A DNA stretch of 64,000 nucleotides. Origin: Eledone cirrhosa. Lineage: Eukaryota. The DNA is taken from positions 3,720,001 through 3,784,000 of the forward strand of contig OZ024761.1 of the NCBI GenBank assembly GCA_964016885.1, in the 5' to 3' direction. The notes below the pieces were generated by a model that was given only the letters and a program-made list of their open reading frames with translations, did no database searches and was not told the origin of the DNA. Both the position numbers and the translations under genes were made by a program. Within the stretch, counting starts at the first letter, position 1; each line of letters begins with the position of its first letter. Below, one piece after another: positions 1 to 64,000 of this stretch.

Positions 1-176
1 TGAAAATACAATAGTATATATAGAGTAATGTAAATATTATGTGAGATATTATGTGAGGTAAAGCCTTTACTGTGAAAATACAATAGTATATATAGAGTAA
101 TGTAAATGTTATGTGAGGTAAAGCCTTTACCGTGAAAATACAATCGTATATATAGAGTAATGTAAATGGTAAAGGG
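1..176 (+). mobile_element. Right end of piggyBac-type MITE with internal 60-72-bp array
   Basis: Same array unit as 2405-3555, ending taaatggtaaaGGG|TTAA. Confidence 0.8.
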
Positions 177-199
177 TTAAATCATCATCATCATTATTA

Positions 200-231
<32 letters not shown>

Positions 232-267
232 CCTGCAGCTTCTTTCGTATGAAGAACTCTTGAAAAA

Positions 268-589
268 ATGTCACTGAACAAATTTATGCACCCTCGGAAT
301 CTGTACAAGAAACGGAAACCCAACTTCAAAGAACTAGCGCTGAAATATCCAGAGTTCAGGAACCATTTGGAACAGAATCTTTCTGGTAAATTAGTTCTTG
401 ATTTCAAGAATCCAGCAGCTCTTCGTTTACTCAGTACAATCCTATTGAAGGAAGACTTTGAATTAGAAGTGGACATCCCTCCCAACCGTTTGGTGCCAAC
501 CATTCCACTTCGTCTCAATTATATACATTGGATTGAAGATCTCCTCTCTTCTCACCATTCCTCTCATACAGTTCAGGGTATTGATATTG
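268..589 (+). CDS. METTL16: METTL16 coding exon 1 (acceptor cctgcag ends at 238, so an upstream 5'UTR exon probably lies outside the window)
   Basis: MSLNKFMHPRN...PNFKELALKYPEF...DFKNPAALRLL...LVPTIPLRLNYIHWIEDLL...GIDIG matches the METTL16 N-terminus; donor G|gtaagt at 590, phase 1. Confidence 0.96.
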
Positions 590-599
590 GTAAGTCTCA

Positions 600-2302
600 C
601 TATATGTCTGTCTGTGTGTGTGTCAGTCTCTGTGTGTCTGTGTGTCTATGTCTGTGTGTGTGTATGTGTGTCTGTGTGTGGGTTGATCTATGTCTGTCTG
701 TCTGTGTGTTTCTGTCTATATACGTGTCTGTGTGTGTGTGTTTCTGTCTATATGTGTGTCTGTGTGTGTGTGTTTCTGTCTATATGTGTGTCTGTGTGTG
801 TGTGTAGGTTTCTGTCTATATGTGTGTCTGTGTGTGTGTGTTTCTGTCTATATGTGTGTGTGTAGGTTTCTGTCTATATGTGTGTCTGTGTGTGTGTGTT
901 TCTGTCTGTATGTGTGTCTGTGTGTGTGTGTTTCTGTCTATATGCGTGTCTGTGTGTGTGTGTTTCTGTCTATATGTGTGTGTGTGTTTCTGTCTATATG
1001 TGTGTCTGTGTGTGTGTGTTTCTGTCTATATGCGTGTCTGTGTGTGTGTGTGTGTGTTTCTGTCTGTATGTGTGTCTGTGTGTGTGTGTTTCTGTCTATA
1101 TGTGTGTCTGTGTGTGTGTAGGTTTCTGTCTATATGTGTGTCTGTGTGTGTGTGTTTCTGTCTATATGTGTGTCTGTGTGTGTGTGTAGGTTTCTGTCTA
1201 TATGTGTGTCTGTGTGTGTGTGTAGGTTTCTGTCTATATGCCTGTGATTGTGTGTCTGTGTGTGTATATGTCTGTGTTTGTGTATGTATATCTGTGTGTT
1301 TGTCTGTGTTTGTGTTTCTGTGTGTGTGCGTGTATGTATGTGTGTGTGTGTTTATGTATATCTGTGTGTGTGTGTGTATGTATTTCTGTGTGTGTGTATG
1401 TATATCTGTGTGTGTGTTTATGTATATTTCTGTATGTGTATGTGAGTGTGTTTATGTATATATCTGTGTGTGTGTGTGTTTATGTATATCTGTGTGTATG
1501 TGTATGTATATCTGTGTGTATGTATATCTGTGTGTATGTATATCTGTGTGTGTGTGTGTGTGTGTATGTATATCTGTGTGTGTTTATGTACATCTGTGTA
1601 TATATGTGTGTGTGTGTGTTTATGTATATATATGTGTGTGTGTGTGTATGTATATCTGTGTGTGTTTCTGTATATCTGTGTGTGTGTTTATGTATATCTG
1701 TTTTTGTGTGTTTATGTATATCTGTGTGTGTGTGTTTATGTATGTGTGTGTGTGTGTCTGTTTATGTATATGTATGTGTGCATGTGTGTGTTTATGTATA
1801 TCTCTGTGTGTGTGTGTGTGTTTATGTATATTTCTGTATGTGTATGTGAGTGTGTTTATGTATATCTGTGTGTGTGTTTATGTATATCTGTGTGTGTGTA
1901 TGTATATCTGTGTGTGTATATATATCTGTGTGTGTATATGTATATCTGTGTGTGTGTGTATGTATATATGTGTATGTGTTTATGTATATATATGCGTGTG
2001 TGTATGTATATCTGTGTGTGTGTTTCTGTATATCTGTATGTATGTGTGTGTTTAGGTACATCTATGTTTTTGTGTGTTTATGTATATCTGTGTGTGTGTG
2101 TTTATGTATGTGTGTGTGTCTGTTTATGTATATGTATGTGTATGTGTTTATGTATATCTCTGTGTGTGTTTATGTATATATGTGTGTGTGTGTATGTTTA
2201 TGTAAATCAGTGTCTGTGTTTATGTATATCTATATGTGTGTGTGTGTTTATGTATATCTGTATGTGTGTGTGTATGTATATGTGTAGTATGTATGCATGT
2301 GT
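600..2302. repeat. (TG)n-based compound microsatellite in intron 1
   Basis: Degenerate tgtgtg/tgtctg/tgtata runs; source of the Cys/Val ORFs. Confidence 0.95.
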
Positions 2303-2404
2303 AACTATGGGAGGGAAAACGTGGCTTTGTTATTAAGGTATTGGTGTCACAATTGTAAGGTCGTGGGTTTGATTTTCAGCTCAGGCAGTATATTGTGTCC
2401 TTAA

Positions 2405-3555
2405 CCCTTTAGCATTTAAACCGACTGTAACAGGCCACTCATACTGATGTTAAGGTATTGCTCTCAAAATAGATAATATCAAATTTGATATGTGAGATAA
2501 CTATGTGAGGTAAAGCCTTTACTGTGAAAATACAATAGTTAATATAGAGTAATGTAAATGTTATGTGAGGTATTATGTGAGGTAAAGCCTTTACTGTGAA
2601 AATACAATAGTATATACAGAGTAATGTAAATGCTATGTGAGATATGTGAGGTAAAGCCTTTACTGTGAAAATACAATAGTATATATAGAGTAATGTAAAT
2701 GTTATGGGAGATATTATGTGAGGTAAAGCCTTTACTGTGAAAATACAATAGTATATATAGAGTAATGTAAATGTTATGTGAGGTAAAGCCTTTACTGTGA
2801 AAATACAATAGTATATATAGAGTAATGTAAATGTTATGTGAGATATGTGAGGTAAAGCCTTTACTGTGAAAATACAATAGTATATATAGAGTAATGTAAA
2901 TGTTATGGGAGATATTATGTGAGGTAAAGCCTTTACTGTGAAAATACAATAGTTAATATAGAGTAATGTAAATGGTACGTGAGATATTATGTGAAATAAA
3001 GCCTTTACTGTGAAAATACAATAGTATGTATAGAGTAATGTAAATGTTATGGGAGATATTATGTGAGGTAAAGCCTTTACTGTGAAAATACAATAGTATA
3101 TATAGAGTAATGTAAATGTTATGTGAGATATTATGTGAGGTAAAGCCTTTACTGTGAAAATACAATAGTATATATAGAGTAATGTAAATGTTATGTGAGA
3201 TATGTGAGGTAAAGCCTTTACTGTGAAAATACAATAGTATATATAGAGTAATGTAAATGTTATGGGAGATATTATGTGAGGTAAAGCCTTTACTGTGAAA
3301 ATACAATAGTTAATATAGAGTAATGTAAATGGTACGTGAGATATTATGTGAAATAAAGCCTTTACTGTGAAAATACAATAGTATGTATAGAGTAATGTAA
3401 ATGTTATATGAGATATTATGTGAGGTAAAGCCTTTACTGTGAAAATACAATAGTATATATAGAGTAATGTAAATGTTATGTGAGATATTATGTGAGGTAA
3501 AGCCTTTACTGTGAAAATTCAGTAGTATATATAGAGTAATGTAAATGCTAAAGGG
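2405..3555 (+). mobile_element. Non-autonomous piggyBac-type MITE with internal 60/69/72-bp tandem array
   Basis: TTAA|CCCTTTAGCATTTA ... TAAATGCTAAAGGG|TTAA: 14-bp perfect TIR, CCC/GGG ends, TTAA target. Confidence 0.88.
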
Positions 3556-3679
3556 TTAACAAAGATTCTTACATAAAATTATGGCGAAAGGTTTTTTTTT
3601 TTAGACGAATATAAATATTTTAGCCAAGTTCTCATGTAAAAACTCCCTATTTACTGAAAATGACATTCTTTTCACACAG

Positions 3680-3820
3680 GCACTGGGTCCTGTTGCATTT
3701 ACCCTTTACTGGGACAAAAACTCAATGGTTGGAAGTTTCTGGCCACAGAACTTGATGCGGAAAGTGCTGCCAAAGCAAGACAAAATGTAGAAAAGAACAA
3801 TTTCCAAGATTCCATAACAG
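3680..3820 (+). CDS. METTL16: METTL16 coding exon 2 (SAM-binding motif I)
   Basis: cacacag| then (G)TGSCCIYPLLGQKLNGWKFLATELDAESAAKARQNVEKNNFQDSIT; donor |gtagac; completes DIGTG; not in the ORF track. Confidence 0.95.
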
Positions 3821-4225
3821 GTAGACATCAATTGGGTTTTTTAATAGTTTTACAGATTTTTATTTGTTATTTTGTTTATGTTGTTTTATGGTGAGTGTCT
3901 TTGATTAGTTTAGTGTTTTGTCAATAAAACCGCAACGTTTCCCTGAAGTAAACAAAATAACACAAAGCAAAGAGACAAAAATAAATAAAATGAAAAAGAG
4001 TTGACGATATCTAGAGTTAATTTTACAAAGATGTGATGACGATATCATTATCATCATCATCGATTAACGTCCATCTTCCACACTAGCATGGGTTAGACGG
4101 GTCCTATTTTAAGACAAGTTGTGTTGGGTGATCGTGTCTCGCTCATATAGGGGGGTTTCTGGCTGGATGCCCTTCCTAACGATATCTAAAGAGTTAATTT
4201 TACAAAGAACTGATGATGTCTAAAG

Positions 4226-4876
4226 CAGCGGTCGCCAACCTTTTGGACCTCACAGTCCACTAAATTCATAATTTTAAATCCCGTGAATCACTAATATGAA
4301 TTTAAAAAAAAAAACATTTGTAAAATAATTTTCTACTTTTGGCACAAGGCCAGCAATTATCCCAGTGTATTACTGGTACTTTATTTTATCGACCCCGTAA
4401 GGATGAAAGGAGGTTAACTTTTAACCTCCGCAGGATTTGAACTCAGTCCGTAAAGGGACGTAACTGTGCTGCAAAGCTTGGCGTCTGACCCTCTACCAAT
4501 ACTGCTAATCCACCGCCCTATTTGTAAAATAATTGTTTCTACTTTTGGCACAAGACCAGTAATTACCCAGTGTATTATTGGTACTTTATTTTATTGACCC
4601 CATAACGATGAAAGGCAAAGTTAACCTCGGCGGGATTTGAACTCAGAATGGCAAGGGCCGTAACTCTATGCGTCAAAGCATGGCATCCGACCTATACCGA
4701 TACTGCCAATTTCATGATCAGAAAACTTACTTTTTATTAATATGAAATGCACCTATTAAATATAACAAAATTATGAATCCTTATGTAATAATAACAACAT
4801 TTTAAAAGTAAACAATGTCCAAATTTTTCTGCGGACCACCAAAATTTTCTCTCAGACCACCAGTTGCCGACCGCTG
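4226..4876. mobile_element. hAT-superfamily MITE with two nested SINEs
   Basis: TIRs CAGCGGTCGCCAAC / GTTGCCGACCGCTG; 8-bp TSD GTCTAAAG at 4218-4225 and 4877-4884. Confidence 0.9.
4330..4710 (-). mobile_element. Two tandem tRNA-derived SINE copies
   Basis: B-box GAGTTCAAATCC on the minus strand; body ctttcatccttacggggtcgataaaataaagtaccagt shared with many other copies. Confidence 0.85.
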
Positions 4877-5728
4877 GTCTAAAGAGTTAATTTTACAAAG
4901 ATGAGATGAAAGCCCAACACTGTTTACTGGTAAATAAAAGAGATAGGAAGGAGGCAGGAGAAGGTTTGAAATTGCAGTGGGACTTGAAGAGGCAAACCTT
5001 TATGTTGAGGGTGTTGCTTATCCCTGAGTATGTATGTGAACTGACTTGGTCTGTGATGACTCTCTCCAGCCTAGGGAAAATGACATTAACTGATGATGAT
5101 GATGGTGATGTTAGTCAGAAGAGGAAGCTTAGCACCCATGGCCCTTGTGCTTGGCCTCTAAAATGGAGCAGGAGGAGATGGGGGAGATAAAAAAACTGGC
5201 CTTAGAAATGTTATCTATAGAAAGGAGACCTGGCTAGAACACTTATAACATGGAGGAGGAGGACGTGGGGAGAAAATGTGGCATCAGTGGTCTTGCACAG
5301 TATTCTTGATAAATCTGGAATACCAAACTTCTCTTTCAGCCAGTAGAGAGAGAGTAAGAGAGACTCTATTTTAAAAGAGGGTCAAGCTAAATATAAGTCA
5401 GACTATCACAATAAAAACTTGTTATAGAGTTGGTGTTATTGTTAATGTTAGGTGATTGATAGGATGTTCTTTTTATTTATCACGTACATTGAGTATTTGG
5501 CTAGGGAGCACAAACATGGGTTATCTCCCCCTAGCCAAGTTGGAAGGGTTAACATAATCACAAATCAATGTAATGATGTCTGTATGACAAGGGTTGACCC
5601 TTTAAATTACTGCTATAGTCCACCTGACCCTTGGAAAAATGTGAAAAAATAATAAGCAGGGGATTGGGGGCGATTATTTGTGACCCAAAGGTAAATATCT
5701 TCCTCGTTATCTTGTTTCTATTTTCTAG

Positions 5729-5981
5729 TGAAGGACGTTAGTGAGCTGGAGGGCCTGAGGTCAGTGGTGGAAGAAACTGACCAGGTGTATGACTTCTGTA
5801 TGTGTAATCCTCCATTCTACAGCAATGAAGAGCAGACACCTGGTACCTCGCTCCTCAACAACCGACCAGAACCACACGCAGCCCCCACTGCTAGTACTGT
5901 TGAGAGGGTTACCTGGGGCGGGGAATATCGTTTTGTGAATCAACTGATACAGGACAGCCTTGTGTTGCGTAACAGAGTCAG
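5729..5981 (+). CDS. METTL16: METTL16 coding exon 3 (catalytic NPPF motif)
   Basis: ttttctag| ...YDFCMCNPPFY...RP...GGEYRFVNQLIQDSLVLRNRV; donor AG|gtaggt. Confidence 0.96.
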
Positions 5982-6672
5982 GTAGGTGTTTATGTCATAA
6001 GACAGGGGGTTGTCTATGTCATAACACGGGGGTGTCTATGTCATAAGACAGGGGGGTCTATGTCATAACACAGGTAGGTGTCTATGTCATAAGACGGGGG
6101 GGTCTATGTCAACACGGAGGTTTCTATGTCATAGCACGGGTAGGTGTCTATGTCATAAGACAGGGGGGTGTCTATGTCATAAGACGGGAGTGTCTATGTC
6201 ATAACACGGGGGTGTCTGTCATAAGACGGGGATGTCTATGTCATAACACGGGGGTGTCTATGTCATAAGACGGGGGGGGGGGTCTATGTCATAACACGGA
6301 GGTTTCTATGTCATAACACGGGTAGGTGTCTATGTCATAAGACAGGGGGTTGTCTATGTCATAACACGGGTAGGTGTCTATGTCATAAGACGGGGGGGTC
6401 TATGTCATAACACGGAGGTGTCTATGTCATAAGACAGGGGGGTGTCTATGTCATAACACGGGGGTGTCTGTCATAAGACGGGGATGTCTATGTCATAACA
6501 CGGGGGTGTCTATGTCATAAGACGGGGGGGGGGGGGTCTATGTCATAACACGGAGGTTTCTATGTCATAACACGGGTAGGTGTCTATGTCATAAGACGGG
6601 GTTGTCTATGTCATAAGACGGGAGTGTCTATGTCATAACACGGGTAGGTGTCTATGCCATAACACGGGTAGA
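5982..6672. repeat. About 21-25-bp minisatellite (gtgtctatgtcataa[g/c]acgggg) beginning at the exon 3 donor
   Basis: Direct reading. Confidence 0.93.
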
Positions 6673-6682
6673 CACCAACCTG

Positions 6683-7107
6683 TACAACACACCAGCAGGC
6701 CTGGGTATCTAACCCCACCACTACAACACACCAGCAGGCCTGGGTATCAAACCCCACCACTACAACACACCAGCAGGCCTGGGTATTAAACCCCTCCACT
6801 ACAATACACCAGCAGGCCTGGGTATCTAACTCCACCACTACAACACACCAGCAGGCCTGGCAATCAAACCCCACCACTACAACACACCAGCAGGCCTGGG
6901 TATCAAACCCCTCCACTACAACACACCAGCAAGCCTGGGTATCTAACCCCACCACTACAACACCAGCAGGCCTGGGAATCAAACCTCACCACTACAACAC
7001 ACCAGCAGGCCTGGGTATCAAACTCCTCCACTACAACACACCAGCAGGCCTGGGTATCTAACCCCACCACTACAACACACCAGCAGGCCTGGGAATCAAA
7101 CCTCACC
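6683..7107. repeat. 39-bp minisatellite, about 11 copies
   Basis: actacaacacaccagcaggcctgggtatctaaccccacc. Confidence 0.93.
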
Positions 7108-7159
7108 TCTATATAATCATGTAATTTAACAATACCTTGTATTTTTGTCTTTCTCTCAG

Positions 7160-7229
7160 AATTTACACCAGTATGGTCGGTAAAAAACAGAATATGTTGG
7201 CCCTGAAATATGAATTAAAGAATTTAAAG
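7160..7229 (+). CDS. METTL16: METTL16 coding exon 4
   Basis: ctctcag| (R)IYTSMVGKKQNMLALKYELKNLK |gtttgt; corresponds to human WYSCMLGKK; phases fit. Confidence 0.93.
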
Positions 7230-7275
7230 GTTTGTAAATCTCTTGTTTAACTGATGTTATAAAAATCTGCTTGTT

Positions 7276-7508
7276 ACCATCATAACATCACCACCACCAT
7301 CATCACCACCACCACCACCACCACCACCCTCACCATCATCATAACATCACCACCACCACCACCCTCACCACCACCACCACCACCCTCACCACCACCACCA
7401 CCCTCATAACATCACCACCATCATCATAACATCACCACCATCATCATAACATCACCACCATCATCACCACCACCACCACCATCATCACCACCACCACCAT
7501 CATCATCC
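7276..7508. repeat. (CAC/CAT)n microsatellite
   Basis: Direct reading. Confidence 0.93.
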
Positions 7509-7514
7509 TAGCCA

Positions 7515-7885
7515 CCATTGGCAGTATCGGTAGAGGGTCGGACACCATGCTTTGACGCATAGAGTTACGGCCCTTGTCATTCTGAGTTCAAATCTCGCCG
7601 AGGTTAACTTTGCCTTTCATCCTTACTTAGGGGGTCGATAAAATAAAGTACCAGTAATGCACTGGGTAATTGCTGGCCTTGTGCCTAAAGTAGAAACAAT
7701 TATTATCCAGTATCAGTAGAGGGTCGGACGCCATGCTTTCCAACAGAGTTACGTCCCTTTACGGTCTGAGTTCAAATCCCGCCGAGGTTAACTTTGCCTT
7801 TCATCCTTACGGGGTCGATAAAATAAAGTACCAGTAATGTACTGGGTATTTGCTGGCCTTGTGCCAAACGTAGAAACAATTATTA
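7515..7885 (+). mobile_element. Two tandem tRNA-derived SINE copies, inverted relative to 4330-4710
   Basis: A-box-like tggcagtatcggtag, B-box gagttcaaatc, same body. Confidence 0.85.
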
Positions 7886-7992
7886 TCATCATCATTATCA
7901 TATCATCATCACTATAATCATCATCACTATCACCTCCATCATTCACATCATCTTCCTTCTCCTCCTACATCACCACCACCATCACTCCATTC

Positions 7993-10900
7993 CACTCTCC
8001 TTCCATTGGTACACCACTCAGTCCCCACAACTCACTCTCCTTCCATTGGTACACCACTCAGTCCCCACAACTCACTCTCCTTCCATTGGTACACCACTCA
8101 GTTCCCACAACTCACTCTCCTTCCATTGGTACACCACTCAGTCCCCACAACTCACTCTCCTTCCATTGGTACACCACTCAGTCCCCACAACTCACTCTCC
8201 TTCCATTGGTACACCACTCAGTCCCCACAACTCACTCTCCTTCCATTGGTACACCACTCAGTCCCCACAACTCACTCTCCTTCCATTGGTACACCATTCA
8301 GTCCCCACAACTCAATCTCCTTCCATTGGTACACCACTCAGTCCCCACAACTCACTCTCCTTCCATTGGTACACCACTCAGTTCCCACAACTCAGTCTCC
8401 TTCCACTGGTACACCACTCAGTTCCCACAACTCACTCTCCTTCCATTGGTACACCACTCAGTCCCCACAACTCAATCTCCTTCCATTGGTACACCACTCA
8501 GTCCCCACAACTCACTCTCCTTCCATTGGTACACCACTCAGTCCCCACAACTCAATCTCCTTCCATTGGTACACCATTCAGTTCCCACAACTCAGTCTCC
8601 TTCCACTGGTACACCACTCAGTCCCCACAACTCACTCTCCTTCCATTGGTACACCACTCAGTCCCCACAACTCACTCTCCTTCCATTGGTACACCATTCA
8701 GTTCCCACAACTCAGTCTCCTTCCACTGGTACACCACTCAGTCCCCACAACTCACTCTCCTTCCATTGGTACACCACTCAGTCCCCACAACTCACTCTCC
8801 TTCCATTGGTACACCACTCAGTCCCCACAACTCACTCTCCTTCCATTGGTACACCACTCAGTCCCCACAACTCACTCTCCTTCCATTGGTACACCACTCA
8901 GTCCCCACAACTCACTCTCCTTCCATTGGTACACCACTCAGTCCCCACAACTCAATCTCCTTCCATTGGTACACCACTCAGTTCCCACAACTCACTCTCC
9001 TTCCATTGGTACACCACTCAGTCCCCACAACTCACTCTCCTTCCATTGGTACACCACTCAGTCCCCACAACTCAATCTCCTTCCATTGGTACACCACTCA
9101 GTCCCCACAACTCACTCTCCTTCCATTGGTACACCACTCAGTCCCCACAACTCACTCTCCTTCCATTGGTACACCACTCAGTCCCACAACTCACTCTCCT
9201 TCCATTGGTACACCACTCAGTCCCCACAACTCACTCTCCTTCCATTGGTACACCACTCAGTCCCCACAACTCACTCTCCTTCCATTGGTACACCACTCAG
9301 TCCCCACAACTCACTCTCCTTCCATTGGTACACCACTCAGTCCCCACAAACTCACTCTCCTTCCATTGGTACACCACTCAGTCCCCACAACTCACTCTCC
9401 TTCCATTGGTACACACACTCAGTCCCCACAACTCACTCTCCTTCCATTGGTACACCACTCAGTCCCCACAACTCACTCTCCTTCCATTGGTACACCACTC
9501 AGTCCCCACAACTCACTCTCCTTCCATTGGTACACCACTCAGTCCCCACAACTCAATCTCCTTCCATTGGTACACCACTCAGTCCCACAACTCACTCTCC
9601 TTCCATTGGTACACCACTCAGTCCCCACAACTCACTCTCCTTCCATTGGTACACCACTCAGTCCCCACAACTCAATCTCCTTCCATTGGTACACCACTCA
9701 GTCCCCACAACTCACTCTCCTTCCATTGGTACACCACTCAGTCCCCACAACTCACTCTCCTTCCATTGGTACACCACTCAGTCCCCACAACTCACTCTCC
9801 TTCCATTGGTACACCACTCAGTCCCCACAACTCACTCTCCTTCCATTGGTACACCACTCAGTCCCCACAACTCACTCTCCTTCCACTGGTACACCACTCA
9901 GTCCCCACAACTCACTCTCCTTCCATTGGTACACCACTCAGTCCCCACAACTCACTCTCCTTCCATTGGTACACCACTCAGTCCCCACAACTCACTCTCC
10001 TTCCATTGGTACACCACTCAGTCCCACAACTCAATCTCCTTCCATTGGTACACCACTCAGTCCCCACAACTCACTCTCCTTCCATTGGTACACCACTCAG
10101 TCCCCACAACTCACTCTCCTTCCATTGGTACACCACTCAGTCCCCACAACTCACTCTCCTTCCATTGGTACACCACTCAGTTCCCCACAACTCACTCTCC
10201 TTCCATTGGTACACCACTCAGTCCCCACAACTCACTCTCCTTCCATTGGTACAACCACTCAGTCCCCACAACTCACTCTCCTTCCATTGGTACACCACTC
10301 AGTTCCCACAACTCACTCTCCTTCCATTGGTACACCACTCAGTCCCCACAACTCACTCTCCTTCCATTGGTACACCACTCAGTCCCCACAACTCACTCTC
10401 CTTCCATTGGTACACCACTCAGTCCCCACAACTCACTCTCCTTCCATTGGTACACCACTCAGTTCCCACAACTCACTCTCCTTCCATTGGTACACCACTC
10501 AGTCCCCACAACTCACTCTCCTTCCATTGGTACACCACTCAGTCCCACAACTCACTCTCCTTCCATTGGTACACCACTCAGTCCCCACAACTCACTCTCC
10601 TTCCATTGGTACACCACTCAGTTCCCCACAACTCACTCTCCTTCCATTGGTACACCACTCAGTCCCCACAACTCACTCTCCTTCCATTGGTACACCACTC
10701 AGTCCCCACAACTCACTCTCCTTCCATTGGTACACCACTCAGTCCCCACAACTCACTCTCCTTCCATTGGTACACCACTCAGTCCCCACAACTCACTCTC
10801 CTTCCATTGGTACAACCACTCAGTCCCCACAACTCACTCTCCTTCCATTGGTACACCACTCAGTCCCCACAACTCACTCTCCTTCCATTGTACACCACTC

Positions 10901-13708
10901 AGTCCCCACAACTCACTCTCCTTCCATTGGTACACCACTCAGTTCCCCACAACTCACTCTCCTTCCATTGGTACACCACTCAGTCCCCACAACTCACTCT
11001 CCTTCCATTGGTACAACCACTCAGTCCCCACAACTCACTCTCCTTCCATTGGTACACCACTCAGTCCCCACAACTCACTCTCCTTCCATTGGTACACCAC
11101 TCAGTCCCCACAACTCACTCTCCTTCCATTGGTACACCACTCAGTCCCCACAACTCACTCTCCTTCCATTGGTACACCACTCAGTCCCCACAACTCACTC
11201 TCCTTCCATGGTACCACTCAGTCCCCACAACTCCTCCTCCATTGGTACACCACTCAGTCCCCACAACTCACTCTCCTTCCATTGGTACACCACTCAGTCC
11301 CCACAACTCACTCTCCTTCCATTGGTACAACACCCACTCAGTCCCCACAACTCACTCTCCTTCCATTGGTACACCACTCAGTCCCCACAACTCACTCTCC
11401 TTCCATTGGTACACCCACTCAGTTCCCCACAACTCACTCTCCTTCCATTGGTACACCACTCAGTCCCCACAACTCACTCTCCTTCCATTGGTACACCACT
11501 CAGTCCCCACAACTCACTCTCCTTCCATTGGTACACCACTCAGTCCCCACAACTCACTCTCCTTCCATTGGTACACCACTCAGTCCCCACAACTCACTCT
11601 CCTTCCATTGGTACACCACTCAGTCCCCACAACTCACTCTCCTTCCATTGGTACACCACTCAGTCCCACAACTCACTCTCCTTCCATTGGTACACCACTC
11701 AGTCCCCACAACTCACTCTCCTTCCATTGGTACACCACTCAGTCCCCACAACTCACTCTCCTTCCATTGGTACACCACTCAGTCCCCACAACTCACTCTC
11801 CTTCCATTGGTACACCACTCAGTCCCCACAACTCACTCTCCTTCCATTGGTACACCACTCAGTCCCCACAACTCACTCTCCTTCCATTGGTACACCACTC
11901 AGTCCCCACAACTCACTCTCCTTCCATTGGTACACCACTCAGTCCCCACAACTCACTCTCCTTCCATTGGTACACCACTCAGTCCCCACAACTCACTCTC
12001 CTTCCATTGGTACACCACTCAGTCCCCACAACTCACTCTCCTTCCATTGGTACACCACTCAGTCCCCACAACTCACTCTCCTTCCATTGGTACACCACTC
12101 AGTCCCCACAACTCACTCTCCTTCCATTGGTACACCACTCAGTCCCCACAACTCACTCTCCTTCCATTGGTACACCACTCAGTCCCCACAACTCACTCTC
12201 CTTCCATTGGTACACCACTCAGTCCCCACAACTCACTCTCCTTCCATTGGTACACCACTCAGTCCCCACAACTCACTCTCCTTCCATTGGTACACCACTC
12301 AGTCCCCACAACTCACTCTCCTTCCATTGGTACACCACTCAGTCCCCACAACTCACTCTCCTTCCATTGGTACACCACTCAGTCCCCACAACTCACTCTC
12401 CTTCCATTGGTACACCACTCAGTCCCCACAACTCACTCTCCTTCCATTGGTACACCACTCAGTCCCCACAACTCACTCTCCTTCCATTGGTACACCACTC
12501 AGTCCCCACAACTCACTCTCCTTCCATTGGTACACCACTCAGTCCCCACAACTCACTCTCCTTCCATTGGTACACCACTCAGTCCCCACAACTCACTCTC
12601 CTTCCATTGGTACACCACTCAGTCCCCACAACTCACTCTCCTTCCATTGGTACACCACTCAGTCCCCACAACTCACTCTCCTTCCATTGGTACACCACTC
12701 AGTCCCCACAACTCACTCTCCTTCCATTGGTACACCACTCAGTCCCCACAACTCACTCTCCTTCCATTGGTACACCACTCAGTCCCCACAACTCACTCTC
12801 CTTCCATTGGTACACCACTCAGTCCCCACAACTCACTCTCCTTCCATTGGTACACCACTCAGTCCCCACAACTCACTCTCCTTCCATTGGTACACCACTC
12901 AGTCCCCACAACTCACTCTCCTTCCATTGGTACACCACTCAGTCCCCACAACTCACTCTCCTTCCATTGGTACACCACTCAGTCCCCACAACTCACTCTC
13001 CTTCCATTGGTACACCACTCAGTCCCCACAACTCACTCTCCTTCCATTGGTACACCACTCAGTCCCCACAACTCACTCTCCTTCCATTGGTACACCACTC
13101 AGTCCCCACAACTCACTCTCCTTCCATTGGTACACCACTCAGTCCCCACAACTCACTCTCCTTCCATTGGTACACCACTCAGTCCCCACAACTCACTCTC
13201 CTTCCATTGGTACACCACTCAGTCCCCACAACTCACTCTCCTTCCATTGGTACACCACTCAGTCCCCACAACTCACTCTCCTTCCATTGGTACACCACTC
13301 AGTCCCCACAACTCACTCTCCTTCCATTGGTACACCACTCAGTCCCCACAACTCACTCTCCTTCCATTGGTACACCACTCAGTCCCCACAACTCACTCTC
13401 CTTCCATGGTACACCACTCAGTCCCCACAACTCACTCTCCTTCCATTGGTACACCACTCAGGTCCCCACAACTCACTCTCCTTCCATTGGTACTACCACT
13501 CAGTCCCCACAACTCACTCTCCTTCCACTGGTACACCACTCAGTCCCCACAACTCACTCTCCTTCCATTGGTACACCACTCAGTCCCCACAACTCACTCT
13601 CCTTCCACTGGTACACCACTCAGTCCCCACAACTCACTCTCCTTCCATTGGTACACCACTCAGTCCCACAACTCACTCTCCTTCCATTGGTACACCACTC
13701 AGTCCCCA
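7993..13708. repeat. 40-bp minisatellite, about 140 copies
   Basis: ctcactctccttccattggtacaccactcagtccccacaa; nearly invariant over 11670-13400. Confidence 0.98.
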
Positions 13709-13761
13709 TTCCACCCACTCCATGCACCTCTTCCCCAAAGTCACTATTGTTGAGAAGTTAA

Positions 13762-14800
13762 TATCTACCAGTTCTACCTCCTTCCTTAGATACGTTACCA
13801 AGATGTTATATCTACCAGTTCTACCTCCTTCCTTAGATACCGTTACCAAGATGTTATATCTACCAGTTCTACCTCCTTCCTTAGATACCGTTACCAAGAT
13901 GTTATATCTACCGGTTCTACCTCCTTTCCTTAGATACCGTTACCAAGATGTTATATCTACCGGTTCTACCTCCTTCCTTAGATACCGTTACCAAGATGTT
14001 ATATCTACCGGTTCTACCTCTTTCCTTAGATACCGTTACCAAGATGTTATATCTACCAGTTCTACCTCTTTCCTTAGATTCCGTTACCAAGATGTTATAT
14101 CTACCGGTTCTACCTCTTTCCTTAGATACCGTTACCAAGATGTTATATCTACCAGTTCTACCTCTTTCCTTAGATTCCGTTACCAAGATGTTATATCTAC
14201 CGGTTCTACCTCTTTCCTTAGATACCGTTACCAAGATGTTATATCTACCGGTTCTACCTCTTTCCTTAGATACCGTTACCAAGATGTTATATCTACCAGT
14301 TCTACCTCTTTCCTTAGATTCCGTTACCAAGATGTTATATCTACCGGTTCTACCTCTTTCCTTAGATACCGTTACCAAGATGTTATATCTACCAGTTCTA
14401 CCTCTTTCCTTAGATTCCGTTACCAAGATGTTATATCTACCGGTTCTACCTCTTTCCTTAGATACCGTTACCAAGATGTTATATCTACCAGTTCTACCTC
14501 CTTCCTTAGATACCGTTACCAAGATGTTATATCTACCGGTTCTACCTCTTTCCTTAGATTCCGTTACCAAGATGTTATATTATCTACCAGTACCTTCTCC
14601 CTTAGATACTGTTATCAAGGTGTTCTACCGGTACCTTAGATACTGTTACCAAGGTGTTCTACCAGTACCTTAGACACTGTTACCAAGGTGTTCTACCAGT
14701 TCCTTAGATACCATTACCAAGGTGTTCTACCAGTACCTTAGATACCGTTACCAAGCTGTTCTACCAGTACCTTAGCTACTGTTACCAAGGTGATCTACCA
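13762..14800. repeat. 48-bp minisatellite (about 17 copies) grading into a related 34-bp unit that ends just before the exon 5 acceptor
   Basis: atctacc[a/g]gttctacctc[c/t]ttccttagataccgttaccaagatgttat, then ctaccagtaccttagatactgttaccaaggtgtt. Confidence 0.95.
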
Positions 14801-14820
14801 AGTCTTCTTCTATCCTCTAG

Positions 14821-14910
14821 GTTCCAGTCTTCTCCAGTACTGAGTTCTGCCAAGGTAAAACAATGAGGTGGGGACTTGGCTGGAGTTTTGATGAGGCCGT
14901 GTCTTTTACT
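14821..14910 (+). CDS. METTL16: METTL16 coding exon 5
   Basis: cctctag| VPVFSSTEFCQGKTMRWGLGWSFDEAVSFT |gtgagt; conserved TEFCQG.TMRW...WSF. Confidence 0.95.
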
Positions 14911-15350
14911 GTGAGTATTACTGAGTATTGTATGAGTCTTACTTAGCTTGTGTGAGTCTTACTCAATATTGTGTGTCTTACTCAATATTGTGTGTCTTAC
15001 TCAATATTCTGTGAGTCTTACTCAATATTGTATGAGTCTTACTTAGATTGTGTGAGTCTTACTTAGCTTGAGTGTGACTTACTCATTATTGTGAGTCTTA
15101 CTCAATATTGTGAGTTTTACTCAATACTGTGATTGTTACTTAGCTTGTGTGAGTGTTACTCAATATTGTGAGTGTTTCTTAGTTTGTGTGAGTGTTACTC
15201 ATCTACTATAGCTATTGTTCATTGTGTGAGTAGATAAGACTATGAATGTTACCTTGTATGAGTGTGACTTACCTTATATGAGTGTGACTTACCTTATATG
15301 AGTGGGATTTACCATGCCTGAGAGTTACTTATCTTGTATGAGTGTGACAT
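14911..15350. repeat. Degenerate 19-21-bp repeat (gtgagtcttactcaatatt) beginning at the exon 5 donor
   Basis: Direct reading. Confidence 0.8.
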
Positions 15351-15527
15351 TGTACCTTTTGTGTTCAATAAGCTGGATAATAGCCAGGTGAGGTGTTGTA
15401 TTTACAATCATAAAGTCTCAGGTAAGATTCCTGAACTGTGTGATGTGTTCTTGAGCAAGACACTTCATTTCACATGGATTTTCATGGTGGGGCTGGGACC
15501 TCCTTAAAACACTTGAGAAGATCATAG

Positions 15528-15940
15528 ACACTGTCTTTCATTAGGAATATTGTAACAGAAGGGTTAAAGTGTTTATATTTATCTAAAAACCTTCCATCAT
15601 AATTTTATGTAAGAACCTATGTTAAGTTATGTTCCAAACACCAACAGTGTCTTTCATTAGAAATATGGTAATGAAAGGGTTACAGTGTTTATATTTATCT
15701 AAAAATCTTCCATCAATAATTTTATGTAAGAACCTATGTTAAGTTATGTTCCAAACACCCCTGGTTCTATGATACAGAACTGTTTATTTTAAAGTGTTTA
15801 TATTTATCTAAAAACCTTCCATCATAATTTATGTAAGAACCTTTGTTAAGTTATGTTCCAAACACCAGCTTAATAATGAGAAAGTTACAAAATTGTCTGA
15901 AGATCCCAGGCAGTCTTTCGTTAGAAATATGGTAACAAAA
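15528..15940. repeat. Degenerate tandem repeat of about 115-120 bp, about 3 copies
   Basis: agtgtttatatttatctaaaaaccttccatcataattttatgtaagaacctatgttaagttatgttccaaacacc recurs three times. Confidence 0.8.
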
Positions 15941-15982
15941 CAGTTATTTCTATTTAATGTTGTATCTTTATTTTCCATTCAG

Positions 15983-16108
15983 AAATCTTACTTTAAAGCT
16001 GAAAAGAAAAAGGAGAAATTGCCCCTGGCTCTGTGTATCCCAACTGAAATTGCTGTAAACTTCCAGGCTTTATGTATTCATATAAAAGAAATGCTGCAGG
16101 AACTAAAG
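15983..16108 (+). CDS. METTL16: METTL16 coding exon 6 (start of VCR1/KA1-like region)
   Basis: ccattcag| KSYFKAEKKKEKLPLALCIP...HIKEMLQELK |gtattc; 126 nt, phase 0-0. Confidence 0.88.
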
Positions 16109-16347
16109 GTATTCTTTTTTTCTTCTTATTATTATTCACACTAGCGTTCTGAGATCAAATCCTGCCAAGCTTTGTCTTTCATTCTTACGGGGTCGATAAA
16201 ATAAAGTACCAGTAATACACTGTGGTAATTGCTGGCCTTGTGCCTAAAGTAGAAACAATTATTAATCATACTAGCTGACCCTGTGGAAATTCCACAGTTT
16301 AATTAGAAACAACCAACAAGTGTTAAAGATCAGTTTTATTTACTATA

Positions 16348-16700
16348 CATCATCATCATCATCATCATCATTTTACGTCTGCTTCTCCCTGCTTGCAAGG
16401 GTGGGACGGGTCTTATTCAGCACAGTATCTCTCCACTCGTCATGGTCCTTCATCATCTCCTCCGTGAGCTTCAGTGATCTGAGGTCTGTTCTCACCACCT
16501 CCGCTCATGTTTTTCCCGGTCTACCTCTACTGCGTCTTCCTTCTACTGGGATTTCTTGTAACTTCTTTACCCAGCGGTCATCCTCCATGTGCATCACATG
16601 TCCATACCATCTCAGTCTTCTCTCCTGCACACTACAGCTTTCTCTCTTATACACAGTTTCTCTCTCAACTCGTCTATACTTGGTCGTTCACGCTGATCCT
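16348..16700 (-). mobile_element. 5'-truncated RTE-type LINE 3' end with (GAT)n tail
   Basis: Minus strand encodes ...SVQERRLRWYGHVM...GRPGKT; homologous to 25105-25450. Confidence 0.88.
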
Positions 16701-17230
16701 CTGATCAGCCAGATTTGCATATCAGCAGACTGGCCAGTCAGTTTCCTGTATACGAGCCAAATTCAAATAAAAAAAAAGATTTTTTTCACTCTACATGGCT
16801 GAATACAATAAATGTAATCTGAGTTTTTCGAATATTAATAATAATAGTCATTTCGTTTGAAATTATGCAAACAACCCTCATTTTTAAAGCCATGTCAGTA
16901 GAATGAACCCTTCATTCTTGCTCTTGTGTTGGCATGTAAACAGAACTGCAGACACTAATGTTTCTGATAATATACAGATCTGACTGATCAGCCAGTCTGC
17001 TAATATGCAAATCAGGCCGATCAGTCACTGTATATTTTTTAAAATATCATGTTTTTTCACTAGCTCTGACAGTTGGCAGGTGAACAGTGAGCTGTACTGA
17101 TGAAAGGTAATACCCAGAAACATTAGTGTCTGCAGTTCTGTTTACATGCCAACACAAGAGCAAGAATGAGGAGCTCATTCTACTGACATGGCTTTAAAAT
17201 TGAGGCTTGTTTGCATTATTGCAAACGAAT
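16701..17230. mobile_element. Non-coding hammerhead-bearing element with inverted, circularly permuted arms (retrozyme/PLE pLTR-like), monomer about 360 nt
   Basis: 16853-16966 is the reverse complement of 17115-17229; 16701-16752 is the reverse complement of 16971-17024; hammerhead in the right arm. Confidence 0.75.
17072..17152 (+). ncRNA. Type I hammerhead ribozyme, sense strand of METTL16 intron 6
   Basis: agctgta-CTGATGA(17097)-aa ggt aat acc ca-GAAA-ca ttag tg-TC|tgcagtt; GUC site at 17130; stem I extended by gtgaacag/ctgtttac and gttggca/tgccaac; stem II imperfectly closed. Confidence 0.75.
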
Positions 17231-17733
17231 CATCATCATCATTGTTTAACGTCCATCTTCCACGCTTGCATGGGTTTGGACGGGAGTTTTCCCACTTGAG
17301 GCAAGAGTGGTTGTCTTGCTCGCATAGGACTGTCTGGCGGGTTTTCTACAGCTGGATGCCCTTCCTAACACCAACCACGTTTACAGTGTGGACTGGGAGG
17401 TTTTTACCGTGTTACCTACACGGCCACATTACAGCATGGACTGTGTGTTTTTTTGTCGTGACACCTACACGACCTCATTTGTTTCGGACTGGATGTTGTG
17501 GTACCAACATAACTTTACATTGAAAGGGGTGGTGTGGATGGGGTGGGGGTAGTGGGACGGGTGTGTATTTTTGTTAGAGGTGCCTACTGACTGTAGTAGG
17601 TTTCACTTTGTACTTAGGTAAGGCGGGTCTTCTGTATTACTGTGTAGCGCCAAAGATCTCGGTCCAGTGACATTGTCTTGGAGAGGTGTAAGTGTGTGAG
17701 GTCGTCCCAGGTTTTTCTGGGTTTGCCTACTCC
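17230..17733 (-). mobile_element. 3' end of a second RTE-type LINE family
   Basis: Reverse complement of 34560-35045 and 57845-58370; (CAT)n tail. Confidence 0.85.
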
Positions 17734-17891
17734 TATATATATATATATATGCAGAAATAGTTACAAATTAATTTACAGAAATACTAAAGTAACCAGGTTT
17801 ACATCACCAAAAGAGGAGTATATTACACTAAAAATATACTCAGTTTAGAAAGTGACGAGTACCATCAAAGGTATAATGTATAGGTATTTGT

Positions 17892-20800
17892 TATACTATG
17901 GTCAGTATAGGAGAATGGTGGGTTAGGTGAGGTATATACTGTGGTCAGTGTAGGAGAATGGTGAGTTAGGTGAGGTATATACTGAGGTCAATGTAGGAGA
18001 ATGGTGAGTTAGGTGAGGTATATACTGTGGTCAGTGTAGGAGAATGGTGGGTTAGGTGAGGTATATACTGTGGTCAGTGTAGGAGAATGGTGAGTTAGGT
18101 GAGGTATATACTGTGGTCAATGTAGGAGAATGGTGGGTTAGGTGAGGTATATACTGTGGTCAGTGTAGGAGAATGGTGAGTTAGGTGAGGTATATACTGT
18201 GGTCAGTGTAGGAGAATGGTGGGTTAGGTGAGCTATATACTGTGGTCAGTGTAGGAGAATGGTGGGTTAGGTGAGCTATATACTGTGGTCAATGTAGGAG
18301 AATTGTGGGATTAGCTGAGCTATATACTTTGGTCAGTGTAAGAGAATGGTGGGTTAGGTGAGGTATATACTGTGGTCAGTGTAGGAGAATGGTGGGTTAG
18401 GTGAGGTATATACTGTGGTCAGTGTAGGAGAATGGTGGGTTAGGTGAGGTATATACTGTGGTCAGTGTAGGAGAATGGTGGGTTAGGTGAGGTATATACT
18501 GTGGTCAGTGTAGGAGAATGGTGAGTTAGGTGAGGTATATACTGTGGTCAGTGTAGGAGAATGGTGGGTTAGGTGAGGTATATACTGTGGTCAGTGTAGG
18601 AGAATGGTGAGTTAGGTGAGGTATATACTGTGGTCAGTGTAGGAGAATGGTGAGTTAGGTGAGGTATATACTGTGGTCAGTGTAGGAGAACGGTGAGTTA
18701 GGTGAGGTATATACTGTGGTCAGTGTAGGAGAATGGTGAGTTAGGTGAGGTATATACTGTGGTCAGTGTAGGAGAATGGTGAGTTAGGTGAGGTATATAC
18801 TGTGGTCAGTGTAGGAGAATGGTGGGTTAGGTGAGGTATATACTGTGGTCAGTGTAGGAGAATGGTGGGTTAGGTGAGGTATATACTGTGGTCAGTGTAG
18901 GAGAATGGTGAGTTAGGTGAGGTATATACTGTGGTCAGTGTAGGAGAATGGTGAGTTAGGTGAGGTATATACTGTGGTCAGTGTAGGAGAACGGTGAGTT
19001 AGGTGAGGTATATACTGTGGTCAGTGTAGGAGAACGGTGAGTTAGGTGAGGTATATACTGTGGTCAGTGTAGGAGAATGGTGGGTTAGGTGAGGTATATA
19101 CTGTGGTCAGTGTAGGAGAATGGTGGGTTAGGTGAGGTATATACTGTGGTCAGTGTAGGAGAATGGTGGGTTAGGTGAGGTATATACTGTGGTTAGTGTA
19201 GGAGAATGGTGAGTTAGGTGAGGTATATACTGTGGTTAGTGTAGGAGAATGGTGAGTTAGGTGAGGTATATACTGTGGTCAGTGTAGGAGAACGGTGAGT
19301 TAGGTGAGGTATATACTGTGGTCAGTGTAGGAGAATGGTGGGTTAGGTGAGGTATATACTGTGGTCAGTGTAGGAGAATGGTGAGTTAGGTGAGGTATAT
19401 ACTGTGGTCAGTGTAGGAGAATGGTGAGTTAGGTGAGGTATATACTGTGGTCAGTGTAGGAGAATGGTGGGTTAGGTGAGGTATATACTGTGGTTAGTGT
19501 AGGAGAATGGTGGGTTAGGTGAGGTATATACTGTGGTTAGTGTAGGAGAATGGTGAGTTAGGTGAGGTATATACTGTGGTTAGTGTAGGAGAATGGTGAG
19601 TTAGGTGAGGTATATACTGTGGTTAGTGTAGGAGAATGGTGGGTTAGGTGAGGTATATACTGTGGTCAGTGTAGGAGAATGGTGGGTTAGGTGAGGTATA
19701 TACTGTGGTTAGTGTAGGAGAATGGTGAGTTAGGTGAGGTATATACTGTGGTTAGTGTAGGAGAATGGTGAGTTAGGTGAGGTATATACTGTGGTTAGTG
19801 TAGGAGAATGGTGAGTTAGGTGAGGTATATACTGTGGTCAGTGTAGGAGAACGGTGAGTTAGGTGAGGTATATACTGTGGTCAGTGTAGGAGAATGGTGA
19901 GTTAGGTGAGGTATATACTGTGGTCAGTGTAGGAGAATGGTGGGTTAGGTGAGGTATATACTGTGGTCAGTGTAGGAGAATGGTGGGTTAGGTGAGGTAT
20001 ATACTGTGGTCAGTGTAGGAGAATGGTGAGTTAGGTGAGGTATATACTGTGGTCAGTGTAGGAGAATGGTGGGTTAGGTGAGGTATATACTGTGGTTAGT
20101 GTAGGAGAATGGTGAGTTAGGTGAGGTATATACTGTGGTTAGTGTAGGAGAATGGTGAGTTAGGTGAGGTATATACTGTGGTTAGTGTAGGAGAATGGTG
20201 AGTTAGGTGAGGTATATACTGTGGTCAGTGTAGGAGAACGGTGAGTTAGGTGAGGTATATACTGTGGTCAGTGTAGGAGAATGGTGGGTTAGGTGAGGTA
20301 TATACTGTGGTCAGTGTAGGAGAATGGTGAGTTAGGTGAGGTATATACTGTGGTCAGTGTAGGAGAATGGTGAGTTAGGTGAGGTATATACTGTGGTCAG
20401 TGTAGGAGAATGGTGGGTTAGGTGAGGTATATACTGTGGTCAGTGTAGGAGAATGGTGGGTTAGGTGAGGTATATACTGTGGTCAGTGTAGGAGAACGGT
20501 GGGTTAGGTGAGGTATATACTGTGGTCAGTGTAGGAGAATGGTGAGTTAGGTGAGGTATATACTGTGGTCAGTGTAGGAGAACGGTGAGTTAGGTGAGGT
20601 ATATACTGTGGTCAGTGTAGGAGAATGGTGAGTTAGGTGAGGTATATACTGTGGTCAGTGTAGGAGAATGGTGAGTTAGGTGAGGTATATACTGTGGTCA
20701 GTGTAGGAGAACGGTGAGTTAGGTGAGGTATATACTGTGGTCAGTGTAGGAGAATGGTGGGTTAGGTGAGGTATATACTGTGGTCAATGTAGGAGAATGG

Positions 20801-21835
20801 TGAGTTAGGTGAGGTATATACTGTGGTCAGTGTAGGAGAATGGTGAGTTAGGTGAGGTATATACTGTGGTCAGTGTAGGAGAATGGTGAGTTAGGTGAGG
20901 TATATACTGTGGTCAGTGTAGGAGAATGGTGGGTTAGGTGAGGTATATACTGTGGTCAGTGTAGGAGAACGGTGGGTTAGGTGAGGTATATACTGTGGTC
21001 AGTGTAGGAGAACGGTGGGTTAGGTGAGGTATATACTGTGGTCAGTGTAGGAGAATGGTGAGTTAGGTGAGGTATATACTGTGGTCAGTGTAGGAGAATG
21101 GTGGGTTAGGTGAGGTATATACTGTGGTCAGTGTAGGAGAATGGTGGGTTAGGTGAGGTATATACTGTGGTCAGTGTAGGAGAATGGTGGGTTAGGTGAG
21201 GTATATACTGTGGTCAGTGTAGGAGAATGGTGGGTTAGGTGAGGTATATACTGTGGTCAGTGTAGGAGAATGGTGGGTTAGGTGAGGTATATACTGTGGT
21301 CAGTGTAGGAGAACGGTGAGTTAGGTGAGGTATATACTGTGGTCAGTGTAGGAGAACGGTGGGTTAGGTGAGGTATATACTGTGGTCAGTGTAGGAGAAT
21401 GGTGGGTTAGGTGAGGTATATACTGTGGTCAGTGTAGGAGAATGGTGGGTTAGGTGAGGTATATACTGTGGTCAGTGTAGGAGAATGGTGGGTTAGGTGA
21501 GGTATATACTGTGGTCAGTGTAGGAGAATGGTGAGTTAGGTGAGGTATATACTGTGGTCAGTGTAGGAGAATGGTGGGTTAGGTGAGCTATATACTGTGG
21601 TCAGTGTAGGAGAATGGTGAGTTAGGTGAGGTATATACTGTGGTCAGTGTAGGAGAATGGTGGGTTAGGTGAGGTATATACTGTGGTCAGTGTAGGAGAA
21701 TGGTGAGTTAGGTGAGGTATATACTGTGGTCAGTGTAGGAGAATGGTGGGTTAGGTGAGGTATATACTGTGGTCAGTGTAGGAGAATGGTGGGTTAGGTG
21801 AGGTATATACTGTGGTCAGTGTAGGAGAATGGTGT
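17892..21835. repeat. 43-bp G-rich minisatellite, about 90 copies
   Basis: gtggtcagtgtaggagaatggtg[a/g]gttaggtgaggtatatact. Confidence 0.98.
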
Positions 21836-23170
21836 TTCCATTACATTATGAGGTGCAGTTTTTCAAATATGAAATTTAGAAAAAATGTTTTAGAAAAATA
21901 ATTGCCAAACTTAGAATATAATATATATAATATTATAGAGGTTTTGCATTTCAAAGATAATAGAAATAAGTGCCGTACCTAAATATTTATGTTACATGTA
22001 TAGCACAGTGATGTTTATTTATTTATTAACCGCTGATTAGAAGACGGTTAATTTGTTCAGTAAGTGATATATAACTTATATATATACTTACTGTATATAC
22101 TTAAGTATATACTGTATATACTTAAGTATATACTATATATACTTACTGTATATACTTAAGTATATATACTATATATTTAAGTATATACTATATATAACTT
22201 ACTGTAATTTAAAAATATTTTAACTACGTAAAAAATACATAAATTGTATACTTTGCTGAGTAAAAATATTACACTGAGTAATCATTCATAAGTTATTATT
22301 AATTTATGAGAGAAACTGTGTTATCTTTTGATTATAAGGTTCACATCCACTAAAATGCCGTAAATTGTAATATTTAGGTTTTTATGTATAGAAAAAAAAT
22401 TGTTTAAATTTATAAAAAGTTACTGTTGTATAAATATATTTGATTTAAAAAGTGTATTTATTATACAGGTTATTAAAAGACTTATATTATTAATCATGAA
22501 ATAAGATTTATGTAACAATTGTTTCATAAAGCCTACAGTTTGGCAAATGTGTCCAAACACTGAAGAACCAAACTCCCACTGTCATCGCTTTCATCTCTTT
22601 TGCCCTTCCCATCTCTCTGTATTATGAGCAAATGGGAGCCCACATGCTGGCCACCCCATAGCTTACCAATATATAAGTAATTATAGAGGTAAATTTGTTA
22701 GGATTATTTTATGTGGATAAATTAGAAAGTATAAATTTTACTCAGATAATTATGTATAGTTCTATTATTGAGAGGTAAACGAAGATATATTAAGTTATAA
22801 TTATATACATATAGTCAGGTTTTTATCTGACATATACATTAGTTGAGAACAATTTATGAAACACAGTTAAATCTAAAAGTAAGAGTAAGAACCATCGCTT
22901 TTATTCCAACACCTATCACAAGTGGACCATATATGTATCATGTTCAAATATACAATATACAGTTATAAATTATGTATTAATTAAAAACAGTTAAATAGAA
23001 GTGAAGTTAAAGGGAGGTAATCTAAGAGAAATGTCCCAGTCGAATCTATTGAATAAGTCAATATATGAATGCAAAATATAACAATATTACGATTGTTATA
23101 AGAAGCCATTACTATCTAAAATATAGGGCAAATTCTATAGTGAGGGAGATACATCAGAACATTAAGTATA

Positions 23171-23699
23171 CTAGCAGAAAAATCACCCTTCGGGTGGTTT
23201 TCTGATAGCATGTGTAGTATGTATATTGATATTATACGCAAGTATATATACATGTAGATATGATACATCAAATAAAATCGTAATTGACAATATACACAGA
23301 AATTGAACGAAGACTGTGTTACACTGTCTTATGTAATCAGTAACGTAATCCATGATACATTAAAAAAAGACGATGTTATATATAAACTGTATTAGGAGAA
23401 AATTAGTATGTTTATTTAAGTGATCGCCACCGGAAGTTTTGACATCATACACTCTCTCTTTCTATATATATGGTAGTCGAAGTGGTGGTGGTGGCAACGA
23501 TATACCGGAAGTGCAACTTTGAAAAGAAGTCAATTTTAAATTATTTATTTTTACGAAATTATTTTTGTTTACGAAATTTAGTAGATAAATTATGTAATAT
23601 TTATTCTTTTTATTCAAAGTAATCCCACTTATTTTACTAACGGGATAAAAAAAATAAACTGTACGCAGTCCTGCAGACCTTCCTTTATTATAATTTAGA
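23171..23699 (-). mobile_element. Non-autonomous Helitron-like element
   Basis: Minus strand begins a|TCtaaattataataaagg and ends with a GC-rich hairpin plus CTAG|t; no TSD; body shared with 50226-50462. Confidence 0.65.
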
Positions 23700-24095
23700 T
23701 ATTTACTGTCTAGAATATATTTACTATCAGAAATGCTGGGCAAATTCTATAGTGATACATCAGAACATTGAGTATATATATATATATACTATTTAAAATA
23801 TATTTACTATCAAAAATATATTTACTATCAGAAATGCTGGGCAAATTCTATAGTGATACATCAGAACATTGAGTATATATATATATACTATCTAAAATAT
23901 ATTTACTATCAAAAATATATTTACTATCAGAAATGCTGGGCAAATTCTATAGTGATACATCAGAACATTGAGTATATATATATATACTATCTAAAATATA
24001 TATACTATCTAAAATATATTTACTATCAAAAATATATTTACTATCAGAAATGCTGGGCAAATTCTATATTGATACATCAGAATATTAAGTATATG
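23700..24095. repeat. AT-rich tandem repeat of about 100 bp, about 4 copies
   Basis: tttactatcagaaatgctgggcaaattctatagtgatacatcagaacattgagta recurs. Confidence 0.85.
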
Positions 24096-24584
24096 TTTAA
24101 TATTAAGCTTGTGTTTAAATTCTACCTTAATTTAGTTCGGGTGTAATGAAAATAATAAGTTTACTAAAGGTATTACTTAAGGGGAGCCCAGTACTAAAAT
24201 ACATGGCTGTTTCTATAGTGGGTGAGATGCCTCAGAACATGTTCTTATGTTAGAATTCAACCTAAAAGTAGTTAGGATGTAATTAGGTGTTTATAAGTAG
24301 ATATTCTATGTTAATAAAACTCTGAAGATACTAATGTATATGTCAGATAAATATTCTGATTGTATGTATATAATTATAACGTTGAGATTAATTTTGATGA
24401 TTGAAGTATGAAATCATTATGGAACCTTACATAAAAACTCTTTCTTCTTAAGAAAATTCTAAGATTCCTGATTTTATAGCCTCATATCCTCGGGATGAAT
24501 CTCCATCAGTTGAAATGTGTTAGTTTGACAACATATTGACTCTTTTGTGTTTAAAGTGGTTGTGTAGGTGTCATGACAAAAAGT

Positions 24585-24760
24585 ACCCAGTACACACTGT
24601 CAATGTGGTTGGTGTTAGGAAGAGCATCCAGCCGTAGAAAACCAACCAGAAACTCTCCTATATGAGCGAGACATGGTCACCCGACCCAAATTGCCTCTAA
24701 ATTGGACAAACCCGTCTAACCCATGCTAGGGTGGAAGATAGACATTAAACGACAATGATA
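24585..24760 (+). mobile_element. SINE/LINE 3'-tail fragment
   Basis: ggttggtgttaggaagagcatccagccgtagaaa...cccatgctagggtggaagatagacattaaacgac; same tail family at 4045-4180 (-) and 27690-27865 (+). Confidence 0.7.
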
Positions 24761-25104
24761 TATATATATTTAATTACATGATAAACAACACAATATAATT
24801 CCATTACCTAAGGTTTCACGAAGTTAGACGATTCTAACAGAAACATGTTTCATTCATCAGATGAAACAAAATATATATTTAAAATTATAAAAAGGTCAAG
24901 GATATGATATTTCTTCTTTTTATAATTTTAAATGCTCTGCTGCCTGAACCGTCCTTAACTTCAGGATATTTTAACTGTTGATAACTTCATCATCCAGTTT
25001 GTACTCCTGAGAAACTGAGGACAGTAATGAACATTGAGCTTCTCTCATCTTATCAAAGAAAATAGTGAAGTACTACTATATAATCACATATTATATATAT
25101 ATAT

Positions 25105-27400
25105 TATCATCATCATTTTACGTCCGCTTCTCCTTGTTTGCAAGGGTGGGACGGGTCCTATTAAGCACAGCATTTCTCCATTCATCACAGTCCTTTGTCA
25201 TCTCCTCTGTGATCTCCAGCGATCTGAGGTCTGTTCTCACCACCTCCGCCCATGTTTTTTGTGGTCTTCTTCTACTGTGTCCTCCTTCTACTGGGATTTC
25301 TTGGCACCTCTTTACCCAGCAGTTATCCTCCTTGCGCATCACATATCCATACCATCTCAGTCTTCTCGCCTGCACACTACAACTTATCCCTCTTATACAC
25401 AGTTTCTCTCTCAATTCATCTATACCTGATTGTTCACACACATTGACATTGCACATCCAACAGAACATGTTTGCTTCATTTCTCTCCAGCCATCGCATAT
25501 CCTCTACAGTAGCTGCCCATGTCTCACTACCATGTAGCATCGCGCATCTCACACAGGCATCATATAACCGGCCTTTCATTCGTAGGGAGAAACCCTTCTT
25601 TGTCAGCAGCTCCATAAACTTCTTCCAACCCGTCCTTATTCTAGATATTATGGCCTCGGAACCCCTCCCTTGCTAATCTGATCGCTTAGGTATCGGAAGC
25701 TATCACCACCTCTATAGATCCTACCTGCATTTGAAAAATGTGTCTATCACTGCGATTACTACTGCAAACTTTCCCTGTACATCTACTGCATATGTATTTT
25801 TCCTTACCTGTTAGTTTGCCTGCTATCCCACTACATCTCTTGTGTACCAAAGATCTGCATTGTGTACATTTTATGGAATTTATGCCAACTCCTTAACAAA
25901 ATATTGAACATGGCCATTTCCCTGATGGAATCGGAGTATTGTCCTCTCTTCTACTTATCAACACTTTTGTCTTAGCTATGTTCACTCTCAGTCCTCTTGA
26001 TTCCAACTGCTGTTTCCATAGCCAGAATTTCTCTAGCTCCTCTACTGAGTCTGCTATAAGAACCAGATCGTCAGCATAGAGAAGTTCCCAAGGGCAGCCA
26101 GTCTTAAACTCCTTTGTTATGGCTTGGAGGACTATAATGAACACGAGTGGGCTGAGGACCAAACCCTGATGTACTCCTACTTGTATCTGGAATTCTTCCC
26201 TAAACTCCATTCCTACTCTCACTTTACTGACAGCACGCCTGTACATAGCTTGCACTGTCCTCACAAGCCATTCCTCAACGCCTAGTTTCCTTAGGGACCA
26301 CCAGATGACAGATCGGGGTACCCTATCAAAGGCCTTCTCTAGGTCAACAAAAGCTAAGTATAGTGGCTTATTCTTCTCTAAGAACTTCTCTTGTAGTTGT
26401 CTCACTAAGAAGAGGGCATCTGTTGTACTTTTCCCAGGCACAAAACCAAAATGCATCTCATCTAATTTGACCCTTTCTCTAATTAGTTGCGCTAATATTC
26501 TTTCTGCCTGATCCATCAGTTTTATGTCCCTATAATTGCACCTCTCCAGATCATCCCCTTTACCTTTGTAGCAATTTATGAGAATACTGCTGCACCAATC
26601 TTTGGGTATGACTCCATCATATATAGCCTGATTGACTATGCGTGCAACTAGTTTAGGCGCCTACTTCTCCTGAAGCCTTCAGCATCTCAGCAACTGTCCC
26701 CAATGGTCCAGCGGCCTTACCACTTTTCATTTCCTTAATTGCCTCTTTGATAATATAGTTGCCAATCTCAATAGCTGGTCCCTCTGTCGGGTCTACTGGG
26801 GATAGTTTCTCTCTCTCCCATTCGTTCTCCACATTCATCAGTCTCTCATAATGACATTTCCAGGCCTCCTTTTTCTGAGCATCAGTGACACTAAGTACAC
26901 CAGCATCATTCCGGACACACTTATCTCCAACAACATCTTCATGTACACTGACACACTGCACGTCTCTGATCTTCCCGTCGCAGAACATTGGCAAACCTCC
27001 TACTCTCAGCCTGCCCGCGTGCTAAGTACACCTGACGTCTAGCTTCTCTCTTAGCGACTGTATATCCTTCTCTACTTCCACCATTTTTCCAAGCCTTCCA
27101 TGCTAGTCTTTTGTCTCTAATGGCCTTATCTACTGTGCTGTTCCACCACCAGGTCACTCTCTGTCTGGTCGGAGCTCTGCTCCAGCCACAAGTTTCATCA
27201 GTAGCCTGCAGTAAGTTGTCACGTTAGAAATTCCAGTTATCATCTATGTCACACACTCTAAATCGTCTTCTTTTTCATCATCCACATCTTGAAGGGCTTT
27301 CCTAAATTTATATTTTAGTGAAAGGTCTTTTAGTTTCTAGACCTTCCTTTTTCACACCTTCCTGTATGTCTCATTTTGTCTCTTGATTATTGAGATGTCA
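25105..27400 (-). mobile_element. Degenerate RTE-type LINE (RT region to 3' tail), antisense in intron 6
   Basis: Fragments TWWWN, KAAGP, FGFVPGKSTTDA, FVDLEKAFDRVP, GVHQG..LSP, LLYADDLVL, MLHGSETW, RLRWYG; frameshifts and stops. Confidence 0.94.
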
Positions 27401-27419
27401 ATATATATATATATATTGA

Positions 27420-27865
27420 CATCTCAATATCACCTCATCCCAAGATGACTTGGGATGAGGTGATAAAAGCCGACCTTACCCAACTACACCTCTCAAAGTC
27501 AATGACACACGACCGTGACTTCTGGCGTCACGCAGTAATACAGGGTACCCGACCTCCCATGGGTACATGCTGAAGCATATAAACAATATGCCCCCACTCC
27601 CCCCACCGCAAGGTGGTCGTGGAGGCGCCACGGCAAAAAAGCACCCAGCCCACACTGTAAAGTGGACGTGTAGGCGCCACGAAAAAGCACCCAGCACTCA
27701 CTGTAAATGAGGTTGGTGTTAGGAAGGGCATCCAGCTGTAGAAATCAAGCCAGATCAGTTCCTGTATGAGCAAGGCATGGTCAGCCGACCAGACACTGCC
27801 CACAACAGGACAACCCGTCTAACCCATGCTAGTGTGGAAGAACGGACGTAAAACGGTGATGATGA
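27420..27865 (+). mobile_element. LINE/SINE 3'-end fragment with (GAT)n tail
   Basis: cccaagatgacttgggatgaggtg (RP..TW-like) followed by the shared 3'UTR tail. Confidence 0.65.
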
Positions 27866-28014
27866 TATATATATATATCATCATCATCATTTTACGTCCG
27901 TTTTTCCATGCTTGCATTTATATATATATATATATATAAATGAGTATTTCCGTAGGAAAGGTAAAGGAAAAGAGAGTGCTCAATGTAGGCTACAGAGCTT
28001 TTTAGTTATGTACA

Positions 28015-28058
<44 letters not shown>

Positions 28059-28335
28059 CACTCTCACCCTCTCTTACACTCTTATCCTCCCCTTTCCATA
28101 AAGTCCTGAAATTAAAAAAATCTTTAGATTTCAGTCTTTGCTGTTGCTACCACCTCCACCACTGCTCCCTCTCTCTTTCTTTCCCTCCTCCCTCTCTCTT
28201 TTTCTGCCCCCCCCCCCCTCTCATACACACTTACCACCCCCTTTCCACAACATGACAAACAATTTACACCACACGTAAACTTTTATTAGCATTTTAATAT
28301 AACAGATTTTTCCTTTTTCTCTCTCATTCTGCCAG

Positions 28336-29223
28336 ATAAACTATGTTGAAACTAAAAGTAACAACTGGATTTTAATAATGGCCCTTTTGGCCACTGAGAA
28401 CACTTGGTCTCACCAAAGACGCCAGCGCCGGCAACAGCTACGAGAACAACAGGCTTCTGCTGCCAATCGCAGCAATTCTAACAGTTCCCCTTCTAAAGTT
28501 GACCAGCCAAACACTTCAGTTGATGGCGGACAGTCTCATATCAACGAGTCATGTGGGAATGGTGAAAAACCTTTACCCAAACAGCCGAGTGCAGGAGTAG
28601 AGGGCATTGGTCAAGATGAAACTCCTCGTGTGTCTTCATCTTGTTCATTTGAGACAGAGACAGCACCGATGCCTCCCAATAAAAGAAAGAGAGAGTTAGA
28701 AAATTATGAAGAAAAAGATGATGCCACCTCAGAAGAAGAAGAAGAAAAGAGGACAGTCAGAGAATCTCGGTTGAAAAAAAGTAAAAGAGAGGAGCTCGCA
28801 GCAAGTGAGTCTTGTGTGGAAGGTGTGAATGAGGAAAGCTCAGAACTGCATCAAGAGGAACAGCAATGTGACACTAACGATACAGGTACACAGCAATGTG
28901 ACACTAAAGATACAGGTACACAGCAATGTGACACTAACGATACAGGTACACAGCAATGTGACACTAAAGATACAGGTACACAGCAATGTGACACTAACGA
29001 TACAGGTACACAACAGACTAGAGAAGGTTGCATTGAAGATGTTTCTTGTAGTTTGTTAAAGGAAAGACAAACGTCTGAACCTAAAGAACATTTGTTTCAA
29101 TGTACGATGTTTGTGAAAAGAAAAGTTAGCTACATTCAGCTGGAATTTGCATTGACAGAAGGAAACAACCGAGAACTGCTCCATCAGTTAATGCAATATT
29201 TCAGAAATAAATTGTTGCCATGA
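28336..29223 (+). CDS. METTL16: METTL16 terminal coding exon 7 (Arg-rich VCR1 end, disordered linker, VCR2)
   Basis: Polypyrimidine tract and gccag| in frame with ENTWSHQRRQRRQQLR; ends ...RELLHQLMQYFRNKLLP*, like the METTL16 C-terminus; total CDS 1890 nt. Confidence 0.93.
   Translation: MNYVETKSNNWILIMALLATENTWSHQRRQRRQQLREQQASAANRSNSNSSPSKVDQPNTSVDGGQSHINESCGNGEKPLPKQPSAGVEGIGQDETPRVSSSCSFETETAPMPPNKRKRELENYEEKDDATSEEEEEKRTVRESRLKKSKREELAASESCVEGVNEESSELHQEEQQCDTNDTGTQQCDTKDTGTQQCDTNDTGTQQCDTKDTGTQQCDTNDTGTQQTREGCIEDVSCSLLKERQTSEPKEHLFQCTMFVKRKVSYIQLEFALTEGNNRELLHQLMQYFRNKLLP
28861..29010 (+). repeat. Coding 30-bp minisatellite, 5 copies (QQCDT[N/K]DTGT)
   Basis: cagcaatgtgacactaa[c/a]gatacaggtaca x5, alternating variants. 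Confidence 0.97.
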
Positions 29224-29349
29224 CAATAGCATCAAAATTGAAATTTATTGAGATAAATTTTTTAAAGTTTTGTTTTCTTTTAATCTGAAAGATAGTCGTA
29301 GCCAGGCTAACGTGGAAGATGGACGTTAAACGATGATGATGATGGTTAC

Positions 29350-30290
29350 TGAGATGATGAAATCCTCTCATCAAGGAGGAGCTGAGTTTGCCCACTTATT
29401 CCTGAGAGGGTCATTGGGCAGCTGAAGTAGAGTTCCTTCGAAGGTTCTTTGGAGTAACGTTACTCGATATAGTGAGTAACTCGGAGATGAGAGAGTCACT
29501 CCAGGTAGAGCCGCTACTTCTCCAAATTGAGAGATCACAGCTCCGATATTATGGACATGTGGTTAGAATGTCTCAGGAAAGAATTGCTGGACAGATTTTA
29601 CTGGCAAAACCAACAAGCAGGAGAGCCAGAGAGTAGACCTGCATAATCAATCAGGTAATACCTGATGACTGGAATAGCTGTTTGTATAATCATTAACTGT
29701 TACAAGGTGATGTACCAGAATGGAGCAACTACAGGAGCATAAAACTGAGGGATCAAGTTATGAAAGTGTCAGAGTTAGCACAATTAATTAGGTAAAGAGT
29801 TAAATTAGATGAAATGTAGTTTGGTTTTGTGCCAGGACCATAATGCCCTCTCCCAACATGGAGAATACCTTTGATGGAGTACCACGGTCTGTTATCTGGT
29901 GATCCTTAAAGAATCTAGATGAGAGCAGTGCAATTGTAGGGGAGATTTCAGTAGGGTGAGGTGTAGGGGAGATAGTAGGGTGGGGTGTAGGGGAGATGTC
30001 AGTAGAGTGAGGTGTAGGGGAGATATCAGTAGGGTGAGGTGTAGGGGAGATGTCAGTAGGGCAAGGTGTAGGGGAGATATCAGTAGGGTGAGGTGCAGGG
30101 GGGGGGGATATCAGTAGGGTGAGGTAATTAGTTTAGTGAGGAATTCAATGTTGAAGCAGGTGTTCATCAGTCTACTTCTGTTTATTATAGTTCTCCATTC
30201 CAGAGGAGTTTAAGACCTGGTCCTTACAGTTGAAACTGTGGAGGAGTTTGAGAAAACATTCCTGTTGTGGAAACAACTTAGAATCAACAA
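29350..30290 (+). mobile_element. Old RTE-type LINE fragments, including an approximately 26-bp minisatellite (29935-30125)
   Basis: IERSQLRYYGHVVRMSQER; then NYRSIKL.DQVMKV...FGFVPG...GVHQ remnants. Confidence 0.75.
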
Positions 30291-30298
30291 GGCTATAG

Positions 30299-30960
30299 AT
30301 GTTCTATGTTAGCATGTTGGTGGAGTACTGATGAGTCTTTTCTATCTTGGAGTTCTCGCCAGTGTTCATTTAATCGTTTAAATCATTTAAACGATTAAAT
30401 GAACACTGGCGAGAGCTTCAAAATAAAAAGACTCATCAGTACTCCACCAACATGCTAAAATAGAACATAAGGGCAAATTAGAGAACATAGAAATAAAAAT
30501 AAAATCTACACACAGAAAAGACGCAATGTTTAGACAAATCACAGAGGCAATAAACATAAATGAACTCCAACCAAAATTAAATAGAAAACATGAATGGAAT
30601 AGCAACATCACAACTTACAATTAAGGACAAAATGAAAACACACACACATAGAACAAACAACTAACTAGTAACATGTAAATAAACAAATAAAAACACACAC
30701 AGACACCCGGATGTAACACATGCGCAAACTAAGCACACAACACACATAAAAACAAGATGGCGTAGGACAGAACAAAGGAAAGGCACAAAACAAAGAAAAG
30801 AATCCCCAGTCACTGATGAGGTCACAGAATGTGTGACGAAAGAACTTTGACAATATATAAACAACCATCCGGTTGTGGAACCAACCAACCAACCGAAAGT
30901 TATAAATTTCTTAAAAATTTATAATTTAATTTAACTTATAATAAATTGGAGTGAAAGCAA
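30299..30960 (+). mobile_element. Penelope-like element 3' remnant (GIY-YIG C-terminus) with 5' inversion and hammerhead
   Basis: KRLNEHWRELQ / DSSVLHQHAKIEHKGKLENIEIKIKSTHRKDAMFRQITEAININELQPKLNRKHEWN (stop at 30624, one frameshift); 85-bp inverted arm 30299-30383. Confidence 0.75.
30809..30851 (+). ncRNA. Minimal type I hammerhead ribozyme
   Basis: gtca-CTGATGA-g-gtcaca gaatg tgtgac-GAAA-g aa c-TT|tgac. Confidence 0.65.
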
Positions 30961-31119
30961 CTGGTGCGTGTGTTTCTTATTGGCAACATGACCCTCCCAA
31001 AGTATAACAATATCGGTTTCAACACACGTTTTCAGATAAAGAATCTTGCTAAACAAATTCAAAAACGAAATATCTATATATATATATATATATAGATATT
31101 ATACATATAATATATATCC

Positions 31120-31151
<32 letters not shown>

Positions 31152-31181
31152 ATTGAGGCACATGGCTTAGTGGTTAGAGAG

Positions 31182-31512
31182 AGGCACATGGCTTAGTGGT
31201 TAGAGCATTGGCCTTGCAATCGAAAGGTTGTGAGTTCAATTCTCAGACTGGGTGATGTGTTGTTTTCTTGAGCAAGACACTTTATTTCACATTGCTCCAG
31301 TTTACTCAGCTGTAGAAATGAGATGATAGGGACTGGGATCCATATCATTCCACTGCAAAGTGGTCGTGGAGGTGCCACGGCAAAAAAGCACCCAGCACTC
31401 ACTGTAAATGAGGTTGGTGTTAGGAAGGGCATCCAGCTGTAGAAATCAAGCCAGAATCAGTTCTCATCCCACCTTTGCAAGCAGGGAAAAGCGGACGTAA
31501 AATGAAATGATG
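31182..31512 (+). mobile_element. tRNA-derived SINE with CORE-like body and LINE-like tail
   Basis: A-box tggcttagtgg, B-box gagttcaattc, cttgagcaagacactttatttcac; tail ggacgtaaaatga; first 26 bp duplicated at 31156. Confidence 0.85.
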
Positions 31513-31685
31513 AATTGAATAAACAAGAGAGATGAACACTAATATAAACATACATGTGGTCGAATCGTAAAGACCAAGTTTGCTAGGGTGAAAAAATACT
31601 AACTAGAGCAATATGGTTTGTCAGAATTAATTTTAAATATTAAATTAAGAAAAATAACAGACCTATATTGGGCAAATCGCCTGGT

Positions 31686-31767
31686 AACAACTAGACGGTA
31701 TTGGAGACTGTTTCGCAACATCTTATTAAGTGAAGTTCACACTCTTCTCTGCTCATCGGTAGTTGTT
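31686..31767 (-). ncRNA. Type I hammerhead ribozyme, variant copy (CCGAUGA core, one stem III mismatch)
   Basis: Reverse complement of 32175-32256 with two substitutions. Confidence 0.68.
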
Positions 31768-32174
31768 GAGAAATTAGTGCTCCTTCCACTTCTAAAAATA
31801 TTAGAGATTGAATTGTTTGCGATAGGAACTATCGCACGTGTTTTCAGAACCCAGCTTGTCTCGAAATTCCCTGCCACTAAAAATAGCAGCCTGGCTGACA
31901 GGACGTTAAAATTAGCTCTACATGATGTAGCCGACAAATATATAGTGAGTTAGAAACTCAGAGTAGTCTCTTACAATTAAATAGCTCTAAGTTTCTAACT
32001 CACTATATATTTGTCGGCTCCATCATGTAGAGCTAATTTTAACGTCCTGTCAGCCAGGCTGCTATTTTTAGCGGCAGGGAATTTCGAGACGAGCTGGGTT
32101 CTGAAAACACGTGCGATAGTTCCTATCGCAAACAATTCAATCTCTAATATTTTTAGAAGGATCACTAATTTCTC

Positions 32175-32256
32175 AACAACTACTGATGAGCAGAGAAGAG
32201 TGTGAACTTCACTTAATAAGATGTTGCGAAACAGTCTCCAATACTGTCTAGTTGTT
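32175..32256 (+). ncRNA. Type I hammerhead ribozyme, canonical core
   Basis: aacaacta-CTGATGA-gcag[long loop]ttgc-GAAA-cagt ctccaat actg-TC|tagttgtt; 8-bp stem I, 5-bp stem III, GUC at 32248. Confidence 0.88.
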
Positions 32257-32597
32257 ACCAGGCGATTTGCCCAATATAGATCTGTTATTTTTCTTAATTT
32301 AATATTTAAAACTAATTCTGACAAACCATATTGCTGTAATTAGTATTTTTTCACCCTAGCAAACTTGGTCTTTACTATTCGAACACATGTATGTTTATAT
32401 TAGTGTTCATCTCTCTTGTTTATTCAATTATATTGTACGGCTCCGAAAACTTTTTTCTTAGAGCTATTTAATTGTAAGAGACTACTCTGAGTTTCTAACT
32501 CACTGTGTATATATATAGATAGATATTATACATATAATATATATCCATATAATATATATATAAGAAGAAATTAAAAGATGGTTAAGAAAGTTCCATG

Positions 32598-32668
32598 TAT
32601 TTTATTATGCGCATTTCAAAAACAAATATCATCCTGGGACGATATTTGCGTTCTCATCAGATAAAATA
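32598..32668 (-). ncRNA. Type I hammerhead ribozyme with palindromic stem III
   Basis: tattttat-CTGATGA-gaacgcaaatatc gtcccaggat gatatttgttttt-GAAA-tgcgca-TA|ataaaata. Confidence 0.78.
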
Positions 32669-33573
32669 GGGAGACATGACATGAAGCTTAAAAAAACACT
32701 TGTGAGCAAGGTAGTGTCTAAACAACATATGATAAATAAATTTAAAAGGATATAGATTGGAAAAAAGGAAATGAAGGGGAGAAAAGTAAGGAAGAGGAAG
32801 AAGGAAAGGATAATGGAGGAAGAGTATAAGAAGGGGGAGAGAAAGAGAGAGATAAACATTTAAACTGAGAAACGTTCTCCACAGAGAAATAACTGTAAAA
32901 ACGGTTGGACATTTATAAATAAATTAATAAAATTTTAAAATTAAAAGTTAATGAGGTTTATGGATGATGATGCTTATGATTACAGATATAGAAATTAAGT
33001 ATACTATTTAGGGTTTAAATAGTGAAGGATTTATTAAGATGTACAAAAAAGTATTAAGATAAAATAAGGTGAATGAAAATAAAATTAAGTGATTTATAAG
33101 CTTAGAAGACGATATAGGGTCCTAGTTTGTTTCAATAGATTGTAATAGAAAAAAGTAATTATTTAAGTTAATACAAGCATTGGAAAGAGAAAAACGAAAA
33201 AATACGAGGAAGGAAAAATATTACGTCAAAAATTTGTTTACAAAATTCCCCTAATTAATAGATTAGAAGTAAAAAATTGGGAAATATAGCTACTTAAAAA
33301 GTAATGTTGAGAAAAAATGATATAAAGATGAACTATTTAAAAGAAAAATGTGTATCCTCAAGAAGATAAAGGAATTTGCTATAGTGAATTAAAAAATTAC
33401 AAAAATTTATTATTAAAAGAAATTAAAAATTAAACAATTAGGGGACCAAAAACGTTATAGTATGAATGAACTTTGTAGAATGCACTGAAATATGGTAGAA
33501 AAAGGGGTATATGTGTAAAAAAAAAAATATATATGTGAGAAAAAGATTTTAATCTTAATTATGGGTTAAGATA

Positions 33574-33846
33574 TTAGCTGTATACTTCGTGAAATGACCT
33601 AAGCGATTTATGGATGCAAAGCAAAAATAAATCTGTGAGTCTATTTATTATAGAATTAAAATTAGAGATAATGGTAAAATTTTCCACTAGGCATAAATTA
33701 CAAGTTCTGGATAGGGAAGCATTGAAATAAGGAGAAGCGTTGCAAATTTTTCTCCAAGAAATTTTGTAATTAAAGTTTTTGTCTTTTAAGGACCAGATGA
33801 GTTCTGAGAGAGCAGTGTTTGTTCTTTTAAGTGGGTATTTATACAC
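33574..33846 (-). pseudogene. Penelope-like element GIY-YIG endonuclease C-terminal fragment
   Basis: TALSELIWSLKDKNFNYKISW...ASPY...CNLCLVE.F.I...IN...L...CIH resembles the T.LS..IW.LK...CNLCL.EK...LN.R.E....CRH end of aquatic-invertebrate PLEs; same-strand hammerhead downstream. Confidence 0.75.
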
Positions 33847-33939
33847 CTCCTACATGTATATATGTATATAATCAAGGTTTAGCAAATAAGAAAAAGTTTT
33901 AAAATAAATTTTAAAAAGTTCACTGTACCTGCTGTAATT

Positions 33940-34024
33940 ACCCTTACCGTATGGTTTCAAGTCTCAAAATAAATGGATAATCCATACGGAAATCCATTGA
34001 AAAGGAAGACTTTCGTCAGAGGGT
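33940..34024 (-). ncRNA. Type I hammerhead ribozyme with long stem II
   Basis: accct-CTGACGA-aagtctt..aatggat..atccatt..gagactt-GAAA-cc atac gg-TA|agggt. Confidence 0.8.
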
Positions 34025-34267
34025 TCTTTTCGCTCGGAGAATATAAAATTCCCGAGTTCAAATCACGAACTGGTGCCATTCAAAATTGTTCCCGAAATGA
34101 GAGTGTATGATGAAGAAGCAATTCTGTCTAGTGCCGTGTGTAAAGATAGAAGGCAGAGGCAGAAAGGTCAATCTACTGCCACTAGAAATAGCAGCAGTTA
34201 AAACGACCAAAATGTTATCTCGACCAGGGATACATACCTTATTATGTATATATATATATATATATAT

Positions 34268-35045
34268 ATATGTATGATGCCTGCATACGAACACCAATGT
34301 TACATGGCAGTGAGACTTGGGCATTGTGTGCAGAGGATATATGCAGACTGGAGAGAAACGAAGCTTGCATGCTCCGCTGGATGTGTAATAGTAATATACG
34401 TGAACGGCAAAGCATAAACGAACTAAGGGAGAAATTAGGAATAAGAGGAATCAGATGTTGTTTACTCGAGAGAAGACTACGTTGGTATGGTCATGTGATG
34501 CGCATGAAAGACGACAGCTGTATAAAAAAGTGCAGGGCGATAAAAATAGATGGGAGGCAGACCCAGAAAAACCTGGGACGACTTGATAAATTCCGACCTC
34601 ACACACTTACACCTCTCCAAGACAATGTCACTGGACCGAGATCTTTGGCGTTATACAGTAATAGAGAAGACCCGCCTTACCTAAGTGCAAAGTGAAACCG
34701 ACAGTCAGTAGGCACCTCTAACAAAAATACACCCCCATCTACACCACCCCTTTCAATGTAAAGTTATGTTGGTCCCACAACATCCAGTCCGAAACAAATG
34801 AGGTCGTGTAGGTGTCACGACAAAAAAAACACAGTCCACGCTGTAATGTGGCCGTGTAGGTAACACAGTAAAAACCTCCCAGTCCACACTGTAAACGTGG
34901 TTGGTGTTAGGAAGGGCATCCAGCCGTAGATAACCCACCAGACAGTCCTCTGCGAGTAAGACAACCAGTCTTGCCTCAAGTGGGAAAACTCCTGTCCAAA
35001 CCCATGCAAGCGTGGAATATGGACGTTAAACAATGATGATGATGA
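34268..35045 (+). mobile_element. 5'-truncated RTE-type LINE (family 2)
   Basis: MLHGSETWAL...RRLRWYGHVMRM, 3'UTR and (GAT)n tail. Confidence 0.9.
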
Positions 35046-35070
35046 TATATATATATATAGATAGATATGA

Positions 35071-35445
35071 AGGCACATGGCTTAGTGGTTAGAGCATTGG
35101 GCTTGCAATCAAAAGGTAGTGAATTCAATTCTTGGACTGGGTGATGTGTTGTTTCCTTGAGCAAGACACTTTATTTCACATTGCTCCAGTTTACTCAGCT
35201 GTAGAAATGAGATGATAGGGACTGGGGTCCCTATCATTCCACTGCAAAGTGGTCGTGGAGGTGCCACGGGAAAAAAAGTGCCCAGCACTCACTGTAAATG
35301 AGGTTGGTGTTAGGAAGGGCATCCAGCTGTAGAAATCAAGCCAGAATCAGTTCCTGTATGAGCAAGACAAGGTCAGCTGACTGAACACTGCCCACAACAG
35401 GACAATCCGCCTAATCTATGCTAGCGTGGAAGAATGGACGTAAAA
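35071..35445 (+). mobile_element. tRNA-derived SINE, same family as 31182
   Basis: Highly similar head and body. Confidence 0.85.
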
Positions 35446-35500
35446 AAAAAATAGATATACATATAATATATATCCATATAATATATATATATAGATATTA

Positions 35501-35544
<44 letters not shown>

Positions 35545-35547
<3 letters not shown>

Positions 35548-37914
35548 AAGGCATATTTTTGGGAAGAATATACCCCACAGCATAGGTTAGTCGTTAGTGA
35601 TATCTCAGTAAGCAAGAGATGGAATGAGACATACAGGAAGGTGTGGAGTAGAAAGGTCTGGAAGCTAAAAGACCTTTCACTAAAATACAAATTTAGGAAA
35701 GCCCTTCAAGATGTGTATGACGAAAAAGAAGACGATTTAGAGACGTATGACATAGATAATAACTGGAATTTGTTACGTGACAACTTACTGCAGGTGACTG
35801 ATGAAACTTGTGGTTGGAGCTCAGAGAGTGACCTGGTGGTGGAACAGCACAGTAGATAAGGCCATTAGAGACAAAAGACTAGCATGGAAGGCTTGGAAAA
35901 AGGGTGGGAGAAGGGAAGAATATACAACCGCTAAGAGAGAAGCTAGACGTCAGGTGTACTTAGCACACAGGGAGGCTGAGAGTAGGAAGTTTGCCAGTGT
36001 TCTGCGGCGGGAAGATCAGAGGCGTGCGGTGTTCCACATTGCAAGGCAGTGTGTCAATGCAAATCAGGATGTTGTTGGAGATAAGTGTGTCCAGAATGAT
36101 GCCAGTGTACTTAGTGTCACGAATGGAAATGTCATTATGAGAGACTGATGAATGTGGAGAACGAATGGGAGAGAGAGAAATTACCCTCAGTAGATCCGAC
36201 AGAGGGACCAGCTATTGAGATTGACGAATATAGGGTCCAAGAGGCGATTAAGGAAATGAAAAATGGTAAGGCTGCTGGACCGTCGGGAATAGTTGCTGAG
36301 ATGCTGAAGGCATCAGGGGACGTAGGCACTAAACTGGTTGGACGCATCATCAATCAGGCTATATATGGTGGTGTCATACCCAAAGACTGGTGCAGCAGTA
36401 TTCTCATAAATTGCTACAAAGATAAAGGGGATGCTCTGGAGAGGAGCAATTATAGGGGTATAAAACTGATGCATCAGGTTATGAAAGTGGCAGAAAGGAT
36501 ATTAGCACAACTAATTAGAGAAAGGGTCAAACTAGATGAGATGCAGTTTGGTTTTGTGCCTGGGAAGAGTACAACAGATGGCCTCTTCTTGGTGAGACAA
36601 TTGCAAGAGAGGTTCTTAGAGAAAAATAAGCCACTATACTTAGCCTTTGCTGACCTAGAGAAGGCCTTTGATAGGGTACCTCTATCTGTCATCTGGTGGT
36701 CCCTAAGGAAACTAGGTGTTGAGGAATGGCTTGTGAGGACAGTGCAAATTTGTACAGAGGTACTGTCAGTAAAGTCAGGGTAGGAATGGAGTTTAGTGAG
36801 AAATTCCAGATACAAGTAGGAGTACATCAAGGTTCGGTCCTCAGCCCGCTCTTGTTCATTATAGTCCTCCAAGCCATAACAGAGCAGTTTTAGACTGGCT
36901 GTCCATGGGAACTTCTCTATGCTGATGATCTGGTTCTTATAGCAGAATCAGTAGAGGAGCTAGAGAATACATTCTGGCTATGGAAACAGAAGTTGGAAGC
37001 AAGAGGACTGAGAGTGAACCTAGCTAAGACAAAAGTGTTGATGAGTAGAAAAGAGGACAAAACTCTGATTCCGTCAGGGAAATGGCCATGTTCGATATGC
37101 AGAAAAGGAACTGGCAAAAATTCTATAAAATGCACACAATGCAGATTCTGGGTACACAAGAGATGTAGTGGGATAGCAGGCAAACTAACAGGTAGGGAGA
37201 AATATGTTTGCAGTAGATGTACAGGAAAATTAGACAGTAGAAGTCGCATTGATAGACACATTTTTCAAATGCAGGAGGGTGTTATAGAAGTGGTTGATAG
37301 CTTCCGGGACCTAGGAGATCAGATTAGCATGGGAGGGGGGTGTTCTGAGGCCATAGTATCTAGAATAAGGATGGGTTGGAAGAAGTTTAGGGAGCTGCTT
37401 CCTCTGCTGATGAAGAAGGGTTTCTCCATGCGTGCAAAAGGCCGGTTATATGATGCCTGTGAGAGGAGCGCGATGCTGTATGGTAGTGAGACATGGGCAG
37501 CAACTGCAGAGGATATGCGACGGCTGGAGAGAAATGAGGCAAGCATGCTCCATTGGATGTGCAGTGTCAATGTGCGTGAACAGCCGAGCATGGAACTGTT
37601 GGGAGAGAAACTGTGTCTGAGAGGGATAGAATGTAGTGTACAGGAGAGGAGACTGAGGTGGTATGGACATGTGATGCGCATGGAGGATGACCGATGGGTG
37701 AAGAAGTGCCAAAAAATGCCAGTTGAAGGAAGAAGTGGTAGAGGTAGACCACGAAAAACATGGGTGGAGGTGGTGAGAGCAGACCTCAGATCGCTGAAGC
37801 TCACGGAGGAGATGACGAAGGACCGTGACAAGTGGAGAGATGCTGTGTGCTGAATAAGATCCGTCCCACCCTTGCGAGCAGGGAAGAGCGGACGTAAAAT
37901 GATGATGATGATGA
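35545..37914 (+). mobile_element. Degenerate RTE-type LINE with PHD-like Cys cluster after the RT
   Basis: NYRGIKL, QFGF, DLEKAFD, GVHQGSVLSP, YADD, WPCSICRKG...C..C..WVHKRC...C..C, RGRPRKTW; (GAT)n tail. Confidence 0.95.
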
Positions 37915-38048
37915 TATATATATATATAGATATTATACATATAATATATATCCATATAATATATATATATATATAGATATTATACATATAATATATATCC
38001 ATATAATATATATATATATATATATATTATATACAGAGATACATATCC

Positions 38049-38112
<64 letters not shown>

Positions 38113-38190
38113 TAGATGCGCGCCATCATATAATATATATCCATATAATATATATATATATATATATATTATATACAGAGATACATATCC

Positions 38191-38254
<64 letters not shown>

Positions 38255-38265
38255 TAGATGCGCGC
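37915..38265. repeat. (TA)n-rich tract with internal duplication
   Basis: ggtagatgcgcgccatcat occurs at 38111 and 38253. Confidence 0.85.
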
Positions 38266-38424
38266 CATCATCCACTTTTCTAAAAAACAAATCATACACA
38301 AAATGCCAGCACCAACAGTTTTGCAAGAGATGTCAACATGAATGGACCTGTTATTTTTATCTAAAGACATTTTTTCAAATTCCAACCCATTAAGTTCCCT
38401 CAATCTATCTTATTCCTCATCCTT

Positions 38425-38460
38425 TCTTCTGATGAAGGACTAGCGTCCGAAACGTTAAGA
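38425..38460 (+). ncRNA. Minimal type I hammerhead ribozyme (PLE-type, palindromic AACGTT)
   Basis: tctt-CTGATGA-a-ggac tagc gtcc-GAAA-cg-TT|aaga. Confidence 0.78.
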
Positions 38461-39849
38461 CCTTCTTCCTGCTATTTCAAGCGTTAACCTAATATATACC
38501 TTCCATATACTGTACCGATTGTGTTGTTATTTCTGTTTACCTTTTACATATATATATATATATTTGTTTTATTAATTTTTTCCGGTTATTATGTATTTTC
38601 CGTTTGTTTGTAGATTATATACATTGCAACCCATGTAATTCAAAACACACTTCTTTGTGTGTTTATTTCTATATATATATATAGAGAGAGAGAAATATAT
38701 ATATATATGATATATATATTGTATAATATACATATAATATATATTATATGTATATTATTAGAGACATTTAATATAGAAGGGCATTGGGAGTTTGTAAAAG
38801 ATAATCTACTGAAGGTGACAGATGAGATCTGTGACTTGGTGGTGGAACAATAAGGTAGATGAGACAAGGGACAGGCCAGAAGTAAAGACACTCGAATACT
38901 TAGGAGCGAAGCAGAGGATAAAATATTGATGCATGTTTTGAAGCGTGAGGACCAGAAACAGGAGGTGTTCAGGATTGCGAGGCAACAGGATGGAGAAGGC
39001 GTTTCCCCGAGGATGGTAAGGGAGATGCGCTGGAAGAGCTATTCGATCCCGCGAGGCTCACACCTTTGGCTGGCCAGCTCAGCGCCTATGATGGTGAATA
39101 GGGAGGTAGCCCTAGGGCCAAGGACACCAGAAGTCTCCACTGCCAAGGGCACAACCGCGATGACTCAATTCACTGGTTTTCATTAGATTACATATCTTTG
39201 ACAGTGACTGGCCCTAATAGTTGTTCCAATGTTCAAAAGTGGCCCGCCAATGGATTATGTTGCACACACCTGATGTAGAGAAAGCTTTCTATAGTACCCC
39301 ATTCCATAATCTGGTAGGCTCAGGAAGACAATCAACAGGGGAGGGAATTCACCGGAAAAAAAAAAAAACGAATAAGGGAGGTAACTATTTCAAACGTATT
39401 ACAAGGTCACGTGACGCCCACATTGTAAGAGCGATTAGGGTTAGGAAAGAACTCCTTAAAATGTGTAACCACTAAATACGGGAGGGATCTCCTTAAAACA
39501 TATTAGTTACCCCTCTCAAAGTTTTTAAAATTCAAAAATGTATTGTTATATTTGGGGAGGGACATTGCCGCTGTTTGGTTTGGTTTTCGGTTCAGTATAG
39601 TTTCTTAAATAGCGATTAAAGAGTGTTTTTTTTTTATATTTGCATCACAGGTAAAATTTTACGATAAAACTTGGAACAAAAATTTACGTTTTCAACATTT
39701 CTATTAGCATATTCTGTCTTATAAACATTTAGTAAAATTGTATAAAGTTATATCCTTTAATGTTCTCACAAAATATAACTAAGTTATAAAAGAAAGTGTA
39801 ACAGTTGCCTCTTTTCTTAAATATCGTTTATTTGAGAAGTAGTGTGCAT

Positions 39850-40130
39850 TAGGGACATAGAACCTGTCTTTTATAACGTCTGGTAGACCAGATTGGGGTG
39901 CGTAAGTAGATATAATTTCCATGGTTGTTCTATTTAGAACTAGCTTAATTTTAATGATTCTATCATCCACTCTATTTATGGCAACATAATTCAAACTGTT
40001 GTCATTACAAACCCTGAAAAGTTCATAGCATCGTTTTTTGCCCATAATGAATCTAGCTGACCCTCCCCTCTTGTACACAGCAAACATCAACTTTCTTTCA
40101 TTCAAGCATCTTTATAATCTCACTTTATCG
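39850..40130 (-). mobile_element. LINE apurinic endonuclease fragment
   Basis: RVDDRIIKIKLVL...IISTYAPQSGLPD..KDRFY. Confidence 0.8.
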
Positions 40131-40749
40131 TCCTTCTTCCTAGAAGTCTGATCAAGCTACAGATTTCATTTGCTGCTTTCTGTAGAATATTTTTCAGGAA
40201 TTCCTATTGCTCCTCTATATTGTCTCTATTTGCTCTTCCTTACTGTCAAAAGCATCAAGTAACATACCTCTAAATTTGTTACTGGCTGTGGGGTCTTTCA
40301 ACTGCCATATTCTTCTCCTCAAGTTTGTCCTCTGTCCAAGAGATTGTCTAGCCCCAACTATAAGGTTGCTAACCAATAGGTTATGTTGGGAGGTGCATTC
40401 TTCACCGGGAAGGGACTTAGTATTTGTCAGGAGAATACATGTAGATAGATTAGAAAATAAAAAATAGAAAAGGGGGATGTGTATGTGTTGTGATTAATGT
40501 TTTGAGTATATTGGTGTATATATTAGTGAAATGGTCTATATACACATATGTATGTATATAAATATATACATTGTAATGGTGTCTAAGTGTGTATGGCTGT
40601 ATTAACAATATATATATATCTGTGTGGTTTGTCTGTGTATATATCAAATATAAAAGAAATTATTAGTGACAAATATGTATCTGTTTATTAAAAAAATGAA
40701 ACTCAATTTCAAGGTGGTCATATATATATATATATATATGTGTAATAGT

Positions 40750-41345
40750 AACGTGCGCGAAAAGTGAAGCATAAACGAACTAAGTGGGAAACTAAGCATA
40801 AGAAGTATCAAATGTTATGTTCTGGAGAGGCAATAATAAACAGGAGAGGGCTAAGGACGGAGCCCTGATGAACACCTACCTATACGCTAAATTCTTCACT
40901 ATAGACATTGTTAATTCTAGCCTTGTTGACTGTTTCTCTATACATGACTTGTGCAGCTTTCACAAGCCATTCATCTACTCCTAGTTTTCTAAGAGCCCAC
41001 CAGATAATGGAGCGGCGCACTCTGTCAAAGGCTTTCTCCAAGTCAACAAAAGCTAAGTATAGGGGTTTACTTTTAGCTTGGTACTTCTCCCGCAGTTGTC
41101 TCATGATGAAGAGGGCATCTGTGGTACTTTTATCTGGCACAAATCCAAACTGCATTTCATCAAGGTTAATGAAAGGCAGATTGTACAATGCTTGTATATG
41201 ATAGCAATGTTAAATGGTAGTGAGACCTGGGTACTGTGTGCAGAAGATCTGTGAAGATTGGAAAGAAATGAAGCATGCATGATCTGATGGATGTGTAATA
41301 GTAATATACACGAACAGCAAAGTGTAAACGAACTAAGTGGGAAAT
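40750..41345. mobile_element. Rearranged RTE LINE fragments in both orientations
   Basis: Minus-strand QFGF..STTDA..DLEKAFD (40860-41165) abuts plus-strand MKGRLY...GSETW (41169-41345). Confidence 0.8.
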
Positions 41346-41661
41346 TCAGTTGGTTTTGTCTGTAAAATCTGTCCACCAATTCTCCTTGAGAAATTCTAAC
41401 CACATACCCATAGTATCAGAGCTGTGATCTCTCAATTCAGAGAAGTAGTGGCTCTACCACGAGTGACTCATTGATCTCCAAGTTACGCACTCTATCAAGT
41501 AATGTTACTCTAAAGAGCCTTCGGAGGAACCATTTCGGGGTCTTAGTGATTTGAGGTCAGCTATCACCACCTCTGCCCAAGTCTTCCTTGGTCATCCTCT
41601 ACTGTGGCTTACTTCCACTGGATTTTCCTGGCATTTCTTCACCCAGCAATCATTGTCCATG

Positions 41662-44600
41662 CACATGTCTGTACCAGTGCAGTCTTCTCTCTTGAACATC
41701 ACATCACATGTCTGTACCAGTGCAGTCTTCTCTCTTGTACATCACATCACATGTCTGTACCAGTGCAGTCTTCTTCTTGTACACCACATCACATCTCTGT
41801 ACCAGTGCAGTCTTCTCTCTTGTACACCACATCACATGTCTGTACCAGTGCAGTTTTCTCTCTTGTACATCACATCACATGTCTGTACCAGTGCAGTCTT
41901 CTCTCTTGTACATCACATCACATGTCTGTACCAGTGCAGTCTTCTCTCTTGTACACCACATCACATCTCTGTACCAGTGCAGTCTTCTCTCTTGTACATC
42001 ACATCACATGTCTGTACCAGTGCAGTCTTCTCTCTTGTACACCACATCAGATGTCTGTACCTATGCAGTCTTCTATCTTGTACACCACATCACATGTCTG
42101 TACCAGTGCAGTCTTCTCTCTTGTATACCACATCACATGTCTGTACCAGTGCAGTCTTCTCTCTTGTACATCACATCACATGTCTGTACCAGTGCAGTCT
42201 TCTCTCTTGTACACCACATCACATGTCTGTACCAGTGCAGTCTTATCTCTTGTACACCGCATCATATGTCTGTACCTATGCAGTCTTCTATCTTGTACAC
42301 CACATCACATGTCTGTACCTATGCAGTCTTCTATCTTGTACACCGCATCATATGTCTGTACCTATGCAGTCTTCTCTCTTGTACAACACATCACATCTCT
42401 GTACCAGTGCAGTCTTCTCTCTTGTACATCACATCACATGTCTGTACCAGTGCAGTCTTCTCTCTTGTACACCACATCACATGTCTGTACTTATGGAGCC
42501 TTCTCTCTTGTACATCACATCACATGTCTGTACCAGTGCAGTCTGCTCTCTTGTACACCACATCACATGTCTGTACCAGTGCAGTCTTCTCTCTTGTACA
42601 TCACATGTCTGTACAAGTGCAGTCTTCTCTCTTGTACACCACATCACATGTCTGTACCAGTGCAGTCTTCTCTCTTGTACATCACATCACATGTCTGTAC
42701 CAGTGCAGTCTTCTCTCTTGCACACCACATCACATGTCTGTACCAGTGCAGTCTTCTCTCTTGTACACCACATCACATGTCTGTACCTATGCAGTCTTCT
42801 ATCTTGTACACCACATCACATGTCTGTACCAGTGCAGTCTTCTCTCTTGTACACCACATCACAAGTCTGTACCAGTGCAGTCTTCTCTCCTGTACACCAC
42901 ATCACATGTCTGTACCAGTGCAGTCTTCTCTCCTGCACACCACATCACATGTCAGTTCCAGTGCAGTCTTCTCTCCTGCACACCACATCACATGTCTGTA
43001 CCAGTGCAGTCTTCTCTCTTGTACACCACATCACATGTCTGTACCAGTGCAGTCTTCTCTCCTTTACACCACATCACATGTCTGTACCAGTGCAGTCTTC
43101 TCTACTGTACACCACATCACATGTCTGTACCAGTGCAGTCTTCTCTCCTTTACACCACATCACATGTCTGTACCAGTGCAGTCTTCTCTCCTGCACACCA
43201 CATCACATGTCTGTACCAGTGCAGTCTTCTCTCCTGCACACCACATCACATGTCTGTACCAGTGCAGTCTTCTCTCTTGTACACCACATCACATGTCTGT
43301 ACCAGTGCAGTCTTCTCTACTGTACACCACATCACATGTCAGTTCCAGTGCAGTCTTCTCTCCTGCACACCACGTCACATGTCTGTACCAGTGCAGTCTT
43401 CTCTCCTGCACACCACATCACATGTCTGTACCAGTGCAGTCTTCTCTCCTGCACACCACATCACATGTCAGTTCCAGTGCAGTCTTCTCTCCTGCACACC
43501 ACATCACATGTCTGTACCAGTGCAATCATCTCTACTGTACACCACATCACATGTCTGTACCAGTGCAGTCTTCTCTCCTGCACACCACATCACATGTCAG
43601 TTCCAGTGCAGTCTTCTCTCCTGCACACCACATCACATGTCTGTACCAGTGCAGTCTTCTCTACTGTACACCACATCACATGTCTGTACCAGTGCAGTCT
43701 TCTCTCCTGCACACCACATCACATGTCAGTTCCAGTGCAGTCTTCTCTCCTGCACACCACATCACATGTCTGTACCAGTGCAGTCTTCTCTACTGTACAC
43801 CACATCACATGTCTGTACCAGTGCAGTCTTCTCTCCTGCACACCACATCATATGTCTGTACCAGTGCAGTCTTCTCTACTGTACACCACATCATATGTCT
43901 GTACCAGTGCAGTCTTCTCTCTTGTACACCACATCACATGTCTGCACCAGTGCAGTCTTCTCTACTGTACACCACATCACATGTCTGTACCAGTGCAGTC
44001 TTCTCTCCTGCACACCACATCACATGTCTGCACCAGGGCAGTCTTCTCTCTTGTACACCACATCACATGTCTGTACCAGTGCAGTCTTCTCTCCTGCACG
44101 CCACATCACATGTCTGTACCAGTGCAATCTTCTCTATTGTACACCACATCACATGTCAGTTCCAGTGCAGTCTTCTCTCCTGCACACCACATCACATGTC
44201 TGTACCAGTGCAGTCTTCTCTACTGTACACCACATCACATGTCTGTACCAGTGCAGTCTTCTCTCCTGCACACCACATCACATGTCTGTACCAGTGCAAT
44301 CATCTCTACTGTACACCACATCACATGTCAGTTCCAGTGCAGTCTTCTCTCCTGCACACCACATCACATGTCTGTACCAGTGCAGTCTTCTCTCCTGCAC
44401 ACCACATCACATGTCTGTACCACTGCAGTCTTCTCTCCTGCACACCACATCACATGTCTGTACCAGTGCAATCTTCTCTACTGTACACCACATCACATGT
44501 CAGTTCCAGTGCAGTCTTCTCTCCTGCACACCACGTCACATGTCTGTACCAGTGCAGTCTTCTCTCCTGCACACGACATCATATGTCAGTTCCAGTGCAG

Positions 44601-45010
44601 TCTTCTCTCCTGCACACCACATCACATGTCTGTACCAGTGCAGTCTTCTCTCCTGCACACCACATCACATGTCAGTTCCAGTGCAGTCTTCTCTCCTGCA
44701 CACCACATCACATGTCTGTACCACTGCAGTCTTCTCTCCTGCACACCACATCACATGTCAGTTCCAGTGCAGTCTTCTCTCCTGCACACCACATCACATG
44801 TCTGTACCAGTGCAGTCTTCTCTCCTGCACACCACATCACATGTCTGTACCACTGCAGTCTTCTCTCCTGCACACCACATCACATGTCTGTACCAGTGCA
44901 GTCTTCTCTCCTGCACACCACATCACATGTCTGTACCAGTGCAGTCTTCTCTCCTGCACACCACATCACATGTCTGTACCAGTGCAGTCTTCTCTCCTGC
45001 ACACCACATC
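41662..45010. repeat. 43-bp LINE-derived minisatellite, about 78 copies
   Basis: acatgtctgtaccagtgcagtcttctctc[t/c]tg[t/c]acaccacatc. Confidence 0.97.
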
Positions 45011-45118
45011 AAATTCCTCTTAAACCCAGCTTCTCCCTCAACTCACCCAAGCTCTGCCTTTCTCTCACATTAACATTTCACATCCAATGGAGCATGGTTG
45101 CTTCATTTCTCTAGCCTA

Positions 45119-46228
45119 CACATGTCCTCTGCAGTCACACCCCATGTTTCACTACCATGAAGCACCACATGTCTTCTGCAGCCACAGCCCATGTTTCACT
45201 ACCATGTAGCACCACATGTCCTCTGCAGCCACAGCCTATGTTTCACTACCATGTAGCACCACATGTCCTCTGCAGCCACAGCCTATGTTTCACTGCCATG
45301 TAGCACCACATGTCCTCTGCAGTCACACCCCATGTTTCACTACCATGTAGCACCACATGTCCTCTGCAGCCACAGCCTATGTTTCACTACCATGTAGCAC
45401 CACATGTCCTCTGCAGCCACAGCCTATGTTTCACTACCAGGTAGCACCACATGTCCTCTGCAGCCACAGCCTATGTTTCACTACCATGTAGCACCTCATG
45501 TCCTCTGCAGCCACAGCCTATGTTTCACTACCATGTAGCACCACATGTCCTCTGCAGGCACAGCCTATGTTTCACTACCAGGTAGCACCTCATGTCCTCT
45601 GCAGCCACAGCCTATGTTTCACTACCATGTAGCACCTCATGTCCTCTGCAGCCACAGCCTATGTTTCACTACCATGTAGCACCTCATGTCCTCTGCAGCC
45701 ACAGCCTATGTTTCACTACCATGTAGCACCTCATGTCCTCTGCAGCCACAGCCTATGTTTCACTACCATGTAGCACCACAGCCTATGTTTCACTACCAGG
45801 TAGCACCACATGTCCTCTGCAGCCACAGCCTATGTTTCACTACCATGTAGCACCTCATGTCCTCTGCAGCCACAGCCTATGTTTCACTACCAGGTAGCAC
45901 CACATGTCCTCTGCAGCCACAGCCTATGTTTCACTACCATGTAGCACCTCATGTCCTCTGCAGCCACAGCCTATGTTTCACTACCATGTAGCACCTCATG
46001 TCCTCTGCAGCCACAGCCTATGTTTCACTACCATGTAGCACCACATGTCCTCTGCAGCCACAGCCTATGTTTCACTACCATGTAGCACCTCATGTCCTCT
46101 GCAGCCACAGCCTATGTTTCACTACCAGGTAGCACCACATGTCCTCTGCAGCCACAGCCTATGTTTCACTACCATGTAGCACCTCATGTCCTCTGCAGCC
46201 ACAGCCTATGTTTCACTACCATGTAGCA
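45119..46228. repeat. 47-bp LINE-derived minisatellite, about 23 copies
   Basis: cacatgtcctctgcagccacagcctatgtttcactaccatgtagcac. Confidence 0.97.
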
Positions 46229-46669
46229 TCACGCTTCACATACAGGCGGCATGCAGTCGTCCTTTTGTTGTCAGCAGTGGGAGAAGTTCTCTAAACCTCT
46301 TCTATCCTATCCTTATTCTAGCTATTATATTCTTGGCACACCCTCCTCCGCTGCTAATTAGGTCACCTAGGTAGCAGAAGCTATCAACCACGTCTATGGA
46401 CCCTTCCTGTAACTGGAAAAGCTTTATATTACTGGTGCTCTTCCTCTCAATTTCTCCTGTGTATCTTCTACAAGCAAAGTTCTCCTTTCCCATTAGTCTA
46501 CTTGTTATCTCACTACATCTTTTGTGTAGCCAAGATTTACATTGTGTACATCGTATCGAGTTTATGTCTACTTCTTTTCTACATATTGAGCAGGGTCACT
46601 TCCCTGGGGAAATCTGGGTCCTATCTTCTCTCCTACTCACTAGTACTTTAGTTTTGGCTAAGTATCACA

Positions 46670-47220
46670 ATATCGCATTGCTCTAGGTTGGGCAGCTTTC
46701 AACAAGAATAAGGAAGTACTAAAATCAAAACGAGTTTCCTCTCATTTGAAGGCTAAGATCTTTGATATTTACATCCTACCAGTTGTGTTATATGGTCTTG
46801 ACTGTGTTAATTGGATAAGGTCACTTGAGAAGCTCTCTACATTCCAGAACCACATCAAGAGACTTATGAATGGCAAGTGGCTCAGCGACCGTATCTGTAT
46901 CAGTTAGCTGCTCAACATTACCAAACTTAGACCAATTACATCAATTGTCAAGTCAAGAGTACTCAAACTATACGGCCATATAAAAATATCAATTCGTGGT
47001 GTGAGTAGGTTATGCCTGGAAGGAAGGTTGGCTGGTAAGAGAAGCAGAGACTGGCAGACAAAACGATGGCTTGATAATATCAACTTATGGACTGCACTTG
47101 ATCTTTGCTCTTTAAACTCTGCTGTTGGTGATCGAATTTTGTGGAGGGAGATATCACATGTTGATGCAGTCTGCAACTGACGGAGTTTAACGTCACAAAC
47201 AACAACAACAACAACACACA
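46670..47220 (+). mobile_element. 3' fragment of another RTE-like LINE with (CAA)n tail
   Basis: KAKIFDIYILPVVLYGLDC, LKLYGHI, LEGRLAGKRSR...KRWLDNI. Confidence 0.75.
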
Positions 47221-47516
47221 CACATATATATATATCTAAAACAGAGAATGTCTGTCTGTTTGTCCGATCACTAAAACTCGAGAACCACCCAACCGATTGT
47301 TTTCAAACTTTACACATGTAATACGTATGGTCCTGTGAGTGTTCTGAGAAGAAAAAAATTTCAAATTTTCACTGCCCTAGGGACCGCATTAGGCGATTTA
47401 GCGATCTCTCTATAATTCTTAGTCTTTCTCTTTTTAGATAGATACATAGATATAACGTTGTGCCCTTATAGTATCTGTCTGTATGTCTGGTGTCTGCATT
47501 ACGACATTATGATGCG

Positions 47517-47578
<62 letters not shown>

Positions 47579-47687
47579 GTGTAACGTTTTTCGAAATATT
47601 TCTACGTTCACAGATTGATTTTTTTAGTTTCAGAAGATCCCGTTAAGAGTGAAAGCAGAGATTCTTTGCTTAAACTTTAATCGGTTA

Positions 47688-47755
<68 letters not shown>

Positions 47756-47948
47756 ATAATTATATATTTGTGTACAGATAATTTTGCATACACAATAACA
47801 AAATATAAACAAAAGTATTTATTTCGTGATAAAGTATTGATTTTCTTCGTACGGAAAAAACCCCTGGTAATCTACGAAGAACTTTTTTTATAAGTACAAA
47901 ATGTAGACATCATCCCGAGGCCGAGGTATTCCGTACTGCTCTGTACTG

Positions 47949-48028
<80 letters not shown>

Positions 48029-48315
48029 GTGTACAGATATTTTTGCATACACAATAACAAAATATAAACAAACATATTTATTTCACAAGGCTCAATAAGG
48101 ACAAATATATATAAAATATATAAGAACCCTAGAGCGAATCCCGGTGTGTGTATGTGTGTATATATATATGTATATATAGTGTGTGTATATATATATATAT
48201 ATAGTGTGTAACGTTTTTCGAAATATTTACTTCTGCGTTCACAGATTGATTTATTTAGTTTCAAAAGATCCCGTTAAGGGTGAAAGCAGCGATTATTTGC
48301 TTAAACTTTAATCTG

Positions 48316-48371
<56 letters not shown>

Positions 48372-48508
48372 TTATGTTAATAGGAGTTAGGTATTGTATA
48401 CCCGTGTCCCATTAAGGTATTGGCAGCATAATAATTAGCTCTATGCTTTGGAGCCGTATATATGATAAAGAACACAAGAGCGTCTACAACATCAAAAGAT
48501 TTTTATTG

Positions 48509-48553
48509 GCTTACAATGTTTCTTCCTTACGTAACCGTAGGATTCGTCAGAGC
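48509..48553 (-). ncRNA. Minimal type I hammerhead ribozyme
   Basis: gct-CTGACGA-a tcctacg gtta cgtaagga a-GAAA-ca t tg-TA|agc. Confidence 0.65.
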
Positions 48554-48884
48554 TATAAAAGGGGTTTGATTGGTGTTATGGACTCTACCAACCAAACATT
48601 CAAGAACAAAGAGTAAAGAGAGTAAAGAGCAAAAGTAGGGGACGATAAGTCTAATTTTGGTGCGGGAGGGTGGGGCGTGGGTCCTTGTTTACTAGCTGCG
48701 GTCATATTCATTCCCGGGAGTCGAGTGGTTAGCTGAACCATAGATGGGGTGGCGTCGATAGTATGGTGCAGAGGGTGTGCAGAGGCTACACACACACAAA
48801 GCGCATACAATATATATATAACGGAGGAGAAAGTACATGAGGTAATTAGAAATGGAAAAAGAGTAATAATAATAATCTATAATT

Positions 48885-49002
48885 AATTGTTTCTACTTTA
48901 GGCACAAGGCCAGCAATTACCCAGTGCATTACTGGTACTTTATTTTATCGACCCCGTAAGGATGAAAGGCAAAGTCAACCTCGGCGGGATTTGAACTCAG
49001 AT
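48885..49002 (-). mobile_element. tRNA-derived SINE, partial
   Basis: Same family as 7515-7885. Confidence 0.82.
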
Positions 49003-49368
49003 CGTAATAATCTATAATTAATAATGTATAATAAGGCATGGGGAAGATTACACTATAATAAGGTATAAAAGTAAGAATAAGGTAAAATATAAAGGAGGAT
49101 AAAAGTGAAAATAAGAATAAAGATAAAAAAATATATATATAAAAAAAATATAGAAAATATATAAAGAAATATAAGCAAGTATTTGAAGGGGAAAACACAA
49201 TGTAAAACAACCGATTTTTTCAAATAAAAATATTATAATTATGGGGGGAGGAAACGGGATAGAGAAATGTGATTAGTTGAGAGAATATAAGATGATAATA
49301 GTTATGTCAAGTTTATACATCTTAATAATAAATAATCTGTATATCAGAGTTACAGGACCTTCAATTCA

Positions 49369-49900
49369 CTTACAGGTTCAAGCCACGTGGCATAGTCCAT
49401 TGTTTATCTATGTAGTCATGTGCGTTTTGTTTTTGACACCACAGCAGATGCACAAGTTCGTAAATTCCAATGCAGATAGAAATCTATTTTTGCTCACCCA
49501 GACATTGACGGAGGATCCAATATTCCTAGTTCAATATGTGTGTGTGGTGTTATTTTGGTCGCACAAATCAATCACTTGGTTCAATATTATGGAGTATGGT
49601 TTTCTGGTCTTCGTAACAGTGTCAGTGGTTGTATATCTCGAAATCACAAGGATCACAGTACTCCGTTTTGGTGTGATTATCGGTCATCCAACTATGTTGT
49701 CGGTGGTTGGATTCAATTCTATTGCCCCGAACGTAGAACTTTGGTGTCGATAGAACATTAACGAGGCAGAGTGAGATCGCATCTGTGGTACAAAACGGTA
49801 CGCAAGGAAATTCTTCGTCTTCGTTTCATCCGGGTCCAGCAGTCACGTGCAAGAACCGCTACGTAGTAATTGTGGGGTTAATCGGTCAAGATAGTAACTG
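49369..49900 (-). pseudogene. Highly decayed PLE GIY-YIG endonuclease end
   Basis: Minus-strand frame ends ...CIGIYE...YIDKQWTMPRGLNL* (P.GLN terminus typical of PLE endonucleases); same-strand hammerhead about 800 nt downstream. Confidence 0.5.
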
Positions 49901-50029
49901 ACCGAAAATTCTCTGTCATGCCTGTCTGAATTCCTGTCATGCCTGTCTGAATTCCTAAGGATAAATATATATCAAATATATAAGAACCCTAGAGCAAATC
50001 CCGAGCAACGCCGAGCCATTCTGCTAGTA

Positions 50030-50462
50030 TAAACTATATTAAAGGGAGGAGTGCGGGACAGTGTCCAGAATATATTTTTTTAATCCCGTTTGTAAAATAA
50101 GTTGGATTACTTTGAATAAATAATGAATGAATATTAGATAATTTATCTACTAAATTTCGTTATTTTTGATTAAATATAAATAATTTTGTCGCTTATTTTA
50201 AGATTCACTTGTTTAAAATTTTCAAATGTCAACACTTCCGGTTAGCGATCGCTTAAATAAACAGTCATATATTTCCATCAATGGATTACGTTACTGATTA
50301 CATAAAACAGTGTAACGCAGTCTTCGTTCAATTTCTGTGTATATTGTCAATTACGATTTTATTTGATGTATCATATCTACATGTATATATACTTGCGTAT
50401 AATATCAATATACACACTACACAGGCTAGCAGAAAACCACCCTTCGGGTGGTTTTCTGCTAG
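50030..50462 (+). mobile_element. Helitron-like element, same family as 23171-23699
   Basis: Shared body of about 200 bp; terminal hairpin ctagcagaaaaccaccc-ttc-gggtggttttctgctag. Confidence 0.65.
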
Positions 50463-50804
50463 GCATATAATAGAGCATATACAACAAATTCAAATGAATT
50501 AAATACGCACACACACAAACAATTTATAATTATGATTTATTTCCTGGTATCAGAATTTTCGTCGCACTGTTTGCGACATGGTCAGTGAGAAAGTGTTAAG
50601 AGAGTTATCTCCCTGGAAACGGCTTGTCTGATAGAGAGGTTCGCTAGCTCTCTCTCTCCCCACACTTTCATCAATAAACAGCAACAACAGAGAAATAAAT
50701 AACAGAATGAGCGAAACAGCATCTGGACAAATGTTGCGGAGAGAGAGGAAAATCGATGACATGGTTAATTATGTTAGCCATTTTGTATATTTAGAGAAAA
50801 GAAC

Positions 50805-51263
50805 GAAGGAGATAGATATAAAGATAGAGATAGGTTTGTAGAAAGAGATGTATATGGATAGGTAGAAAGACAGATAGATAGACATATAGATATACAGATA
50901 GACAGATAGAGAGATAGAGAGATAGATAGATAGGTGGATAAAGAGTGGGAGGGAGAGGTAGACAGCTAGATAGAGAAAGGGAGGGAGGGAGAGGTAGGCA
51001 GCTAGATAGAGATAGTAGATAGATAGGTCGATAGATGGATAGAGAGAGGTAGTGAGGAGGAGATCGTCAGGCAGGCCTATAGATATTGATAGAGTGAGAG
51101 AGAGAGAGAGAGTGTGTGTGTATGAGAGAGAGAGAGAGATATGCAGAGTTAAAGAGTGAGTGAGAGAGAGAGAGAGAGATGCAGAGATAAAGAGTGAGAG
51201 AGAGAGAGATGCAGAGTTAAAGAGTGTGTGTGATAGAGAGAGAGAGAGATGCAGAGATAAAGA

Positions 51264-51300
<37 letters not shown>

Positions 51301-53203
51301 GGAGATAAAGAGTGTGTGTGAGAGAAAGAGAGAGAGAGATACAGAGATAAAGAGTGTGTGTGTGAGAGAGAGATGCAGAGAGAAAGAGTGTGTGTGAGAG
51401 AGAAAGAGATAGATAGATGCAGAGATAAAGAGCGAGATATATATAGAGAGAGATAAAGATAAGTAGAGCGAGAAGGAGAAAGAGAGAGAGAGGTATTGTG
51501 TTGTTTCTATCTGAATAGGAAAATAAGAGTAGCCGAGACGGTGCTGTATGGTGGATATTGTAAATAAGATTGTGACTGGCGGAATAACGAGATACGGTTT
51601 CACTTTCAGGTAATGTTAGCATATTTCTTCATTTTCATTTCAGGGGGTAAACACACAGAGACACACGGCGACAGACACAGACACAGAGACACGGGGACAG
51701 ATACACACAGACACAGAGACACGGGGACAGATATACACACACAGACATACGGGGATTGAGACACACAGAGACACACGGCGACAGACACAGAGACACGGGG
51801 ACAGATACACACAGACACAGAGACACGGGGGCAGATACACACACACACACAGAGACACGGGGACAGATATACACACACACACAGAGACACGGGGATTGAG
51901 ACACACAGACACACGGGGACAGACACAGAGACACGGGGACAGATATACACACACAGACATACGGGGATTGAGACACACAGAGACACAGACACACGGGGAC
52001 AGATACACACAGACACAGAGACACGGGGACAGATATACACACACAGACACACGGGGATTGAGACACACAGAGACACACGGGGACAGATACAGACACAGAG
52101 ACACGGGGACAGATACACAGAGACACAGAGACACGGGGACAGATATACACACACAGACACACGGGGACAGACACAGACACAGAGACACGGGGACAGATAT
52201 ACACAGACACAGAGACACGGGGACAGATATACACACACAGACACACGGGGATTGAAACACACAGACACACTGGGACAGACAAAGAGAGATTCACAGACAG
52301 AGATACACGGAGGCACACAGAGATACACGGAGACAGATACACGGGGACAGATATACTGAGACATATATACACGGAGACAGACACAGGCAAACACACGGGG
52401 AGAGACACAGACACGGATAGACACACAGAGACACAGATACATGGGTATAGATACATACAGACTCAGACAGACTCAGACAGACTCAGACAGAGGGACAGAG
52501 ATGCACGGAGACAGATACATGGGGACAGATACACGGAGACAGAGACAGAGAGTTGTAGAGCACCAGAGCACTGTACACAATAATTTCATTGTTATTTTTA
52601 TTAAAGATAAAGTTACATTTGTATAAATACAGTATGAGTAACTGAGACTGCACAAACGTGTATACATATATAGAAGAGACAGACACGGGGACAGATACAC
52701 GGGGACACGGATAGACACACAGAGACAGAGACACACGAGGACAGACATAGGGAGAGATACACGAGGACAGATACACGAGGACAGACATGGTGGGGACAGC
52801 TACACGTGGACAGATAGACGGGGACAGATAGACGGGGACAGATAGACGGGGACAGAGACATGGGGACAGATAGACGGGGACAGATACACGGGGACAGATA
52901 CACGGGGACAGATAGACGGGGACAGATACATGGGGACAGATACACGGGGACAGATACATGGGGATAGATATACGGGGACAGAGACATGGGGACAGATACA
53001 CGGGGACAGCTACACGGGGACAGATACATGGGGACAGATACACGGGGACAGAGACATGGGGACAGATACACGGGGACAGATACACGGGGACAGAGACATG
53101 GGGACAGATACAGACAGACGAGGACAGACTAAAACACAGGGACAGAGAGGCACAGATGCACGGAGATAGATACATACAGACAAATAGACAGACACACCCC
53201 CGT

Positions 53204-53250
<47 letters not shown>

Positions 53251-53618
53251 CTAACATACACTGACACACACACGCAGAGACACACACATGGACAGACAAA
53301 CGCACACACACAAACAAACATACACATACACAGACACACACACACGCAGAGATAGACACAACCCAACTACACACACGACACTCACCAGCACACACACAAA
53401 CGCAAACACACTCACACACAAACAAACATACACAGACACACACACACACACGCAGAGATAGACACAACACAACTACACACACGACACTCACCAGCACACA
53501 CACAAACGCAAACACACTCACACACAAACAAACATACACAGATACGCACACACCACACCACACAGACCAGCACATACACAAACAGACACACACTCACACG
53601 TACACACACAAACACACA
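50805..53618. repeat. Compound GA/GATA/CA microsatellites and acacggggacagat-based minisatellites
   Basis: Direct reading; unique island at about 51495-51650. Confidence 0.9.
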
Positions 53619-53884
53619 TTAAAGACTACAGTCACCACTCACTATCGAGTATGACGTGGTAGTATGAAGCATGCTTTCGCTAATGGTGTTAGAGGCCCTT
53701 GACAGCAGTGGTAAGACACATCAAACCTCTCTCTCGCATGCCTAGCCTTCCGACTCTAGGGGTTTCATTGGGGGGCTTAAACCCCTCCAATAATGTGGAA
53801 ATTTGTTGAATAATCTTAGTTTTTACTGATTTTCTATCGACTCTAAATATGTTAGTATGATCTTGTCTTTAATATCTTCCTTAA

Positions 53885-54859
53885 CCCATTACCATCTACA
53901 TTACTCTATTGTATTTTCACAGTAAAGGCTTTACCTCACATAATATCTCACAACATTTACATTACTCGATATATACTCTATTGTATTTTCACAGTAAAGG
54001 CTTTACCTCACATAATATCTCACATAACATTTACATTACTCTATATATACTATTGTATTTTCACAGTAAAGGCTTTACCTCACATAATATCTCACATAAC
54101 ATTTACATTACTCTATATATACTATTGTATTTTCACAGTAAAGGCTTTACCTCACATAATATCTCACATAACATTTACATTACTCTATATATACTATTGT
54201 ATTTTCACAGTAAAGGCTTTACCTCACATAATATCTCACATACCATTTACATTACTCTATATTTACTATTGTATTTTCACAGTAAAGGCTTTACCTCACA
54301 TAATATCTCACAACATTTACATTACTCTATATTTACTATTGTATTTTCACAGTAAAGGCTTTACCTCACATAATATCTCACAACATTTACATTACTCTAT
54401 ATTTACTATTGTATTTTCACAGTAAAGGTTTTACCTCACATAACATTTACATTACTCTATATACACTATTGTATTTTCACAGTAAAGGCTTTACCTCACA
54501 TAATATCTCACATAACATTTACATTACTCTATATATACTCTATTGTATTTTCACAGTAAAGGCTTTACCTCACATAATATCTCACAACATTTACATTACT
54601 CTATATATACTATTGTATTTTCACAGTAAAGGCTTTACCTCACATAACATTTACATTACTCTATATATACTATTGTATTTTCACAGTAAAGGCTTTACCT
54701 CACATAATATCTCGCATAATATTGAATCTACACGATTTTCATGTTACTTATTTTGATAACAGTACCTTAACATCAGTATGAGCGGCCAGTTATGGCCAGT
54801 TTGAACAGAAAGAGGTGAGAGAATACTGGCGGGATACGGCTGGTTTAAATGCTAAAGGG
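53885..54859 (-). mobile_element. piggyBac-type MITE with internal array, opposite orientation to 2405-3555
   Basis: TTAA|CCCATTACCATCTA ... TAAATGCTAAAGGG|TTAA; same array unit and same unique subterminal segment. Confidence 0.86.
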
Positions 54860-54899
54860 TTAATCTTGTATTGGTAGTAATAAAGTGGGAGCTAACGAT

Positions 54900-55490
54900 A
54901 ATTTCTAATTTAGGCACATAGCCAACAATTTTTAGGGAAAGAGAAAGTCGATTAAATCGACACCAGTGCATTACTGGTACTTTATTTTATCGGCCTCATA
55001 AGGTGAAAGGAAAAGCTAACCTCGGTAGGATTTGAACTCAGTACTCTATACTGCAAAGCATGGTCCTACTGATACTGCCAACCCACCAAGCTAATAATAA
55101 CAATACATATATGCAGTATATATACTTAAGCCCTTCCCCTAATTCCCAAACTGTAACGGAAGTGGGATAGCTGGAAGGGGTGAGAGGGAACTGCACCAAT
55201 ACTGGACTGGTACTGTTATTATTGACCCCTGAAAAGATGAAACGCAAAGTGGATTGTGGTGGAATTTGAACTGTTGACACCGACACCATAGCCATTACTC
55301 TAATGACTCTAGGAAACCAACTGCCCAACACAAATTGTTTCTGATTTAGGCACAAGGCCAACTATTTTTACTGAGGGGAAAGTCGATCAAATCAACTCAG
55401 TGTGTTACTGCTACATTATTTTATCAACCCTGAAAAGATGAAACACAAAGTGGACCCCAGTGGGACTTGAACTCATGACACCGACACCAG
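54900..55490 (-). mobile_element. Cluster of diverged tRNA-SINE copies
   Basis: ggcaca.ggcc...actggtactttattttatc...gatttgaactc motifs, about 3 copies. Confidence 0.75.
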
Positions 55491-55650
55491 GAATAAATAT
55501 CCAATGCTCTAAACGAGGGGTGTGCAACATGCACCCCGCGGGCCACAATCCGGCCCACCAAACCAGTCAGAGTGGCCCACGATGACCGTTTTTTAATTTT
55601 TACCTTATAGGCTTATTTAGAATTTTTTTGTAACCGTAATACTTCTGTTA

Positions 55651-56688
55651 ATTGACCTATACTAAAGGGTTTCACTGATAGGGATATGTGTGTTATAGTT
55701 TCCCAGTTGACCTATACTAAAGGGTTTCACTGATGGGGATATGTGTGTTATAGTTTCCCAGTTGTCCTATACTAAAGGGCTTCACTGATAGGGTTATGTG
55801 TGTTATAGTTTCCCAGTTGACCTATACTAAAGGGTTTCACTGATGGGGATATGTGTGTTATAGTTTCCCAGTTGTCCTATACTAAAGGGCTTACCTGATA
55901 GGGTTATGTGTGTTATAATTTACCAGTTGACCTATACTAAAGGGCTTCACTGATAGGGATATGTGTGTTATAGTTTCCCAGTTGACCTATACTAAAGGGC
56001 TTCACTGATAGGGTTATATGTGTTATAATCTCCCAGTTGACCTATACTAAATGGTTTCACTGATGGGGATATGTGTGTTATAGTTTCCCAGTTGTCCTAT
56101 ACTAAAGGGCTTACCTGATAGGGTTATGTGTGTTATAATTTACCAGTTGACCTATACTAAATGGTTTCACTGATGGGGATATGTGTGTTATAGTTTCCCA
56201 GTTGACCTATACTAAAGGGCTTCACTGATAGGGTTATGTGTGTTATAGTTTCCCAGTTGACCTATACTAAAGGGCTTCACTGATAGGGTTATATGTGTTA
56301 TAATCTCCCAGTTGACCTATACTAAAGGGTTTCACTGATAGGGTTATATGTGTTATAATTTACCAGTTGACCTATACTAAAGGGTTTCACTGATAGGGAT
56401 ATGTGTGTTATAATTTACCAGTTGACCTATACTAAAGGGTTTCACTGATAGGGTTATGTGTGTTATAGTTTCCCAGTTGACTTATACTAAAGGGTTTCAC
56501 TGATAGGGTTATGTGTGTTATAATTTCCCAGTTGACCTATACTAAAGGGTTTCACTGATAGGGTTATGTGTGTTATAGTTTCCCAGTTGACCTATACTAA
56601 AGGGTTTCACTGATAGGGTTATATGTGTTATAATTTACCAGTTGACCTATACTAAAGGGTTTCCAGTTGACCTATACTAAAGGGTTTC
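55651..56688. repeat. 55-bp minisatellite, about 18 copies
   Basis: gttgacctatactaaagggtttcactgatagggatatgtgtgttatagtttccca. Confidence 0.96.
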
Positions 56689-57344
56689 CTAGTCCAAGTG
56701 GTGCCCACATGAAGGGGGCACCACTTGGACTAGGAGCACATGCTATGGGTGCCACATGTAGGGGGCATCACTTGGACTAGGACCACGTGCCATGGGTCCC
56801 CCTTAGACTAGGAGCAAATTCTATTAAAGTCAAATAAACCTTGTCAGAGAGTGAGAAAAGAAACTCCATCAGATGTATGATCTGGCTCTATCATGGGTGA
56901 GAACACTAGGGTGGCTGGATCATTAAACCATTTATATAAATTGTTAGACCTCCATAGGTAGAAATACAGTGCTGGGCAGGGGTGCAATATCACTGCTTGC
57001 CATAGGGGCTATTTTCCCTAGTTATGCCTCTGATTTTTAGAGGCCCCAGTAAAGAGGGTTTCGCCTTCTCTAACACCTTCTTCAGATTTACAATGCAGCT
57101 GGCTCCAGGCCCTTGAAAAGAGGACACCCTCCTCACACATACACAATAATAAGGACCTCAGGTAAAGAAGAGTTTCCATAGATGTTTTCAGTTAGTGTTG
57201 ACATACACATAGAAACATATCTACACACTCACTCATCAACATGTATACACACACACATACATATATATAAACACACACATACAAACATATCTACATACAC
57301 ATATATACAGACACTCACTCACCAACATATATACACATACATAG

Positions 57345-58372
57345 TGCCCACAAAATACTAGCTCCTTCAACTGCGCAGAGGGTTCTATAGAAATAGTGGA
57401 CAGCTTCCGTTATCTGGGTGACAAAATCAGCAGTGGGGGAGGGTGCTCTGAAAGTACAGTAGCTAGAGTCAGAACTGGATGGAAAAAGTTCAGAGAGCTT
57501 ATACCACTATTAGCCGCTAGAGGGTTCTCCCTAAAAATGAAAGGCAGGTTATACGATGCCTGCATACGAACAGCAATGCTGCATGGCAGTGAGACCTGGG
57601 CATTGTGTGCAGAGGATATACGCAGACTAGAGAGGAACGAAGCTTGCATGCTCCGCTGGATGTGCAATAGTAATATACGTGAACGGCAAAGCATAAACGA
57701 ACTAAGGAAAAAATTAAAAATAAGAGGGATCAGATGTTGTTTACTCGAGAGAAGGCTACGTTGGTACGGTCACGTGATGCGCATGAAAGACGACAGCTGT
57801 ATAACAAAGTGCAGGGCAATAAAGATAGACGGTAGCCACGGAGTAGGCAGACCCAGAAAAACATGGGACGAGCTGATAAATTCCGACCTCACACGCTTAC
57901 ACCTCTCCAAGACAGTGTCACTGGACCGAGACCTTTGGCGGTACTCAGTAATAGAGAAGACCCGCCTTACCTAAATACAAAGTAAAAACCTACTACAGTC
58001 AGTAGGCACCTCTATCAAAACACACCCCCGTCCCACCACCTCCACCCCACCCACACCGCCCCTTTCAATGTAAAGTTATGTTGGTCCCACAACATCCAGG
58101 CCGAAACAAATGAGATCGTGTAGGTGTCACGACAAAAAACACACAGTCCACGCTGTAATGTGGCCGTGTAGGCAACACGGTAAAAACCTCCCAGCCCCAC
58201 ACTGTAAACGTGGTTGGTGTTAGGAAGGGCATCCAGCTGTAGAAAACCCGCCAGACAGTCCTATGCGAGCAAGACAACCACTCTTGCCTCAAGTGGGACT
58301 ACCCCCGTCCAAACCCATGCAAGCGTGGAACACGGACGCTAAACCTGATGATGATGATGATGATGATGATGA
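57345..58372 (+). mobile_element. 5'-truncated RTE-type LINE (family 2), frame open to the stop at 57974
   Basis: DSFRYLGD...MLHGSETW...RLRWYGHV...GRPRKTW; 3'UTR; (GAT)n tail. Confidence 0.93.
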
Positions 58373-58564
58373 TACATATATACATACACTCACATATATA
58401 CACTCACATACAAACATATATATATAGACACTCACATACCAACATGTACATACACGCACATACATACATATATATACACCCAGTCACCAACATATATACA
58501 TATATATACGCTCAGTCACCAAAATATCGACAACATCAGTTGGCACAAGAAAACATGTCAGCAT

Positions 58565-61500
58565 GAGATAGATATGGTGTCTGGTGAGATATAGTGTCTG
58601 GTGAGATATGGTGTCTGGTGAGATATAGTGTCTGGTGAGATATGGTGTCTGGTGAGATATGGTGTCTGGTGAGATATAGTGTCTGGTGAGATATAGTGTC
58701 TGGTGAGATATAGTGTCTGGTGAGATATGGAGTCTGGTGTGATATGGTGTCTGGTGTGATATGGTGTCTGGTGAGATATGGTGTCTGGTGAGATATAGTG
58801 TCTGGTGAGATATGGTGTCTGGTGAGATATAGTGTCTGGTGAGATATGGTGTCTGGTGTGATATGGTGTCTGGTGAGATATGGTGTCTGGTGAGATATGG
58901 TGTCTGGTGAGATATAGTGTCTGGTGAGATATAGTGTCTGGTGAGATATAGTGTCTGGTGAGATATAGTGTCTGGTGAGATATGGTGTCTGGTGAGATAT
59001 AGTGTCTGGTGAGATAAATATAGTGTCTGGTGAGATATGGTGTCTGGTGAGATATGGTGTCTGGTGAGATATAGTGTCTGGTGAGATAAATATAGTGTCT
59101 GGTGAGATATGGTGTCTGGTGAGATAAAATGTCTGGTGTGATATGGTGTCTGGTGAGATAGATATAGTGTCTGGTGAGATATGGTGTCTGGTGGGATAGA
59201 TATGGTGTCTGGTGAGATATGGTGTCTGGTGAGATATAGTGTCTGGTGAGATATGGTGTCTGGTGTGATATGGTGTCTGGTGAGATATAGTGTCTGGTGA
59301 GATATGGTGTCTGGTGAGATATGGTGTCTGGTGAGAAGTGGTGTCTGGTGTGATATAGTGTCTGGTGTGATATGGTGTCTGGTGAGATATGGTGTCTGGT
59401 GAGATATGGTGTTTGGTGTGATATGGTGTCTGGTGAGATATAGTGTCTGGTGAGATATGGTGACTGGTGTGATATAGTATCTGCTGTGATATGGTGTCTG
59501 GTGTGATATGGTGTCTGGTGGGATATGCTGTCTGGTGTGATATGGTGTCTGGTGAGATATGGTGTCTGGTGAGATATGGTGTCTGGTGAGATATGGTGTC
59601 TGGTGAGATATGGTGTCTGGTGTGATATAGTGTCTAGTTAGATATGGTGTCTGGTGAGATATAGTGTCTGGTGTGATATGGTGTCTGGTGAGATATAGTG
59701 TCTGTTGAGATATGGTGTCTGGTGAGATATGGTGTCTGGTGTGATGTGGTGTCTGGTGAGATATGGTGTCTGGTGTGATATGGTGTCTGGTGAGAAAGAT
59801 ATGGTGTCTAGTGTGATATAGTGTCTGGTTAGATATGGTGTCTGGTGTGATATGGTGTCTGGTGTGATATGGTGTCTAGTGAGATATGGTGTCTGGTGTG
59901 ATATAGTGTCTGGTGAGATATGGTGTCTGGTGAGATATGGAGTCTGGTGTGATATGGAGTCTGGTGTGATATGGAGTCTGGTGTGATATGGTGTCTGGTG
60001 TGATATGGTGTCTGGTGAGATATGGTGTCTGGTGTGATATGGTGTCTGGTGTGATATGGTGTCTGGTGAGATATGGTGTCTAGTGAGATATGGTGTCTGG
60101 TGAGATAGATATGGTTTCTGGTGAGATATGGTGCCAGGTGTGATATGATGTCTGGTGAGATATGGTGTCTGGTGTGATATGGTGTCTGGTGAGATATGGT
60201 GTTTGGTGAGATAGATATGGTGTCTGGTGAGAAAGATATGGTGTCTAGTGTGATATAGTGTCTGGTTAGATATGGTGTCTGGTGTGATATGGTGTCTGGT
60301 GTGATATGGTGTCTAGTGAGATATGGTGTCTGGTGTGATATAGTGTCTGGTGAGATATGGTGTCTGGTGAGATATGGAGTCTGGTGTGATATGGAGTCTG
60401 GTGTGATATGGTGTCTGGTGTGATATGGTGTCTGGTGAGATATGGTGTCTGGTGTGATATGGTGTCTGGTGTGATATGGTGTCTGGTGAGATATGGTGTC
60501 TAGTGAGATATGGTGTCTGGTGAGATAGATATGGTTTCTGGTGAGATATGGTGCCAGGTGTGATATGATGTCTGGTGAGATATGGTGTCTGGTGTGATAT
60601 GGTGTCTGGTGAGATATGGTGTTTGGTGAGATAGATATGGTGTCTGGTGAGATATAGTGTCTGGTGAGATATAGTGTCTGGTGAGATATGGTGTCTGGTG
60701 TGATATGCTGTCTGGTGAGATATAGTGTCTGGTGTGATATGGTGTCTGGTGTGATATGGTGTCTGGTGAGATATAGTGTCTGGTGTGATATAGTGTCTGG
60801 TGAGATATGGTGTCTGGTGTGATATGCTGTCTGGTGAGATATAGTGTCTGGTGTGATATGGTGTCTGGTGTGATATGGTGTCTGGTGAGATATGGTGTCT
60901 GGTGAGATATAGTGTCTGGTGAGATATGGTGTCTGGTGAGATATAGTGTCTGGTGAGATATGGTGTCTGGTGTGATATGGTGTCTGGTGAGATATGGTGT
61001 CTGGTGAGATATGGTGTCTGGTGAGATATAGTGTCTGGTGAGATATAGTGTCTGGTGAGATATGGTGTCTGGTGAGATATAGTGTCTGGTGAGATAAATA
61101 TAGTGTCTGGTGAGATATGGTGTCTGGTGAGATATGGTGTCTGGTGAGATATAGTGTCTGGTGAGATAAATATAGTGTCTGGTGAGATATGGTGTCTGGT
61201 GAGATAAAATGTCTGGTGTGATATGGTGTCTGGTGAGATAGATATAGTGTCTGGTGAGATATGGTGTCTGGTGGGATAGATATGGTGTCTGGTGAGATAT
61301 GGTGTCTGGTGAGATATAGTGTCTGGTGAGATATGGTGTCTGGTGTGATATGGTGTCTGGTGAGATATAGTGTCTGGTGAGATATGGTGTCTGGTGAGAT
61401 ATGGTGTCTGGTGAGAAGTGGTGTCTGGTGTGATATAGTGTCTGGTGTGATATGGTGTCTGGTGAGATATGGTGTCTGGTGAGATATGGTGTTTGGTGTG

Positions 61501-64000
61501 ATATGGTGTCTGGTGAGATATAGTGTCTGGTGAGATATGGTGACTGGTGTGATATAGTATCTGCTGTGATATGGTGTCTGGTGTGATATGGTGTCTGGTG
61601 GGATATGCTGTCTGGTGTGATATGGTGTCTGGTGAGATATGGTGTCTGGTGAGATATGGTGTCTGGTGAGATATGGTGTCTGGTGAGATATGGTGTCTGG
61701 TGTGATATAGTGTCTAGTTAGATATGGTGTCTGGTGAGATATAGTGTCTGGTGTGATATGGTGTCTGGTGAGATATAGTGTCTGTTGAGATATGGTGTCT
61801 GGTGAGATATGGTGTCTGGTGTGATGTGGTGTCTGGTGAGATATGGTGTCTGGTGTGATATGGTGTCTGGTGAGAAAGATATGGTGTCTAGTGTGATATA
61901 GTGTCTGGTTAGATATGGTGTCTGGTGTGATATGGTGTCTGGTGTGATATGGTGTCTAGTGAGATATGGTGTCTGGTGTGATATAGTGTCTGGTGAGATA
62001 TGGTGTCTGGTGAGATATGGAGTCTGGTGTGATATGGAGTCTGGTGTGATATGGAGTCTGGTGTGATATGGTGTCTGGTGTGATATGGTGTCTGGTGAGA
62101 TATGGTGTCTGGTGTGATATGGTGTCTGGTGTGATATGGTGTCTGGTGAGATATGGTGTCTAGTGAGATATGGTGTCTGGTGAGATAGATATGGTTTCTG
62201 GTGAGATATGGTGCCAGGTGTGATATGATGTCTGGTGAGATATGGTGTCTGGTGTGATATGGTGTCTGGTGAGATATGGTGTTTGGTGAGATAGATATGG
62301 TGTCTGGTGAGAAAGATATGGTGTCTAGTGTGATATAGTGTCTGGTTAGATATGGTGTCTGGTGTGATATGGTGTCTGGTGTGATATGGTGTCTAGTGAG
62401 ATATGGTGTCTGGTGTGATATAGTGTCTGGTGAGATATGGTGTCTGGTGAGATATGGAGTCTGGTGTGATATGGAGTCTGGTGTGATATGGTGTCTGGTG
62501 TGATATGGTGTCTGGTGAGATATGGTGTCTGGTGTGATATGGTGTCTGGTGTGATATGGTGTCTGGTGAGATATGGTGTCTAGTGAGATATGGTGTCTGG
62601 TGAGATAGATATGGTTTCTGGTGAGATATGGTGCCAGGTGTGATATGATGTCTGGTGAGATATGGTGTCTGGTGTGATATGGTGTCTGGTGAGATATGGT
62701 GTTTGGTGAGATAGATATGGTGTCTGGTGAGATATAGTGTCTGGTGAGATATAGTGTCTGGTGAGATATGGTGTCTGGTGTGATATGCTGTCTGGTGAGA
62801 TATAGTGTCTGGTGTGATATGGTGTCTGGTGTGATATGGTGTCTGGTGAGATATAGTGTCTGGTGTGATATAGTGTCTGGTGAGATATGGTGTCTGGTGT
62901 GATATGCTGTCTGGTGAGATATAGTGTCTGGTGTGATATGGTGTCTGGTGTGATATGGTGTCTGGTGAGATATAGTGTCTGGTGAGATATAGTGTCTGGT
63001 GAGATATGGTGTCTGGTGTGATATGCTGTCTGGTGAGATATAGTGTCTGGTGAGATATAATGTCTGGTGAGATATGGTGACTGGTGTGATATAGTATCTG
63101 CTGTGATATGGTGTCTGGTGAGATATGGTGTCTGGTGACATATGGTGTCTGGTGACATATAGTGAGTGGTGAGATATGGTGTCTGTTGTGATATACTGTC
63201 TGGTGGTGAGATAGATATGATGTCTGGTGTGATATGGTGTCTGGTAAGATATGGTGTCTGGTGAGATATAATGTCTGGTGTGATATAGTGTCTGGAGAGA
63301 TATTGTGTCTGGTGTGATATAGTGTCTGGTGAGATATAGTGTCTGGTGAGATATGGTTTCTGGTGAGATATGGTGTCTGTTGAGATATGGTGTCTGGTGT
63401 GAAATGGTGTCTGTTGAGATATGGTGTCCGGTGTGATATGGTGCCTTGTGAGCTATAGTGCCTGTGAGATATGGTGTCTGGTAAGATATGGTGTCTGGTG
63501 AGATAGATATGGTGTCTGGTGAGATACAGTGTCTGGTGAGATATAGTGTATGGTGTGATATGGTGTCTGGTGTGATATGGTGTCTGGTGAGATATAGTGT
63601 CTGGTGAGATATGGTGTCTGGTGAGATATGGTGTCTGGTGAGAAGTGGTGTCTGGTGTGATATAGTGTCTGGTGTGATATGGTGTCTGGAGAGATATGGT
63701 TTCTGGTGTGATATGGTGTCTGGTGAGATATGATGTCTGGTGAGATATGGTGTCTGGTGTGATAGATATTGTGTCTGGTGAGATATAGTGTCTGGTGTGA
63801 TATGGTGTTCGGTGCGATATAGTGTCTGGTGAGATATAGTGTCTGATGAGATATAATGTCTGGTGAGATAGATATGGTGTCTGGTGTGATATGGTGTCTG
63901 GTGAGATATAGTGACTGGTGAGATATGGTGTCTGGTGTGATATGGTGTCTGGTGTGATATGGTGTCTGGTGTGATATGGTGTCTGGTGAGAACAGTGTCT
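58565..64000. repeat. 17-bp satellite (gatat[g/a]gtgtctggtg[a/t]) with higher-order structure; runs off the window
   Basis: Variant markers recur at 420-bp and 2080-bp spacing. Confidence 0.97.

What the first reader, a model, noticed from the sequence alone, without database searches (positions are those of the whole stretch)
31513..32504. 500-nt hammerhead-containing monomer integrated as inverted, circularly permuted arms: candidate circular-RNA retroelement (retrozyme)
Seen: the right arm starts and ends with gtttctaactcact (31991 and 32491, period exactly 500) and holds a canonical type I hammerhead (32175-32256, GUC site). The left arm is the antisense of the same unit but begins about 34 nt earlier in the cycle, with sequence found at the END of the right arm (32457-32490). 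No recognisable protein is encoded. Known: metazoan non-LTR retrozymes are short non-coding units with type I hammerheads that yield circular RNAs, and PLE insertions often show inverted, permuted pLTRs. Inference: this is a copy of a circular or concatemeric 500-nt ribozyme RNA mobilised in trans by a PLE reverse transcriptase. I do not know of such a family described in cephalopods.
Basis: partly seen in the sequence, partly recalled or inferred. Interest (0 to 1): 0.9.

Follow-up and report, generated by a model that had tools for sequence, protein, structure and literature searches.

The report
Hammerhead mini-element hitchhiking on Penelope retrotransposons
This is one copy of an abundant, protein-free 500-base repeat with a conserved hammerhead-ribozyme fold; it shares two small predicted hairpins at its insertion ends with young Penelope-type jumping genes in the same genome, which likely copy it from both target strands at once, possibly from an RNA circle.

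Summary
Observation confirmed, except that 'exactly 500' is an accident of a private 6-nt deletion. The unit belongs to a dispersed, ORF-less family (2,228 first-look candidates) with sister families of 547 and 560 nt. All carry a type I hammerhead whose stems covary, and ORF-free tandems reach 4 units.

Permutation is not random: 3' ends fall at two fixed sites (S1, S2) about 80 nt apart, mostly in (TA)n, each just before a predicted GCUC/GAGC hairpin. Head-to-head insertions pair S1 with S2 in 57 of 59 classifiable cases. A very young autonomous Hydra-type Penelope-like element in the same genome has the same two hairpins, ends and pairing, so Hydra-clade RT is the likely mobiliser.

Verdict: a new non-LTR retrozyme family, a known kind. 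A circular template is plausible (about 55%) but unshown: there are no RNA data, and a circle-specific stall test failed. This locus has one hammerhead per strand and cannot itself yield a monomer. The scan noted related PLE-type non-coding insertions in other genomes. Searches found no paper describing the shared hairpins or the pairing rule.

The parts
31513..31991 (-). Inverted arm, unit 467->500->1->439; its 3' end is within 4 nt of family site S1 and abuts the GAT-type tail of a SINE
31991..32504 (+). Direct arm, one unit plus 14 nt; its 3' end is within 6 nt of family site S2 and abuts a TA-rich tract
31985..31991 (.). 7-nt microhomology at the head-to-head junction, supplied by an imperfect inverted repeat within the unit (unit 467-473 and 495-501)
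32175..32256 (+). Type I hammerhead with intact core; predicted cut after C32248
   Evidence: sequence; covariation across families
31686..31767 (-). Damaged hammerhead copy (CCGAUGA, stem III mismatch)
32429..32433 (+). S1: fixed 3' end of inverted arms in the family (TATAT, unit 443)
32439..32465 (+). Hairpin 1 (GGCTC...GAGCT), 6 nt after S1; candidate RT-binding signal
32434..32504 (+). 'Tail' between S1 and S2 (about 77 nt in the family)
32016..32034 (+). Hairpin 2 (GGCTC...GAGCT), 6 nt after the S2 position of the cycle (TATATAT ending at 32010)
31155..31512 (+). Left flank: tRNA-headed SINE-like repeat with a GAT-type tail (target, not part of the element)
   Evidence: Rfam tRNA 31187-31250 at 29.9 bits; paralog at 35071-35276
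32505..32562 (.). Right flank: TA-rich tract; the same tract follows similar tails at 35450 and 37914 with no insertion; no target-site duplication discernible

Best explanation
The locus is one insertion of a dispersed, protein-free ~505-nt repeat family with a conserved hammerhead fold, likely a non-LTR retrozyme copied into the genome by the reverse transcriptase-endonuclease of Hydra-clade Penelope-like elements. Shown: copy number, no ORF, hammerhead covariation, two fixed 3' ends, the hairpin after each, the S1+S2 pairing rule, and the same ends and hairpins in an autonomous family. Inferred: (1) loci with two hammerheads are transcribed, self-cleave to a monomer and are ligated to a circle (about 0.55); (2) the PLE protein, probably a dimer, binds the two hairpins and cuts TA-rich DNA; (3) one target strand primes at S2 and the other at S1, using TATAT microhomology; (4) each cDNA runs a variable distance, through the cleavage site and for up to four units; (5) the two cDNA ends are joined, often at short microhomology, giving a head-to-head repeat with the tail on one side only. 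This copy is likely a dead end.
For: Copy number: 2,228 first-look candidates, 40 scored, full-length matches 88-95% identical. No ORF: sequence after unit 500 returns to unit 1; ORF-free tandems reach 1.8-2.6 units in A, 3.3 in B and 4.0 in C. Ends: 129 of 148 aligned pieces in 84 loci end at S1 or S2. Pairs: 41 S1+S2, 2 S2+S2, 0 S1+S1 and 12 with an unclassified end among 55; 16, 0, 0 and 9 among 25 in 38 further loci. Seven of 41 pairs, this one included, are not nested, so neither arm was copied from the other. The two arms here are sisters in a tree of 30 copies (support 0.95). Hammerhead: all 7 stem I pairs change on both sides across 7 sequences of 5 families; score 0.575, 0 of 500 shuffles, slid controls at most 0.12. 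No 5' end lies within 5 nt of the cut site in 129 and 53 arms, and 88 of the 129 cross it. The four units of L283 share 18 non-majority alleles, and 16 of 18 variable sites are singletons. Partner: family G has an 844-codon open frame with RT and GIY-YIG motifs, ~5-kb tandem unit and pLTR copies 99-100% identical. It ends just before two ACGGCTC...GAGCT hairpins, with 8 clear S1+S2 pairs and no other pairing. G and H show the Hydra diagnostics RWR, DKA/DKT, CxCx5C, CxxC and CxH. H and I carry similar hairpins before their start codons. The Neptune-like pLTR of L061 lacks them. The anole PLE protein cuts and extends both strands, starts at two RNA sites and is predicted dimeric (PMC11167929).
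Against: No direct parent was found. The A, B and C units match none of 122 G/H/I loci beyond the hairpins, apart from L260, which was not inspected, so the partner rests on a short motif and matching anatomy. Pfam found no family for the G protein; the Hydra assignment is by motifs, without a tree. In vitro the anole PLE does not need hammerhead cleavage and mainly uses unprocessed RNA. A circle-specific prediction, a stall after one full turn, held in the first B sample (5 of 12, P=0.0025) but not in fresh B (2 of 15) or in C (1 of 17, 2 of 14). Family A folds no better as a circle than shuffles (z -0.45 and -1.09, 25 shuffles). Only 11 of 30 A copies pass a strict core test. 32 of 41 pairs are nested and so also fit fold-back. 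Samples are top-scoring hits, biased to long S2-ending arms.
Confidence: 0.7

Rival explanations
1. Same element and partner, but the template is an uncleaved linear multimer from tandem source loci, or the RT jumps between RNA molecules. The hammerhead only frees or ends transcripts, and no circle is used.
For: Hammerhead cleavage is dispensable for insertion in vitro (PMC11167929). Autonomous family G also forms tandems, of 5-kb units. Tandem sources of 2-4 units exist. The one-turn stall test did not replicate.
Against: Hammerhead stems are kept by compensatory change in families 62-78% alike, yet copies read through the cut site. Upstream/downstream differences within loci rarely recur (1 recurrent among 80 in B, 1 among 73 in C; 10 among 144 in A), which argues against a few old multimeric masters but not against fresh ones.
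Confidence: 0.3
2. The inverted arm is made by fold-back self-priming, one arm copied from the other, as proposed for Penelope head-to-head repeats.
For: Junction overlaps of 1-9 nt are common and here come from an internal inverted repeat; 32 of 41 pairs are nested; proposed in PMC3846280 (passages).
Against: 7 of 41 pairs, this locus included, are not nested. S1 also ends single long arms (L018, L108, L123, L307). The second arm ends at S1 almost without exception.
Confidence: 0.12
3. The arms are ordinary 5'-truncated pLTRs of an ORF-bearing PLE and not a self-contained unit.
For: Same insertion anatomy as autonomous PLEs (PMC8557442); unit-like pieces lie beside PLE ORFs in 5 of 48 GIY-YIG loci.
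Against: After the tail the cycle restarts with no ORF, up to four times. The five neighbours are separate insertions beyond TA tracts, not continuous with those ORFs.
Confidence: 0.04
4. The mobiliser is a Neptune-like or other non-Hydra PLE, and the shared hairpin is convergent.
For: Such elements are abundant here (10,597 GIY-YIG candidates) and also end in TA tracts; the shared motif is only about 10 specified bases.
Against: The motif occurs twice, at the same distance from both ends, in the A, B and C units and in G; the inspected Neptune-like pLTR lacks it.
Confidence: 0.1

Closest known systems
Animal non-LTR retrozymes (Cervera and de la Pena 2020, PMC7229834, passages and section 14 read; review PMC7761336, passages; Li, Clavereau and Pollet 2026 preprint 10.64898/2026.07.22.740005, parts 1-3 of 5 read)
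   Same: Short, low-GC, non-coding tandem unit with one type I hammerhead; monomers to short multimers; proposed to be non-autonomous PLE derivatives; known in a mussel.
   Different: Units of 500-560 nt (expressed circles were ~170-400 nt; the preprint reports families up to 972 bp). Mostly dispersed 0.3-2-unit insertions with inverted arms and a tail. A conserved cis motif links them to a PLE clade, whereas the 2020 review states that no such motif was seen. Circles were not shown here.
Endonuclease-bearing PLE insertions with inverted pLTR and tail (PMC8557442, passages and section 11; PMC3846280, passages; PMC11167929, parts 1-2 of 4)
   Same: 5' truncation, partial tandem, inverted 5' copy, tail on one end, (TA)n targets, two RT start sites bounding the tail.
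   Different: No ORF; tail of 77-94 nt rather than 30-40; each start site is followed by a duplicate hairpin; the two arms use different sites almost without exception.
Hydra-clade PLEs (Craig et al. 2021, PMC8557442 section 11)
   Same: Families G and H have RW(R), DK(T/A), CxCx5C, CxxC and CxH motifs, a C-terminal endonuclease and TA targets; G has a canonical hammerhead core.
   Different: G's unit is ~5 kb (described ones are generally under 3 kb); no ORF-less hammerhead dependants of Hydra were found in the papers searched.
LINE-1 twin priming (recalled; only search listings seen)
   Same: Both target strands prime cDNA on the RNA and the products join head-to-head, often at microhomology.
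   Different: In L1 the second site is variable and the two parts do not overlap; here both sites are fixed and the arms overlap.

Membership tests
Non-LTR retrozyme | Type I hammerhead in each unit | tested here: met
   Core and three stems present; covariation across 5 families. Rfam models did not score it.
Non-LTR retrozyme | Non-coding unit of a few hundred nt, GC under 45-50% | tested here: met
   500-560 nt, GC 32-35%, no ORF
Non-LTR retrozyme | Head-to-tail tandems with two or more hammerheads | tested here: met
   11 of 129 arms cross the cut site twice; 4-mer L283. Not met at this locus itself.
Non-LTR retrozyme | Many genomic copies, no true LTRs | tested here: met
   PBS and PPT were not searched
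Non-LTR retrozyme | Highly self-paired monomer | tested here: inconclusive
   Circular fold z: A -0.45 and -1.09, B -5.8, C -4.1, 25 shuffles; B and C have a long stem III extension
Non-LTR retrozyme | Self-cleavage of the RNA | not testable with these tools
   needs in vitro transcription
Non-LTR retrozyme | Expressed linear and circular monomer RNA | not testable with these tools
   needs RNA from the organism
PLE-type insertion | 5' truncation, partial tandem, inverted 5' copy, one-sided tail | tested here: met
PLE-type insertion | Insertion into (TA)n or AT-rich DNA | tested here: met
   flanks printed; the left end here lies in a GAT-type tail
Autonomous PLE (the unit itself) | RT-endonuclease ORF between pLTRs | tested here: not met
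Hydra clade (partner families G, H) | RWK-type, DKT, CxCx5C, CxxC and CxH motifs, C-terminal GIY-YIG | tested here: met
   RWR in place of RWK, DKA in G
Hydra clade (partner families G, H) | Placement with reference Hydra RTs in a tree | not tested
   no named reference sequences were on hand

The most novel reading that the evidence does not exclude
A twin-hairpin RNA signal, shared by Hydra-clade PLEs and their circular ribozyme parasites, positions a dimeric RT so that the two target strands prime at two fixed sites on an RNA circle. One rule would then explain the PLE tail, the head-to-head repeat and the partial tandem, and would name the enzyme that spreads animal retrozymes.
Probability: 0.4. 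Interest if true: 0.82.

Novelty: new member of a known kind. Interest (0 to 1): 0.6.

Why it matters
Which enzyme mobilises animal retrozymes, and how Penelope-like elements build head-to-head repeats with a one-sided tail, are both stated as open in the papers read (PMC7761336; PMC8557442). This genome offers a 500-nt substrate, a candidate cis signal kept across families only 62-78% alike, a near-strict pairing rule, and very young partner copies with intact frames, so both questions become direct bench tests. Thousands of such insertions also leave inverted repeats that could form double-stranded RNA (inference).

Tried and rejected
Rfam scan: no hammerhead at E<=1; only miRNA-model hits on the palindromes and one tRNA. 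RNA: no RNA holder listed. Three runs of unknown kind, one sample, laid as contigs, showed only related copies and say nothing on expression. One-turn stall as a circle signature: not replicated. Pile-up of 5' ends at the hammerhead cut, expected for a cleaved linear template: 0 of 129 and 0 of 53 within 5 nt, though family A has six ends between -9 and +14. Parent among Neptune-like and other PLEs: 48 loci, none sharing a pLTR; only 150 of 10,597 candidates were scored and 47 of those fetched (one of the 48 loci was an unrelated stretch). Parent among Hydra-type G, H, I: hairpins only. A genome-wide motif count (7 hits vs 0-5 in shuffles) was uninformative. My simple hammerhead scanner missed the minimal variants. 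One search mixed in unrelated loci and was redone; the family I translation was out of frame and is not used. Literature searches for hammerhead+octopus, retrozyme+cephalopod, Penelope+twin priming, non-autonomous+Penelope-like+hammerhead+Hydra and a stem-loop/initiation query found no description of this family or motif. The Octopus vulgaris repeat paper has no mention of ribozymes (passages). Subscription papers, Repbase/Dfam and supplements were not seen and may hold these families.

Full report
Observation. The right arm repeats its first 14 bases 500 nt later. The left arm is the antisense of unit positions 467->500->1->439, with 12 substitutions and a 6-nt indel. The arms meet head to head with a 7-nt overlap. 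A type I hammerhead with intact core lies at 32175-32256; the left copy has two damaging changes. Rfam does not score it. The period of exactly 500 comes from a deletion private to this arm.

Family. A genome search gave 2,228 candidates; 40 were scored, with full-length matches 88-95% identical. In 29 distinct loci most copies end at unit position 14-20, inverted upstream arms end at 443, both usually run into (TA)n, and 5' ends vary. The two arms of this locus are sisters in a tree of 30 copies, which fits one insertion event followed by decay. Pieces found beside other PLEs led to sister families B (560 nt; 3,512 candidates) and C (547 nt; 2,861 candidates; top copies 95-99% identical), which are 62-78% alike to each other and to A. 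Further relatives D, E and F also appeared. All tandems seen are ORF-free: up to 2.6 units in A, 3.3 in B and 4.0 in C.

Hammerhead. Across 7 sequences from 5 families, all 7 stem I pairs change on both sides and 94% of cells pair. No shuffle of 500 reaches the covariation score, and slid controls fall to 0.12 or less. The structure was drawn by me on these sequences, so the controls are somewhat favourable. The fold has been under selection; cleavage itself is untested. Many genomic copies are decayed (11 of 30 pass a strict core test).

Two ends and a pairing rule. In 84 loci, 129 of 148 aligned pieces end at one of two sites, S1 and S2, 77-85 nt apart. Head-to-head insertions combine S1 with S2 in 41 cases, S2 with S2 in 2 and S1 with S1 in none, with 12 unclassified. 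In 38 further loci the counts were 16, 0, 0 and 9. Sampling favours S2-ending arms, so the fair statement is that opposite an S2 arm one finds S1 in 57 of 59. Seven of 41 pairs, this one included, are not nested, so both arms were templated separately. Each site is followed within about 6-12 nt by a predicted hairpin closed by GCUC/GAGC in A, B and C.

Partner. Forty-eight loci from a GIY-YIG search held Neptune-like and other PLEs with their own pLTRs. A chance hairpin hit in one of them led to family G. Its terminal 291 nt is 99-100% identical in 40 of 40 scored copies, it has a ~5-kb tandem unit and an 844-codon open frame, and many long open frames exist genome-wide. G ends just before two ACGGCTC...GAGCT hairpins 94 nt apart and shows 8 clear S1+S2 pairs among 32 partly overlapping loci. 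Its protein has 1,308 homologues at E<=1e-30, one named from Argonauta hians at 42%, no Pfam hit, and the Hydra-clade motifs of PMC8557442. Two more Hydra-type families, H and I, carry related hairpins before their start codons. None matches the units beyond the hairpins, so the clade is indicated but the exact partner is not.

Mechanism. Purified anole PLE protein cuts and extends both strands of AT-rich DNA, starts at two internal RNA sites bounding the tail, and is predicted to be a dimer (PMC11167929). Combined with the pairing rule, the simplest model is two-site twin priming directed by the two hairpins, followed by end joining; junction overlaps of 1-9 nt predominate in A. The template must span more than one unit and cross the cut site: 88 of 129 arms cross it, and none of 182 starts within 5 nt of it. 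A religated circle reconciles this with a selected ribozyme, and the star-like 4-mer L283 fits. Against the circle: cleavage is dispensable in vitro, G makes tandems too, a one-turn stall did not replicate, and A is not unusually self-paired. I put the circle at about 0.55. This locus, with one hammerhead per strand inside a long inverted repeat, is most likely a dead-end product.

Known and new. Non-LTR retrozymes are described, including in a mussel, and a 2026 preprint derives them from PLE pLTRs in vertebrates. Inverted arms, tails and TA targets are standard PLE features. The element is therefore a new member of a known kind. Not found in five targeted searches: a cephalopod family, the shared twin hairpin, or the pairing rule. 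A 2020 review says retrozyme repeats show no motif pointing to their helper. Earlier scan notes describe related PLE-type non-coding insertions in other genomes, including ribozyme-free tandems (unchecked AI notes), and nothing with this sequence or in this genome. The host was not identified by any tool.

Verdict. Real, ordinary in class, and useful in mechanism: interest 0.6.

Noticed in passing
window 30299-31072: A second repeated element next door: short inverted arm plus a ~680-nt direct arm ending in a TA tract, with a minimal hammerhead-like core at 30813. It matches many fetched loci at 83-92%. Probably another PLE-type insertion.
   Followed up: partly
L169, L170, L181-L210 (family G): Very young Hydra-type PLE with many long open frames, tandems of ~5 kb, an N/G-rich insert between RT and endonuclease, and a 3' UTR over 2 kb.
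   Followed up: partly
L215 (family H), 900-1500: Hydra-type family with a 710-aa ORF; a long TA-rich stretch lies between its hammerhead-like region and the hairpin before the start codon, possibly an intron or an insertion.
   Followed up: no
L079 and L102 (families B, C): Hammerheads with a 2-bp stem III base, an internal loop and then a helix of over 20 bp. B has the core variant UUGAUAA; family D has CAGAAGA.
   Followed up: partly
L061 pLTR and 3' UTRs among L031-L060: Neptune-like PLEs carry minimal hammerheads, several with a UUGANAA core; L061 is a complete pLTR-ORF-pLTR copy.
   Followed up: no
window 31082, 32509, 35466, 37914: The same irregular TA-rich motif recurs four times after SINE or LINE tails, suggesting local duplication or co-transfer.
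   Followed up: no
window 35560-37900 and 26000-26900: Two related RT-like LINE remnants on opposite strands (RTE-type by recall).
   Followed up: no
window 7993-13708, 17892-21834, 41662-45011, 58570-63991: Long homogeneous minisatellite arrays with units of 40, 43, 43 and 17 nt.
   Followed up: no
family C loci L099-L118: 5' ends of long arms cluster at unit positions 265-307 (8 of 19 loci), possibly an RT pause site.
   Followed up: no
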